A stretch of DNA of 64,000 bases. Origin: an uncultured Alphaproteobacteria bacterium (GTDB taxonomy: Bacteria; Pseudomonadota; Alphaproteobacteria; Rhizobiales; Devosiaceae). Numbering within the stretch: the stretch's first letter is position 1; the number at the start of each line of letters is the position of its first letter. Shown here in pieces: positions 1 to 64,000 of this stretch. The position numbers and the translations under genes are program-made. The DNA is taken from contig CAWCMZ010000002.1 of NCBI GenBank assembly GCA_963796775.1, forward strand, positions 368,066 to 432,065. Reading direction: 5' to 3'. Below the pieces are notes generated by a model. It was not told the DNA's origin and searched no databases. It was given only the letters and a program-made list of their open reading frames with translations.

Positions 1-1954
1 TCGAGGTGAGACGTGCGACCTGTCGAGTTGTCGACTTGAGCGGCACCGGCATGCTCGCCGCGGTCTTGCTCTCATACGCGACACGGAACTGCGACACGAT
101 GCGGTCGAGTTCGCCCGCCTGGGTCTCTGTCTGCTCGATGGCGGCGTTCGTCTCTTCGACCAGCGCAGCATTGTGCTGGGTCATCTCGTCCATCTGGCGA
201 ACCGCGACGTTGATCTCGGCAATCGCACTCGCCTGCTCGCCACTGGCCCGGGCAATTGCCCTCATCGACTCGGCGCCCTCGCGCACCAGCACGAGCATCT
301 CGCCGAGCTTTCGTGCGGCGTCGTCGACGAGCTTGGAGCCGTTGTCGACCTCGCGACCACTCTGGTCGATCAGGGCCTTCACCTCGGAGGATGCGTTGGC
401 GGCGCTCTGAGCAAGGCGACGGACTTCCACCGCCACAACCGCAAAGCCCTTGCCGGCTTCGCCTGCCCTGGCCGCTTCGACCGACGCATTGAGCGCCAGC
501 AGGTTGGTCTGGAAGGCGATGTCGTCGATGATCCCGATGATGTTGGAGATCTTGGCCGACGAGCTGGAAATGCGTTCCATGGCGGCCGTTGCATCGCGCA
601 TGACGACCCCGCCAGCTTCCGCCGTCTGCGAAGCGACGAGGCGCCTTCTGGCTAGCCGTCTCAGCGTTCCTGGCGCTCGTGGTCACCGTGCTGGACAGCT
701 GCTCCATGGCCGCCGAGGTTTCTTCGATCGTCGCGGCCTGCTTGGTCGTCCGTTCGCTGAGATCGTTGGCGCCTGCCAGGATTTCGCCCGTTGCCAGCTT
801 CAACCCTCCCGAGGTCGAGCGGAGCTTGCCAACCACTTCGGTCAGGTTGTCGGCGACGGCGTTCACGTCGTCCCGCAGGCGGGCGAAGGCCCCCTGGTAT
901 TCGCCCGTCATGCGTGGGGTGAGGTCGGTGCGAGCGAGGTGCGACAGCACGTGCTCGGTTTCGTTGAGGCCACTCTCGACCGTCTCGACGAGCGTGTTCA
1001 CGCTGCCGGCAAGAGCATTGAGTTCCTCGTCGTCGAAGGTCGCGGCAACACGCAGACGAGAAGTTGCCGGCAACTGAGGCATCGACAACGCTGCCGAAGG
1101 CGGCACGAAGTTCACGCATCATGGCTTCGACGAGCTTCCAGATTGGCGAGACGAGTTGCCTTCTCGGCTTCGGTCATCTCGCGCATTTTGAGGCCGTTCT
1201 GACGGAAGACTTCAGCGGCCTTGGCGATCTTGCCGATCTCATCCCTGCGACCGGCGAAAGGCACTACGTTATCGAGATCGCCGGCAGCCAGGGCCTCGAG
1301 CGTCCGTTGCATGATTGACAGACGACCCGATACGCTGCGGATAATCGCGTAGCCGCTTGTGATCATCGAAACGAGGGCTAAACCGGCCATTGCCACCTGC
1401 GCCCAGAGGAGCTGCTGCGCGAGAATGCCGGCGCTGGCCCGGTCGTCTTCCGCGCCCACCCCCTGCAGATCGATGAGACTGCTGATCGCTCCGGTGATAG
1501 GGTCGATGGCTTGGTAAAGCTGAGTGTCGATAAAGGTGACGAGGCCATCGGCATCGCGACGTGCGATAATGCCTCCAAGCGCGTCAATAGCCGGTGTGGC
1601 ATTGGCCATGGTCGCCTGGACAGTCTCGGCGAGAGCGGCTTCTTCAGGCGCGAAGCCGGCGCCGGCAAAGGCCTTCCAAGCAGCTTCGAGCTTGGTGCGA
1701 GCATCTGCGATCGATGCAGCGCCTGCGTCCCAAGTTAGCAAGCCACTGCGCACCTTGTGCGAGGTATCGACGATCGAAACGGCATAGGCATCCGAGACGA
1801 TCTTCAGGTTCTCTCCAGTGACCACGTGGTCATCGACCAGATTTTCGACCCGTCCGTAAATCGCCTGGGTCCCGTAGAGCCCCAGGGCGATCAGGACCGC
1901 GATAATGGCCGACATGGATGCAATTGCAATTAGCAGTCGTGTTCTGATGGACAT
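1..1954 (-). CDS. Methyl-accepting chemotaxis protein (periplasmic 4-helix sensor, HAMP, MCP signalling domain); frameshifted, 3' end runs off window
   Basis: ORFs 1112-1966 and 72-1115 plus shifted frames give two TM segments, HAMP ([11 protein letters not shown]) and signalling motifs [56 protein letters not shown]; ATG at 1954. Confidence 0.9.
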
Positions 1955-2233
1955 GACATTCCCCAATAGTTGTCCGACGGCAGCCTCCTAGCTTGAGGAG
2001 CGGCCGTTGCTGGATCGGTTTCGGTGGCGCCTCTCTAAGGGCGTCCGGTTCCCGGTCGATTTCCAGCATTGAGGATATTAAATGCGAGTCGTGAATATAA
2101 TCTTTGCACTAAGTTTATCACGTGGAATAGGAACTTTGCTCTATGACGACGTGCTGATGGATCGATATTTGTCCGATAATGATCGGTTCGATGCGTTAAG
2201 TGAAAGCCCCGGTTCGGCTCGAAATTTGAGCTG

Positions 2234-2482
2234 ATGACAAGGATCCTCGCGGTTCGGGCGCGCGAACTCGGAGGCGACAAGATTCCCTTCGTCGTGATGC
2301 TGGCTGCGCTTACCGACAGGCTTTTGGAGCTCAGCCGGCAGATGACTGAACTCTGATCCTTGGTTGACGAGGGCGACATCCGCCTCGTGGCACTCGCGTA
2401 GGCGACCGATAAGGTCACGGACGGAGTCACATCTCTGCTCGACACGATCGAGTTCGAGCTCGATACTAGGGGGCCGGGCTAG
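2234..2482 (+). pseudogene. Decayed small helical-protein ORF with two internal stops
   Basis: ATG 2234 reads as a plausible amphipathic protein through TGA (2354) and TAG (2399) to TAG at 2480-2482. Confidence 0.3.
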
Positions 2483-2615
2483 GGGCCTCGTTGGACGCTG
2501 CCGGAGCCTTGTCCTTAAGGAAAATCCTTTCGTCTTGTAGTGGGCCCCGCTCGTCGGTCGCCGAGCACTATCGCGCGCGGCCGCTTCTCCAAGCCCAGGC
2601 TGAGAAGGTGCAAAA

Positions 2616-3044
2616 TCAAAACTCGCTCCAGCCCCATCCGCTTTGATGGCGGCGTTGCCGTTCGCCCGGTAGGACGGAGCCGCCGACTTCATGCCTAGAC
2701 GAGCGGCAGGCATACCAGCGGCAGATCGTTGGCTACCCCCTTGCTTGCGTAGCGGTTGGTCAACGACCGAAAGCACAAACACATCGACGATCTAAGTCGA
2801 GTTCGTTCGCCTGTCCCTCGGTCTGTTCGATAGCGGCATTCGTTTCTTCGACGAGAGCGGCATTGTGCTGCGTCATGTCGTCCATTTGCCTGATGGCTGT
2901 GGTCACTTCGCCTATTGCATTTGACTGTTCATGGCTCGCCTGGGCGATGCCGTTGATCAGGTCGGTATTCTCCCTTACCCCAAGCAAAATCGTTGCAAGG
3001 TTGTCGGCGGCCTCGGCGATCAACTTCGAGCCCACACTCACCTT
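2616..3044 (-). pseudogene. 3' remnant of a second MCP gene ending in a WSEF tether motif
   Basis: VSVGSKL...[25 protein letters not shown]...NGNAAIKAD then (shifted) TGG AGC GAG TTT TGA; no N-terminal part present. Confidence 0.85.
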
Positions 3045-3166
3045 CCGGCACCGAGCTCTACTTCGTCACGTTCCACCAAGTCGCCCAGCCGCGTAAGGAG
3101 CGGCAAGTTGCGATAGTCCTTCGCGAGGTCGAGCCACACGCTCGTATCGATGAGAAGTTTGAGCAT
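3041..3166 (-). pseudogene. 5' fragment of a PIN-domain (DUF4935-like) protein gene
   Basis: RBS AGAGGA then MLKLLIDTSVWLDLAKDYRNLPLLTRLGDLVERDEVEL; xIDTxV is the first PIN strand; ends abruptly at the MCP fragment. Confidence 0.65.
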
Positions 3167-3180
3167 CGGGTTCCTCTTGC

Positions 3181-5020
3181 CTAGGTGAGGGATTCAAGGC
3201 GCTCTTTCACGAGCACGCGCATGGCCGCAGCGGCTTCCCAGGCGGGCGAATCCGGCTCCACCAGCGGCACAGGGCCCAAGCCGTCGAGCGCCCGGGCGAG
3301 TGCGGATGCCAGTTCATCAATCGCTGCGTCCGCGTCGGCGGCCCTGAGACCGGCGGTCGCGGCGAGCGCCTTGAAATCGGCGCGGCGGAGGCGGTCATCC
3401 TTGCCGTTGAGCTTCAGGGCCATGCGGTCGCGCGCAAGGCGCGGGAAGACGCGGGTGGTCACAGCGTCGTAGAGCGGCGCAACGCGCACGCTCGCGAATG
3501 TGTCGCTGCCGGACTCCGCGATCTTCAGGAGGGCCAGGTTCTTGAGATGCATGTCGCCGTCGGCAATCAGCCAGGCGAACAGCGCGCGCCTGAGGATGAG
3601 GAGCAGGTCGGCCTCGGGATCTGTCGAAAGGGGCCGCACGGCGCGGGCGACGCGCTCGATCGTGCCGTCATACTTTGCGGCGGTCGGCACCCCCAGAACC
3701 GACGCGAAATCCTCAAGCGCGAGGAACCGCGTATCGTTGTCGCCCCGGCGGATATCGAAGCGCTCGACCAGCAAGGCGGGCGGCATGCCGTCGGGCATGG
3801 CGACGAGCGCCATGGCGGGCGCGCTCAAAGCCCGCCGCCGCGCCGAGCGTCAGCGCCTGCCACTCGATGACGGGCAGCATGTCAAATCCGGAGGTGCCGG
3901 CAGGCTTGAGGATATGCGTGAAGGGACGGCCTTCGCTCGGTATGAGCGCGCCGTCGCTCGCGAGAAACATGGGCGCCTTGATCTGTATCCCGGAGAGGCG
4001 CGGGGTATCGCTGCTGGCAAAGATCGCGGCGAGGTTGGCTTCGAAGCTTTCCTCGATGGCGCTGCGACCGGGTCCTTCATAGCGGCCGGTGAACACGCCC
4101 GCGCTCGTATAGGCGGACAGGCGCGTACTGAGAATGTCAGCGGGCAGGGACGCAAGTTCCTGTTGCGTCTCGGCGATCGTGATGTTCGACATGTAGCGCC
4201 GGCCCGCGCGCAGCTGGGCGCGCTCGTCGCGCTCGCCGAGAACAGATTCCAGCCAGCCCTCCGGCAGGAGGGAGACGATGAAGGGCGGCAGCTGGCCGGG
4301 CACAGTCTGGCGTACAAGCGGCGGGCCCTTTTGGTCGGACGGTTTCCAGCGCCATTCGAAGCCGTCGTGGGTGAGATTGCCGATCGGTTTCTGATGCCAG
4401 GCGACGATCAGGTCCAGCGCGGCTTCGTTCCGCGCGGGTGCGGCAGCAGGGCGGCGGAGGAGGAGGCGCTCGGCCTGTTCGCCTTCGCGGTACCACTCAT
4501 TCTCGCGGGCGAGCGTCCACACCGCGTCGGCGGCTTTCTGGGCGCTGCCATATTCTTCGATGAGGCGCTGCACGATCGTCTCGCGCATGGCTTCGTCAAG
4601 GGACTGCGCGTGCTCGCTGCGAATGCGGAAAGCTTCGAGGAAGCGCTGGCGCAATGCGGAGACGGTGACGGTGAACTCACCCATCCCGTCATCGACGACG
4701 GCGGAGGCCACGGAGGGGTGCGCCGGCGCCGCGTTCTGTATGATCTCGAGGGCACGCAGCCGCGTACGCTGAATCCGGCGACCGCTGATGAACAGGCGAC
4801 CGTCGCGGGTCGGCCCGAGCAGGACGGCGGTGGCGGCAGACAGGTAAGCCTGCGGATAGAGGTAGCGCGCGATCCGGACCGCATGCTTCATCGCCATCGC
4901 GTCGACATCATCGCCCGCATCGACGTAAACGCCCCGCATCAGCTTGACGAGCTTTCCGGTCTCGGCCTGGTAGTGGCTGCGGGTCTTGTCTATGTTCTCG
5001 CCGACGAGGAAAAGGGCCAT
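3181..5020 (-). CDS. HipA-family Ser/Thr kinase toxin with long N-terminal AbiEi-like extension (about 610 aa; one frameshift near 3826)
   Basis: HipA motifs PRLSGIQIK, HILKP, VERFD, LEDF, DGDMHLKN, APLYD; HipA N-coupling region (PPFIVSLLPEGWL); N-terminal GKLVKLMRGVYV. Confidence 0.88.
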
Positions 5021-5024
5021 AAGT

Positions 5025-5110
5025 CTAACTTTCGCGTATATCAGATGCGAGAAAGTTAGGTTATTGGGGCTCAAATGTCAACTTTCGCGTGTTTGACATA
5101 CGGGAAAGTT
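5025..5110 (-). promoter_or_regulatory. Sigma70 promoter of the hipA-like gene overlapped by two inverted-repeat operators
   Basis: Minus strand TTGACA(5081-5076)-N17-TAACTT(5058-5053); AACTTTC-N17-GAAAGTT at 5027-5057 and 5080-5110. Confidence 0.75.
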
Positions 5111-5391
5111 AGAAAGTGCGGCATCAGATCCGGCGTGAAAGCTGAGCGGGAAAGGGACGCACGAACTCTGCCAGTTCGACATGGTGACCTCATAGGGGGG
5201 GCCGCCCTTTCGTGTTGGAAGCTTTTTTGCGTGTCGGCCGGTACCCACTTGCCAACGCCAACCTTCCGTGCGACCAATTCTACCAAGAAAAGCTTTTCCG
5301 CACCTTGCAGGATTTGGCAGAAAAGCTTTTCTGAGACGCCGGGAGGAGCCCGTTGGGTCCGGTGTTAAGGGGAAATCATTGGGAGGAATTC

Positions 5392-6637
5392 ATGAATTTG
5401 CCACTTCTGGGCAAGCTGACGCTTGCTCTCACCTTGACTGCCGCCAGCGTCCTACCGGCTTCTGCCGCGACGCTGTCGATCTGGGCCCGCGCGTCGAGTT
5501 CGGCCGCCGCCCAGCACATGGTCGACCTGTGGAACTCGAGCCATCAGGATCAACTCGAACTCACGACCATCCCCGACAATCAGATGGTCACCAAGCTGGC
5601 CACCAGCGTGCAGTCCGGCGACGTGCCCGATCTCATCTCGTTCGATCTGATCTTCATGCCCGATTTCATGAAGGCGGGGTTCTTGACCGACCTCACCGAC
5701 ACGCTTGGAGCGAATCCGAACCAGACAAAGGTGGCAAAGGCCTTCCGTGACCTCGCGACCTATGACGGCAAGCTCTATGGCACTGGCTTTACCCCCGACG
5801 TGTCGATACTTCTCTACAACAAGGGGCTGTTCAAGAAGGCCGGACTCGATCCGGAAAAGCCGCCGACCACGATCGGTGAGATCGAGGCGTACGCCAAGAA
5901 GATCCACGAGTCCGATCCCAGCGTTTATGGCTACTACTTCTCGGGCTCGTGCGGTGGGTGCAACATCTTCACGCAGGCGCCGATGATGTGGGGCTCGGGT
6001 GCGACGCTGCTGCCCACCTCGGGTGATGCGCCCGCGATGGAAGGGACCGGCGTCAAGGAAGTCTTGACGATGCTGCGCAATCTGTGGACGGCGGGCGCCA
6101 TCCCAGAAAGCGCCGAGGGCGACAACGGCTCGAACTTTCAGGCAACCTTCGAAACCGGCGTAATCGGCATGCAGGGCTCAGGTGGCTTCGCGATCGCATC
6201 GCTCAAGGCAAACCATCCGGAAATCGACTTCGGCATTGCGCCGCTTCCAGGCGTGAAAGATGGCGACCAGTCGTCGTTCGTGGGCGGCGACGTCATTGCC
6301 GTCCCCAAGGGTGCGAAGAACGCCGACCTGGCGATCAAGCTTCATCGAATGGGAACTGACCGACGAGGCCCAGCTCGAAGGACTCGCCAAGAACCTGATC
6401 CTGCCGGTTCGCTCGGATCTGGCGGACAACAAGTACTTCCAGGAAGAGCCGCGCTACATCACGACCGCAAAGGCCGTCGGAATCGGCCAGACTCCCTATG
6501 CCTTCCACTTCAACGATATGGTCAATGCCGATCAGAGTCCGTGGCTGACCATGCTGCAGACCGCGGTCTTCGATGGCGACATCGATGGCGCGATTGCCAG
6601 CGCGGCCGAGACCATGAAGGGTATCGCCGCACAATAG
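5392..6637 (+). CDS. Sugar ABC transporter substrate-binding protein (CUT1); frameshift near 6340
   Basis: Signal peptide, GDVPDLI, LLYNKGLFKKAGLDPEKPPTT; C-terminus in ORF 6260-6637. Confidence 0.9.
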
Positions 6638-6690
6638 GGTCCTCCCGGGCCTTGCTGCGGCGGGCAACCGCCGCAGCGCCGTGAGGGAGA

Positions 6691-7584
6691 ATGGAGGCGC
6701 GAAACTTGCAAAATACTCAGTCCCGCTCGCAGGGCTTGCTCTACGTCGCGCCGGCGCTGCTGTTTGTCGGCGTATTCGTGCTCTGGCCGTTGATGCAGCT
6801 CGTCTATCTGTCGCTGACCGACACGTCCCTGCTCGGCGGTGGCAAGTTCATCGGTCTCGCCAACTACCTCGCCGCCTTCAAGGATCGGCAGTTCTGGGTC
6901 GCACTCGGATTTACGGCGCGCTACACCGTCTTCATCACGCCCATCCTGATGGGACTTGGGGTTTGCGCTGGCGCTGCTGGTGTCGCCGAACCGGCCGCTG
7001 TTGCAGGTGACGCGAGCGGTGATCTTCCTGCCCGTGGTGATCGGCCTCGGTTCATCAAGCCTGCTCTGGTTCTGGCTGTTCGACCAGCAGGTGGGACCGT
7101 TCAACAAAATTCTCGTCGACCTGCATGTTCTTGCCGAACCGGCCGTGTGGTTCACGCGCGTCGACATGGCGCTTGTCGCCGTCACCATTTCGGTCACCTG
7201 GAAGGTCGATCGGGTTCGGGATGATCCTGTTCATCGCAGGCATTCAGTCGATCAATGGCGAGATCATCGAGGCAGCGACGATCGACGGCGCCACGCTACT
7301 GGCAGCGCGTCTGGCTCATCATCCTGCCGCTGAGCCTGCGGGTGATCCTGCTGACCACGCTGATCTCGGTGATCGGATCGCTGCTTGCCTTCGACCAGTT
7401 CTACATCATGACGGGCGGCAACCCGCGGGGCCAGACGTTCACGTCGGTCTACTGGATCTACCAGAACTCCTTCATCTCCTTCAAACTGGGCTACGGCGCG
7501 GCACTGTCGATCATTCTCATGGTGATCATCTTTGTCCTGTCGAGCATCCAGATATTCCTGACCAACAGGAGCCCCGAGCAGTGA
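6691..7584 (+). CDS. Sugar ABC transporter permease; several frameshifts
   Basis: FIGLANY, EAA loop EAATIDGA, FDQFYIMTGGNP across ORFs 6691, 6956, 7125 and 7255. Confidence 0.88.
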
Positions 7585-8481
7585 CAATCCTGACCGAAAA
7601 CGCCGCTGTCGCGCGCCATGATGTCGCCGCCTCGCGGCCGGTCGGCGAGAGCTCGGCTACACGCTATCTTGTCGCCGCCATCTGCGTGCTGTTGATCATG
7701 TTGATGCTGGCGCCCGTGGTGCTGTCGTTCCTCGCGTCGATCAAGACGCAGGCCGAGGCACGGGCGACGCCGCCCACCTACCTGCCGCAGGCGCTGAGCC
7801 TTGAGAACTATATCAAGGTCTTCGAATATCAGGCGGGCATCTGGACCTACATGTCCAACTCACTGTTCGTGGCGTTCCTCACGATCGTCATCTGCCTCGC
7901 GCTTTCGATACCGGCCGGATATGGGTTGGCGCGGCTACAAGATCCCGTTCAAGGAAGTCTGGTTCGTCATCCTGCTGGCGCCGCTGATGATCCCCTATCA
8001 GGCGTTGCTCACGCCGCTCTACCTGACCTTCGCCAAGATCGGCCTCGCCAACAGCCATTTCGGCCTAGCGATCGTTCATGCGATCTTGCAACTGCCATTC
8101 TCGATTTACCTGATGCGCAACAGCTTCGAGGCCATCCCCAGGGAGCTGGAAGAGGCGGCGAAAGTCGATGGGAGTTCGTCGTTTCAGACGCTTGATGAGC
8201 ATATTTGTGCCGCTGGCAATTCCCGGGCGCCGTCACCGTCACCCTGTTTGCGTTCATTGCGAGCTGGAACGAGTTTCTTTCGGCCCTCATCTTCATGAGC
8301 AAGGAGTTCGCAGTTCACGGTACCGATCATGCTGGTCAGTGTCCGGGCCGGCAGGCTCGGGGGCGTTGACTGGGGCGCGCTGCAGGCCGGCGTCATGCTA
8401 TCCATCCTTCCGTGCGTGCTGATCTACCTGCTCTTGCAGAAATACTACGTCGCCGGCTTCCTCAATGGGGCGGTCAAGTAA
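7581..8481 (+). CDS. Sugar ABC transporter permease; several frameshifts
   Basis: SLENY, IPRELEEAAKVDG, SWNEF, LQKYYVAGFLNGAVK*. Confidence 0.88.
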
Positions 8482-8485
8482 GCCG

Positions 8486-9540
8486 ATGGCCATGGGTGGC
8501 GATGGACGCATTCCGCGAACCGGTCGACGTGGTGTCACGATCCACGACGTCGCGCGTGCGGCCGAGGTCTCCATTGGGACGGCAAGCAAGGCGCTGAACG
8601 GCGCGGGTCAGCTGCGCGACGAGACCCGCGCCAAGGTGCTTGAGACCGCGCAGCTCACTCGGCTACCGGCCGAATGACCTGGCGCAAAGCCTGCATCGCG
8701 CGCGTTCGATGACGGTGGGGCTGCTCACCAACGACTCCTTCGGCCGGTTCAGCTTCCCCATCGCCGAAGCGCTCGAGCAGCGGCTTGCCGATGAAGGCAT
8801 CGCGGTGTTCATGTGCAACGCGACGGACGATCCCGAGCGCGAGCGGCAACATCTCGAGCAGCTCATGCGCAAGCGCATCGACGGCCTCGTGGTGACTGCC
8901 CGCCGCGCCGACAAACGGCGCCCCGTCGGACCTCTGGCCGGCCTGCCTATCGTCTACGTGTATTCCCAGGCGGACGATCCGGATTCGGTGAGCTTTATCC
9001 CCGACGACGAGGGCGGTGCCCGGCTCGCAGTCGATCATCTCATCGCGCAGGGACGCACGCGAATCGGCCACATCGCCGGGCCGGAGCGGTTCGACGCCGT
9101 TCAGCTGCGCAAGGTCGGGCTACCAGCAGTCTCTGGCCGCCGCCAAAATCGCCTTCGATCCTGCGCTCTATGTCAACGGACCCTGGTCCGAGAGCTGGGG
9201 CCGCGATGCCATTGGTCAGCTGTTCGATCGTAAGGCAGCGCAACCCGACGCGCTGTTCTGCGACAATGACCAGCTTGCCCGTGGTGCGGCCGAAGCGTTG
9301 CGCGATCGCGGCATCGTGGTCCCTGCGGACGTCGCGATTGTCGGGTTCGACAACTGGGAGGTCATGACCGACGCAGCACGTCCGCAGCTGACCAGCGTCG
9401 ACATGAATCTCAGAACGCTCGGCCGTGAGGCCGGCGAGGCATTGCTCCGGATCATCCAGGGCGAAAAGCTGCGCGGTGTGCGGCGTCTGCCCTGCAGTCT
9501 CGTGGTGCGAGAATCCTCAGCCGTACCCAAAATCTCTTGA
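8486..9540 (+). CDS. LacI-family transcriptional regulator; two frameshifts
   Basis: VTIHDVARAAEVSIGTASKALNG HTH, GYRPN, VAIVGFDN, LTSVD. Confidence 0.92.
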
Positions 9541-9551
9541 ATGGAGTTGCT

Positions 9552-11459
9552 ATGAGCCAGTACCACCCCGTCCGCTTCGTCGATGTGCGCCTCGAGGGAG
9601 CCTTCTGGAAGGAGCGGCTGGACACAGCTCTGAAGACCACCATTCCGAGCCAGCACAAGAAGCTGGAGGACTATGGCTATCTAGACTCCTTGACCCTGCC
9701 CAAGCCGGTGCCGCCGCTGCGCTTTCCACGGCACGCCAATGGGTTTTCGGTTCAGATCTTCTGGGACTCCGATGTCGGCAAATGGATCGAGTCCGCCAGT
9801 TACGCGCTGTCGCATCGGCGCGATGCGGATATCGAAGCCAAAATCGAAGCGATCATCGACGATTTCGAAAAGGCGCAGGAGCCCGATGGCTATCTCAATT
9901 GCTGGTACCTCGAGCGCGAGCCCGACAACCGGTTCAGCAATCTGCGCGACAACCATGAGCTCTACAACGCCGGACATATGCTTGAAGGCGCCATCGCTTA
10001 TTTCGAGACGACAGGACGGCGGCGCTGGCTCGACATCATGGAGCGCTATGTCGATTTGATCGCCCGCACCTTCGGAACCGGACCGGGCCAGAAGCGAGGG
10101 TATTGTGGCCACCCGGAGATAGAATTGGCGCTGGTCAAGCTCTATCGGCTGACTGGGAACAAGGCGCACCTCGACCTCGCGGCCTATTTCGTCAACGAGC
10201 GCGGCAATCAACACCCGCACTATTTCGACGTAGAGAAGGCCGATCGGGAGAGGCGTGGCATCGATGTGCAGCGCTATGGTTACGCCAACTATGAGTACAG
10301 CCAGTCGCACGCACCTGTGCGCGAACAGACAAAGGTTGTCGGGCACGCTGTGCGGGCGATGTATCTGTATACGGCAATGGCGGACCTGGCAGTCGAGCTC
10401 AACGATGCCGGGTTGCGCAGCGCCTGCGAGACGCTGTGGAATGATGTCATGGACACCAAGATGTATGTGACCGCAGGGCTGGGGCCCTCGGCGCATAATG
10501 AGGGCTTCACGCATGACTATGATCTGCCAAACCAGACCGCCTATGCGGAGACGTGCGCGTCCGTCGCACTGATCTTCTGGGCGCAGCGGATGTTGCATTT
10601 CGATCTCGACGGAAAATATGCCGATATCCTCGAACTTGCTCTGTACAATGGCGCACTGTCGGGACTGAGCCGCGACGGCACGCACTACTTTTATGCCAAT
10701 CCGCTTGAAAGCGACGGCTCGGCGGAGCGCTGGGACTGGCACACATGTCCGTGCTGCACGATGAACGTGAGCCGGCTGGTTGCCTCGGTCGGCGGCTACT
10801 TCGTTTCGACAGCGAGCGATGGAGTGGCATTCCACCTGTATGGCGGCATCTCAACTAGATGCGTGATCGGCGGAACCAACGTCACGCTTCGCGAGACATC
10901 GAACTATCCCTGGTCGGGCGACATTCGCATCGAGGTCTTGCCAGAGGCCGCCGCGACCTTTGACGTGAAGCTGCGCGTGCCGGGCTGGAGCCGGGGCTTC
11001 ACTCTCGCAATCAACGGCGAACCCATCACCACCGAGGCGATCAACGGCTATGTGACGCTCAATCGCGCATGGAAAGCTGGCGATACGATTGCGCTTAACC
11101 TGCCGATGCCGGCTGAGCGGCTTTACGCGCATCCGGGAGTCATCATGGATGCCGGTCGCGTGGCTCTCAAGCGCGGACCGCTGGTCTATTGCATCGAGGA
11201 GGCGGACAATCCCGGTGGCATGGTGCAGCTGCTGAGGCTGCCGCGCGATGCCGAACTCAGGAGCACGACGCGAGCCGATCTGTTCGGCGGTGCCGTCACT
11301 CTGACAGCTCCGGCGCGCGTCATCGAGACCGGAGACTGGCACACGCTTTATCGGACAAGCCCGTCCCCCGAGACCGAGGCCTCGCTTACGGCCTTGCCAT
11401 ATTTCCTCTGGGCCAATCGTGGGCGTGGCTCGATGCTGGTCTGGGTGCCGGAAGGCTGA
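9552..11459 (+). CDS. GH127 beta-L-arabinofuranosidase
   Basis: WDSDVGKWIE, HELYNAGH, GHAVRAMYL, AYAETCAS, CPCC, WANRG motifs. Confidence 0.92.
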   Translation: MSQYHPVRFVDVRLEGAFWKERLDTALKTTIPSQHKKLEDYGYLDSLTLPKPVPPLRFPRHANGFSVQIFWDSDVGKWIESASYALSHRRDADIEAKIEAIIDDFEKAQEPDGYLNCWYLEREPDNRFSNLRDNHELYNAGHMLEGAIAYFETTGRRRWLDIMERYVDLIARTFGTGPGQKRGYCGHPEIELALVKLYRLTGNKAHLDLAAYFVNERGNQHPHYFDVEKADRERRGIDVQRYGYANYEYSQSHAPVREQTKVVGHAVRAMYLYTAMADLAVELNDAGLRSACETLWNDVMDTKMYVTAGLGPSAHNEGFTHDYDLPNQTAYAETCASVALIFWAQRMLHFDLDGKYADILELALYNGALSGLSRDGTHYFYANPLESDGSAERWDWHTCPCCTMNVSRLVASVGGYFVSTASDGVAFHLYGGISTRCVIGGTNVTLRETSNYPWSGDIRIEVLPEAAATFDVKLRVPGWSRGFTLAINGEPITTEAINGYVTLNRAWKAGDTIALNLPMPAERLYAHPGVIMDAGRVALKRGPLVYCIEEADNPGGMVQLLRLPRDAELRSTTRADLFGGAVTLTAPARVIETGDWHTLYRTSPSPETEASLTALPYFLWANRGRGSMLVWVPEG

Positions 11460-11465
11460 GGGCGC

Positions 11466-13310
11466 TCACACCACCTGTCCAAAGCTCACGCGCAGGGCGC
11501 GTTGCCGAGCGATGTCCAGTGCCTCGCTTGGCACGGCGCGGCTTGGCCGCCAGATGATGTCCCGTAGACGCTCCAGTGGCAGTTTCGGCTTGCGGTTCTC
11601 GTCGTAGAGCCCGTTGGTTTCCTGCTGCGTGTCGGTCAACTGCGTGTAGCAGAAGCCGGCGAGATCTGGGCTCTCATAGATGCCGTCGAAAAGCTGCGCC
11701 ATCATCTGCAGATATTCGTCGTCGCTTTGCGCGGTGGCATAGCCGAACCACGCCGTGCCTTCCTTGGGGTGGATCGACAGGCCGCCGAACTCAGTGATCA
11801 TCACGGGTTGCTGGCGCTGATCCTCGGGACGCAGCAATAGGCGCTTACGGGTCGGCCGCATCTCCTTGAGTGTCTGCGCAATAGCGTCGGTGTTGCCGTA
11901 GCGGCTTACCAACTCGCTCTTGAACTGGGTGTAGTCATGAATGCCCCAGATATCCGAGATCGTGTGCTCCCATCCATCGTTCGAAATCACTGGCCGGGTT
12001 GGATCGATCGCTTTGGTGAGATGGTAGAGCGACGTCGCAAAATCCTGCTGGTCCTGGCGCAGCGCGATGTCTGAGACGCCCCAGCTTTCATTTATCGGCA
12101 CCCAGGTGACGATGCACGGGTGGCTGCGGTCGCGCTTGAGGGCGCTCATCCATTCCTGCGTCTGCCGCTCGACCATCAGCGCATTGTACTGGTACGCGTT
12201 CGCCATCTCGCCCCACACCATCAGGCCGAGACGGTCGGCCCAGTACAGAAAGCGTGGATCTTCGATCTTCTGGTGGATGCGGACAGCGTTGAAGCCGAGT
12301 GACTTGATCAGCTCGACCTCTTGCTTCAGCGCCTCGGGGCTCGGGGCCGCCAAATGCGATTGTGGCCAGAATCCCTGCTCCAGCACTGAACGGATGAAGA
12401 CCGGTCGATCGTTGAGGAGGAACCGGTTGGCGCCGATGCCGACGCTGCGCAGCCCGAAATAACTCTCGACTGCGTCGACGGGCGTGCCGTCTCCGTCCAG
12501 CAGGCGCGCGCTGACTTCGATGAGGTTGGGATTGTCCGGCGTCCAATAGAGCCCGCTGCGATGCACGCCGTTCTGTGCCGCAGGTATCCCGATCGTCGAC
12601 TCGAGCGCCACGCCGTCGATCCGCACGCGCTGCTCGGCCAGCGTCGCACCGTCCTTATGTAGCCTCACGTCGATATATCCAGTGTGCGCCTGGTTGAGGA
12701 TCGCCTCGACAGTCACACTTCCGGCCGTCAGGTTCGGCGTCAGCTGGAACTCATTGATGTAGGCCTGAGGGACGGGCTCAAGCCACACCGTCTGCCAGAT
12801 TCCGGACGTCCGATCGTACCAGATTGCATGCGGCTTTTCCTGCCAGTCCTGCTTGCCTCGCGGCTGCGCCACGTCCGTGGGTTGATCCTCGGCCCGGACC
12901 ACCACCACCTGCTCGCCGCTCCTGTTGAGGCTCGCCGTGATGTCAGTCGAAAACGGCGTGTGGCCGCCCTCGTGCATCGCCACCATGTCGCCATTGACCC
13001 AGACCTGGGCGCGATAGTCGACCGCACCGAAATGCAGCAGCAACCGTCCGCCGGCGGGCGCCTGCGCATCAAAGCTGCGCCGATACCACAGGATCGGATG
13101 GAATCCTTTGTCGTTGATGCCCGACATCTCCGATTCCGGCGGGAAGGGCACCACGATCTCACGCCGGAACTTGCCGGCATCATCCTGCCAGCGTTCGTTG
13201 ACGCCAGCATTGGCGTCGTCATGGGCGAACTGCCAGGTGCCGTTGAGATCGATCCAGCGGTCTCGCGTGAGACGTGGCCGGGGATGGAGAATGCTGTGTG
13301 AATTGTCCAT
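11466..13310 (-). CDS. GH2 glycoside hydrolase
   Basis: LNGTWQF, LLHFGAVDY, HEGGHTPF, SGIWQTVWLE, WVPINESWG, ITEFGG, YTQLTD. Confidence 0.9.
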   Translation of the reverse strand: MDNSHSILHPRPRLTRDRWIDLNGTWQFAHDDANAGVNERWQDDAGKFRREIVVPFPPESEMSGINDKGFHPILWYRRSFDAQAPAGGRLLLHFGAVDYRAQVWVNGDMVAMHEGGHTPFSTDITASLNRSGEQVVVVRAEDQPTDVAQPRGKQDWQEKPHAIWYDRTSGIWQTVWLEPVPQAYINEFQLTPNLTAGSVTVEAILNQAHTGYIDVRLHKDGATLAEQRVRIDGVALESTIGIPAAQNGVHRSGLYWTPDNPNLIEVSARLLDGDGTPVDAVESYFGLRSVGIGANRFLLNDRPVFIRSVLEQGFWPQSHLAAPSPEALKQEVELIKSLGFNAVRIHQKIEDPRFLYWADRLGLMVWGEMANAYQYNALMVERQTQEWMSALKRDRSHPCIVTWVPINESWGVSDIALRQDQQDFATSLYHLTKAIDPTRPVISNDGWEHTISDIWGIHDYTQFKSELVSRYGNTDAIAQTLKEMRPTRKRLLLRPEDQRQQPVMITEFGGLSIHPKEGTAWFGYATAQSDDEYLQMMAQLFDGIYESPDLAGFCYTQLTDTQQETNGLYDENRKPKLPLERLRDIIWRPSRAVPSEALDIARQRALRVSFGQVV

Positions 13311-13350
13311 GGAAGCCTCGCGGGCCTGACTTGCGCCCTCTTATTGCGCT

Positions 13351-13440
13351 GGGATCGGGTGGCGGTGGGAGGAGCGCCATCCGATCCCGCTGATGCCGGC
13401 AAGACGCTGCCGGTAGGTTTCCGCCCGAGGGGAGGCGGAT
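13351..13440. other. Cluster of GC-rich stem-loops between the GH51 and GH2 genes
   Basis: GGGATCGGGTGGCG...CGCCATCCGATCCC (13351-13388) followed by two shorter hairpins. Confidence 0.5.
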
Positions 13441-13443
13441 GAG

Positions 13444-14958
13444 CTAGCCGAGTTGCACCCGGATCATCTGATACGAATATGCCGGCAACCTGCCGCTCAG
13501 TGTGTCACCGTCGATGCCAATGCCGCTGCCTGCCTTGGGCACCACCGCGTTCTGGTGTTTGAGGCTGTTGACCGCCTTGAGGTCGGAATGCGTCATCACC
13601 TGGTGGTCCAGTACCCTGGCGCTGCCGAAGCCCCTCAGGTCAATGCTGAGATCGAGGGCTTCGGTCGGGTGCCGGTTGACTGCAAAGAAGCTGATCGTGC
13701 CGCCGGCCTTGTCGTGCACGGCCGAGATGTCGAGGTAGGGCACGTTGTCCGCGATATCGGCATCGTAGCCGGGGCAGACCACACCCAGTTGCAGCGCCGT
13801 TCCTCGTCCGAAGATCGAGGCGAAATAGTAAGGATAGTAGATCGTCTGCTTCCATGCGGGACCGTTCGGCTCTGTCATGATCGGGGCGATGACGTTGACC
13901 AACTGCGCAAGACAGGCGATCCGCACCACGTCCGAGCGGCGGATGAAGGTGTTGAGGATACAGCCGACCTGCAGCACGTCCTCGAAATTGTACGCATCCT
14001 CGAGCAGCCGGGGCGCGTGCGGCCAGCCATTGTTGCCGTCGAGCACGGCGCGGTCCGCGGCGTTTGAGTGATACCAGACGTTCCACTCGTCGAACGAGAT
14101 CGTGACCTTCTTCTTGCTGCGCTTCTTGGCCTGTACGAAGTCGATCGTCGAGGCGACGGTCGCAATGTAGGTGTCAAGCTTGGCATTGAGAGCCAGGTAG
14201 TTCGCCGTGTTCTGCGCCCGGTTGGCGAAGTACATGTGGAGTGAGATGTAGTCTACAGAATCGTAGGTGTGTTCGAGCACCGTGCGCTCCCACTCGGGAT
14301 AGGTCGACATGTCGGAGTTTGACGAGCCGCACACCACCAGCTCCAGCGACTTGTCGAATGCGCGCAGCGTCTTGGCAGTCTCGGCGGCGAGCCGTCCGTA
14401 CTCATCGGCGGTCTTGTGACCGACCTGCCATGGCCCGTCCATCTCGTTGCCGAGGCACCAGAGCTTGACGCCGAACGGCTCGGCACGGCCGTTCTTCTTG
14501 CGCAGGTCGCCCCAGTGGCTGCCGGTCGGCCCGTTAACGTACTCGACGAAGTTACGCGCCTCATCGAGCCCGCGCGAGCCGAGGTTGATCGCCAGCATCA
14601 TCGTGGTGCCGACGGTATCGCACCAGTCGGAGAATTCATGGACACCGATCGTGTTGGCGTCGGACGTATGCCACGCAAGATCGAGGCGCGTTGGGCGGTC
14701 CGCGACAGGCCCAACACCGTCTTCCCAGTTATAGGCGGATACGAAATTGCCGCCCGGATAACGGACATACGGAATCTTCAGGTCGCGGACGAGTTGCGCG
14801 ACATCGCCGCGCATGCCGTTCTTGTCGGCGCTCGGATGCCCGGGTTCATGAATGCCGGTATAGATGGCCCTGCCGAGATGCTCGAGGAACGAGCTGTAGA
14901 TGCGATCATCGATGTCCGAGATCGTAAAATCGCGATGCGCCGTAACGCTGGCACGCAT
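13444..14958 (-). CDS. abfA: GH51 alpha-L-arabinofuranosidase
   Basis: FLEHLGRAIYTG, RYPGGNFVSAYNWEDGVGP, WCLGNEMDGPWQ, FDEWNVW, AQLVNVIAPI. Confidence 0.93.
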   Translation of the reverse strand: MRASVTAHRDFTISDIDDRIYSSFLEHLGRAIYTGIHEPGHPSADKNGMRGDVAQLVRDLKIPYVRYPGGNFVSAYNWEDGVGPVADRPTRLDLAWHTSDANTIGVHEFSDWCDTVGTTMMLAINLGSRGLDEARNFVEYVNGPTGSHWGDLRKKNGRAEPFGVKLWCLGNEMDGPWQVGHKTADEYGRLAAETAKTLRAFDKSLELVVCGSSNSDMSTYPEWERTVLEHTYDSVDYISLHMYFANRAQNTANYLALNAKLDTYIATVASTIDFVQAKKRSKKKVTISFDEWNVWYHSNAADRAVLDGNNGWPHAPRLLEDAYNFEDVLQVGCILNTFIRRSDVVRIACLAQLVNVIAPIMTEPNGPAWKQTIYYPYYFASIFGRGTALQLGVVCPGYDADIADNVPYLDISAVHDKAGGTISFFAVNRHPTEALDLSIDLRGFGSARVLDHQVMTHSDLKAVNSLKHQNAVVPKAGSGIGIDGDTLSGRLPAYSYQMIRVQLG

Positions 14959-15423
14959 CCTCGTCCCTCCCAGTAGAACCCGATTTATTGATCTATATCA
15001 GGCAATTCGGAGTATTGAAGCCGAACTTCCTTCTGCTCGTCAAGCGGGATTTCTCCCAGTGCCCCTTACCGACCAACCATGCTGACAGCTCGTCGGTTGC
15101 AAAATCGCTTTGCACCGCCGCGTCACCCCTGGTGCCCCCATCTGGCATGAATTCCTCATATCTCACAGGGCATTGGGTCGCTTTGGCGGCAACCTTGGTA
15201 CGACACGGCGGATGCGCGTGGGAGCGTCTTGCGGTCCCTCCATATCGGCAAGGCTGGAGCATACCATCAACTGTACCCGGATGGTTGATCAAAAATTCCG
15301 GTATTGATCCACAATACTGATGTGCATATGGTTTACCCAACGGGACCGGCTGGAGGATTGCCTGCCCGTGTCGGAAAGCCGCCCAAGCGGCAACCGCAAG
15401 TTCAGCAAAGGGAGGAGACGGAC

Positions 15424-16704
15424 GTGATCCGGAATCTATTTAAGGCAGCACTGCTCAGTTCGGCGTTGCTGACGACCGCCGTTGGCGGCGCGCTCGCAGT
15501 CGAAAACGTCGTTTGGTGGGACTTCCTCGGCGGCGGCGACGGCGTCCGCATGAAGAAACTGATCGAAGACTTCAACACCGAGCACAAGGACCAGATCGAG
15601 ATCCAGGGGACGACACTCGACTGGGGTACGCCGTTCTACACCAAGGTGCAGACCTCGGCGGCGGTAGGCGAGGGGCCCGACATCATGACCTATCACGCCT
15701 CGCGCATTCCGCTGGCGGTCAGCCAGAGCACCCTGAGCGAGATTACTGCCGACGACATGAAGACCATGGGGCTCTCCCAGGATTCATTCGCCGGCGCAAC
15801 ATGGGACGCCGTGCATGTCGATGGCAAGCAATATGCAGTACCCTTCGATACGCATCCGATCGTGCTCTACTACAATAAAGACCTGCTCGAGAAAGCTGGA
15901 CTGATCGGGGCCGACGGCCTGCCGGCTGGGCTCGATGGCCTCGACAACTTCACCGCTGCCCTCAAGAAGCTCAAGGATGCAGGCAATCAGTATTCGATCG
16001 CCCAAGTGACGGCCGATGGCTCGTTTGCCTTCCGCACCATCTATTCCCTGCTCTGCCAGCAGGACGGTGACATCGGTTCGGACGGCAACTGGTTCCCGGG
16101 CGACAGTTCGGAGAAGTTGGCGAAAGCAGTTGGCGTTATCGCCGACTGGGTCCAGGCCGGCTACAATCCCAGCCAGACCGACTATCCCTCGACCGTGGCA
16201 CTGTTTACCTCGGGCGCAGCGCCCTTGATGATCAATGGTGTCTGGGAAGTGCCGACCATGGTCGACCTCGCAAAGCAGGGCAAGCTGTTCAATTGGGGTG
16301 CCATCGAACTGCCAGTGCTGTTTAATCACGCCTGCACCTATGAGGACTCCCACACCTTCGCGATCCCCAACAATCAGGGCAAGCCTGCCACGCCTGAAAA
16401 GCACGCCGCTGTCCTCGAAGTCATCAAGTGGATGGAGGGCCATGCGCTCTTCTGGGCGACCGCCGGTCATATCCCAGCCAACAAGGCCGTGACGGAATCG
16501 GCCGAGTACAAGGCCATGCAGCCCCAGGCGACCTACGCCAAGCTGACGGCCAATGGCGTGTTCGACCCCAAGTCGAAGTTCGCCGGTGTTGCCTCCCCGC
16601 TTTTCGATGCGGCTGGCAATTCGTTCACCCCCGCCATCAACGGTGAGACTGACCCGGCCTCAGCCGTTGCAGAAATGAAAGCGACGCTCGACGCACTTGA
16701 ATAA
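15424..16704 (+). CDS. Sugar ABC transporter substrate-binding protein
   Basis: RBS GGAGGAG, GTG start, signal peptide, WDFLGGGDG, PFDTHPIVLYYNKDLL. Confidence 0.92.
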   Translation: MIRNLFKAALLSSALLTTAVGGALAVENVVWWDFLGGGDGVRMKKLIEDFNTEHKDQIEIQGTTLDWGTPFYTKVQTSAAVGEGPDIMTYHASRIPLAVSQSTLSEITADDMKTMGLSQDSFAGATWDAVHVDGKQYAVPFDTHPIVLYYNKDLLEKAGLIGADGLPAGLDGLDNFTAALKKLKDAGNQYSIAQVTADGSFAFRTIYSLLCQQDGDIGSDGNWFPGDSSEKLAKAVGVIADWVQAGYNPSQTDYPSTVALFTSGAAPLMINGVWEVPTMVDLAKQGKLFNWGAIELPVLFNHACTYEDSHTFAIPNNQGKPATPEKHAAVLEVIKWMEGHALFWATAGHIPANKAVTESAEYKAMQPQATYAKLTANGVFDPKSKFAGVASPLFDAAGNSFTPAINGETDPASAVAEMKATLDALE

Positions 16705-16716
16705 GGTTCGTCGTTC

Positions 16717-16743
16717 GGCCCCGACCGGTCATCCGGCCGGGGC
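16717..16743 (+). terminator. Stem-loop downstream of the binding-protein gene (mRNA stabiliser or attenuator)
   Basis: GCCCCGACCGG-loop-CCGGCCGGGGC just after the stop codon. Confidence 0.45.
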
Positions 16744-16763
16744 AAAGTTTTCAGGGGGAGTCG

Positions 16764-17642
16764 ATGCCTAAATACCGTGCGAACGAGATTCTGGTCGCGG
16801 CAGTACTCGTTGCGCCGTTTGTGGTGATTTACGGCTGGCTGTTTGTGTATCCCACCGTCCAGATGGTGATCCTGAGCTTCACCAATTCCCCCCTGATCGG
16901 ACCGGGTGTGTGGACGGGTCTCAAGAACTACCAGCGCCTGTTCGCCGACAAGATCTTTGGTGCCGCGGTATGGAACACGACCTACTTCGTGCTGCTCACC
17001 GTGATCCCGGGCACCGCTGTGGCGCTGGGCATCGCCTTGATGGTGACCCGCCTGAAAGGCTGGGTGCAAAGCGTCATACTCTCCGCCTTCTTTCTGCCGT
17101 TCGTGCTGCCGATCACGGTCGTCTACTGGATCTGGGACTGGTTGACCAACCTGCAGTTCGGTGTCCTCCAGTACGCCATTGCGCCGATCGTCGGGAAGCC
17201 CGTCAATGTCTGGCGGACCATCCCGTGGTTCATGCCATTCGCGGCGGTGCTGACGATCTGGTGGACCAACGGGTTCTCTATCCTGCTGTTTCTGGCGGGG
17301 CTCCGAAACATCCCGCGTGAGCTATACGAAGCGGCGTCCCTCGACGGAGCGACGCGTGGGCAGATGTTCACCCGCGTGACCTGGCCGCTGATCTGGCCGG
17401 TTACCGTGCTGTGCCTCACGATCCAGCTGATCCTGCAGCTCAAGATCTTCGATCAGGTCTATCTGTTCGCTCGCGGCGGCCGCACCCAGGCGACGATGGT
17501 GCTGGTCCAATACATCTACGAACAGGCCTTCCAGAAAAATTCAGCCGGCTACGCATCGGCCATCGCCGTCGCCCTGTTCGTCATAGTGGTCGCCTTTTCG
17601 GTGCTGCAGTATCAGGTTCTCCGGATTCGAGGTGCGCGATGA
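16764..17642 (+). CDS. Sugar ABC transporter permease
   Basis: GLKNY, IPRELYEAASLDGA, KIFDQVY. Confidence 0.93.
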   Translation: MPKYRANEILVAAVLVAPFVVIYGWLFVYPTVQMVILSFTNSPLIGPGVWTGLKNYQRLFADKIFGAAVWNTTYFVLLTVIPGTAVALGIALMVTRLKGWVQSVILSAFFLPFVLPITVVYWIWDWLTNLQFGVLQYAIAPIVGKPVNVWRTIPWFMPFAAVLTIWWTNGFSILLFLAGLRNIPRELYEAASLDGATRGQMFTRVTWPLIWPVTVLCLTIQLILQLKIFDQVYLFARGGRTQATMVLVQYIYEQAFQKNSAGYASAIAVALFVIVVAFSVLQYQVLRIRGAR

Positions 17643-18514
17643 GTATCGCTCAGGCCAGCGCAACCGTGGTCAATACGCCCACTCGTCGGCCCAGCATCGA
17701 CATCGGCGGCGTGCTGCTCACGCTGCTCACGATCATCTGTGCGGTTCTGTGGTTCTTTCCGATCTACTGGGCGCTCGTCACCAGCTTCAAGGTCGACAAC
17801 GACACGGTACTGCCGGGCGTGCAGCTATGGCCACAGAATCCGACGATCAACGGGTACCTGTATGTCATCCAGAATTCCAATCTGCTGATCTGGTATCTCA
17901 ACTCGACCATCGTCTCAGTGACGGTCACCGTGCTCGCGGTATTCATGGCAGCCTGCGCCGGCTACGCCATTTCCCAGTTGCGGTTCCCTGGCCGGTTGCT
18001 GCTGTGGTGGGTCATCCTGGCCAGTTTCATGGTTCCGGTATCCGCCCTGATCGTGAACCACTTCATAATCATGGCCAGCGTGAAACTGCTGAACACCTAT
18101 TTCGGCATCATCCTGCCCATGTTGATCACGCCAGTGACGGTGATTGTCTACAAGCAGTTCTTCGACTCCTTGCCGCGCGAATTCCGCGAGGCGGCTGTGA
18201 TGGATGGTGCCAACCAGTTTCAGCTGTTGTTCAGGGTGTTTCTGCCGATGAACTGGGGGATCACCACTGCGCTCGCCATCATCACCTTCATCGGCGCCTG
18301 GAACTCCTTCCTCTGGCCGTTCCTCGCGGTACAGAACGAGAAGATGATGACCGTCACCGTGGGCATTGCCGCTGTGCAGGATACCTATGGGGTGCGTTAC
18401 GCCCGTGTGCTCGCGGGCGCTGTCATGGCCGGGCTGCCGGTCGCCATCGCTTATCTCATCTTCCAGCGCCGCGTGACCCAGGCCATCACGCTGTCGGCTG
18501 GCATCAAGGGTTAG
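17639..18514 (+). CDS. Sugar ABC transporter permease
   Basis: ATG overlaps upstream stop (ATGA); LPREFREAAVMDGA, AWNSFLWP. Confidence 0.93.
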   Translation: MSIAQASATVVNTPTRRPSIDIGGVLLTLLTIICAVLWFFPIYWALVTSFKVDNDTVLPGVQLWPQNPTINGYLYVIQNSNLLIWYLNSTIVSVTVTVLAVFMAACAGYAISQLRFPGRLLLWWVILASFMVPVSALIVNHFIIMASVKLLNTYFGIILPMLITPVTVIVYKQFFDSLPREFREAAVMDGANQFQLLFRVFLPMNWGITTALAIITFIGAWNSFLWPFLAVQNEKMMTVTVGIAAVQDTYGVRYARVLAGAVMAGLPVAIAYLIFQRRVTQAITLSAGIKG

Positions 18515-18523
18515 GGCTCGCAC

Positions 18524-19603
18524 ATGCCGCACGTCGAACTCCAGAACGTCACCAAGCGCTACGGCAACATCGAGGTAATGACCGACCTGTCGCTGGGCGT
18601 GGAAAAAGGCTCCTTTACCGCCCTGCTCGGTCCCTCCGGCTGCGGTAAGTCGACGTTGCTGCGCATGGTTGCGGGACTTGAGGAGATTACCCGCGGCCGC
18701 TGCTTCATCGCCGGTGAGGATGTCACCACCGTGCCACCGGCGAAGCGTGGCGCCGCGATGGTGTTTCAGAACTACGCTCTCTACCCGCACCTGACTGTTC
18801 GCCAGAACATAGCCTTCTCGCTGTCACTCGCCCACGCGCCGCGGGCCGTGCAGGACAAGCGGGTTGCCGAAATCTCCCACATGCTGCAGCTCGACGAGCT
18901 TCTGGAGCGTCGTCCCGCGCAATTGTCGGGCGGGCAGCGACAGCGTGTCGCCATCGGTCGCGCCCTGGTGCGCGAACCGCAGGTCTTCCTGTTTGACGAG
19001 CCGCTCAGCAACCTGGATGCAATGCTGCGCGTCCAGATGCGGCTCGAGCTTGCCAAGCTGCACCAGGATCTGAAGACAACCATGATCTATGTTACGCACG
19101 ACCAGATCGAGGCGATGACCCTCGCCGACAGGATCGTCGTGCTGGACAAGGGCCGAATCTCTCAGATCGGCTCGCCCCTCGAGCTCTACAACGAGCCCCG
19201 GAACCGGTTCGTCGCCTCGTTCATCGGCTCGCCGGCCATGAACTTCTTCACCGCCGAGGTCGCCGGCAGGTCAGGACCCGGCGTAACGCTGAAGCTGCCA
19301 GGGGGCCGCGCCACGACGATCGTTTCTCGTGGTAGTGCGCTGACGGAATCGACCGTCACAGTAGGCGTCCGTCCAGAGCATCTTAAACTCGGGGCCCCCG
19401 GCGATGCCATGGCATCGTTCGACGGCACCGTGGGCATCGTCGAGCAACTCGGGAACTCGACGCTGCTCTACATCGAAACGCCGGCGGGGCAACTGATCGT
19501 TGAAGGGGAGGGCAACCTGAAGGTGGCCCACGGCGAGACCGTCAGCCTGACGCTCGACCCCAGCCGGTCGCACCTGTTCGGCCCGGATGGCCAGGTGATC
19601 TGA
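18524..19603 (+). CDS. Sugar ABC transporter ATP-binding protein (MalK/UgpC type)
   Basis: [38 protein letters not shown] tail. Confidence 0.95.
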   Translation: MPHVELQNVTKRYGNIEVMTDLSLGVEKGSFTALLGPSGCGKSTLLRMVAGLEEITRGRCFIAGEDVTTVPPAKRGAAMVFQNYALYPHLTVRQNIAFSLSLAHAPRAVQDKRVAEISHMLQLDELLERRPAQLSGGQRQRVAIGRALVREPQVFLFDEPLSNLDAMLRVQMRLELAKLHQDLKTTMIYVTHDQIEAMTLADRIVVLDKGRISQIGSPLELYNEPRNRFVASFIGSPAMNFFTAEVAGRSGPGVTLKLPGGRATTIVSRGSALTESTVTVGVRPEHLKLGAPGDAMASFDGTVGIVEQLGNSTLLYIETPAGQLIVEGEGNLKVAHGETVSLTLDPSRSHLFGPDGQVI

Positions 19604-19618
19604 CCACGCCGACCCAGC

Positions 19619-20548
19619 TCAGCGGCCGGTGTGGATGCGCAGAACAATGTCCTGATCGTAGTTGCCGAAACCGCGGCCGAAGATATTAATCCCGCCCGGA
19701 TGCCTGGCATTTTCCTTGACCCCGACCCGTAGCCGGATCGAGTGGTGGTCGGCGATTTCCAGGTCCTTGAGCGAAACCGGCGAGATCTTCACCCCGTCGA
19801 CATAGCTGCCCTCGCGAGTAATCTTCCAGGTCTTGAGCATGCCGTATTGGCTACCACGCAGCGTCCACCAATCGGGCGTATACACACCGCGCTTGTCACC
19901 GAAGTCACCGGGGCTGGTCCAGGTACCGACGTCCTTGTGGTTCACCGCAACAGTGATATCCGACGGCCAGTCGGTCGCGGTTCCGGGCACCTCGGACGAC
20001 ACCTCAAACGAGAACTCCATCGCCTGGATATTGGTCTTGGAGAGCCTCGCATTGTTGGGGAACTGGTACTCGACGAAACCGCGGGTGAACCACATGAGCC
20101 CGGCCCGCATGCGGCCCGGATCGAGGAAGGTGTTCGGCACGTCGAGCAGCCCGATGATACCGTCGGCCGAGCAGAGGCCGCACGGCGCGCTGATCTCGCA
20201 GCTCGTATAGAGGCCGACAGGCATCGCCACCTCGATGATGTCGGGGCGGGTCGCGGCCAAACCCTCCTTGAACATGACTAGCACCTCGTCGTAGACGACG
20301 TGGCAGATCTTCTGGTTGCCCTTGCGCGCCTTCTGCGTCTCGGTGCGGATCAACCCGGCCTCCTCGAGCACTTGCAGGTTCGAAGACACCGTCGATTGCG
20401 GCAAATCAAGCAGGGCAGCTATGTCGTTGACGTTGAGACCGCCGCGCATATGCAGGGCCTTCAGAATCTTGACCCGCACGGTGGATGCCAGACCGCGCAG
20501 CACGTCCGGCCGCTCCTCGGGGTCGACCAAAAGGAAGTTCCGGCTCAT
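19619..20548 (-). CDS. ArsR-type HTH regulator with large C-terminal domain (COG4189-like)
   Basis: LASTVRVKIL...PQSTVSSNLQVLEEAGLI; PCGL, WPSDIT, PGDFG, QYGMLK, FGNYDQDI. Confidence 0.85.
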   Translation of the reverse strand: MSRNFLLVDPEERPDVLRGLASTVRVKILKALHMRGGLNVNDIAALLDLPQSTVSSNLQVLEEAGLIRTETQKARKGNQKICHVVYDEVLVMFKEGLAATRPDIIEVAMPVGLYTSCEISAPCGLCSADGIIGLLDVPNTFLDPGRMRAGLMWFTRGFVEYQFPNNARLSKTNIQAMEFSFEVSSEVPGTATDWPSDITVAVNHKDVGTWTSPGDFGDKRGVYTPDWWTLRGSQYGMLKTWKITREGSYVDGVKISPVSLKDLEIADHHSIRLRVGVKENARHPGGINIFGRGFGNYDQDIVLRIHTGR

Positions 20549-20627
20549 CTGCTAAGCGCTTGAGAACGCGCCCCCCACAAAGTGCGGTACATATCAGTAT
20601 TCTCGAGAGCCGTACAACGTCCGATAG

Positions 20628-21311
<684 letters not shown>

Positions 21312-21351
21312 AAGTCATCGATCCGGCCGACATCCGGCGACGTCGTCTGGG

Positions 21352-22129
21352 CTATGCCCGGTCGGGCGCCAATCGGAAATCATTGCCTTCCGGCAGCAAC
21401 TGGCCGCCATCGACGATGATGGTCGTGCCGGTGATGTAGCTGGCATCATCTGAAGCGAGAAAGAGGAAGGCGTTGGCGACGTCGCGCGTACTGCCCAGCC
21501 GCCCCAGAGGGATGGCGTCTTCCATCGATTTGATGAAGGCTGGAGAGCGGTGTTCCTCGATGGCCTCGGTGAGGATATTGCCGGGCTCGACGCCATTGAC
21601 CGTGATCCCGTAACCGGACAATTCGAGCGCAGCCGAGCGGATCAGCCCGTTGATGCCGGCCTTGCTGGCCGAGTAATGGCCGTGGCCGGGGCTGGTGACA
21701 TGCGGCCCGGTGATCGAGGAGGTGAAAAGGATGCGGCCATGGCGCTGCGCCTTCATCGGCACCAGCGCGGCGCGCGCGGCGATGAAAGCTGCCGCGCAGG
21801 TTCGTAGCCATGACGCGGTCCCAGTCGTCGGGTGAGGTGTCCTCGAGCAACTGCCAGGGATAGATGCCGGCGTTCTGGACGATGATATCGAGGCGGCCGT
21901 GACGCTCGAGCGCAAGTGCCACGGCGGCTTCGGCGTCCGCATCTTCGAAACGTCCGCGATGAGGATGATGCGCGCCGAGCTCGGTTGCGGTCGCCTCGAC
22001 GCGCGGCCTCGAGATCGGCGAGGACGAGGTTGCGCGCCCTCTTCAGCGAAGCGGACGGCGATGCCTTTGCCGATGCCGCGCGCCGCGCCGATGATGAGCG
22101 GCGACCTTGCCGTCGAGGCGACCGCTCAT
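21352..22129 (-). CDS. SDR-family oxidoreductase (FabG-like); frameshifted
   Basis: [43 protein letters not shown]. Confidence 0.88.
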
Positions 22130-23124
22130 GCGAGCCTCTGCCGGAGCGTCTGCTTGAAGGTGTCGAGCAGCACGGCGGCGAGCACCAGGAGGCCGTGGAT
22201 GACCTGGGTTGAGGTCGCAGGCAGGCCCATGAGATTGATGGCGGTGTTGATCGACGAAAGCAGCAGCACGCCGGCATAAACGCCGGGCAGCGCGCCGACG
22301 CCGCCCTTGAGGCTGACGCCGCCGATCACCACGGCGGCAAAGGCATTGAAGAGCAGCCCGATGCCGAGATTTGCGGTGGCGCCGGAGGTGCGGATGGCGA
22401 GCAGCCAGCCCGCGAGGCGCGGCGATTGCGCCTGCCAGCACGAAGGCGATGATCAGGATGCGGTTGACCTTGATGCCGGCGCGGAAGGTGGCGTTCTCGT
22501 TGCCGCCGATCATCATCAGGTGCCGGCCGAACGGCGTCTTGGCCATGATGAAGCGAGAAGATCGACGAAGCAGAGCAATGGCGAGCCATGCCGTGAGCGG
22601 CAGCCCGAGCAGGCGCTGGATGCCGAACCAGCGGATGGCCGGAGCAAGGTCCTGCGCCGAGCGGCCGCCGGAGACGGCCAGCACGATGCCGCGCACCCAG
22701 ATGTAGCTGGCGAGGGTGACGATGAAGGCGTTCATCTTCACCTTGACGATGAGGAAGCCGTTGATGAGCCCGATGGCGCTGCCTACGGCAAGGGCGATGA
22801 GGAGGGATGCGGGAACAGCCAGCCAGTCCGGCGTCAGCTGAATGCCGATGCCGATGCCGGCCGAACAGAAAATGATGCCGACCGCCATGGCGCTGAGCGC
22901 GGCGACCGACTCGACCGACAGATCCATATGGCCGGCGATGATCACCAGCGCGAGCCCGATCGACATCACGCCGAGCACCAGGAGGCCTCGATGATGTTGG
23001 CGAAGATGCCGGGCTGGAAATAGTTGGGGACGAACGCCGAGAAGACCGCCAGCACGACGAGCAGCATGAACCAGACGAGGTTGTCGAGAACGAACTCGAG
23101 GATGCGGCGGGTGTTGGGATTCAT
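22126..23124 (-). CDS. Monosaccharide ABC transporter permease (RbsC type); frameshifted
   Basis: [41 protein letters not shown]. Confidence 0.88.
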
Positions 23125-23151
23125 GGCGGTCCCTGTTGCGCTCATGCGAAG

Positions 23152-23182
23152 GCCGGGGTGGGCGGTTGGCACCCACCCCGGC
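23152..23182 (-). terminator. Stem-loop after the binding-protein gene
   Basis: GCCGGGGTGGG...CCCACCCCGGC perfect inverted repeat. Confidence 0.5.
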
Positions 23183-23187
23183 AAGGT

Positions 23188-24230
23188 TTACTCGATCGAG
23201 TTGACGGTCGACGGTGGGCGGCTTCAGGTTGCCCCAGAAGGCCGGGTCATCGACATTGGACTTGTCGATCGCAGCGCCCGGGAGCTTGATGTTTGGCCCC
23301 CAGGCTTCATTGGTAACGGTGCCCTTGAGACCGATAACGTCGTACTCGCCCGGCTTGATTTCTGCCTTGGCCACGATCTTGTCCATGAACATGGCGACGG
23401 CCGCGGCCTGGGCATAGAGCGGCTGCTCGACCTCGACGTTGAGCCAGCCCTTGCGGATCAGGTCGAGACCGACCGGAGCGCCGTTCGAGCTCATCAGCAT
23501 GATGTCGCCCGGCTTCTTGCCAGCCGACTTCGAGCGACGCAACCACGGCGACCGAGAGATGCGCGGCGTGCGAGAAGATCAGGTCGATATCGGGATTGGC
23601 GACCAACTGGTCGGCAGCGATCGTGCCGGCATTGCTGGCCTCCCACTGCATGGCGGGCAGCGAGATGATCTTGACGTCGGGGAATGCGGCCATCTTCTCC
23701 TCGAAGCCCTTCTGGATGTCGAGGGTGTAGGGATCGCCCGGGTCGCCGAGAACCTGCAGCACCTTGCCCTTCACCGAGCCGTATTTTGCGGTGAGCAGTT
23801 TTTCGGCCTGCTCGGCGGCGACGTAGCCGATCTCGACGGTGCCGGCGACCGAGGTGAAGGCCGACGGCGTCGAGGTGATCTGGCGGTCGAACTCGACCAC
23901 CGGGATACCGGCCGCCATGGCGGCTTCGATCGAGGGCTTCAGCGCATTGAAGTCGACCGCCGCGAGAATGATCGCCGCAGGCTTCAGCGCAATGACGTCG
24001 TTCATCTGCGACTGCTGGGTATCGGTCTTGTTGTCGGCATTCAGCGTTTGCATCTCGTAGCCGACCTGCTTGAGGAACATCTCCAGCGCCGAGACCGAGC
24101 CGGTCTGGAATTCGTCGAGCAGAGTCGGCACGAGGTAGTAGACCTTGCCCTTGGTCTGGGCCCAGGCCGGCGTCAGCAGGGCGAGGGCCACTGCGACGAC
24201 GCCGAAGACGGATAGAAGTATTCGCTTCAT
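23188..24230 (-). CDS. Monosaccharide ABC transporter substrate-binding protein (RbsB type); frameshifted
   Basis: [10 protein letters not shown] signal peptide, [18 protein letters not shown]. Confidence 0.88.
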
Positions 24231-24271
24231 TTCGTTCGCTCCTGTCTTGCCGGATTCCCTGTCATTGCCCC

Positions 24272-25041
24272 TCAGCCCGCCGGTCCGGCACCGGCGAGGG
24301 TTTCCCCGGTGATCATACCGATCACCGCATCGGGACTTGTATCCTTGCGCTGCCACATCGCCGGCCACGACGCCCTGGCGGATCACCACGATCCGGTCGG
24401 CAACCTGGAAGGCCTGCTGCATGATGTGTGTGATGATGACGACGCCGATGCCCTGACTGGCGACGGCGCGGATCATATCGAGGCCGCGCCGCGTCTGCTC
24501 GACGCCCAGCGCGGCAAAGGGCTCGTCGAGGAGCACCAGCTTGCCGCCCCAGTGGACGAAGCGGTTGAGCTCGATCGCCTGGCGCTGGCCGCCTGACAGG
24601 TGCTCGACCTTGGTGCGGAGCGAGGGGATGCGCGTGCCGGCGTCTGTCGAGCGCCTTGGCGACCACTTCTTCCATGGCCTTTTCGTCGAGGATGGGAATG
24701 CCCAGCACCTTCCGCGTGAGTTCGCGGCCCATGAAGAAATTGGCGACAACGTCGACATTGGTGCAGAGCGACAGGTCCTGGTAGACGGTCTCGATGCCGG
24801 CGGCCTTGGCCTCGGACGGGGACTTGGCGAGGAATTCGCGGCCCTCGAACAGCATGCGGCCCGACGTCGGCTCCAGCCCGCCGGCGATGATCTTGACCAG
24901 CGTCGACTTGCCGGCGCCGTTGTCGCCGAGCAGCGCCACGACCTCGCCCTTGCCGATGGTGAAGCTGATGCCCTTGAGCGCTTCGATGGCGCCGTAGTTC
25001 TTGTTGATGTTGTCGAGGACGAGCAGCGGTTCGAAACTCAT
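24272..25041 (-). CDS. Monosaccharide ABC transporter ATP-binding protein; frameshifted
   Basis: [31 protein letters not shown]. Confidence 0.9.
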
Positions 25042-26209
25042 GCGGCGAGCCCCTTGCAGCGGGTCGGCGTCGGCGCCAAACATCTGGCCGAACTGCGGGG
25101 ACAGGACACCGGCGACGGCAAGCGCCGCAGCGCCGCGCAGCACCGTATGCTGGCCGCCGTCCGACGAGGATCAGCCGCGGGGCGGCCGGTTGCGGCGCGC
25201 GGAGACCGAGTTGGCGAGATCGGGCGACGGCGGTCGGCGAGTTCGCTCAAGCAGCGTTTCCGATGCGAGGCCGCCCAGCACGATGGTCTCGGGGTCGAAC
25301 AGGTTCTCGATGGTGGTGATCGCGTTGCCCGGAACACGTGAGCGACCGAACCTGCCCAGGCGCGCGCCGTGCTGCCGCGCGGGCGGCGCCCAAAGGCCTC
25401 GAGCGAGACATAGCGCTCAAGGCAGCCGCGATTGCCACACGGACACGGCTCGCCATCGGGGACCAGCGGGATGTGGCCGATTTCGCCGGCATTGCCCCAG
25501 GCTCCGCGCAGCGGCGCGCCGTCATGCACCATGGTGCCGCCCAGACCGACGCCGAAATAGAGGTAGTAGAAATCGGCAAACTCGGCGCCGCGGCCATAGA
25601 GCCTGCTCGCCAAGCGCCGCGGCTGCCATATCGGCTTCGATGAAGGCGGGCAGACCGGTGGCGGCGGCGAGCCTGTCGCGTAAGGGCGACGTTGCCCCAG
25701 CCCGCCATCGTAGTGGGGCCGACGAAGCTCATCGACTCGACATCGAACGGGACCGGGCAGCGCGAGGCCGACGCCGAGGAGGCGAGCGCCACGGCTGCGG
25801 CCGCGCGGAGTTCACCGGCCAACTCCGCTGATCAGGGCGAAGGCCTGGTCGGGGGAGGCCTGCGGGGCCGCTCGTTCGCCGCTCGCGACGACTTCGCCCG
25901 CGAGATTGACCAGCGCGGCCTCAATGCCGAGCGGAGTCAGGTGGATGCCGATGGCGTAGCCGCCATCGGGGTTGATCCGCAGAGTCGGAAGGCGGCAGGC
26001 CGCGGCCCTTCGGCTCCTCGCGGAGCGACAGGATGAGACCCTGCCTCCTCGAGTTCGCGGATGATCGTCGAAACCGTCTGCACCGTAAGGCCGACTTCCG
26101 CCGGCAATGTCGGCCGCGCGTCGTCGGCTCCGCTCCGCCGGATCGCTTCGAGCACGATCCGCCGATTATACGGCCGTCCGAACTCTTGGTTCGTGCCTTT
26201 GAGGGCCAC
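25038..26209 (-). CDS. ROK-family transcriptional regulator; heavily frameshifted
   Basis: N-terminal HTH (NRRIVLEAIR, GLTVQTVS), GVGLGG, GNAGEIGHIP, CPCGNRGCLERY. Confidence 0.85.
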
Positions 26210-26454
26210 GCCAACCTCCTGGAATACGAGAGGCTAGGCGCTGAATTGGGATTTAGTCAAATGGTTTTCTGAAATGGCGATCATACACAGGGCGGGCTGA
26301 GCCGGGATGATGGCATCGAGCTCGTACACGCCACAGGCTTTACAACGAAGTGTCAGCGACCAGCGCCAGGCTCCCCCGTGTGGTCCTAAAGATGCTGCCA
26401 AGGCGCTCGCGGTTGACGCCGGCCACGGGCGGGCTATGTCTCGGCACGTCCGAG

Positions 26455-27255
26455 CTAGAGCAGGCCACCGAGCCCCAGGCTGATGGTGGTACCGCCAACG
26501 CTGACTGAAACGCCGTCGCCTCCGCCGACCGAAACGTCGACACTAGTGTTGCCGACCCCGACATCGATAGAGACGCCGCCATCACCCGTACCCACGCTGG
26601 CACTTAGCCCCGCGACGCTAATTCCTGCCGTTCCGCCGTTGCCACCGGCGCTTGAGGTGGAGGTGCGTGCTTGCTTGCCACCGGCTTCGTTGATCGAGGC
26701 TGTACGCCCGCCCCTACCCTTGAGCGCGAGGCCGCCACCCTTGGCCACCGTCGCAGTTTGACCTGCAGGGACGAGCGCACGCGCGCCGGTCGCGATGTCG
26801 GTTACCTCGACGCGCCCGCGCGTCACTTGGACCGAGGCTTTCCGGTCGCCCGAGGTGACGATGAAATGGGTGCCTTTGACCGCCGCGGCGAGATACGGTG
26901 TTTCCACGGCAAAGTGCTGAACATTCTGCACCTCTGCCTCAACCTCGACCGTGCCGAAAGACTGCTCGACCGTGGTGAAGCGTTTGCCCGCTCTGTCATG
27001 GATCCGGATTTGCGTGGAACCGCCCAGACTGATGACCTCCGCGTCGCGCTGGAAATCGACCCTGCCATTGCCAAGTGTGCGCACCACCCGGTCATCCGAC
27101 ACCACGTCGCCGCGCTGCAGCCTGGTCCAGTCGCCATTGACGAGCTGCAGGACGGCACCCCGCAGCTTGACCGCCACCCAGTCGTCGGCAAGTGCCGGAA
27201 GCGGCAGCATGGCTAGAAGAGCAATGGCAAGGATTGTCAATGTTCTGGTCAGCAT
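26455..27255 (-). CDS. Secreted FecR-domain protein with Gly/Ser/Val-rich tail
   Basis: Signal peptide ..LPALA/DDW, FAVETPYLAAAVKGTHFIV, VQVTRGRVEV. Confidence 0.75.
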   Translation of the reverse strand: MLTRTLTILAIALLAMLPLPALADDWVAVKLRGAVLQLVNGDWTRLQRGDVVSDDRVVRTLGNGRVDFQRDAEVISLGGSTQIRIHDRAGKRFTTVEQSFGTVEVEAEVQNVQHFAVETPYLAAAVKGTHFIVTSGDRKASVQVTRGRVEVTDIATGARALVPAGQTATVAKGGGLALKGRGGRTASINEAGGKQARTSTSSAGGNGGTAGISVAGLSASVGTGDGGVSIDVGVGNTSVDVSVGGGDGVSVSVGGTTISLGLGGLL

Positions 27256-27475
27256 CGCTTCACCTGGTCGGTCGCCCATGGTCGATGGCTGACATTTGCA
27301 CCACAATCCTGATGGACGATCGACTAACGCCCCAGCCCCGCACTGCCATTGGCATCTTATATTTGCAGGGGTCCGTAATGACCCGGTGAAGCGAACTGCT
27401 AAAATTGTTCGCATACACCCGGCACCCGCGCATTGCGGGGCAATTGTAGTAGGCCGTCGTCTGGCGCGCCCGATG

Positions 27476-28681
27476 CTAGTCGAAGAAGTCAGCATCCCCT
27501 TCCGCCAGATAGGGGCGTGCGGCTTCCGGGATCAATTCGACGCCCATGCCGGGACGGTCGGGGACATCGATCAGGCCGTTCTTTACCGGCATGCCATCAA
27601 AGCCTTCCGTAATATCGTACCAGAACGGCTCGAAGCGCGCCGGATACTCGAATGCGATGAAGTTGTCGGGCAGCGTAGCGCTCATCTGGATCAGTGCGGC
27701 CAGACCGAAGATCCCGTTGGCTGTGCCGTGCGGTGCGACAGCGATGCCATGCAGATCGGCATGCTCGGCGATCCATTTGAGCTCGGCAATGCCACCTACG
27801 TCGCAGGGATCGGGACCGATGACATTGACCGCGTGGCTCTCGATCAGCGCCTTGTAGTTCTGGCGCAGATAAATCTGCTCGCCGGTATGGATCGGCGTTG
27901 TCGTAGCTCGCGTGACTTCGCGATACACGTCCGGGTTCACATAGGGCGAATAGTCGCCGGTGATCATGTCTTCCACCCACATCAGGTGCAGCGGCTCGAG
28001 CGCCCTCGCGAAGCGCAAAGCGTCGTGCGCGAGGTAGCCCGGACCTGCGTCGACGGCGAGATTGTAACCCGGTCCGAGTGCCTTCTTGGCGGCGGTGATG
28101 CAGGCGACCAGGTGCTCGAATCCTTCCTGCGTCAGGAGGCCCTTGTGCGGATAGGGATAAGGCGCATCTTCCTGCACCTCGCCGTAGAAATAGTTCGGAA
28201 AGTCTCTCACCATCGAAGAGTGGAAGGAGGTCGGCAGCTTGAAAAGTGTGAAGCCGCCCGGCAGAGCCTTGCCGTATTCCGCCCACTTCACATAGTCCTC
28301 GGGCGTGTGGCCGACCTTGAGCTCCTGCTGATAGAGCGTGCGATAGGTGCGCACCTGGTCGCGGACCTTGCCGCCGAGCAGCCGGTAGACGGGCACGCCG
28401 GCCGCCTTGCCGGCAATGTCCCACAGCGCATGCTCAATGGAGCTGACGGCCGCGCCGAACGGCTTGAACCCGCCACGCACGCGGATGCGCCGGACCACGC
28501 GTTCCACATCCCGCGGATCCTGTCCCACCAGCCACGATTTGAGCTGCAGCACGAGTGCCTGCATGTAGGGCTTTGGCGTCTCGATCTGGCTCCAACCGGT
28601 GATCCCCTCGTCGGTGGTGATCCGGATGACCGGGCTGCTGGCGATGACGGCACATTTGATATCCGTGATCTTCACGGGCAA
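27476..28681 (-). CDS. Mandelate racemase/muconate lactonizing enzyme family (acid-sugar dehydratase-like)
   Basis: EHALWDIAGKAAGVPVYRLLGGKVRD, WVEDM, PIHTGEQ, PDRPGMGVE. Confidence 0.9.
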   Translation of the reverse strand: MPVKITDIKCAVIASSPVIRITTDEGITGWSQIETPKPYMQALVLQLKSWLVGQDPRDVERVVRRIRVRGGFKPFGAAVSSIEHALWDIAGKAAGVPVYRLLGGKVRDQVRTYRTLYQQELKVGHTPEDYVKWAEYGKALPGGFTLFKLPTSFHSSMVRDFPNYFYGEVQEDAPYPYPHKGLLTQEGFEHLVACITAAKKALGPGYNLAVDAGPGYLAHDALRFARALEPLHLMWVEDMITGDYSPYVNPDVYREVTRATTTPIHTGEQIYLRQNYKALIESHAVNVIGPDPCDVGGIAELKWIAEHADLHGIAVAPHGTANGIFGLAALIQMSATLPDNFIAFEYPARFEPFWYDITEGFDGMPVKNGLIDVPDRPGMGVELIPEAARPYLAEGDADFFD

Positions 28682-28782
28682 CCTCCTCAGAATGCTCGTC
28701 CAAGACTTGCTGCTTTGGCGGCGTTTGTCGACCAGTCGAGTGGATTATTTTGGGATGTGTATCGGCCGGTTCCGCCGCACGG

Positions 28783-29649
28783 CTAGCGCGGGCTGAATAT
28801 GGCCCGCATCAGACCATCGGGGCGGCGGAAGGCCACGATGTCCTCGCTATGATCCGGGTCGCTGCGCACTGCGGCGACCAATCGGGCGCGCAACTGCTCC
28901 CAGCCGGTGGGCTGGATGCGGCTTGAAGACTGGTCGATGAGTGCAGCTGCGAATCCATGCCCAGCCAAGAGGTCGATCAAGCGGCCAAGGCTGGCCCCGG
29001 CGTCCTCGAGCATCGTGGGCGCGATCTCGCAGACCAGGACGATGTCGTGCGGGTGATCGCGCAGCAGCCCCCGTCCGCCCTCGAGCACGTGCCACTCACT
29101 GCCCTGTACATCCAGCTTGATGACCAGCGGCAGACCCCTCACTCCCTGATAGTCGTCCAGGCGCCGGATTGGGACTACTACCGACCTACGGCCCGAGCGC
29201 GACCCCAGCCGATGATCACCCAGATTCGTTGGGTTGAGATTGAGGTGCTGACGCCCGGTGCGATCGGATAGCGCCCAGGCGTTGACGACAATATTGGTGA
29301 GCCCGCTAAGTGCCACATTTGCGCGCAGCCGGCGCAGATTCGCTTGCTCGGGCTCGAAGCTGTGGATGCGGCCGCGGCTGCCGAGCTTGTGTGCCGCGAT
29401 GATCGTGTGCCAGCCGATATTGGCGCCCACATCGAGCATGTCGGCGCGCGCATCCAGGAGATTCAGAAGCAGCGCACTCGTCGCCGCTTCCCACATGCCG
29501 TCGCGGCAGATCGTCCGGGAAACGATGGTGTCGTTTGCCCCATGCATTTCGAAACGGAACGACGGGAGCCCGCTGATGCTGATGGTCCGCCTGCGCGGTA
29601 ACGCGGCGAGCAGGGGAGCATTGATCAGCCGGCCGAATAGTTTGCCCAT
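28783..29649 (-). CDS. FkbM-family SAM methyltransferase
   Basis: LDVGANIGWHT, SFEPE, IKLDVQGSE. Confidence 0.9.
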   Translation of the reverse strand: MGKLFGRLINAPLLAALPRRRTISISGLPSFRFEMHGANDTIVSRTICRDGMWEAATSALLLNLLDARADMLDVGANIGWHTIIAAHKLGSRGRIHSFEPEQANLRRLRANVALSGLTNIVVNAWALSDRTGRQHLNLNPTNLGDHRLGSRSGRRSVVVPIRRLDDYQGVRGLPLVIKLDVQGSEWHVLEGGRGLLRDHPHDIVLVCEIAPTMLEDAGASLGRLIDLLAGHGFAAALIDQSSSRIQPTGWEQLRARLVAAVRSDPDHSEDIVAFRRPDGLMRAIFSPR

Positions 29650-29743
29650 GGCTTGGTGTAGGGCATGGGGTCGCCCGCGGGAAGGGGAGGGACGCTAGCC
29701 TGTTTCGGCAGGAGGTCCAGACCGTTGGCATGTCTCGCCACCG

Positions 29744-31303
29744 ATGCTAGCTGCTGTTGTATTCCGTTTCGTCGCACGCAATGATCCGCTGATGATTGAC
29801 ACCACGACCCTCGAGGCGAGCCTGTCGAAGCTTGCGCGCGATCTTCGCGAAAGTCCGGCCGAGTTTCCCAAGGGTCGATTTGCCGGACGTGGCATCGTCA
29901 TCGCGGCTGGTGGCACGACCATCTTCACCAATGCATATGTGCTGGTTTCTGTGTTGCGCAACACGCTGGGGTGCCGTTTGCCAATAGAAGTGTGGCACTT
30001 CGGCGCCGCAGAAATGTCGCCTGCCATGGCCCACCTGCTGGAGGATCTGCAGGTCAAGGTTATCGACGCCGTGCCCCGGATAGCGGCCGCCGGAGTGAAT
30101 TTACGAGATGGCTGGCAGCTGAAATCATTCTGCCTCGCCCACTCGGGCTTCGCCGAATGCCTGCTGCTCGACGCCGACCAGGTGCCCGTTGTCGACCCGA
30201 CCGGCGTTTTCGGCTGGCCGGAGTACCGGGAGACGGGAGCGGTATTTTGGCCGGACATTGTTGCCATCCGCCGCGCGAGCCCGGTGTGGGACTTAATGGG
30301 TCTCGCGCCGGAGCAGCCGGAAATCTCCTTCGAAAGCGGCCAGATTCTTGTCGACAAGCGCCGCCATTGGCGCGCTCTTTCGATCGCCATCGGTCTCAAT
30401 GCGGCGGCCGATTTGACCTATCGCCTCGTCTATGGAGACAAGGATACTTTCCTCCTTGCCTGGCGGCTCGCGGGCGAGCCGTTCAGTTTCATTCCGCATC
30501 TGCCCTTCCGCGGCGACAACTGCCTGTTTCAGCGCGATTTCGACGGCAAGACCCTGTTCCAGCACCGCACCACAGGCAAGTGGTCGTATGCGGCCGATGA
30601 GCAGCCGACCGAAGGATTTCGCCATTTCGACGCCTGCGTCGCAGCCCTGACCGAATTGCGGAAGCGCTGGAACGGGCGTGTATTCAACCCGCCCGATCGC
30701 TCTGCTGCGGCACGCCAGGCGGAGGTCGACCTCATCGAGACCGGCCGTTTCAGGCTCGAAATTGTCGGGGAGGAAAACGACGAAATCGAACTGCTGCAGT
30801 TCGGCGAGCTCGGCCATGGCAGGTCTGGGTTCAGGCAGAATTGGTGGTGCGAAGAGGCGGGGGGCAGCGTTGAGCTCCTGTTGCGGGATGGCGATCGGAT
30901 CACCTACCGTCTGGCGCGACAGGACGACGGCAGCTGGGAAGGGCGGCATTATCTGCGGAACCCCCGGGCCGTAGTGCTGCGTCCCGCCGGTTTCGGCATG
31001 CAGCCGGCCAAGGATGGCGCAGCTGGTCTCGCCGATACTCTGTTGCGTGCCATCGGGTACCCTCACCAGTCCGACGAGGAGTGGGCGACGCACCGTCCGG
31101 CGCTCGTGCTGGTTGCCACATCCGATCCCGGCGTCGCCCGGCAACTCCGCCAGATTGCCGACAGTGTGGAGGCATCAACGGCCGGACCTCTGACCGAGCT
31201 GGTCGACGCGCTGGAGCAGCAGCAGGTGGTGACCCGCATCGCCAACGACTTTGGCGCGGTGCGCAGGCACTACCGTTCGTTGATCGATGACGGGAATGGT
31301 TAG
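29744..31303 (+). CDS. GT71-like (Mnn2/Mnn5-type) glycosyltransferase with C-terminal extension; alternative start 29792
   Basis: GRGIVIAAGG, LPIEVW, GWQLK, LLLDADQVP..DP, GAVFWPD, ESGQILVDKRRHW, YGDKDTF. Confidence 0.82.
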   Translation: MLAAVVFRFVARNDPLMIDTTTLEASLSKLARDLRESPAEFPKGRFAGRGIVIAAGGTTIFTNAYVLVSVLRNTLGCRLPIEVWHFGAAEMSPAMAHLLEDLQVKVIDAVPRIAAAGVNLRDGWQLKSFCLAHSGFAECLLLDADQVPVVDPTGVFGWPEYRETGAVFWPDIVAIRRASPVWDLMGLAPEQPEISFESGQILVDKRRHWRALSIAIGLNAAADLTYRLVYGDKDTFLLAWRLAGEPFSFIPHLPFRGDNCLFQRDFDGKTLFQHRTTGKWSYAADEQPTEGFRHFDACVAALTELRKRWNGRVFNPPDRSAAARQAEVDLIETGRFRLEIVGEENDEIELLQFGELGHGRSGFRQNWWCEEAGGSVELLLRDGDRITYRLARQDDGSWEGRHYLRNPRAVVLRPAGFGMQPAKDGAAGLADTLLRAIGYPHQSDEEWATHRPALVLVATSDPGVARQLRQIADSVEASTAGPLTELVDALEQQQVVTRIANDFGAVRRHYRSLIDDGNG

Positions 31304-32555
31304 GCCGAAGGCACTCTTCATTGCTCCGGCCGCGCCGGCCCGCACCGGCAACGGCCTTGCAATGCGGCTCGGGACGTTCCTCGACGCGATGACCAAAGTC
31401 GCCGACACCGAACTGCTGATTTTGCCGGTCTCAGGACCTCCCCCCGAAGCAGAAGAACTGGCGAACGCATTCGGCGTCGCGGCGACGACGATCCCGGTCG
31501 CGGGACGCGCCGATACGCATTTGGCGCTCATCTCCCTGCTGGGCTCGCCGGCCCAAAAGCTGGCCGCCTTCGAGGCGTACGGCAGGGGCAGCCGCCATGC
31601 CTCGCTTTCCCTCCCGGTACTTGCCAATGTCCGTGACTTCGCCGCGGATCGCCAGTTCGACCTGCTTCACGTCGGGCGGCTCTACATCGCTGACGCCGCA
31701 TCGGCGGTTGTGGCGCCGACATGCACCCTCGATCTTGACGAGGACGACGCCTCGGCCTGGCGCCGCCGCGCCGGACTTGCGCGTGTCGCCGGTGAAACGG
31801 ACCTCGCGGACTGGTCCGAGGCCGAGGCGCGCGCCGAGGATTCGCTCCTCCACCGCGTGGCCGCGCGCTTCGACGCCCTGTTTATCGCAGGAGGTGCAGA
31901 CCGTGACCGGCTGACGGCGCGACACCCTGAGTTGGTCCCCGAAATCGTGGTCAATTCCGTCGCCTTTCCACCGGCATCGCGCCGCGATGATGACGGCAAA
32001 ACCGTCGTGTTTGTCGGCAGCCTGGGCTACGCCCCAAATGCCGAGGGGTTGGCCTGGTTTGCAAACGAGGTTCTCCCCGAAATCGCCGCCGTTACGCCCA
32101 TGCGGCTGCGGATCGTCGGGCGCGGCATGTCCCCGGCGGTGTCCGCGCTGCGAGGCCATGCGAACATTGATCTCATCGGCGAGGTCGTCGACGTTGCAGC
32201 AACATACAAGGACGCAACCATTGCCATTGCGCCTCTGCACTCGGGCGGAGGGACGCGCATCAAGCTGATCGAGGCGGCGGCCTTCGGCGTTCCCATTGTC
32301 TCCACCACTTTGGGTGCCGAGGGCCTAGATCTCGGATCTGATGCGATGTGGTGTGCTGACAATGCTGCCGGGTTCGCGGCCGCGATCATTGCCGCCCTCT
32401 CAGATCCAGCGGAGCGGGAGTCACGGGCCCGGAAGGCCTCTCGCGCCGCGCGGCAACTGTATGATCGCGATATGGTGGTCGACGCTTTGGCTTGCCGGTT
32501 TGACGAAATCATCCATAAAGGGCCTCGTCACCTCGCCGGTGACGTTCGTTTCTGA
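31287..32555 (+). CDS. GT4-family glycosyltransferase
   Basis: FVGSLGYAPNAEG, APLHSGGGTRIKLIEAAAFGVPIVST. Confidence 0.88.
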   Translation: MTGMVRPKALFIAPAAPARTGNGLAMRLGTFLDAMTKVADTELLILPVSGPPPEAEELANAFGVAATTIPVAGRADTHLALISLLGSPAQKLAAFEAYGRGSRHASLSLPVLANVRDFAADRQFDLLHVGRLYIADAASAVVAPTCTLDLDEDDASAWRRRAGLARVAGETDLADWSEAEARAEDSLLHRVAARFDALFIAGGADRDRLTARHPELVPEIVVNSVAFPPASRRDDDGKTVVFVGSLGYAPNAEGLAWFANEVLPEIAAVTPMRLRIVGRGMSPAVSALRGHANIDLIGEVVDVAATYKDATIAIAPLHSGGGTRIKLIEAAAFGVPIVSTTLGAEGLDLGSDAMWCADNAAGFAAAIIAALSDPAERESRARKASRAARQLYDRDMVVDALACRFDEIIHKGPRHLAGDVRF

Positions 32556-33398
32556 GAGGCCGCGACGCCCCCTTCGCCAATCATCTGCAGGACGCTGCGG
32601 CGCGAGTACCGGTTGCACCCGCAATCGGAACTTGCGCGCGAGCGCTTTTTGTTCATGTCCGCCGACCCGGCGATCGCCGGCCCCGCGCTCGAAATCTTCG
32701 ATATCGAGATCGGCGAGACGCAGGGGTTCTATCGTGTGGTTCTGCCAAATGGCGCCGTTGCCGAGGGGAGTTCGGCGCATTGTCTGGGCTATCTGCATGG
32801 CCTGATGCTGTGGGACCTGAAGCAGTCGCACGCTGGCAATCCCATGGTGCACGGAGCAACGGTGGTCATCGACGGCAAGCGGCTGCTCATCGTCGCCGGC
32901 AAGGGAACCGGCAAATCGACACTCGCGCTGGGCCTCATGGCGATGGGTCACGACGTCGAGGGCGACGAACACCTCGTTATCGGACAAGATGGCGTGATCG
33001 CGCGCCCCAGGTCCCTCCGCATCAAGCCGCACAGTCTGGAGATGGTCGGCGACCTGCCACCATCCGTCTGGCAGTCGCCGTCTTACCGTACGCCCTATGG
33101 AATGAGACTCTATGCCGTGAGCCCGGCCCTCTTCGGACGGCCCTGGCGCATCACGCCCGGACCGTTGCACAGCCTCGTGTTCGCTGAAGCGAATCACGGC
33201 GGACTCTCAATTGCCACCCCGATGTCGGCTGACGAGGCTTTCCGCCGATTGATGGAAAATGGATATTTCCTTGAGGGCGGCATCGTGCAGATGGCCGGAC
33301 GCCTGCGCCGAATGGTTGCCGAGACCCCCGCCTATCTACTGCGACTTGGAAGCATCAGTTCGGCAGAATGGCACCTCAAAGCAATTGCGGGGTCTTGA
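32556..33398 (+). CDS. HprK-related P-loop kinase (lasso/RiPP-associated type); start uncertain
   Basis: HGATV, Walker A AGKGTGKST, GDE acidic motif. Confidence 0.8.
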   Translation, partial: EAATPPSPIICRTLRREYRLHPQSELARERFLFMSADPAIAGPALEIFDIEIGETQGFYRVVLPNGAVAEGSSAHCLGYLHGLMLWDLKQSHAGNPMVHGATVVIDGKRLLIVAGKGTGKSTLALGLMAMGHDVEGDEHLVIGQDGVIARPRSLRIKPHSLEMVGDLPPSVWQSPSYRTPYGMRLYAVSPALFGRPWRITPGPLHSLVFAEANHGGLSIATPMSADEAFRRLMENGYFLEGGIVQMAGRLRRMVAETPAYLLRLGSISSAEWHLKAIAGS

Positions 33399-33451
33399 CC
33401 CAGCGCGGGGTTTGTTCTGTATTCCTTCTGGTATTTTTAGAGGATTGCGCA

Positions 33452-33691
33452 ATGACCGGCCATGGTGATGACGACCGTCTGAACACAGCGCTTGAGACCA
33501 TCGATGCCTCGAAGCGTGTCGCTATGCGCAAGCTTCTGGTCGGGGCGGCCTTTGTCCCGCCCGTCGTTGCATCGTTCGCGATTAACGGGATGATGGTGAC
33601 TTCCGCGCAAGCGCAGGGCATCGACGAACTCGAGCCTGTCCAACCAGACCAACCAGACCTGACGGTCGAGCGCGATAGCCACATCCAATAG
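33452..33691 (+). CDS. Putative RiPP precursor peptide (79 aa as written; 69 aa ending at 33662 if one G is removed from 33616-33618)
   Basis: RBS GAGGA, ATG 33452; leader DASKRVAMRKLLVGAAFVPPVVASF..AQA; central position in a cluster that contains an RRE. Confidence 0.7.
   Translation: MTGHGDDDRLNTALETIDASKRVAMRKLLVGAAFVPPVVASFAINGMMVTSAQAQGIDELEPVQPDQPDLTVERDSHIQ
33641..33659 (+). repeat. 9-bp tandem repeat (CAACCAGAC)x2
   Basis: caaccagac caaccagac c; encodes NQT-NQT in the shifted frame. Confidence 0.8.
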
Positions 33692-33701
33692 AAGCAGCGA
33701 T

Positions 33702-34805
33702 TTGCCGTCAGGCGTTCGCGTTTCCGCTGCGCTCATTGTTCGGGACGAAGAGAAGTTCATCGAGGGGTGCCTGGCGTCGGTCGCAGGGCATGTTGATGAG
33801 ATTGTGGTCGTCGACACGGGGTCTCAGGACGCCACCATCCAGATCGTCGAGCGTTTTGGCGCGTTGCTGCTGCACCGCAAGTGGCGCGACGACTTTGCCT
33901 GGGCCCGCAACGAAGCACTGGCGGCAGCGACCGGTGACTGGATTCTCTACATAGACGCCGACGAGCGTCTGAGCTTACCCCCCGGTACCAGGCTTTCCGA
34001 CGGTCTCGACATCGCGGACGTCATTGCAGCGCGGGTGCAGTTTCGTCCCCGACCGAACGCCACGCCGTATCGCGAGTATCGCCTCTTTCGCAACACCCCT
34101 GACATTCGCTTTCGCGGCACCATGCACGAGACCATTGTCCCCGACCTGAGGCGGCTGCAGGCGACAGGCGGCCGCATTGTCGACAGCCCTGCCGAAATCC
34201 TGCATCTCGGCTATGAGGGTGACCAGTCCGCCAAGAATGTCCGCAACATCCCCCTGTTGCGCGCAGCGTTGGCGAATGAGCCCGAGCGTCTCTACTACTG
34301 GCACCATCTCATCGCGACACTGGATGCCATGGGCGACACCGACGAGGCGATCGCCGTAGCCAAGGAGGCCCACGGACGGATTACCGGTGCCGATCTCAGC
34401 CCACCCGACCGAGCTGTCGCGGCGCTCATCCTTACGACCTACGCGCGGATGCTCTATCGCCGCGGCGAGGATGTGTTGCCGATCATCGAGCAGGGCCTGG
34501 AACTCTATCCGACCCACGCACAGCTGCAATTGCTGAAGGCGCAGGCGCTGATCAAGCGCGATCAGCTCGACGCGGCGCTGGTCATCCTTGAAGATTTGGC
34601 GACCATCGATGGGGCCACCTTCGCCGACCCCGTGCTGTCGCATGACCGCCGCATCTTCGACGTTTTCGCGCACGACCTGATGGGCGTTGTGCTGTTGCGT
34701 CTTGGCAGACGCGCGGAAGCCGCCGAGGCGTTTGGCCGCGCAGCCAAGGGCGCACCCGACGAACTTTCCTACCGGGTGAAGGCCGCAGCACTCAGGCAGA
34801 GCTGA
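33702..34805 (+). CDS. GT2 glycosyltransferase with C-terminal TPR-like helices (SunS-like architecture)
   Basis: LIVRDEE, DEIVVVDTGSQDAT, DDFAWARN, IDADE, FRGTMHE, ILHLGY, then TPR-like repeats. Confidence 0.87.
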   Translation: MPSGVRVSAALIVRDEEKFIEGCLASVAGHVDEIVVVDTGSQDATIQIVERFGALLLHRKWRDDFAWARNEALAAATGDWILYIDADERLSLPPGTRLSDGLDIADVIAARVQFRPRPNATPYREYRLFRNTPDIRFRGTMHETIVPDLRRLQATGGRIVDSPAEILHLGYEGDQSAKNVRNIPLLRAALANEPERLYYWHHLIATLDAMGDTDEAIAVAKEAHGRITGADLSPPDRAVAALILTTYARMLYRRGEDVLPIIEQGLELYPTHAQLQLLKAQALIKRDQLDAALVILEDLATIDGATFADPVLSHDRRIFDVFAHDLMGVVLLRLGRRAEAAEAFGRAAKGAPDELSYRVKAAALRQS

Positions 34806-35922
34806 TGGTCGACGGTGCAAGCAGCGACTGCACTACTTTGAGACGAAGCGCCTGCCGTCCGAACCAGCTGCCACCCCCCTGAGCGCGTTTCAGCCGCGCA
34901 CCAGCCATGCCGAGCAGCAATTCTCCCGCCACACCATCGTAATTGCCGCGCCGGTGCTCGCGGCCCCCGATCGTCCGCGCGCGGACGGTTGCGTCCGCCT
35001 GGATCGCGAACGGCGCGTCCACCGGCAGCCGGAGCTCTTCGGCGGCTGCCGCCAGCCACAGATCGAGCATGGCGAGGAGGCGCGGGTGCGTGGCGGCGAG
35101 GGCCGCTAGGTCATCGCGTTCGTCCTCGGTCAGCGCCGCAAAGCCCTTGGCGAATTCGTAGAGCCCCTTCAGGCTCATCAGCCCGAACTTATCACCCCGA
35201 TGCGCGATGTGGTGATGTACCGCGCAGTACAGCAGATCAAGGTGCGGCGGCAGGATGCGAACCACCGAGCCATCGCGACCGGTGACCGGCACGCTCTGCG
35301 TCCAGAGCATCGGGGTCGGCAGCAACAGGTCGGCGCGGCGCATCGCGCCGCGATCGTGGAACTCCAACCAGCCAGGCAGGTCGTCGCGATAAAGGTTGAG
35401 TTCATGATGCCAACCGGCAGGGTTTTCGTACCCGGGCATTGGTGCGTAGCCGGCCTTGTGTGCGATCTCCTGCGCCGCTCCGGCGCGTCCGGGCGTCAGC
35501 AGATCGAGGTCGCCCATCGACCGCCAGTCGGGTGCGCCGGTCCATAGCGATCGCGCTCCCTTGAGCAGAACGGGTTCGATGCCCGCCCTGTTGAGCAGCC
35601 CCGCCAGCTCGACGAGCCGATCCAGCTTGCTTGCGCGATTGGCCCGATGCTCGGCCAGCCGGTCGGCTAGCGCCTGTGTGATCGTCTGCAGCCCGTCGGC
35701 GGATCGCAGCGCCGGAATGCCTGCCAGCAGATGCTTGTCTTCGGCGTCCGATGCCAGCGCCGCAAGTAGCGACCGATCCGCAGCCGCCCGCAGCACCCCA
35801 TCCCATCCGCCCCCGATCAGGCGCTGGCGCAGTGCGAGCATCTCGGCGGGGGAGAGGGAAAAGGCGAGGCAGAGGCGAAGCTCCGCAACCGGGTCAGCCG
35901 ACGGCCCTGTCGAAGAGGTCAT
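34792..35922 (-). CDS. Nucleotidyltransferase family protein (NTP_transf_5-like)
   Basis: AGIEPVLLKGA, RSMGDLDLL, LEFH, YCAVH. Confidence 0.8.
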   Translation of the reverse strand: MTSSTGPSADPVAELRLCLAFSLSPAEMLALRQRLIGGGWDGVLRAAADRSLLAALASDAEDKHLLAGIPALRSADGLQTITQALADRLAEHRANRASKLDRLVELAGLLNRAGIEPVLLKGARSLWTGAPDWRSMGDLDLLTPGRAGAAQEIAHKAGYAPMPGYENPAGWHHELNLYRDDLPGWLEFHDRGAMRRADLLLPTPMLWTQSVPVTGRDGSVVRILPPHLDLLYCAVHHHIAHRGDKFGLMSLKGLYEFAKGFAALTEDERDDLAALAATHPRLLAMLDLWLAAAAEELRLPVDAPFAIQADATVRARTIGGREHRRGNYDGVAGELLLGMAGARLKRAQGGGSWFGRQALRLKVVQSLLAPSTISSA

Positions 35923-35927
35923 CCGGC

Positions 35928-36689
35928 TCAGCTTCTGCGGTGATAGACTTCGAGGTCAGGCAGCCCCCAGCACTGGATGCCCATGTCAGAGGCCATGATG
36001 CCAAGGCCCTCGGTCTCGATCTCACCAAGCCCCCACTCGCTGCCCTTGGAGCGGATTCGGTTGCTCCTGACCCCGTATGGAAAGGGTGGAAAGATCAGCC
36101 CCTCACGATGCAGATCGGCACGGATCAGCAGCATCGTCCCGCCAACGGCATCCAGCCGGACGGCACCTTTGCCGCGCCGGTGCTGCAGTAGTGTCTTGCC
36201 ATCGTCTGTCCACGAGTTGGCATCGAAACTGCCACCACCCGGTTGCGTAACGGCGTGCGGCGTCACGATGTCAAAGCCGGTGGCCAGCAGCTGGGCAATG
36301 ATGTCGGGGGGATATTCGACCATGTCCACATCGATCCAGAGGACCCAGTCCTCGTCGCGCAGCGCCGAGAACAACAGCCGATTGCGCGCCCGGGCGAGTG
36401 TCTTGCGACGGATCAGCTGGTAGGCGTTCGTCCACCGGTGCAGTCCACGCGGAGCGGCGAAGCCGAAGTCATGGTTGGCAAGCGTCACGCGGGAGAACCG
36501 GGCTTCCAGCCTGGGTCTGAGCTCAGCAAGCTGGTTTGCGGTGCCGTCGGTGCTGTCACCTTCGAGTATTCCGAGCGTCAGCCGTTCCGCTGGCCATTGC
36601 AGCACCTCCAGCAGTTCGACATAACGCGGAAGATGGGCCGCTGCGGTTTTGACCGGCGTCAGGATAAGGACTTTGGGGTGATCGTTCAC
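35928..36689 (-). CDS. GT62-like (Anp1/Mnn9/Van1-type) glycosyltransferase
   Basis: RBS GAGGAG, GTG 36689; KVLILTPVK, LEGDSTDGT, RRKTLARARNRLLFSAL, WVLWIDVD, LDAVGGTMLLIRADLHREGLIFP, IETEGLG. Confidence 0.82.
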   Translation of the reverse strand: MNDHPKVLILTPVKTAAAHLPRYVELLEVLQWPAERLTLGILEGDSTDGTANQLAELRPRLEARFSRVTLANHDFGFAAPRGLHRWTNAYQLIRRKTLARARNRLLFSALRDEDWVLWIDVDMVEYPPDIIAQLLATGFDIVTPHAVTQPGGGSFDANSWTDDGKTLLQHRRGKGAVRLDAVGGTMLLIRADLHREGLIFPPFPYGVRSNRIRSKGSEWGLGEIETEGLGIMASDMGIQCWGLPDLEVYHRRS

Positions 36690-36791
36690 TTCATCTCCTC
36701 GCCGGCTTGGCAGTTGGCCAGACGGCGTTACAATGCCTTCCCGTCTCGCTGTAGCCAAGGGTCCAGCGAGGCGCCGCACCTGGAGAGAGAA

Positions 36792-37091
36792 TTGACTGAA
36801 GAAATCGATCGCGAAGCCGTTTTCTCCATCGCACCGGGCCTCGAGGTCACGCCGGTGCCCGATGGCTCAATGATCTACCAGAATTCGCGGGAGCGCGTTC
36901 ACTACCTCAATCCCACGGCGACAATCGTCTTCGAATTGTGTGGGATGGGCAAATCGTTCGCCGACATCGAAAGTTTCATCAGTGACGGTTTCGCGCTGGG
37001 CGCCCCGCCATCCGATGACATCCGCGCCTGCCTCAATTCTCTGCTTGTTGAGGGGCTGGTGACCGGCGCTGGTGCGCCGGTCAATCAGTGA
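36792..37091 (+). CDS. Stand-alone PqqD-family RiPP recognition element (RRE)
   Basis: RBS GGAGAG, TTG start; [35 protein letters not shown]. Confidence 0.85.
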
Positions 37092-37146
37092 CCTCGTGCG
37101 CGCTCGATCAGATGGCCCTGTGGGATAGCGAGCGCGGCCGCTTCAC

Positions 37147-37925
<779 letters not shown>

Positions 37926-37926
<1 letters not shown>

Positions 37927-38718
37927 CAGTGTGCGCCCTCCGGTGCGGCCGGGCCGCCGAGATAGGCCTCCTGCACCACCGGGTCGTTGCGGACCTGATC
38001 GGGCGTACCTTCGGCGATGATCCGGCCGCCGGCAAGCACCGAAATCCGGTCGGCGAGCGAGAACACGACGTGCATGTCGTGCTCGATGATGACCTTGGTC
38101 ATGCCGCGCGCCTTGATCTTCTTGAGCAGCTCGATGGTGGTGTTGGTGTCGTGCCGGCTCATGCCCGCGGTCGGCTCGTCGAGCAGCAGCAGCCGCGGGT
38201 GCTGGATCAGGCACATGGCGAGTTCCATGCGCCGCTTGTCGCCGCGGCTCAGCGCGCCGGCATGGGCATGCGCGCTGGCCGTGCAGGCCCACGTCCTCGA
38301 GCGTCGCCTCGGCCTCCTCACGAATCTCGCGTCTCGCTGTCGAGCGCCTTGATGAAGTTCAGCTTGAACGGCGCCGTCGCGCTTGGCGAAGGCCGGCGTC
38401 ATCACGTTGTGCAGCACCGACAGATCGGGAAAGATTTCCGGCGTCTGGAACACCCGCGCGACGCCCATCTGGTTGATCTGGTGGGGCTGCTTGCCGGTCA
38501 GGATCTGCCCGTCGAACACCACCGCGCCGCTGGTCGGGGCCAGCCGGCCGACGATGACGTTCAGCAGCGTCGACTTGCCGGCCCCGTTCGGTCCGATGAT
38601 CGCGAGGGTCTCGCCCTCGCTCGACCGTCAGATCGATGTCGGCCAGCGCGTGCAGACCGCCGAAGGTCTTGTGGACGTCATCGACGTGCAGGACGACGTT
38701 GTTCTGGCCGGTGGTCAC
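37926..38718 (-). CDS. Liv-type ABC ATP-binding protein (LivG-like); frameshifted
   Basis: [29 protein letters not shown]. Confidence 0.88.
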
Positions 38719-38728
38719 GCGCTGCCTC

Positions 38729-39926
38729 CTATTCCGCCGGCTGAGACGCGACGGCCTCAGGTCCGGGGCCGCCCGATCTGCGGGAGCGGACATAGCTGCC
38801 CAGAGGCGCCGCGCGCCCTCCATCATGCCGCCGGGCAGGAACACCACGACCAGAACGAAGACCAGCCCGAGCGTCAGCTGCCAGCCATCGCCCACGAAGG
38901 GGCGGACGATGTCGACGACGAAGTCGCGGACGCCGTCGGGCAGCCAGCCGAACCAGTCGTGCAGGACGCTCTCGTTGATCTTGGAGAAGATGTTCTCGAA
39001 ATACTTGATGAACCCCGCGCCGAGGACCGGCCCCATCAGCGTACCCGCGCCGCCCGAGGATGGTCATCAGCACGACTTCGCCCGAAGCGGTCCACTGCAT
39101 GCGCTCGGCGCCCGCCAGCGGGTCCATCGCCGCCAGCAGGCCGCCGGCCAGCCCGGCATACATGCCCGAGATCACGAAGGCGCTCAGCATATAGGGCCGG
39201 GTGTTGATGCCGGCGTAGCTGAGGCGCGTGCGGTTGGTCTTGATGGCCCGCAGGATCATGCCGAAGGGCGAGCGGAAGATGCGCAGCGAGAGGTAGAAGG
39301 CGACGATCGCGATGATCGGCGGTGAAGTAGTAGCCGACGTTGAAGGTGAAGACCCAGTCGCCGAGGCTCACCTTGGCGCTATCGTTCATCACCAGGCCGA
39401 ACAGGTGCGGCGAGGTCGGCGAGCCGGGCCCATCAGCACCTGCGGGTCGTTGCCGTAGACCTGCAGCCCCGTCTCGCCATTGGTGAGCGGCGTCAGCACC
39501 GAATAGGCGAGGTTGTAGCACATCTGGGCGAAGGCGAGCGTCAGGATCGAAAAGTAGATGCCGGAGCGCCGCAGGGAGATGAAGCCGATGAACAGCGCAA
39601 AGATCGCCGGAAACGACGACCGCCAGCACCAGGCCGGGCAGCACGTTGAAGTCCAGCAGCTTGTACATCCAGACGACGCTGTAGGAGCCGACGCCCAGAA
39701 ACGCCGCGTGGCCGAAGCTGAGATAGCCGGTCAGCCCGAACAGGATGTTGAAGCCGATCGCGAAGATTCCGTAGATCGCGAAGCGCTGCATCAGATCGGG
39801 GTAGCCGGCGTTGAACTGCGCCAGCCCGGAGCCTTCGGGAAACGGCTGCAGCAGGATCGGCGTCGCCAGCGTCAAAACCACGACGAGCAGCAGGAAGCGC
39901 GTGTCGTTCTTGCTCAGCCCGAGCAT
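38729..39926 (-). CDS. Liv-type ABC permease (LivM-like); frameshifted
   Basis: [39 protein letters not shown]. Confidence 0.87.
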
Positions 39927-39930
39927 GGCC

Positions 39931-40965
39931 TCACTCCTCCATCACGCCCTGCCGGCCCAGGAGGCCGCGCGGGCGGGTCAGCAGGATGATGATCGCGACC
40001 AGGTAGATGATGACCTGGTCGATGCCGGGGATCATCGCCTTGATCTCGTTCATCGAGGCGAAGGATTGCAGGATGCCGAGCAGGAAGCCCGCGAGCACCG
40101 CGCCGGGCAGCGATCCCATGCCGCCCACCACGACCACGACGAAGCGAGAGCACCAGGAAGTCCATGCCCATGTGGTAGTTCGGGCGAGAGGATCGGCGCG
40201 TACATCACGCCGGCTACGCCCGCGACGACCGCGGCGATGCCGAACATGATGGTGAAGCGCCGGTCGATATTGATGCCGAGCAGGCCGACCGTTTCGCGGT
40301 CGCTCATGCCGGCGCGCACGACCATGCCGAACGTGGTGAAGCTGCAGGAAGGCGAACACGCCACCAATGACCACCGCGGCGAACAGGAAATAGACCATCC
40401 GCCAATAGGGATAGATGATCGCGTTCGGGCCGAAGCCGATCAGCGCGCCGAAGTCGAACGACCCCGTGAAGAGCGCCCGGCGCGCCGGTCTGGATCGGGT
40501 TGGCGCCGAAGAAGAACTTGACCACTTCCTGCAGCACGATGGCGAGGCCGAAGGTCACGAGAATCTGATCGGCATGCGGGCGCTTGTAGAAGTGCTTGAT
40601 CAGACCCCGCTCCATCGCGACGCCGACCACGAGCATGACAGGGATGGCCAGCAGGATCGCCAGCGGAACGGACCAGTCGATCAGCGCCGCGCCGAGGTCG
40701 GGGCCGAACCAGCTCTCGACGTAGGGCACCTTGACCTTGAGCGGATTGCCCAGAAAGTCCTTCTGCGTGTCGTCGATCTGCTCGAACGAGAGCCCGAGCA
40801 GCCGCTGCAGCGTCACGGCGCAGAAGGCACCGATCATGAACAGCGCGCCGTGGGCGAAATTGACCACACCGAGCGTGCCGAAGATGAGCGTCAGCCCCAG
40901 CGCGATCAGCGCATAGGCGGACCCTTGTCGAGGCCATTCAGAATCTGCAGGATTATGGCGTCCAT
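39931..40965 (-). CDS. Liv-type ABC permease (LivH-like); frameshifted
   Basis: ALGLTLIFGTLGVVNFAHGA, VVVVVGGMGS, RPRGLLG. Confidence 0.87.
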
Positions 40966-41084
40966 GTCGCCGGCCCCTCAAAGACGCCCACGGCGTACCG
41001 GTTGCACGATACGCCATGGTGCCTTGTAGCAGCCAACCGCGCATCTGCGCGATTGGCGAATGTCCCAGGTTTTTCGAGCCGGTG

Positions 41085-42490
41085 CTACGCGCCCGGATTG
41101 CAGGCGCCGAGCGAGGCTTCGGGGCCACCGAACATCGCGTTGTCCGGCTCGTACCAGACCTGGCTGACGGGCGTGTTGTCCACGATCTCCAGAGTGTCGT
41201 ACTCGTTGGAGGGATTTTCCTTGCCCTTCATGACCAGCACATCCTTGAAGCACTGGTGGTCGGCCGACCGGTAGAGCGTCTTGCCAGTGCCCAGCCCATC
41301 GAACAGGAAGCCCTTGTTGGATGGGGAATCGATGCCGTCGAGGCTGCCGGTGTTCTCTCCAGCGCGGCAACGACGTCGCACGGATTGAAGCTGCCGGCGC
41401 GTTCGACTGCGTCCGCATAGAGCAGAATCTGCGCGTAGCAGGTCTGCGCCGAGTTGGACGGCGGATGGCCGTACTTCTCGCCGAACGACTTGACGAACGC
41501 CTTGGTGCCTTCGTCGGAGAGCTGCCAGTTCCAGTTCATCGAGCCGTAGACGCCCTTGATGTCGTCGCCGGCGCCTTCGGCCATCAGCTCGGAGTAGAGC
41601 GGAACGATGATCTCGAAGTTCTTGCCGTTGGCCTGCTTGTCGCGGAGGCCGAACTGGACCGCCTGGGTCAGCGAGTTGACCATGTCGCCGCCGTACTCGT
41701 TCAGGATCAGCACGTCGGCGCCGGAGTTCAGGACCGGAGCAATGTAGGACGAGAAGTCGCCCGCGCCGACCGGGGTCAGGACGTTCTGCACGGTCTGCCA
41801 GCCAAGGGCCTCGGTCGCCTTGGCGATCGAATTCCTGCTGGGTCCAGCCCCAGGTGTAGTCGGCGGTCAGGTGATAGGCCCGCCGCTCGGCGCCGTAGGC
41901 CTTGCTCAGCACCGGAGCGAGGGCCGCGCCGGACATGTAGGCGTCGAAGAAGTGACGGAAGCCGTTGGCCTTGCGGTCCTTGCCGGTGGTGTCGTTGGAG
42001 TGGGTCAGGCCGGCCATGAAAATGATGCCGGCTTCCTGGCACAGGCCCTGCACGGCGACGGCGACGCCCGAGGACGAACCGCCATTGATCATGACGACGC
42101 CGTCCTTCTGGATCATCGACTGGGCCGACGCCCGCGCCGCGTCCGACTTGGTCTGCGTGTCGCCGGTGACGTACTCGACCTTCTTGCCCAGGATGCCATT
42201 TCCCTTGAGCATCTTGGAGCTGAAGGTGTTGAGCATGCCGCCGTCGCCTTCACCATTGAGGTGTTCGACGGCAAGCTGCTGGGCGAGCAGTTCGTCCTTG
42301 CCCTCGGCGGCGTACGGGCCTGTCTGCGGCACGTTGAAGCCAAGCTTGACCGTGCTGCCGGTCGGCTCGTTGGTGTAGGCGTAGGCGCTGCGACGTGAAG
42401 ATCAGCGGCGCGACGCCTGTGGCGAGAATTCCGGCAAGGCCCGCCTTTCAGCACACCGCGACGGCTCGAACCCGTCTTGAGTATGGTCAT
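41085..42490 (-). CDS. Liv-type ABC substrate-binding protein with Tat signal; frameshifted
   Basis: SRRGVLK, PQTGPYAAEG, GGSSSGVAVA, TADYTWG, DHQC. Confidence 0.87.
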
Positions 42491-42665
42491 TAGTTCTCCT
42501 CCTTTTCGCGGGGGCCGGTACGTCGCCGACACACTCTCCGCCTCGCGCAGTATCTCACGGTGTGTCAAAGAAACAATATCCATTGATGAAATCATTACGA
42601 CTTTTTGTAAATTCTTGACTTCTGCCCTTGCATAGGTTGTCAATACGTTGACTCGGAAGGACAGC

Positions 42666-44296
42666 ATGCGGGCGACCGATCGGCCTCAGAATCAGCACGC
42701 GGCGCAAGGCGCGCGGCCTCTCGCAGGCCGAGCTGGCCCGTCGCGTCGGGATCTCACCGAGCTATCTGAATCTGATCGAGCGCAACAAACGCGATGTCGG
42801 TGGCGCTCTGTTGGGGCGCATCGCCCTGGAACTCGCGATCGAACTCAGTGAACTTTCCGGCGAGGCCGAGCACAGGCTGATCAGCGGCCTCGAAGAGGCG
42901 CTCGCCGACCCAGTCCTGCAGCCGCTGGGTTTCGCCGACGGCGCATCGCGACAACTGGTGGCCGAGCACCCGATGGCGGCAAACGCGATTGTGCGCCTGC
43001 ATCACGCCTACCTCGGTGCGCAGGCCAGCGCCGAGGATTATGCCGGCCGCCTGCGGTCTGATCCCCTGTTCAGCCAGTTGCTGCACCAGATTCTCTCCGG
43101 CATCACCGCGGCTCGCTCCAGCGCCGAGATTCTCGAAGAGGTGCCGGGACTTGCCGATGACGAGCGGCGACGCTTCGTCGACACCATCGCCCGCGAGACG
43201 CGCGGGCTGACCGATGTGGCACGCACCCTGATTGGGCACTTTGACCGCGAGGCCGGCAGCCGGCGCGCTGCCACACCGGTACGCGAGCTTGATGATCTGA
43301 TCTTCGCGCACGACAATTATTTCCCGCGTCTTGAGGCCATTGCTGCCGACCTCAGAGCCGAGGTCGAAGGACGTCGGCAGTTTGATGAGACGGCGCTGGC
43401 GGAGGTGCTGGATCGCGCAGTTCGGTGTCTCGGTGGTCCGTAGCGCCGGCCGCGAGGTCGATTCGCTCGGCTTTCCAGGCCAGTACCTGTTCAACTCGAA
43501 CACGCGGGTGATGTGGTTCCAGACCAGTGCCACGGCGGCCACGCGGCAGTTCCAACTGGCGCGGCTGTTTGCCGAGCTCTGCGCGGCGCAGGCGGTCGAA
43601 GCGGAAACGACATCGCCGCTGCTTACCAGCGAGACGTCGCGCCGCCTCGCCTATCGGGCGCTGTCCTCCTACCTCGCCGGGGCACTGGTGTTTCCGTATG
43701 ACCGGTTCCTGGTTGACGCCAAAGCGTTGCACTACGACGTCGAGGCCCTGCGGCAGCTCTATGTCGCGAGCTTCGAACAGGTCGCTCATCGCCTCGTGAC
43801 GCTTCGCCGTCCCGGTGCCGAGGGCATCCCCTTCGGCTTTCTGCGGGCCGATCCTGCCGGCCGGCTGACCAAGCACTTTCCGCTGCCGGGTCTGTTGCTG
43901 CCCGGCAGTGGACACGCTTGTCCGCGCTGGGCCATCTACAACGCGTTCCGCCACCCGGACGAACTGCAGCGGCAGGTGGCACGGTTCACCGGCGGTTCGC
44001 GCTATCTGTTTGTCGCCAAGGCCAGCACAAGGCGGGTCGCGAGCTTCCAGGACAGTGCCGTCCACACCTCGGTGATGCTGGCCTGCGACATCCTGCATGC
44101 CGATCGCACCATTTATGCCTCCGGGCTGGATCTCGCCGATGCTGCCGCCGACGTGCCCGTCGGGCCGTCCTGTCGCCTCTGCACCCGCCGCGACTGCGCC
44201 GACCGGCAGGAGGAGGCACCAGCGCCTGGTGGCGGGCAGGCGGCGATTCGTGCGCCGCTGGTGCCGCGTGGGCTTTTGACCGGAGCCCGGGATTAG
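42666..44296 (+). CDS. XRE-family short-chain fatty acyl-CoA regulator (ScfR/RamB/PrpR type); frameshifted
   Basis: ISPSYLNLIERNKR HTH, NYFPRLE, SFEQVAHRLVTLRRPG, ACPRW, GPSCRLCTRRDCADR. Confidence 0.87.
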
Positions 44297-44341
44297 GCTT
44301 TAGTGCAGAGGCTGCAGAGGGGAGACTGCGGCAAAGGGGGA

Positions 44342-44724
44342 ATGGTGGCGACTGACGTACTCATCGCCGAGGACGAACCGAGCATACTCGAACTCGCTGG
44401 ATTTTATCCTGCGCCGCGAGGGATGGTCGATCAGCGCAGTCACCGACGGAGATGCCGCGCTGGCGGCGGTGCGGCGGCTGCGGCCGCGATTGCTGGTGCT
44501 CGATGTCATGCTACCCAAACGGTCCGGTTTCGACGTCCTCAAGAACATTCGGGCAGACGGCCTGCTGCGCCGACGTGAAAGTGCTGATTCTGACCGCCAA
44601 GGGGCAACAGCAGGATCGCCGGACTGCGGAGGAACTGGGCGCCGACGATTTTGTCACCAAGCCTTATGCGAACGCCGATGTCGTCGGCGCCGTCCGGCGG
44701 CTGCTTGGCCCCCAGGTGGTGTGA
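44342..44724 (+). CDS. Single-domain response regulator (receiver); frameshifted
   Basis: VLIAEDEPSI, LDVMLPKRSGF, ILTAKGQ, VTKPY. Confidence 0.85.
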
Positions 44725-44957
44725 TGGACGCGCGCAAGCTGCAAAGCGCCGTGCTCATGCTGACGGTCTTCGGGGCGATGCTGATCCTGCCGCCGCTGGT
44801 GCTGCTGTTCAACCTGCGGGTCCGCTTCCTGGGTCTCCCCCTAGAGGTGATCTATCTCTTCCTCGTCTGGCTCGGACTTGTCATTGCGACCGCCCTGTTT
44901 TCTTCCCGGCTGCCGCAGACCGTTATAACCGAGGACCGGACAGAGACGGGGAGCTGA
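44724..44957 (+). CDS. Small two-TM protein preceding the SLC5-kinase gene
   Basis: MDARKLQSAVLMLTVFGAMLILPP..GLPLEVIYLFLVW; abuts both neighbours. Confidence 0.7.
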   Translation: MDARKLQSAVLMLTVFGAMLILPPLVLLFNLRVRFLGLPLEVIYLFLVWLGLVIATALFSSRLPQTVITEDRTETGS

Positions 44958-47655
44958 ATGCTTTCCGCGGATTTCGTCATTGCGACTGCCATCGTGTATG
45001 TCGGGCTGATGTTCCTCATCGCCTACGCGGGCGACCGGCGCGCCCGCAGTGGCAAAGGCGGGCTGCTCCGATCTCCTTTCGTCTATACGCTTGCCATCTC
45101 CGTTTACTGCACCAGCTGGACCTTCTACGGAGCGGTCGGATCGGCCGCACGCAACGGCCTCGAATACCTGGCAATCTACCTCGGCCCGACCCTGGTGTTC
45201 GTCGGCTGGTGGTTCGTGCTGCGCAAGCTGGTGCGTATCGCCCATACCCAGCGCATCACCTCGATTGCCGACCTGCTTTCATCGCGGTTCGGAAAATCGA
45301 GCCGCCTCGCGGTTCTCGTTACGGTCATCGCGGTGATCGGCATTGCGCCCTACATCGCTCTTCAGCTCAAGGCGGTCACCTCGTCCATCCAGGCCATCGC
45401 GACCGCCGAGACGCCGGGAGGAGGCGGCTTTGCCGGTGTGGACGATGTCGGCCTTGCCCTTGGTGTCGCTGCGGCGATGGCGTTGTTCACGATCCTCTTC
45501 GGCACACGCAACGTCGATGCCAAGGAGCAGCATCACGGCGTGGTTGCGGCCATCGCATTCGAAGCGGTGGTCAAGCTCTGCGCCCTGATCGCCGTGGGGG
45601 CGTTCGTCCTCTACGCTGGGGGCGGACTGGAGGCGATCTTTGCCCGGGCCGAGGCACAGGGCATCGACATCTACTCGTCCGACACGTTCGGCAACCGCTG
45701 GATTGCCATGAACATCCTTTCGATCGCGGCCATCATCTGCCTGCCGCGACAGTTCCAGATCACCGTGGTCGAAAATTCTGACGAAAATCACCTCAGGACG
45801 GCAAGCTGGGCGTTCCCCGGCTATCTGCTGCTGATGAGCCTGTTCACGCTGCCGATCGCGCTTTTCGGCATGACGCTCGATGCCGATTGGCTCCAATCCA
45901 GACATGTTCGTGCTGACCCTGCCGCTCGCCGGGGGACAACAGGGACTGGCCCTTTTCGCCTTCATCGGTGGTTTTTCGTCGGCAACCTCCATGATCATCG
46001 TCGAGGCCATCGCGCTCTCGATCATGGTCTCCAACCACATCGTGCTGCCCATCGTGTTGCGCACCACGGGCGGGCTCGGCGACGCCGACGGCCAGGGTGT
46101 CAGCCGCCTGCTGCTCAATTCGCGCCGACTGTCGATCGGCCTCATCCTCTCGCTCGGATTTTTCTATTTCTACCTGACTCGCGATTCCGATGCGCTGGCG
46201 CCCATCGGCCTCATCTCGTTCGCCGGTGTTGCTCAATTCCTGCCCGCCATCGTCGCGGCCCTGTTCTGGCGCGAAGCTTCAGTGAAGGGTGCGACTGCCG
46301 CGGTGGCGGTCGGGTTTGTCGTCTGGGCCTGGTCGATGTTCCTGCCCAGTTTCCAGAGCTCGTCGCCCATGGTCGCCGAGTTGATGGTGCGCGGCCCGTG
46401 GGGGCTCGAATGGCTGCGTCCGCAATCGCTGTTCGGACTGGCGGGGCTCGATCCGCTGGTCCACTCGGTATTCTGGAGCCTGTTCCTCAATAGCGCGACG
46501 CTGATCGTCGTTTCCCTGCTGACCAGCCAGTCGGCTCTCGAGCGCCTGCAGGCGACGGTGTTCGTCGACACCTTCAGGCGTGCCGGCCGGAGTGAGCCGC
46601 ACTTTATCCGTGGACCGGCCGCCGCCAACGATCTCTTCTTTGTCGCCCAGCGCGTGCTCGGCGCAGAGCGCGCAGCGGCCATATTCTCTGGCCTGCCGGT
46701 GCCCGAGCGCGAGCCCGGACCGGAGTTCATCGCCAGGCTAGAGCGCGAACTCGCCGGCTCCATCGGCGCCGCTTCCGCTCACGTGATGCTTCAGCAAGGT
46801 CGTCTCTGGCGAAGCGGTTTCGCTCGAGGAGGTCATGCAGATGGCCGACGAGACGCAGCAGGCGATCGAATATTCGCAGCAGCTCGAAAAGACCTCATCC
46901 GCGCTGCGCACACTGCGGAAAAGCTGGAGGTGGCCAACCAGCAGTTGCGGCGTCTCGACCAGCAGAAGGACGAATTCCTGTCCCAGGTCAGCCACGAGGT
47001 GCGCACCCCGATGACTTCGATCCGCTCGTTCTCCGAAATTCTGCTGGAGGAACAGCAGCTCAGCGGGGCTGAACGGCATCGTTTCGTGTCAACAATTCAC
47101 GATGAGAGCCTGCGGCTTACCAAGCTGCTCGACGAGATACTCGACCTCAACGCACTTGAACGCGGTGAACGCAATTGGGACGACGTTCCAGTTGATCCGG
47201 AAATTGCTCTGGATCGTGCCGTGGAGGTCTGCATGCGGACTGGCCCGGCAAGAGCAACGTGCCGATCAGGGTCACGCGGCGGCGCCAGCCACACGGCGGT
47301 CAAGGCCGAACTCGACCGGCTTTGCCAGGTGCTGATCAACCTCATCTCCAATGCCGTCAAATACAACGACTCTCCTGAGCCGATGGTGACCATCCGTTCC
47401 TTCGTCAGGGACGGGCGCTACAGCGTCGAAATCGAAGACAATGGTCCTGGCATCCCACCCGCCGACCGCGAGCGCATTTTCGACATGTTCTCTCGCGGCA
47501 GTGCCGCGTCCCTGAAGAAAGGAGCGAATGGAGCTGGCCTGGGCCTCGCGATCAGCCGCAGGATTGTCTCACGCCTTGATGGGCAGCTCGATCTGGTGCC
47601 GACCAAGCGGCGCGGCACCTGTTTCCGCGTCACACTGCCAATCGCTGTCAGTTGA
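44958..47655 (+). CDS. Sodium:solute symporter-histidine kinase fusion (CrbS/CbrA/PrlS-like); frameshifted
   Basis: SVYCTSWTFYGAVG, PYIALQLKA, LPRQF; H-box SHEVRTPMTSI, NLISNAVKY, DNGPGI, GAGLGL. Confidence 0.9.
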
Positions 47656-47660
47656 GCCGG

Positions 47661-47942
47661 TCAGTCCGGTACGCGTTGCGGATGACCAAGTGGGCGCGGC
47701 CGGCGCGCAAACGCGCCGACGCAGAGACCCGTGGCAAAGAGAATTGCAAGGCTGGGCGCCCATTGTCCTTGCGGACCCGCGAACAACATTGCGATTGCCA
47801 GCCCAATACCAAGCGGCCAGCCGATTGCGTAACGTACCCAACGCCATGGGGCCAGCGCGATGAGCGTCCCGAGGCCCCACCCAGCCACGAAGATCATCCC
47901 GATGATTGCGAAAAACACGCCCGTCAGAAGCGCCGTAGCCAT
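47661..47942 (-). CDS. Small membrane protein, unknown function
   Basis: 93 aa, three hydrophobic segments, fills the intergenic gap. Confidence 0.5.
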   Translation of the reverse strand: MATALLTGVFFAIIGMIFVAGWGLGTLIALAPWRWVRYAIGWPLGIGLAIAMLFAGPQGQWAPSLAILFATGLCVGAFARRPRPLGHPQRVPD

Positions 47943-48059
47943 CTTCGCTCTCTAGCCCGGGGCTAGGCATCGGGCAACAGGAATGCTCAATTGCCCAGAC
48001 GGATTTGGCGGGGCTGTTGCGCCGCCGCCATCCCGTGCCGACCCGGGGAGAAGGCGCCG

Positions 48060-48737
48060 ATGAACTGGAGACCAAAGGCGATCCTGTTTGACGTCTACGG
48101 CACGCTCTTCGACGTGTTTGGCGTAGCGAAGACCGCCGAAGCTTTGTTTCCGGGACGTGGCGCCGCCCTCGCGGCGCTGTGGCGCGACAAGCAGCTCGCC
48201 TACACCTGGCTGCGAACGCTGAGCGACAGATACGCCGATTTCTGGACCGTGACCGGGGAGGCTCTCGACTATGCCACGGACAGCCTTGACCTTCAGGTGT
48301 CCGCCGCGGATCGGGACCGACTCATGCAGGGCTACCTCAACCTCCCCATCTTCCCCGACGCCGTCCCTGCGTTGACGGCCTTGAGGTCTGCGGGTCTGCC
48401 GCTTGCGGTTCTCTCGAACGGAACGCCGGCAATGCTCGATGCGGTTCTGCAAGCGGGGGAAATTGCCGACGCGTTCGACACCGTCCTCAGTGCCGACAAC
48501 GTGCGTCAGTACAAGACCTCCAGCCGGGCCTATGAACTGGGGCTGGATGCCTTCCGCGCCAGCCCGTCCGACATCGCCTTCGTCTCCTCCAACGCGTGGG
48601 ACGCCAGTGGGGCGGCATGGTTCGGCTATCGGGTATTATGGGTGAATCGCAAGGGCCTCAAGCCCGAACGCCTCGGGGCGCCAATCGCCCGTGAGGCCCG
48701 GACGTTGGCCGAGCTCCCCGCCTGGCTCGGCCTCTAG
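48060..48737 (+). CDS. Haloacid dehalogenase type II
   Basis: FDVYGTLFD, WRDKQLAYTW, LSNG, YK, VSSNAWD. Confidence 0.9.
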   Translation: MNWRPKAILFDVYGTLFDVFGVAKTAEALFPGRGAALAALWRDKQLAYTWLRTLSDRYADFWTVTGEALDYATDSLDLQVSAADRDRLMQGYLNLPIFPDAVPALTALRSAGLPLAVLSNGTPAMLDAVLQAGEIADAFDTVLSADNVRQYKTSSRAYELGLDAFRASPSDIAFVSSNAWDASGAAWFGYRVLWVNRKGLKPERLGAPIAREARTLAELPAWLGL

Positions 48738-48929
48738 CCAGAGGAGTTCATCGCATCAATTCATCATACAACTGGCCCATTTTTGTATGTTGACACGATG
48801 CGCTGCCATTCTAGGCTCAGCGCCGACGGGAGGAACTCGTCTCATTATTGTGGCTGGACGGCACCCCGTGGGGCCGTGCGGCCGGTTATTGGTCCACAGC
48901 GGGCCGACACCATTCGAGGGAGAAGAACG

Positions 48930-49907
48930 ATGTTTCACTGGACCAGACTGAGCGCTACGGTGCTCACCCTAAGTGCCATGGCCATCGGAGGCGCCAGCGC
49001 ACAGACCGTGCTCAAATCCTCTGACACGCATCCCGACGGCTACCCGACGGTCGAAGCAGTCAAGTATATGGGTCAATTGCTGAGCGAGCGCACCAGCAAC
49101 CGCTATTCGGTCGAAGTCTACTTCGGCGCGCAGCTCGGCGAAGAGAAGGACACGATCGAGCAGACCCAGGCCGGGGTAATCGATCTGAACCGTGTTTCGC
49201 TCGGGCCGTTCAATTCCATCGTACCGGAAACCAATATTCCGTCGCTGCCCTACATCTTCCGCTCCGTCGAGCACATGCACCACGTCATGGACGGCCCCAT
49301 CGGCGACGAAATCCTCGCTGCCTTCGAGCCTCATGGTCTGATCGGTCTGGCGTTCTACGACGGTGGCGCCCGGTCCTTCTACAATTCGGAAAAGCCGGTC
49401 AACTCGATCGACGACCTCAAGGGCATGAAGTTCCGCGTCATGCAGTCCGACATCTTCGTCGACATGGTGAGCGCCCTTGGCGCCAACGCCACCCCGATGC
49501 CCTATGGCGAGGTTTACTCGGCCATTCAGACCGGCGTCATCGACGGTGCGGAGAACAACGCGCCGAGCTACGACACCGCCAAGCACGCTGAAGTTGCCAA
49601 GTACTACTCACTGGACGAACACCTGATCGTCCCGGAAGTCCTGGTGATCTCCAAGACCAGCTGGGACAAGATGAGCGCCGAAGACCAGGCCATCCTGCGC
49701 CAGGCAGCCAAAGACAGCGTCGCCAAGGAGCGTGAGCTCTGGGATGCGCAGGAAAAGATCTCGATGGACAAGGTCGTCGCCGAGGGCACCATCGTCACCC
49801 ATCCCGACAAGCAGCCCTTCATCGACGCTATGAAGCCCGTCTACGAGAAGTACCTGTCTGATGCCAAGCTGAAAGACCTGGTCGCCCGCATTCAGGCGAC
49901 CGAGTAA
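48930..49907 (+). CDS. dctP: TRAP transporter substrate-binding protein
   Basis: [39 protein letters not shown]. Confidence 0.93.
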
Positions 49908-49998
49908 GCTGACGCTCGGCTGCGGGCAGCCCGCGGTCCGACCGGCCGGAGCCCTCTGGGGTTCTGGCCGGTGAGCGGTTGGCAGGTGGGGGTAGATT

Positions 49999-50526
49999 AT
50001 GAAGGCGTTTTTTCTGTCGACGCAGAAAGTACTTTCACTTGTAAGTCGCGTCGCGCTGATGCTTGCGGCGACTGGACTGGTGGTGATGACATGCGTCGTC
50101 GCATACGCGGTTTTCGGCCGCTATGTGCTCAACCAGACCCCACCTTGGGCGGAAGCCACATCCATCATGCTGATGGCATGGTTCATTTTCCTCGGCGCAG
50201 CAGTCGGGGTGCGCGAAAAGACCCATCTCGGTTTCGACGTGCTGCTTTATGTGCTGCCGCCTTCGGCCAAAGGTGTGCTTCGCTCCATCTCCGATCTGGT
50301 GGTGCTGGCCTTTGGCGTCGGCATGATTGTCTTCGGCAGTCAGCTAGTGGCGCTGACCTGGGGCAACACCTCACCGACGCTTAGCGTTCCGGGCGGCTTC
50401 AGTTATCTACCCGTCGTGGCCGGCGGCATCCTGATCTGTCTGTTCACCGCCGAGCGGCTGTGTGGACGCTTTGCCGGCGTGCTGGTCGATGCCGACGTCG
50501 TCGATCCCGTGGAAGCAGAGGCATAG
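49999..50526 (+). CDS. dctQ: TRAP transporter small permease
   Basis: Four TM segments, RYVLNQTPPWAE, HLGFD. Confidence 0.9.
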   Translation: MKAFFLSTQKVLSLVSRVALMLAATGLVVMTCVVAYAVFGRYVLNQTPPWAEATSIMLMAWFIFLGAAVGVREKTHLGFDVLLYVLPPSAKGVLRSISDLVVLAFGVGMIVFGSQLVALTWGNTSPTLSVPGGFSYLPVVAGGILICLFTAERLCGRFAGVLVDADVVDPVEAEA

Positions 50527-50529
50527 ATC

Positions 50530-51810
50530 GTGGTCCTGCTCGTCCTCTTCGGAACCTTCGTCGTGCTGCTGCTGATCGGCACGCCGATCGCTTTCTGTCT
50601 CGGTGCCGCCAGTTTCGCAACGATACTTTATCTGGGCCTCCCTCCGCTGGTGGTTTTTCAGCGCCTGAATTCCGGCATCAGTGTCTTTTCGCTGATGGCC
50701 ATTCCATTCTTCATTTTTGCCGGCGACCTGATGGTTCGCGGCGGCATCGCGGCGCGCCTCGTGGCGCTTGCCGGATCGCTTGTGGGGCACCTGCGTGGTG
50801 GCCTTGGGCAGGTCAATATCGCCGCATCGACGCTGTTCGGCGGCATCTCTGGCTCCGCCGTCGCCGACGCGTCGGCGGTTGGCGGCCTGATGATCCCGCA
50901 GATGAAGGCGCGCGGCTATGGCGTCGACTATGCGGTCAATATCACCTCGCTCGGTGCCATCATCGCGCTGCTGATCCCGCCCTCGCACAACATGATCATC
51001 TACTCGATTTCGGCGGGGGGCCGCATCTCCATCGCCGATCTGTTTACGGCCGGCATCCTGCCCGGCTTCCTGCTTGCAGTGGGACTGATGATTGCGGCGT
51101 ACTTCGTCGCGCTGCGCCGCGGCTATCCGACTAGCGCCTTCGGCGGCTGGAGCAATATCGGGACACTCGCGCTCGGCGCCATACCGGGCCTCATTCTCAT
51201 CGGCATCATTTTCGGTGGCGTCCGTTCCGGCATATTCACCGCAACAGAGAGTTCGTGCATCGCCATCGTCTATGCCTTCCTCATCACGCTGCTCGTTTAT
51301 CGATCAATGAACTGGCACGACTTTGTGGCGGCTACCATGAGCGCGGTACGTACCACCGCCATGGTTCTGATGATCATCGGTTGTGCGGCAGCGTTCGGCT
51401 GGTTGCTAGCTTATCTCAAGGTACCGGCCACACTTGTCGCGTGGCTGCACTCGATCTCGGACGACCGTTACGTCATCCTGTTGCTGCTCAATGTCGTGCT
51501 GCTTGTCCTCGGTACCTTCATGGACATGTCACCGCTCATCATCATCACGACCCCCATCTTCCTGCCCGTCGTCATGGCCTATGGCGTCGACCCCGTGCAT
51601 TTCGGCGTCATTCTCATTCTCAATCTGGGCATAGGTCTCTGCACCCCGCCGGTGGGGGCCGTGTTGTTCGTAAGTTGCGCCATCGCCAAGATTCCGATCT
51701 GGACTGCCATGCGCAGCATCTGGCCGTTCTACGTCGCGGCCATCGCCGTGCTGGCCATCGTCACCTATGTGCCAATGATTTCGCTCTGGCTTCCGAGCCT
51801 CTTTCACTGA
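50530..51810 (+). CDS. dctM: TRAP transporter large permease
   Basis: AIPFFIFAG, GISGSAVAD, IPPS, TATE, TPPVG. Confidence 0.93.
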   Translation: MVLLVLFGTFVVLLLIGTPIAFCLGAASFATILYLGLPPLVVFQRLNSGISVFSLMAIPFFIFAGDLMVRGGIAARLVALAGSLVGHLRGGLGQVNIAASTLFGGISGSAVADASAVGGLMIPQMKARGYGVDYAVNITSLGAIIALLIPPSHNMIIYSISAGGRISIADLFTAGILPGFLLAVGLMIAAYFVALRRGYPTSAFGGWSNIGTLALGAIPGLILIGIIFGGVRSGIFTATESSCIAIVYAFLITLLVYRSMNWHDFVAATMSAVRTTAMVLMIIGCAAAFGWLLAYLKVPATLVAWLHSISDDRYVILLLLNVVLLVLGTFMDMSPLIIITTPIFLPVVMAYGVDPVHFGVILILNLGIGLCTPPVGAVLFVSCAIAKIPIWTAMRSIWPFYVAAIAVLAIVTYVPMISLWLPSLFH

Positions 51811-51838
51811 CGAGCCTCTTTCACCGAAAGGACCGGCC

Positions 51839-52633
51839 ATGTCTCTCGATCAAGTCGCGGCCTCGCCGCAGCGCCGCAAGGAGCGCCTCTCGGATCAGGT
51901 CGCTGAAACCCTTCGTGCCGAACTCACCGCAGGCCGCTGGAAGCCGGGGCGGCGCTTGCCCGCTGAGGTTGAATTGACCGCAACGTTTGGCGTCAGCCGC
52001 ACGGTCATCCGTGAGGCAATTGCCGCGCTGGCAGCTGACGGACTGGTCGAGGCCCGTCAGGGCGCGGGCGTATTTGTGCTCTCGCACCCCTCGACATCGC
52101 TCGGTGCCCTCGCCCTCGATATGGACAGCAAAGACTCCATTGCCCTCAGCGTGCTCGAGGTGCGCCTCGCGCTTGAAGTTGAAAGCGCCGGGCTCGCTGC
52201 CGTGCGTTCGAGCGCCGCACACGAGGCGGCGATGCAGGAAGCCATCTTCGAATATGAGCGCCTGCTGCGTCTCGGCCAGCCGACGGGGCCGGCCGACCTG
52301 TCTTTCCATCGCGCCATCGCCAGCGCCACCGGCAACCCCTTCTACGTCGAAATGCTCGACGTGCTTGGCCGGCGCGCCATCCCGTGCGACGTGACCTCGC
52401 CCTATGGCACCGAGAAAGCGCTGACCACCGATTACCAAACCATGTTGCAGCGTGAGCATCTGGGCATTCTCGCCGCGATCACTGCGCGCGATCCGGACGC
52501 GGCGCGCGACGCCATGCGCCAGCATCTGGGCCTTAGCCAGCAGCGCTATCGCGACCGGCTGCAACGACGGCGGGTCCAGTACATCGACCAGCTCAACCGC
52601 AGCATCGACAACGCCCCCCGGAGAGGCAGATGA
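51839..52633 (+). CDS. GntR/FadR-family regulator
   Basis: LPAEVELTATFGVSRTVIREA, FHRAIASATGN. Confidence 0.92.
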   Translation: MSLDQVAASPQRRKERLSDQVAETLRAELTAGRWKPGRRLPAEVELTATFGVSRTVIREAIAALAADGLVEARQGAGVFVLSHPSTSLGALALDMDSKDSIALSVLEVRLALEVESAGLAAVRSSAAHEAAMQEAIFEYERLLRLGQPTGPADLSFHRAIASATGNPFYVEMLDVLGRRAIPCDVTSPYGTEKALTTDYQTMLQREHLGILAAITARDPDAARDAMRQHLGLSQQRYRDRLQRRRVQYIDQLNRSIDNAPRRGR

Positions 52634-53472
52634 CCGGCACGACCTACGCATCCCGCTGGAGCTCCAGCCCGGATGCCGCAGCACGCATGGACACCGCAGA
52701 GCTGCGCGCCAACTTCCTCGTCGAAGAGCTGTTCGCGCCCGGGCGCATCATCCTCACCTATTCGCACAATGACCGCATGGTCATCGGCGGCGCCATGCCG
52801 GGCGTCAGGCCGCTGCCGCTCGAAACCATCACGCCTGCCGGTACCGCCAGCTTTCTCGACCGCCGGGAGCTGATTGTCGTCAACATCGGCAGCGATGGGA
52901 TGGTAGTGGTGGATGGAACCATGTTCGCTCTGGGCGCGCGCGACATGCTTTATGTCGGCCGCGGCGCAACTGTCGAGTTCGCATCTGCCGATGCGGACCA
53001 GCCAGCAAAATTCTATCTCGTCAGCGCCCCGGCTCACAGCACACATCCGACGCGCTTGATCCGCATCGCCGATGCCAAGCGGCTCGATCTGGGAGCCCCC
53101 GAGACCTGCAACCAGCGCTCGATCTTTCAGTTCATCCACGCCGACGGCGCCAAGACATGCCAGCTGGTGGTCGGTCTGACCACCTTTGCGCCGGGCTCGG
53201 TGTGGAACACCATGCCGCCGCATGTGCATGATCGCCGCTCCGAGGCCTACCTTTATTTCGACCTGCCCGACGCTGCGCGCGTTTTCCACCTCATGGGCGA
53301 GCCTGAGGAGACCCGTCACCTTGTCGTCGGCAACGAACAGGCCATCCTGTCACCCGGCTGGTCCATCCATGCCGGTGTCGGCACTGCCAGCTACGCATTC
53401 ATCTGGGCCATGGCCGGCGACAATGTGGACTATACCGACATTGATCCGGCCCCGCTGAGCAGTCTCAGGTAA
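52630..53472 (+). CDS. kduI: 5-dehydro-4-deoxy-D-glucuronate isomerase
   Basis: WNTMPPHVHDRRSEAYLYF, MGEPEETRH, SPGWSIH. Confidence 0.95.
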   Translation: MTGTTYASRWSSSPDAAARMDTAELRANFLVEELFAPGRIILTYSHNDRMVIGGAMPGVRPLPLETITPAGTASFLDRRELIVVNIGSDGMVVVDGTMFALGARDMLYVGRGATVEFASADADQPAKFYLVSAPAHSTHPTRLIRIADAKRLDLGAPETCNQRSIFQFIHADGAKTCQLVVGLTTFAPGSVWNTMPPHVHDRRSEAYLYFDLPDAARVFHLMGEPEETRHLVVGNEQAILSPGWSIHAGVGTASYAFIWAMAGDNVDYTDIDPAPLSSLR

Positions 53473-54227
53473 TGGCTTCGGCCCCGTTCTCACTCGCCGA
53501 TCGCACCATCCTCGTAACCGGTGCGAATACCGGCATCGGCCAGGGAATCGCGGTGGCCGCCGCGCGTGCCGGCGCGCGCGTCGTCGGCGTTGGCCGTTCC
53601 GACATGAGCGACACGGCTGCCCGCGCCGGTGACAAATTTCGCTCGGTGCAGTGCGATCTCTCGAACCTGCCGGCGGCTCAGGCGATGCTGGACGAAGTGT
53701 GGGAGTCCGAGGGCGCCATCGACGGGCTGGTCAACAATGCCGGGATCATCCGCCGGCAGGACGCGACGCATTTCTCGGAGGCCGACTGGGACGAGGTGAT
53801 CGACCTCAATCTGAAGGCGCTGTTCTTCCTCAGCCAGAGCTTTGCCCGCCGCGTCTTTGAGGTCGGGGGGCGGCGCGGCAAGATCGTCAACATCGCCTCT
53901 CTGCTGAGTCTGCAGGGTGGCATTCGGGTGGTCTCCTATACCGCCTCGAAGCACGGCGTCGCCGGAGTCACCCAGACACTTGCCAATGAATGGGCCGGGC
54001 GGGGCATCAACGTGAACGCCATCGCGCCGGGCTATGTCGAGAGCAACAACACAACGGCATTACGTGCCGATCCTGACCGCTCCGCCGCCATCCTCTCGCG
54101 CATTCCGGCCGGCCGCTGGGGACGACCCGACGACATCGGCGGCGCGGCGGTCTTCCTGCTGTCAGCCGCGTCGGACTATGTGCATGGCGTGCTGCTGCCA
54201 GTCGACGGCGGCTGGCTGGCACGTTAG
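53472..54227 (+). CDS. kduD: 2-dehydro-3-deoxy-D-gluconate 5-dehydrogenase
   Basis: TGANTGIG, NNAGIIRR, QGGIRV.SYTASK, RIPAGRWG, DGGWLAR; adjacent to kduI. Confidence 0.92.
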   Translation: MASAPFSLADRTILVTGANTGIGQGIAVAAARAGARVVGVGRSDMSDTAARAGDKFRSVQCDLSNLPAAQAMLDEVWESEGAIDGLVNNAGIIRRQDATHFSEADWDEVIDLNLKALFFLSQSFARRVFEVGGRRGKIVNIASLLSLQGGIRVVSYTASKHGVAGVTQTLANEWAGRGINVNAIAPGYVESNNTTALRADPDRSAAILSRIPAGRWGRPDDIGGAAVFLLSAASDYVHGVLLPVDGGWLAR

Positions 54228-55048
54228 GCGACGAGGCTCCAGAACATCTTGACCGCCGTGACCGTGAGAAAGGCGCCGAAGCCGTAGGCGAGATATTTTC
54301 GCGGAATCGAGTGCGCGGCCCGGGCCCCCCAGGGGGCGGTCAGCATCGACAGCGGGATGATCGCGATGAGCGCCACGAGATTGACGAATCCGAGCGATAG
54401 GGGCGGCAGTCCGCTGACGTTCCAGCCGGCAATGATGTAGCCGACGGTGCCCGGTATAGCGATGATAAAGCCAATGGCCGACGCCGTGCCCACCGCGCGG
54501 CGGATGTCAGTGCCGAAAGCGGTGAGGATCGGGACGCTGAGCGTGCCGCCGCCGATGCCCATCATGGCGGAGATCATTCCGACCACGGCGCCGAGCCCGG
54601 CCTTGACGACGGGGTTGGGAAAGCCGTCGACCAGTTTGTGGCTGTCTGCGCGCAGGATCATGTTTGCAGCGACCAGCAGCGCCGTGATGGCGAACACCCA
54701 CGTCAGCACGCGCCCGTCGACGATACCCGCGAGAAACGTGCCTGCAACCACGCCGACGAAGATCGCGGGCCCCCAGGTCTTCAAGAGGTCGAAATCGACG
54801 GCCTTGTGTTTGCGGTGCGAACTGGCCGACGCCCATGAGGTCGCAACAATGGTCGCCAGTGAACTGGCGACCGCGACTTTCATGCGGATTGACGGATCGA
54901 CGTGAAAGGCCCCCAGCACCAGGTCCAGCACCGGCACGATGACGATGCCGCCACCCACGCCGAGCAGGCCGGCAACAAAGCCAGCAAGCAGCCCGGTCGC
55001 GACCATGGCGACGATCCATAATCCGTATTGCGCGATGAAGTCCTGCAC
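54224..55048 (-). CDS. TauE/SafE-family membrane transporter
   Basis: GLLGVGGGIVIVP and MMGIGGGTLSVP repeats. Confidence 0.88.
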   Translation of the reverse strand: MQDFIAQYGLWIVAMVATGLLAGFVAGLLGVGGGIVIVPVLDLVLGAFHVDPSIRMKVAVASSLATIVATSWASASSHRKHKAVDFDLLKTWGPAIFVGVVAGTFLAGIVDGRVLTWVFAITALLVAANMILRADSHKLVDGFPNPVVKAGLGAVVGMISAMMGIGGGTLSVPILTAFGTDIRRAVGTASAIGFIIAIPGTVGYIIAGWNVSGLPPLSLGFVNLVALIAIIPLSMLTAPWGARAAHSIPRKYLAYGFGAFLTVTAVKMFWSLVA

Positions 55049-55070
55049 CTGTAGCCCCCGGTGAGAATGG

Positions 55071-56654
55071 TCAGTAGCCCAGCGCCATGCCGTCCTTGCG
55101 ATGATCCGAACCACCGATGAGAACACCCCGCCGGTGGTCGATGTAGATGGCCTGGCAGCCGCCGATAGGATCAACCGCCCAGATGGTAGCGTGGCCGCGC
55201 CCTTCGAGGTCGGTCCGCACCACCTCGCTGAAACCTCGTTCCAGCGTCAGTGTGCCGCCGAAGGCGAAGCTCCTTGGGGCCTCGTTGGCGCGCTGCGGAT
55301 CGTACCCCCGGTCGAGGACGTGGGTGAGAAAGTGGGCGTGGCCAACTGCCTGGAACTGTCCACCCATCACGCCGAACGGCATCACCGGCACGCCATCCTG
55401 CTGCAACAGGGCAGGGATGATGGTATGAAGCGGGCGCTTGCGAGGCCCGAACTCGTTCGGATGCCCCTTGATGAGCGAGAAGCCGCTGCCCCTGTTGTGC
55501 AGCAGTACGCCCGATTTGGGCGCATAGATGCCACTGCCGAAACTCGCGAAAATCGAGTTGATCAGGGACACCACATTGCGGTCGCGATCCACCACCGTGA
55601 GATAGACCGTCTCGCGGTGGATTGGACCGTCCCAAACCGAAGCCTCGCTCGCGCGACCGAGCTGGATCGGCGCACGCAGGGTCGCGATGAACGCATCACT
55701 CAGTACTTCGTCGACGCTGACGGTCATATGCGCCGGATCGGCGATCAGCAGGTCGCGCAGCCGGTATGCCGCCTTGCTCGCCTCCGCCAGAAGGTGCACC
55801 CGATCCGCCTCGCTCACCGCGTTATCGTCCAAATCGTACCCGTCGAGGATGCGGGCGATCACCAGTGCGGCGAGCCCTTGCCCGTTGGGCGGGCACTCAA
55901 GGATGTCGTGGCCGCGAAATGGCGCGCTGATGGGGTCGGTTTCGAACCCGCGATAGGCGGCAAAGTCGTCGGTCACATGCGCGCCGCCGAGGTCACGCAG
56001 TACCGACACAATGTCGTCCGCCACCTCGCCCTCGTAGAACGCGCTGCGGCCCGATTTGGCGACCGCGCGCAACGTCTTGGCCAGCGCTGGAATCGCGAAC
56101 AGGTCGCCGGTCTTCTGCACCGTTCCGAACTGTGCTCGGGTGGTAGCGTAGCGCTCGACGCGGGGCGCGCAGCGCTTCCAGTCCAGCGCCACCCGGCCGG
56201 TGACACGAAAGCCGTTTTCGGCCAGCTCGATAGCCGGGGCGAGGAGCTGCGCCAGATCGCGCGTGCCGTAACGCTCGGAAAGCTGGCACCATGCGTCTAT
56301 CGCCCCAGGCACTGTTACCGAATGCGGCGAATCCTCGGCGATAATTGTCAGCCCGGCGCCCCGCAGATCTTCGGCTGACGCTCCAGCGGGGGCCCAGCCC
56401 GAGCCGTTGAAAGCGCGCACCGGCCGTCCACCAGCCGGAGCGATGAGCGCAAAACAGTCGCCTCCGATGCCCGTCATCGCCGGTTCCACAACACATTGCA
56501 CGGCGACCGCGGCGATCGCCGCATCCATGGCGTTGCCGCCAGCACGGAGGATGTCGATTGCCGCCAGCGTCGCCAGCGGATGCGATGTGGCCGCCATGCC
56601 ATTTTCGCCGAGCGCTGCTGACCGGCCGGGCATGACGTAGTCGCGTTCGAGCAT
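55071..56654 (-). CDS. ggt: Gamma-glutamyltransferase family protein
   Basis: [25 protein letters not shown], catalytic [24 protein letters not shown]. Confidence 0.92.
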
Positions 56655-56852
56655 GAGTCCTCCCTGGCGCGGCCGGGCTCCTGGTGAGCTTGCCCCATAG
56701 GACCTAGCATGATCGGCTGGCCGCCCGGAACCATGTTTACCACCATCTGCGACCAAATAGACGCATGCTCCCGGGCTCCCGGCGCTACGATGGACGGGGG
56801 AGATAGCGGATGCTAAACAGCCCGGCATTGATAGGGCAAGAAATCACACCGA

Positions 56853-57710
56853 ATGGCCGCATCAGCTTCCATTGCCGTCGCCAATCCCGATGATCGGCTT
56901 CCGGTCAAGGTCATCGCCGCCGATCACCTGCGCCGCGAGGCGATGGAGGACATCTGGAACGGCCTGCTCCTCTATGAGGTTTGGACCCGCTTCGCCCTGC
57001 ACGACATCCGTCAGCGCTTTCGCCGCTCGGTTCTGGGCCCGTTCTGGCTTACCCTGAGCATGGGCATCATGGTAGGCGCAATGGGGCTGGTGTTCAGTAC
57101 GCTGTTTGGACAGGACGTGTCGCACACGCTGCCCTACATCGCCACGGGTCTGATCTTCTGGGGATTCCTGACCAGTTGCATCACCGAGGGCACCACGCTG
57201 TTCATTGGCAGCGAATCTTACCTGCGCAATGTCCCGTTGCCGATCAGCCTGCACCTGTTCCGTATGCTGGCCCGCAACATCATCATCCTGGTGTTCAACA
57301 TGGCCATCTATGTGGTGATCATTGTTGCCTTCCAGATACAGCCGGGTTGGCCGGTCCTGCTCTTCATTCCCGGCTTCGTCGTCCTGCTGATCAATGTGAC
57401 TTGGATGGGGCTCGCGTCAGCGGTCCTGTCGACCCGCTTCCGGGATATCCCCCAGGTGATCACCAACATGGTACAGGTGGTTTTCTTCCTCACCCCGGTG
57501 TTCTGGTCCCCGGCCACGCTGCCAACCCGGCCGGCCTTCGTGCAATACAACCCGTTCTACCATATGCTCGAGATCGTGCGCGCCCCGCTCCTCGGCGAGG
57601 TTACAAGCGAGGTGAGTTGGTTGGTCGCTCTGGCGATGGCGGCCGTCGGCTGTGTGCTCACAGCCTTGCTCTATCGCAGGGCCTATTCACGCATTGCCTA
57701 CTGGGTCTGA
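56853..57710 (+). CDS. wzm: Polysaccharide ABC exporter permease
   Basis: DIRQRFRRSVLGPFW, RFRDI, FFLTPVFW, NPFYH. Confidence 0.9.
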   Translation: MAASASIAVANPDDRLPVKVIAADHLRREAMEDIWNGLLLYEVWTRFALHDIRQRFRRSVLGPFWLTLSMGIMVGAMGLVFSTLFGQDVSHTLPYIATGLIFWGFLTSCITEGTTLFIGSESYLRNVPLPISLHLFRMLARNIIILVFNMAIYVVIIVAFQIQPGWPVLLFIPGFVVLLINVTWMGLASAVLSTRFRDIPQVITNMVQVVFFLTPVFWSPATLPTRPAFVQYNPFYHMLEIVRAPLLGEVTSEVSWLVALAMAAVGCVLTALLYRRAYSRIAYWV

Positions 57711-57713
57711 TCG

Positions 57714-58454
57714 ATGGCCCACATTTCCATCCGCGACCTTTCGGTCGAGTTCGCCGTCTTCGGCTCAAACGCGCGCTCGCTGAAGAACACGATCATGGCG
57801 CAGGCCACCGGTGGACGCGTCATGTCCGGCGCCCACGATGTCGTTTCCGTTCGTGCCATCGATGCGCTCAATCTCGAGATCCATGACGGCGATCGGATTG
57901 GACTGGTCGGTCACAACGGTTCGGGCAAGACGACACTGCTGCGCGTGCTCTCAGGCATCTACAAGCCCGCCTCGGGCACCATCACCATTGTCGGCCGCGT
58001 CGGTACGCTGCTCGATCCTGGCGCCGGCATGGATCCGGAGGCCACAGGAATCGAGAACATCTATCTGCGCGGTTACCTGCTTGGCATGAACCGCAAGCAG
58101 ATCGAACTCCAGATCGCCGACATCGCCGAATTCACCGACCTTGGCGATTTTCTGCATCTGCCGATGAAGACCTACTCGGCTGGCATGGCAGCGCGGCTGG
58201 CCTTTGGCATTTCAACCGCCATACACCACGATATCCTGCTGATTGACGAAGGCATAGGAGCAGGCGACGCGGCGTTTCAGGATAAGGCGCAGGCGCGCAT
58301 CGAAACGATGTTCGCGCGCGCCTCAGTTGTCATCCTTGCCAGCCACTCCGAAGCGCTGCTGGAGCGGTTCTGCACCCGCAGAATCACGATGGAGCATGGC
58401 CGCATGATCGATGACAGCCCGATCATCCCGGCCGCTAAGCCGGAAGCAAGCTGA
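57714..58454 (+). CDS. wzt: Polysaccharide ABC exporter ATPase
   Basis: GHNGSGKTT, TYSAGM, IDEGIGAGDAAF. Confidence 0.9.
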   Translation: MAHISIRDLSVEFAVFGSNARSLKNTIMAQATGGRVMSGAHDVVSVRAIDALNLEIHDGDRIGLVGHNGSGKTTLLRVLSGIYKPASGTITIVGRVGTLLDPGAGMDPEATGIENIYLRGYLLGMNRKQIELQIADIAEFTDLGDFLHLPMKTYSAGMAARLAFGISTAIHHDILLIDEGIGAGDAAFQDKAQARIETMFARASVVILASHSEALLERFCTRRITMEHGRMIDDSPIIPAAKPEAS

Positions 58455-58544
58455 CAAGCCATGACGCGGTGTTCCGCTTCGGCGCGGCGTTCCAATGGCT
58501 GCAGTCCTGACGCCACAGGCCGCCACGCGAAACCCAGGCCCGGA

Positions 58545-60377
58545 TCAGCACGCCGCCGCCACCACGGCGAGGAAGGCACTGCCATAGCGCTCCAGCTTGG
58601 CCTGCCCGACACCGGGCAGACGCATCATGTCGTCGAGCGTCGATGGTTTGAGCTGCGCCATGGCGCGCAGCGTCGCATCGTGAAAGATCACATAGGGTGG
58701 CACGCCCTGCTCACGTGCCAGGCGGCTTCGCTCACTCCGCAACGCATCGAACAGCGGCACGGCATCGTCCGGCAGGCCCGCGACGCGTTCCAGTGCCCGT
58801 CGCACCGAGGCGGCCCGTTTCGGCTGATCACGGCGCAGCACCACGCGACGCTCACCTTTGAACACGGCCCGCGCCGCGTCACTCAGCACCAGCGCGCCGT
58901 GCGCCGCGTGGTCGACGCTGACCAGCCCTGCCGCGCTGATCTGCCGAAATACCGATTGCCACAGCCGCGCATCGGTATCGTGACCCGCTCCGAACACCGG
59001 CTGGCTCTGGTGCCCGAAGCGCAGCACTTTTTCGGTCTGCTTGCCCATCAGCACATCGATCACATGCGCCGCGCCAAAGCGCTGCCCGGTCCGATAGATC
59101 GCCGCCATCGCCTTGACGACCACGTCGGTCGCGTCCCAGCTGTCAACCGGTGACAGGCAGGTGTCGCAATTGCCACAATTTCCCCCGTGCACCTCACCGA
59201 AGTGCAGTAGGATCGCCTTGCGTCTGCAATCGGCTGTCTCGCACACGGCGAGCAGCGCATTGAGCTTGCCGTGCTCCACCCGCTTCACCTCGTCCGGCGC
59301 ATTGCCTTCATCGATCATTCGCCGCCGCTGCACCGCGTCCGCCATGCCGTAGCTCATCCAGGCATCGGCCGGCAGCCCGTCACGGCCCGCGCGTCCAGTC
59401 TCCTGATAGTAGGCTTCGATCGAGGCCGGCAGATCGAGATGCGCCACGTAACGCACATCTGGCTTGTCGATCCCCATGCCGAACGCCACCGTCGCGACGA
59501 GGCAGAGATCTTCCTCCTTGAGGAAGGCGTCCTGATTGGCGCTCCGTACCTTGGCGTCGAGCCCGGCGTGGTAGGGCAGGGCGCGCACCCCATGTGCCGT
59601 CAGCCATTCCGCCGTCCGCTCCACCTTGGCGCGCGACAGGCAATAGACAATGCCGCTATCGCGCTTGTGCCGTTCGAGAAACCCGAGCAGCTGCTTTTGT
59701 GGCTGCTCCCGCTCGACAATGCTGTAGCGGATATTGGGACGGTCGAAACTCGCCGCGAAGACACGCGCCTCACCTAGCCGCAGCCGCTCGATGATATCTG
59801 CCCGCGTTGTCGGGTCTGCCGTCGCCGTCAGGGCAATGCGCGGCACCCCGGGGAACAATTCAGTAATCCGTGCCAGCTCGCGATACTCGGGCCGGAAATC
59901 ATGCCCCCACTGGCTCACGCAATGTGCTTCATCGATGGCGAACAGGGCGATGTCGATGCCGGCCAGAAGCTGCAGGAAGCCCGGCGAGGTGAGCCGTTCC
60001 GGCGCGACATAGAGCAGGTCGAGTTCACCATGGGTCAACATGCGGCGCACATTCGCGGCCTCGTCGCCGCTCAGCGACGAGTTGAGCGCCGCGGCAGAGA
60101 CGCCTGCCTGCCGCAGCGCCTCGACCTGGTCGCGCATCAGCGCGATGAGTGGCGAAATGATGATGCCAACGCCCGTCCGGCAGATCGAAGGTATCTGGTA
60201 GCAGGCGGATTTACCCGCTCCGGTGGGAAACAGCACCACCGCATCGCCACCTTCGGTGACGTGCCGTACGACGTCTTCCTGTTGTCCGCGGAAGCTGGCG
60301 TGCCCAAAGACCTGCTGCAGGATGTCCCGAGGGTCCCTGCGGAGCTGCATCGCCAGTTGAGCCACCACGTCATCCAT
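58545..60377 (-). CDS. recQ: ATP-dependent DNA helicase RecQ
   Basis: [49 protein letters not shown] (VPPYVIFHD). Confidence 0.96.
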
Positions 60378-60673
60378 ATCGAGTCGCCGACCGGTTCTTG
60401 GAACACGGCGGAGCGTCAGGCGGCAAGACCATTGGGCGTGCGCCGTCCCGCAGCGCTGCGAACTGGTCCGTTGGCTCCTAGTATGTCTACTAGCAGAGCA
60501 CTGCGGCATCATTCCAAACCACAACTAAATAGTTGGATTGGACATCTTCCGTTCACCGCGACTCGCAAATGTGGTCTATTTTCTTCAGTGATTTGATTAG
60601 TTTTATTGTCACCGAAGACGGACCCGATATTCGGCGGGGAGCATTTCGGTGGCTGGCGTGCCATGCGCCGAAG

Positions 60674-61426
60674 ATGCCGGAGGGGTGCAGGGTGGGTGTC
60701 GCGGCGGCGACGAGTCTACAACTGGCGTTACTTTGCAGGGGCGGGTACGCAGTTGTGCGCGCTGCCGGTCGAGCACGTTGTCGAGACGATGCGGCCGCTT
60801 CCCGTCCGGGTATTGTCCGGTGCACCTGACTTTGTGTCGGGCATAACGGTCGTGCGCGGCCTCCCGGTAGTGGTCATCGTTGCCGCCCGTTTGCTTGGCG
60901 CCGCGGATACGAAGCCCCGACGCCTGGTAATCGTGCGTGCGGGCACCCGCCGCGTTGCGCTGGCGTTCGACGAAATCATCGGCTTCCGCAGCCCGAGGCG
61001 CTGGCCGCAGCTGCGGCGGCCGCACCCAGGATCGATGCCAAGCGCGGTCGCATTCTCGTGGTCGATGACGAGCCGGCGCTCTGCAAGACCATCGCGCGCA
61101 TGCTTGCCAAGGACCATGAGGTTATCGCCGTTACCTCGACCAAGGAGGCGCTTGGCCTGATCGCCGGCGGCAGCCGCTTCGATGCCATCCTGTCCGACCT
61201 GATGATGCCGGAGATGAGCGGAATGGAACTCAGCGCCGCCCTCACACTGTCCAATCCGGAACAGGCGAGCCGCATGATCTTCATGACCGGCGGCGCATTC
61301 TCCCCCGACGCCGCCCGGTTCCTGAACCAGCAGCCCAACACATCAATCGAGAAGCCATTCCGGCCATCGGTCCTGCATGAGGTGCTGCAGAATGCCCTGC
61401 ATCATATGGGGACAGCGGCTGCTTAA
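60674..61426 (+). CDS. Truncated CheW domain fused to a receiver domain; two apparent frameshifts
   Basis: LALLCR|AGTQLCALPVEHVVETMRPLP..VRG..RRVALAFDEIIG then RILVVDDEP..SDLMMP..FMTGG..EKPF. Confidence 0.65.
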
Positions 61427-61444
61427 GGAACAGTGTTCAACTGG

Positions 61445-63649
61445 CTAGCGTGGCCGCACCTCTACTGGAAACACCAGCACCGCGCCGCGATCTGCCTTAC
61501 CGGTGTCGGCCCGGGCCAGCGGTGTGATGGCCCGCGTTGCGCCGCCGCCCAGTCCGCGCAGCAAATTGCTCCAGCCGCTCTGCTGGGCCATGTCACGCAC
61601 CCCGGAGGGAATGCCCGGACGCTCAAGGTAGCTTAGGTCCTCCTGGCTTCCGCGTGCCTCTGTCAGCACCACAACGATCCGCTCCATCCCCTGGCTGGAG
61701 GCGGTTATGGTGCCGAAATGCGCATCAATCTTCTCGCCGCGGTTCAGCCTGAACCGTCCATCTGCCGGTGCACTGATCGAATAGTCGCTGCCGATGTACA
61801 GCACATTGACATCAACCGCCTCCACGTCGCGGTTTTCGGCCACCACGCTGACCACGTCGCCCGCGCCCAGCAACGGTGTCGTTCCGGCTTCCACCGTTTC
61901 AACGTCGTTCTCGTGCTTGACCTTGATGGCGATGCCGACATCGTTCGCCGTCAGGCTGTTGCCCGAGGCAAGCCTTGCGATGGCATTGGCGCGGAAAATG
62001 CTGATCAGGTTTCGCGATAGCGTGTCGAGAAGCGCCTCTGGCGATGCGTCGATGTCCATGCTCGGCGGCTGCCGTGCACGGAGTAGCGACAGCTCACCGC
62101 TGGGCGGCAGGAACCACAGCTTCACCTGCTTGCTACGGGCCAGTCTGCGCGCGACGGGATCATCGAACCACGCGTCGGCGGTCGCGGGGTCTGCCAGGTC
62201 CGCAATGCTGGAGCCTGAAAGCGCGGCGATGCGAAGGTCCGCAGATTGGTCCGCGTCGACCAGCTTCAGGCGCAGCGGCTTGCTGGCATCGGTAGCGATC
62301 GCGTCAAGCGCTGCGTTGATCGCCACCACCTGCTCGGTATTGTCATCGGCCAGGCGCGGTCGTGCCACCGTGAGTTCGAAATCGAAATCCACGGCCTGCA
62401 GCCGGGCGAGGGCGCCCTTGGGGATCTGTTTCAGCGTCAGCGCCGGGGCGCCGCCCTTGTCGATGGGCTCAAGCTCGCTGGTGAAGTTGTTCGCGCCGAT
62501 GACCCGCAGCCACCCCCGCGCATCGCCATCGGACAAAGCTGCGTTGTCCATCACCAGCAGCTCAGTGCCGACCGAGATGCCATTCATCAGGCCGGCCTGC
62601 AGGGTCAGCCTGCCGCCTGTCTTCTCGATCGGCCACTGCAGCACCCGGCCGCCCCCCTCGGTGGCGAACACCGGAGCATCGAGGTCGCCTTCGAACAGCG
62701 GTGTCGGCCGCAGCACGTCGCGGGCCGAATAGTCCTGCAGCACCAGTTCGCTGAGCTGCCGGTAGGTGACGTCAGGATAGCGCGCCAACAGCGTCATCAA
62801 TGAAAAGGTGAAGAGCCCATATATCTGACGCGGGATGCTCTCGGCCGCGGGATCGCCCGAGCGTTTGGGCAGCAGCATTTCCGGCGTGCGCTCCGTGCTC
62901 TGCGCCGCATAGAAGGCAACGAGGCCGCCCTGCTTCGCCGGCTCGGCCATCTGCACCTCCAGCGCTCCATGCCGGGCACCGTCGCCCACTGGCACGCGCT
63001 CCGCCATCAACTCCGCCGGGATGCCGAGGTCCTCCGCGCTCACCAATCGGCTCTGCGCCAGGTCGGGATTACCGATATCCCGTGTGGCCGAACCCGAGTG
63101 GCAGGCGTCGAAGACGGCCCAAACGAATGCACCCTTGTCGCGGATGCCGTCCAGAGCGTCGCCGATGTCGTTGTCGACAAGCGCGTTCGGTACGGCGCTC
63201 TTGTCGCTGTCCCATTTGCCAACATCGGTCGGAAGAAAAATCTCGTCGAGTTCGTCCGGCTCGGACGCGTCCCTGAGCGCCGGTTCCTGCGCGCCGTGTC
63301 CAGAAAAATGCAGATAGACGAAGTCCCCATCGTTCGATTGCTGCGCAAGCTGATCAAGCGCCGCCAGGATATTGGCGCGTGTCGGCAGGTCTGCATCCGT
63401 GCGACCGGACGCAAGGACCCGGATATCGGTCTCCGCGAACGGCAGTGGAGCATGCAGGAGATACTCATGCACCAACAGCGCGTCGTTGCGCGGACCATTG
63501 AGCTGGTCCTTTTCCGGCAGTGCAGGGTAGTCCGAAACCGCCACGATCAGTGCGCGGTTGGTGCGGGCCATCGCCGGCGCAACGGTCAATGCGGCAAGTC
63601 CGACAGCAAGCGCCGCAACGAGGGCCGCCCGTCCCACCGTCCAGTTCAT
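61445..63649 (-). CDS. Secreted caspase-family (C14) protease with C-terminal DUF4384-like region
   Basis: Signal peptide ..APAMA; RALIVAVSDY, HFSGHG, FDACHSG dyad; VNVLYIGSDYSI..GMERIVVV. Confidence 0.85.
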   Translation of the reverse strand: MNWTVGRAALVAALAVGLAALTVAPAMARTNRALIVAVSDYPALPEKDQLNGPRNDALLVHEYLLHAPLPFAETDIRVLASGRTDADLPTRANILAALDQLAQQSNDGDFVYLHFSGHGAQEPALRDASEPDELDEIFLPTDVGKWDSDKSAVPNALVDNDIGDALDGIRDKGAFVWAVFDACHSGSATRDIGNPDLAQSRLVSAEDLGIPAELMAERVPVGDGARHGALEVQMAEPAKQGGLVAFYAAQSTERTPEMLLPKRSGDPAAESIPRQIYGLFTFSLMTLLARYPDVTYRQLSELVLQDYSARDVLRPTPLFEGDLDAPVFATEGGGRVLQWPIEKTGGRLTLQAGLMNGISVGTELLVMDNAALSDGDARGWLRVIGANNFTSELEPIDKGGAPALTLKQIPKGALARLQAVDFDFELTVARPRLADDNTEQVVAINAALDAIATDASKPLRLKLVDADQSADLRIAALSGSSIADLADPATADAWFDDPVARRLARSKQVKLWFLPPSGELSLLRARQPPSMDIDASPEALLDTLSRNLISIFRANAIARLASGNSLTANDVGIAIKVKHENDVETVEAGTTPLLGAGDVVSVVAENRDVEAVDVNVLYIGSDYSISAPADGRFRLNRGEKIDAHFGTITASSQGMERIVVVLTEARGSQEDLSYLERPGIPSGVRDMAQQSGWSNLLRGLGGGATRAITPLARADTGKADRGAVLVFPVEVRPR

Positions 63650-63791
63650 TGCATTCCCCTCGGCTACCCAGCAACACATCGACCGGGAAAGTGGCATATT
63701 TTGGCTGGACCACATAGCGGCGGCCAACTAGCCGTGGTGTAATCACGGACCGCCGGGGGGCTTTCGCGCAAATATGCAAAATGAAATTCCG

Positions 63792-64000
63792 ATGCCGAGC
63801 CAGCGCGTTGACGCGGGCAATCGGACGTTGATCCTTGCCTTGCAACTGGTGGTCGCCTGCTTTCTCCTCATGCGGCTCTGGTTCGACCTGCGCGCCGACC
63901 CCATAGGCGACGAGGCCTATTACTGGATGTGGGGGCAGCAGCTCGAGCTCTCCTATTTCGACCATCCGCCCCTGAACGCCTGGATGCTTTGGCTGATCGA
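63792..64000 (+). CDS. GT39/ArnT-like membrane glycosyltransferase (5' part, runs off window)
   Basis: DEAYYWMWGQQLELSYFDHPPL motif. Confidence 0.85.
   Translation, partial: MPSQRVDAGNRTLILALQLVVACFLLMRLWFDLRADPIGDEAYYWMWGQQLELSYFDHPPLNAWMLWLI

Follow-up and report, generated by a model that had tools for sequence, protein, structure and literature searches.

Linear polyphosphorylated peptides (LPP) are produced from clusters that combine an RRE with an HprK kinase and an NTP transferase and that have no cyclase (Popov et al. 2026, PMC13381572). The locus described here lies at positions 28783..37091 of a window of 64,000 nucleotides (the whole stretch of DNA analyzed) from an uncultured bacterium of the Devosiaceae. 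It shares with LPP clusters a stand-alone RRE, a kinase resembling HprK, an uncharacterised NTP transferase and the lack of a macrolactam cyclase. The likeness extends to the precursors, as both systems have a conserved leader with an aromatic-x-x-Pro-x-Val motif, a variable core, one to three precursors per cluster, signal-peptidase-type cleavage (predicted for the present cluster) and a Ser-Asn pair just past the cut (LPP phospho-Ser3 in AQSNWK). Since the RRE-kinase-NTase logic without a cyclase was published in 2026, the cluster is by that criterion not a new class, and the remark in the first-pass annotation that it knew of no described class with this combination is not supported. The cluster is a sugar-focused relative of the LPP phosphopeptide class.

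The two systems also differ in several respects. The archaeal-type signal peptidase and MsbA-like exporter that are core genes in LPP were not found in this cluster, whereas glycosyltransferases, which are not core in LPP, are represented here by a dedicated GT2-TPR enzyme plus GT4, GT62 and GT71 enzymes. The LPP leader reads YxxPxVLxHQxIxFETxxS and the family consensus here is FxxPVVASFxxxGLxxxxAxA, with only aromatic-x-x-P-x-V common to both; a hydrophobic leader with RR/KR and A-x-A, and an N-x-T motif, are features of this cluster unlike LPP. In addition, LPP were described as restricted to Bacillota, whereas this cluster occurs in Proteobacteria, Acidobacteria and Actinomycetes. A dedicated peptide glycosyltransferase, yeast-mannan-type enzymes and an N-x-T motif were not found in print for such a cluster.

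Parts of the gene set recur in other described systems. The tailoring of paeninodin and pseudomycoidin lasso peptides (PadeK, PsmK, PsmN; PMC6993621, PMC9266682) also has an HprK-like kinase and an NTP_transf_5-type enzyme. However, a lasso cyclase C and B2 peptidase were not found in the window or in a set of 130 flanking ORFs, and the kinase here has G-D-E where lasso kinases have an Asp-Asp pair. The C-terminal Ser of the genus precursors is a further likeness to lasso tailoring, but many other family members end otherwise. Glycocins have a double-glycine leader, a peptidase-ABC exporter and a disulfide-bonded, helical Cys-rich core. None of these was found among the leaders, cores and flanking ORFs here, although the GT2-TPR protein matches the glycocin enzymes SunS and ThuS, and the flagellin glycosyltransferase GmaR, over its full length in fold and sequence, albeit with only 75 of 350 bits for the SunS model; unlike glycocins, this cluster has an RRE and chain-extending glycosyltransferases. 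The NCBIfam HPr-rel-A cassette has the same trio of RRE, HprK-related kinase and NTase, but the kinase here scores only 44 of 200 bits with TIGR04352, and TIGR04353, which we take to be the PqqD of that cassette, was not matched; a literature search found no paper joining two of the cassette's terms. Finally, in chryseobasin-type and DybA lipoprotein RiPPs the leader is a housekeeping export signal (PMC13056109). They share with the pathway proposed here modification in the cytoplasm followed by export and general signal peptidase cleavage, but their export signals are of the Sec or lipoprotein kind and their modifications come from MNIO chemistry, and the main text of PMC13056109 makes no mention of Tat.

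From the genes observed and their conservation, together with the pattern of the leader, the enriched motif and the families of the enzymes, we tentatively propose, at slightly short of an even chance, that the cluster makes an exported glyco-phosphopeptide. Its leader would have two roles, being gripped by the RRE and directing twin-arginine export.

Gene content and recurrence of the cluster

The first-pass annotation had described the locus as nine tightly packed genes. All nine ORFs were recovered by an ORF check and domain profiles, and their family labels held, but the strands are mixed, with the FkbM, NTase and GT62 genes on the minus strand; with genes on both strands the cluster is not one operon. 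A promoter and terminator scan of the locus gave results at chance level. The flanks were unrelated to the cluster, as had been claimed: a domain scan assigned 20 further flanking ORFs to importers, regulators and catabolic genes, with enolase-family and FecR genes adjoining the cluster. The reported absence of a scaffold-forming enzyme was likewise borne out, since no cyclase, peptidase or exporter was found among these 20 ORFs, nor a dedicated peptidase or conserved exporter in the set of 130 flanking ORFs. A type I secretion set adjoins one related locus only (L028).

Comparison of genomes, a check suggested in the first-pass annotation, found that precursor, RRE, glycosyltransferases and kinase recur together. 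Of the 63 genomes of the genus, 11 carry the gene set, and the cluster was found at 35 genome loci and 80 metagenome loci. Cultured relatives listed with the cluster include Devosia insulae DS-56, Devosia sp. Root413D1 and Bradyrhizobium diazoefficiens SZCCT0138. Each of the 80 metagenome loci has one or more of the RRE, kinase, GT2-TPR and GT4 genes, and 66 of them have GT2-TPR. The small ORF, which had been read as the precursor, is conserved in 10/10 genus loci where the contig reaches that far, in agreement with that reading. Clustered at 50% identity, the precursor family counts 734 representatives, and its range takes in Acidobacteria and Actinomycetes as well as further Alphaproteobacteria. 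It is patchy: in a class-wide sample of 400 other genomes, the precursor was found in four, and strongly in only one. An Acidobacteria group carries precursor, RRE and LicD without a GT2-TPR gene in the locus, which counts against the pathway proposed above.

These surveys bear on whether the glycosyltransferases build a surface polysaccharide (LPS or EPS), with the peptide, RRE and kinase as a separate or regulatory module, an outcome that the first-pass annotation had named as fatal to its reading. The GT4 enzyme (31287..32555, plus strand; PF13692 9e-25; 27/35 related loci) resembles PEP-CTERM EPS enzymes (TIGR03087 1e-32), relatives of the cluster contain GT10, GT25, GT90 and epimerases, and LPP loci lie within capsule loci (PMC13381572). 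Against this, no flippase, polymerase, export gene or initiating transferase was found in the 130 flanking or 34 cluster-associated ORFs, the most constant neighbor of the precursor is a peptide-type glycosyltransferase, and the cluster travels as a whole between genomic sites that are unrelated. We consider a polysaccharide function very improbable.

The precursor leader and core

The small ORF had no match to a known family in the profile scan of the window, and its leader has no Pfam or NCBIfam model. The family precursors share one layout: RR or KR comes first, then a hydrophobic stretch (F-x-x-P-V-V-x-S-F), then Ala-x-Ala at constant spacing, and after it a short core. In the window the leader (residues 1-54; 33452..33613, plus strand) has KR, an FVPPVVASF stretch that is the putative RRE site, and Ala-Gln-Ala, the predicted signal peptidase site. 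A-x-A was present in 147 of 180 non-redundant leaders compared to 29.2 +/- 4.6 in shuffles, and the residue that follows is Gln or Ala. Several loci have tandem precursor copies; no second precursor was found in the window's own genome, which is 73% complete.

We also weighed whether the leader is merely Tat-like, acting as an amphipathic enzyme-binding helix or membrane anchor, so that the peptide, once decorated, would remain inside the cell or tethered uncut. RR is found in 108/180 leaders and KR in the other 72/180 (40%, the window's included), and the TIGR01409 Tat cut-off was passed by only 3 of 45 precursors scored, with no match for the window precursor. The hydrophobic stretch holds prolines, often with Asp after it, and FVAPVVASF is conserved beyond the needs of a signal peptide. 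However, the fixed spacing of A-x-A followed by Gln or Ala, the lack of a peptidase or exporter in the cluster and the fusion of some precursors to extracellular-type domains (DUF11, CHRD, S74 and IPTL-CTERM-like, the last matching below cut-off at 17.9 and 13.1 vs 20.5) speak for export, and we regard a leader without an export role as quite improbable. A genome search found that TatC is encoded. No archaeal-type signal peptidase (TIGR02228) was found in the window's own genome (73% complete) or in three of five other cluster-bearing genomes; two Actinomycetes genomes had matches, which were not seen among their cluster neighbors.

The proposed export by Tat would follow decoration at Ser-Asn-x-Thr in the cytoplasm. 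Tat would move the bulky product across the membrane and the core would be released at Ala-x-Ala by signal peptidase I, such that Tat and a housekeeping peptidase would stand in for a dedicated exporter and peptidase. In many members the released core would amount to a few residues, and in others to a surface-protein domain.

An initial motif count (94/145, 5 rows dropped) was biased because the search profile contained the core, and the motif was therefore recounted with leader-only sets. N-x-S/T was found in 64/92 cores in the leader-only search vs 23.4 +/- 3.9 in shuffles, and in 26/35 vs 8.1 +/- 2.2 and 23/51 vs 8.9 +/- 2.4 in two further sets. As the shuffles treat related sequences as separate, significance is overstated in all the shuffle comparisons given here. 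Among 164 cores, N-x-T was present in 82 (19.6 shuffled) and S-N in 65 (30.2 shuffled), whereas N-x-S by itself was not enriched (35 vs 28.1 +/- 4.3); 51 cores have no N-x-S/T and 23 have no Asn. A C-terminal Ser was considered and rejected as a family-wide kinase site: it is present in 10/10 genus precursors, but in only 24/70 and 19/62 short precursors elsewhere.

The precursor frame in the window is shifted by one base. The called ORF of 79 residues (33452-33691) departs from the family frame at a GGG run (33616-33618) and continues to 33691 with an Asn-free tail, whereas the family-type core in the shifted frame (33618..33662, plus strand) reads ASTNSSLSNQTNQT-stop and has three N-x-S/T motifs. 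The nearest homolog, P0003, likewise ends in NQT, and in an alignment three homologous genes stop at the same place as the shifted frame. We think an assembly error is more likely than decay. A look-up of sequencing runs listed one low-share DNA run and no RNA run. No contig from the DNA run spans the frameshift, and a search of metagenome contigs for 24 exact bases of the shifted core had no match. The first-pass annotation had overlooked the frameshift, as well as the Tat-like signal, the Ala-x-Ala site and the S-N-x-T motif.

Candidate enzymes and sites of modification

The GT2-TPR protein (33702..34805, plus strand) is the candidate priming enzyme, of the SunS/ThuS/GmaR kind by profile and predicted fold. 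It has PF00535 plus TPR and scores 75 of 350 bits with the SunS model TIGR04195; its family profile matches GmaR at 1e-49 and SunS at 1e-38, and its predicted structure (pLDDT 94.8) matches SunS/ThuS at 1e-17, vs 4e-8 for the next match. It follows the precursor in 33 of 35 related loci, compared to 27 for the kinase and 23 for the NTase. GmaR is one of its nearest characterised relatives, which as a group act on Cys, Ser or Thr. For SunS and ThuS this is described in PMC11912497. By analogy with these relatives, the GT2-TPR enzyme would start the glycan at the motif, and the hydroxyl of Thr/Ser is the most likely place for the first sugar.

GT4, GT62 and GT71 would then lengthen this sugar into a probably mannose-rich chain, the sugar identities being read from family names only. 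GT62 (Anp1/Mnn9-like; 35928..36689, minus strand; PF03452 4e-46; 23/35 loci) matches the yeast Mnn9 structure at 1e-18, while GT71 (Mannosyl_trans3 with a C-terminal extension; 29744..31303, plus strand; PF11051 6e-33; 21/35 loci) had no solved-structure relative by sequence. The chain would vary by species through GT10, GT90, GT25, a sulfotransferase or FkbM. The FkbM-family methyltransferase (28783..29649, minus strand; PF05050 1e-17, TIGR01444 over cut-off) is present in just 12/35 related loci, which does not agree with methylation as a defining decoration, as had been suggested; it is accessory and probably caps or methylates the glycan.

Alternatively, the GT2-TPR enzyme could be a cytoplasmic N-glycosyltransferase that reads N-x-T and places the first sugar on the Asn amide, with GT62, GT71, GT4 and GT10 adding the outer chain in the way their families do for fungal N-glycans. 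Asn occurs in 141/164 cores, N-x-T is fourfold enriched and favored over N-x-S, and Asn is retained in lineages without the +2 hydroxyl, which fits Asn as acceptor better than Thr/Ser. Known N-glycosylating enzymes prefer N-x-T over N-x-S. STT3 was found in none of five cluster-bearing genomes (two of them 100% complete) and GT41 in one of five, so an enzyme of the cluster would have to carry out any N-glycosylation; the idea that a periplasmic oligosaccharyltransferase modifies the Asn is unsupported on the same count. Furthermore, GT62 matches yeast Mnn9. On the other hand, the nearest characterised relatives modify Cys, Ser or Thr, our searches found no GT2-type N-glycosyltransferase, 23/164 cores lack Asn, and Asn might serve for recognition alone, as is suggested by Ser3-Asn4 of LppA. 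On balance we hold an Asn linkage to be unlikely. We are equally doubtful of its broader form, a widespread leader-guided bacterial N-glycosylation in which the GT2-TPR enzyme would act on the Asn of N-x-T, GT62/GT71 and GT10/GT90 would build a eukaryote-like outer chain and a dual-use Tat leader would export the product.

In the glyco-phosphopeptide pathway that we favor, the kinase would phosphorylate a core Ser, beside Asn or C-terminal, and the NTase would add a sugar or nucleotide onto that phosphate. The kinase step has precedents in LPP (PMC13381572) and pseudomycoidin (PMC9266682, PMC6993621), but no activity was seen for LppN in the study that described LPP (PMC13381572), which counts against the NTase step. 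The HprK-like kinase (32565..33398, plus strand; 27/35 loci) scores below cut-off with TIGR04352 (1e-11) and matches PF07475 at 9e-4, yet has the His, Walker A GKS and G-D-E residues, and its family profile finds HprK structures. The first TTG is at 32613 and relatives align from about 32565; the start is probably near 32565, judging from the alignment, with Met in relatives and ACG in the window. The NTP_transf_5 nucleotidyltransferase-fold protein (PsmN/LppN-like; 34792..35922, minus strand; PF14907 6e-19; 23/35 loci) had no fold-search match at E 0.001, the best NTase-fold match being only 2e-3.

These two enzymes could also initiate the glycan, if the kinase phosphorylates Ser, the phosphate then receives the first sugar from the NTase, in the manner of PsmN, and the glycosyltransferases only extend. 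Beyond the PsmK/PsmN precedent, such a route would accord with the C-terminal Ser of all ten genus precursors, the S-N enrichment, the LicD phosphotransferase in Acidobacteria loci, and the RRE-kinase-NTase trio, which travels together even when apart from the precursor. We judge it distinctly unlikely, because GT2-TPR is tied closer to the precursor than the kinase or NTase and comes from a clade whose enzymes prime peptides directly, and because L059, L064 and L065 keep glycosyltransferases with a degenerate kinase and no NTase found. The Walker A Lys is absent from the kinase in these three loci and from one L047 copy, which tells against the favored pathway too. A link between kinase loss and loss of the +2 hydroxyl in Ilumatobacteraceae was considered and rejected, as RRE-kinase-NTase sets occur elsewhere in at least two of those genomes.

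The glyco-phosphopeptide pathway would begin with the stand-alone PqqD-fold protein (36792..37091, plus strand; 30/35 loci) binding F-x-x-P-x-V of the leader. This protein is weak by itself (PF05402 E 0.023), but a profile of 33 sequences of its own family finds the lasso RRE TfuB1 at E 4e-4, upholding its earlier assignment as an RRE, and matches LppB of LPP (9x8z) at only E 0.38. Complex prediction, also suggested in the first-pass annotation, scored RRE and leader at 0.50 vs 0.00 for the best control, with runs agreeing in at least 90% of contacts and a partner pLDDT of at least 63. We rate this as weak support since mismatches and solved complexes overlap at that score (scores of 0.60 or under were given to 18 of 157 solved complexes and to both mismatches that passed) and since RRE-leader complexes are already solved, from the memory of which the score possibly derives.

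Implications

This work defines a large and previously unannotated precursor family, and suggests what the substrate of bacterial GT62 and GT71 enzymes may be, families known otherwise from the synthesis of yeast mannan. The LPP logic of 2026 is thereby extended to Gram-negative bacteria and Actinomycetes, where Tat has apparently taken over export. Should Asn be the acceptor, the cluster would represent a further N-glycosylation route beside OST and GT41 and offer a short tag for glyco-engineering. Were that reading true, the precursor of ~60 residues would be a portable glycosylate-and-secrete tag, one already fused to surface-protein domains in nature.

Composition and spread of the cluster

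All nine ORFs that the first-pass annotation had placed at 28783-37091 were found there, and its family labels agreed with the Pfam and NCBIfam matches. Single-protein matches for the HprK-like kinase and the PqqD-fold RRE (RiPP recognition element) were weak; profiles built from relatives led to HprK structures for the kinase and to the lasso RRE TfuB1 (E 4e-4) for the RRE. GT71, GT4, the kinase, the precursor, GT2-TPR and, at the right end, the RRE are encoded on the plus strand, and FkbM, the nucleotidyltransferase (NTase) and GT62 on the minus strand. Importers for sugar and branched-chain amino acids, regulators and catabolic genes lie on either side, in keeping with the unrelated flanks described earlier. 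A FecR-domain protein with a C-terminal tail rich in Gly, Ser and Val (26455-27279) is not kept beside the cluster in relatives.

Of 144 flanking ORFs picked, 14 were set aside as apparent shadow frames or fragments. At E 1e-8 none of the other 130 matched a lasso cyclase, B2 peptidase, YcaO or Lan enzyme, or a signal peptidase, flippase or polymerase. The sole radical SAM protein was MoaA-type. The claim that a scaffold-forming enzyme is lacking was upheld.

The cluster is real and conserved. Of the genus's 63 genomes, 11 gave strong kinase matches (E < 1e-63); the 137 other genomes of the family that were searched gave none. All nine genes occur in 6 of the 11 fetched genus loci, with contig ends cutting most of the remainder, and the precursor was present in 10/10 loci whose contig extends to its position, so that the small ORF does co-occur with homologous clusters. 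A precursor-pattern scan identified 35 genome loci, 8 of them shared with the genus set, in Alphaproteobacteria, Acidobacteria and Actinomycetes. As some contigs end early, the counts over these loci are lower bounds: at least 33 have GT2-TPR, 30 the RRE, 27 each the kinase and GT4, 23 each the NTase and GT62, 21 GT71 and 12 FkbM. In a metagenome scan by leader alone, every one of the best 80 of 104 loci had at least one of RRE, kinase, GT2-TPR and GT4, and 66 had GT2-TPR. The variable genes are of glycan-tailoring types (GT10, GT90, GT25, GT2, sulfotransferase, epimerases, LicD). A profile search returned 734 precursor representatives (50% identity level), the 150 best of them being inspected, and several loci carry two to five tandem precursors.

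The window's own genome (G000; 3.68 Mb, 7 contigs, 73% complete) has a second HprK-like kinase region adjoining a GT2 gene (G000:C7 ~199300-201100, equal to 8350-10050 of fetched locus L032), where no precursor of the cluster's family was found.

The precursor and its frameshift in the window

The called precursor ORF (33452-33691, plus strand, 79 aa) aligns with 12 homologs of 60-67 aa over residues 1-55 and diverges thereafter. The other frame, from 33618, reads ASTNSSLSNQTNQT followed by a stop. This tail resembles those of the homologs (the nearest, P0003, ends in SSNMTNQT), and its stop at 33660-33662 is in register, on alignment, with those of three homologous genes, the window's gene having 13 extra bases relative to that of fetched locus L033. 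The switch falls at a GGG run (33616-33618). The window's precursor is frameshifted, and our conclusions on the system are drawn from the precursor family rather than from this copy.

An assembly error is plausible, since 3 of the 20 control genes taken from the same assembly show frame switches (5 switches in 18 kb) and the flanking importer genes are fragmented. At the control rate, however, a gene so short had an a priori chance of only about 5%, an unlikely hit. Because of this, and because none of the reads examined at the site bridged it and the window's kinase has ACG where relatives carry Met, we keep a decaying copy as a possibility, though a less likely one. Alignment of the kinase with relatives begins at that ACG codon, with a good ribosome site upstream (32555-32613), and the codon may be a non-canonical start, a sequence error or a mutation. 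A ROK regulator and the sugar and branched-chain amino acid ABC importers are broken across several frames (23300-26200 and 37085-42330), and comparison with other organisms' contigs suggested single-base indels at 37268, 37396, 37402, 37499 and 37630. The GT2-TPR gene of one relative is split by an insertion-sequence transposase (L021:10258-11361, equal to L040:10702-11805), so broken cluster copies do occur.

Among 180 leaders, non-redundant at 70% identity, RR (108) or KR (72) precedes F-x-x-P-V-V-x-S-F, and Ala stands 10 and 12 residues after this motif in 70% and 71%, respectively. A-x-A was at the expected place in 147 of 180 leaders, against 29.2 +/- 4.6 after shuffling, part of the set having come from profiles that contained these positions; Gln is the commonest residue after it. 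By its consensus, the leader resembles a Tat-type signal carrying a signal peptidase I site, yet no more than 3 of the 45 precursors tested passed the Tat-model cut-off; TatC is present in the window's own genome. The predicted RRE-leader complex scored 0.50 against 0.00 for the best control (contact agreement at least 90%, partner pLDDT at least 63), a score that the tool rates as weak and that may be helped by similar complexes being already solved. Of 157 solved complexes, 18 score 0.60 or lower, as do the two mismatches that passed among 215.

Core motifs, enzymes and the sugar acceptor

A leader-only search gave 92 unique complete precursors, counting L075 and a mis-parsed row of L068 that was scored as a miss; 64 of them contain N-x-S/T, versus 23.4 +/- 3.9 in shuffles. 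A further set gave 26/35 versus 8.1 +/- 2.2, and profile hits whose match stopped short of the core gave 23/51 versus 8.9 +/- 2.4. Across 164 cores, N-x-T (82 versus 19.6 expected) and S-N (65 versus 30.2) were enriched and N-x-S was not (35 versus 28.1), kinship among precursors inflating all such contrasts.

GT2-TPR was nearest to GmaR (1e-49), SunS (1e-38) and the ThuS entry 7msk (1e-30) by profile. Its model (pLDDT 94.8) matched SunS and ThuS at about 1e-17, the next fold following at 4e-8, which places it among the enzymes that attach a peptide's first sugar. GT62 resembles yeast Mnn9 (1e-18), and the NTase model gave weak nucleotidyltransferase-fold matches only. STT3 was found in none of five cluster-bearing genomes and GT41 in one.

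We propose that the RRE holds the leader, that GT2-TPR would place the first sugar on the S-N-x-T motif, that GT4, GT62 and GT71 would lengthen the chain, and that the kinase and NTase would put a phosphate-linked group on Ser. Release through Tat and then signal peptidase I would account for a cluster without peptidase and exporter. The relatives of GT2-TPR argue for a Thr/Ser hydroxyl as acceptor. That Asn persists across cores (141 of 164) and that N-x-T is preferred would suit an N-linked sugar, which we consider rather improbable. By analogy, the pseudomycoidin kinase and nucleotidyltransferase, PsmK and PsmN, argue that the sugar might be attached through a phosphate link, this kinase and nucleotidyltransferase pair being the precedent described in PMC6993621 and in a lasso review (PMC9266682).

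Known systems and possible wider use of the tag

The claim that no described class has such a logic was not supported. The linear polyphosphorylated peptides (LPP; PMC13381572), the closest class, likewise have no cyclase, combine an RRE with HprK kinase and NTP transferase, and carry phospho-Ser3 in AQSNWK. LPP differ in having a dedicated signal peptidase, an exporter, another leader consensus and a Bacillota range; the first three, on testing, were not found here. PMC11912497 summarises RiPP glycosyltransferases, and PMC13056109 gives a precedent for housekeeping export signals serving as RiPP leaders. RRE-Finder (bioRxiv 2020.03.14.992123) mentions RRE-glycosyltransferase fusions as shown in a supplementary figure and table, which may bear on priority. 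A literature search covering few subscription papers found no published description of the precursor family or gene set.

Several fetched loci depart from the common precursor form. In L051, L054, L068 and L145 the core is aromatic, lacks Asn and ends in DPFFRLFS; the RRE of L054 is preceded by a gene for an Asp/Asn beta-hydroxylase. Ilumatobacteraceae-type precursors (L055, L062, L148) repeat Pro-Asn or Ser-Asn units and have C-termini like truncated sortase motifs, and the L055 and L062 genomes carry an RRE-kinase-NTase set at a separate locus. In the Acidobacteria-type loci L052, L129, L139, L146 and L147 the leader stands on a Ser-rich protein of ~215 aa beside RRE, LicD, a nucleotidyltransferase-aminotransferase fusion, a methyltransferase and GT4; with no kinase or GT2-TPR in these loci, they are possibly a phosphodiester-decorating variant. 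Within the Actinomycetes version of the cluster, L059:11435-15052 encodes a secreted-type protein of 1206 aa that carries beta-propeller repeat and IPT/TIG domains. Peptidase_S74, a self-cleaving trimerisation chaperone, is fused directly behind the N-x-S/T core in L042:9637-10068, L048:9977-10411, L066 and L067, and in many metagenome loci; in L057, tandem precursors with and without it adjoin.

By analogy, the system would pair leader guidance of the LPP type with a glycosyltransferase of the glycocin type, and it is a member of neither class. Some precursors extend into a further domain (Peptidase_S74, in 4 of 25; DUF11, pentapeptide or CHRD) or into a tail like IPTL-CTERM (match below cut-off), which suggests that surface proteins, too, make use of the leader-core tag.
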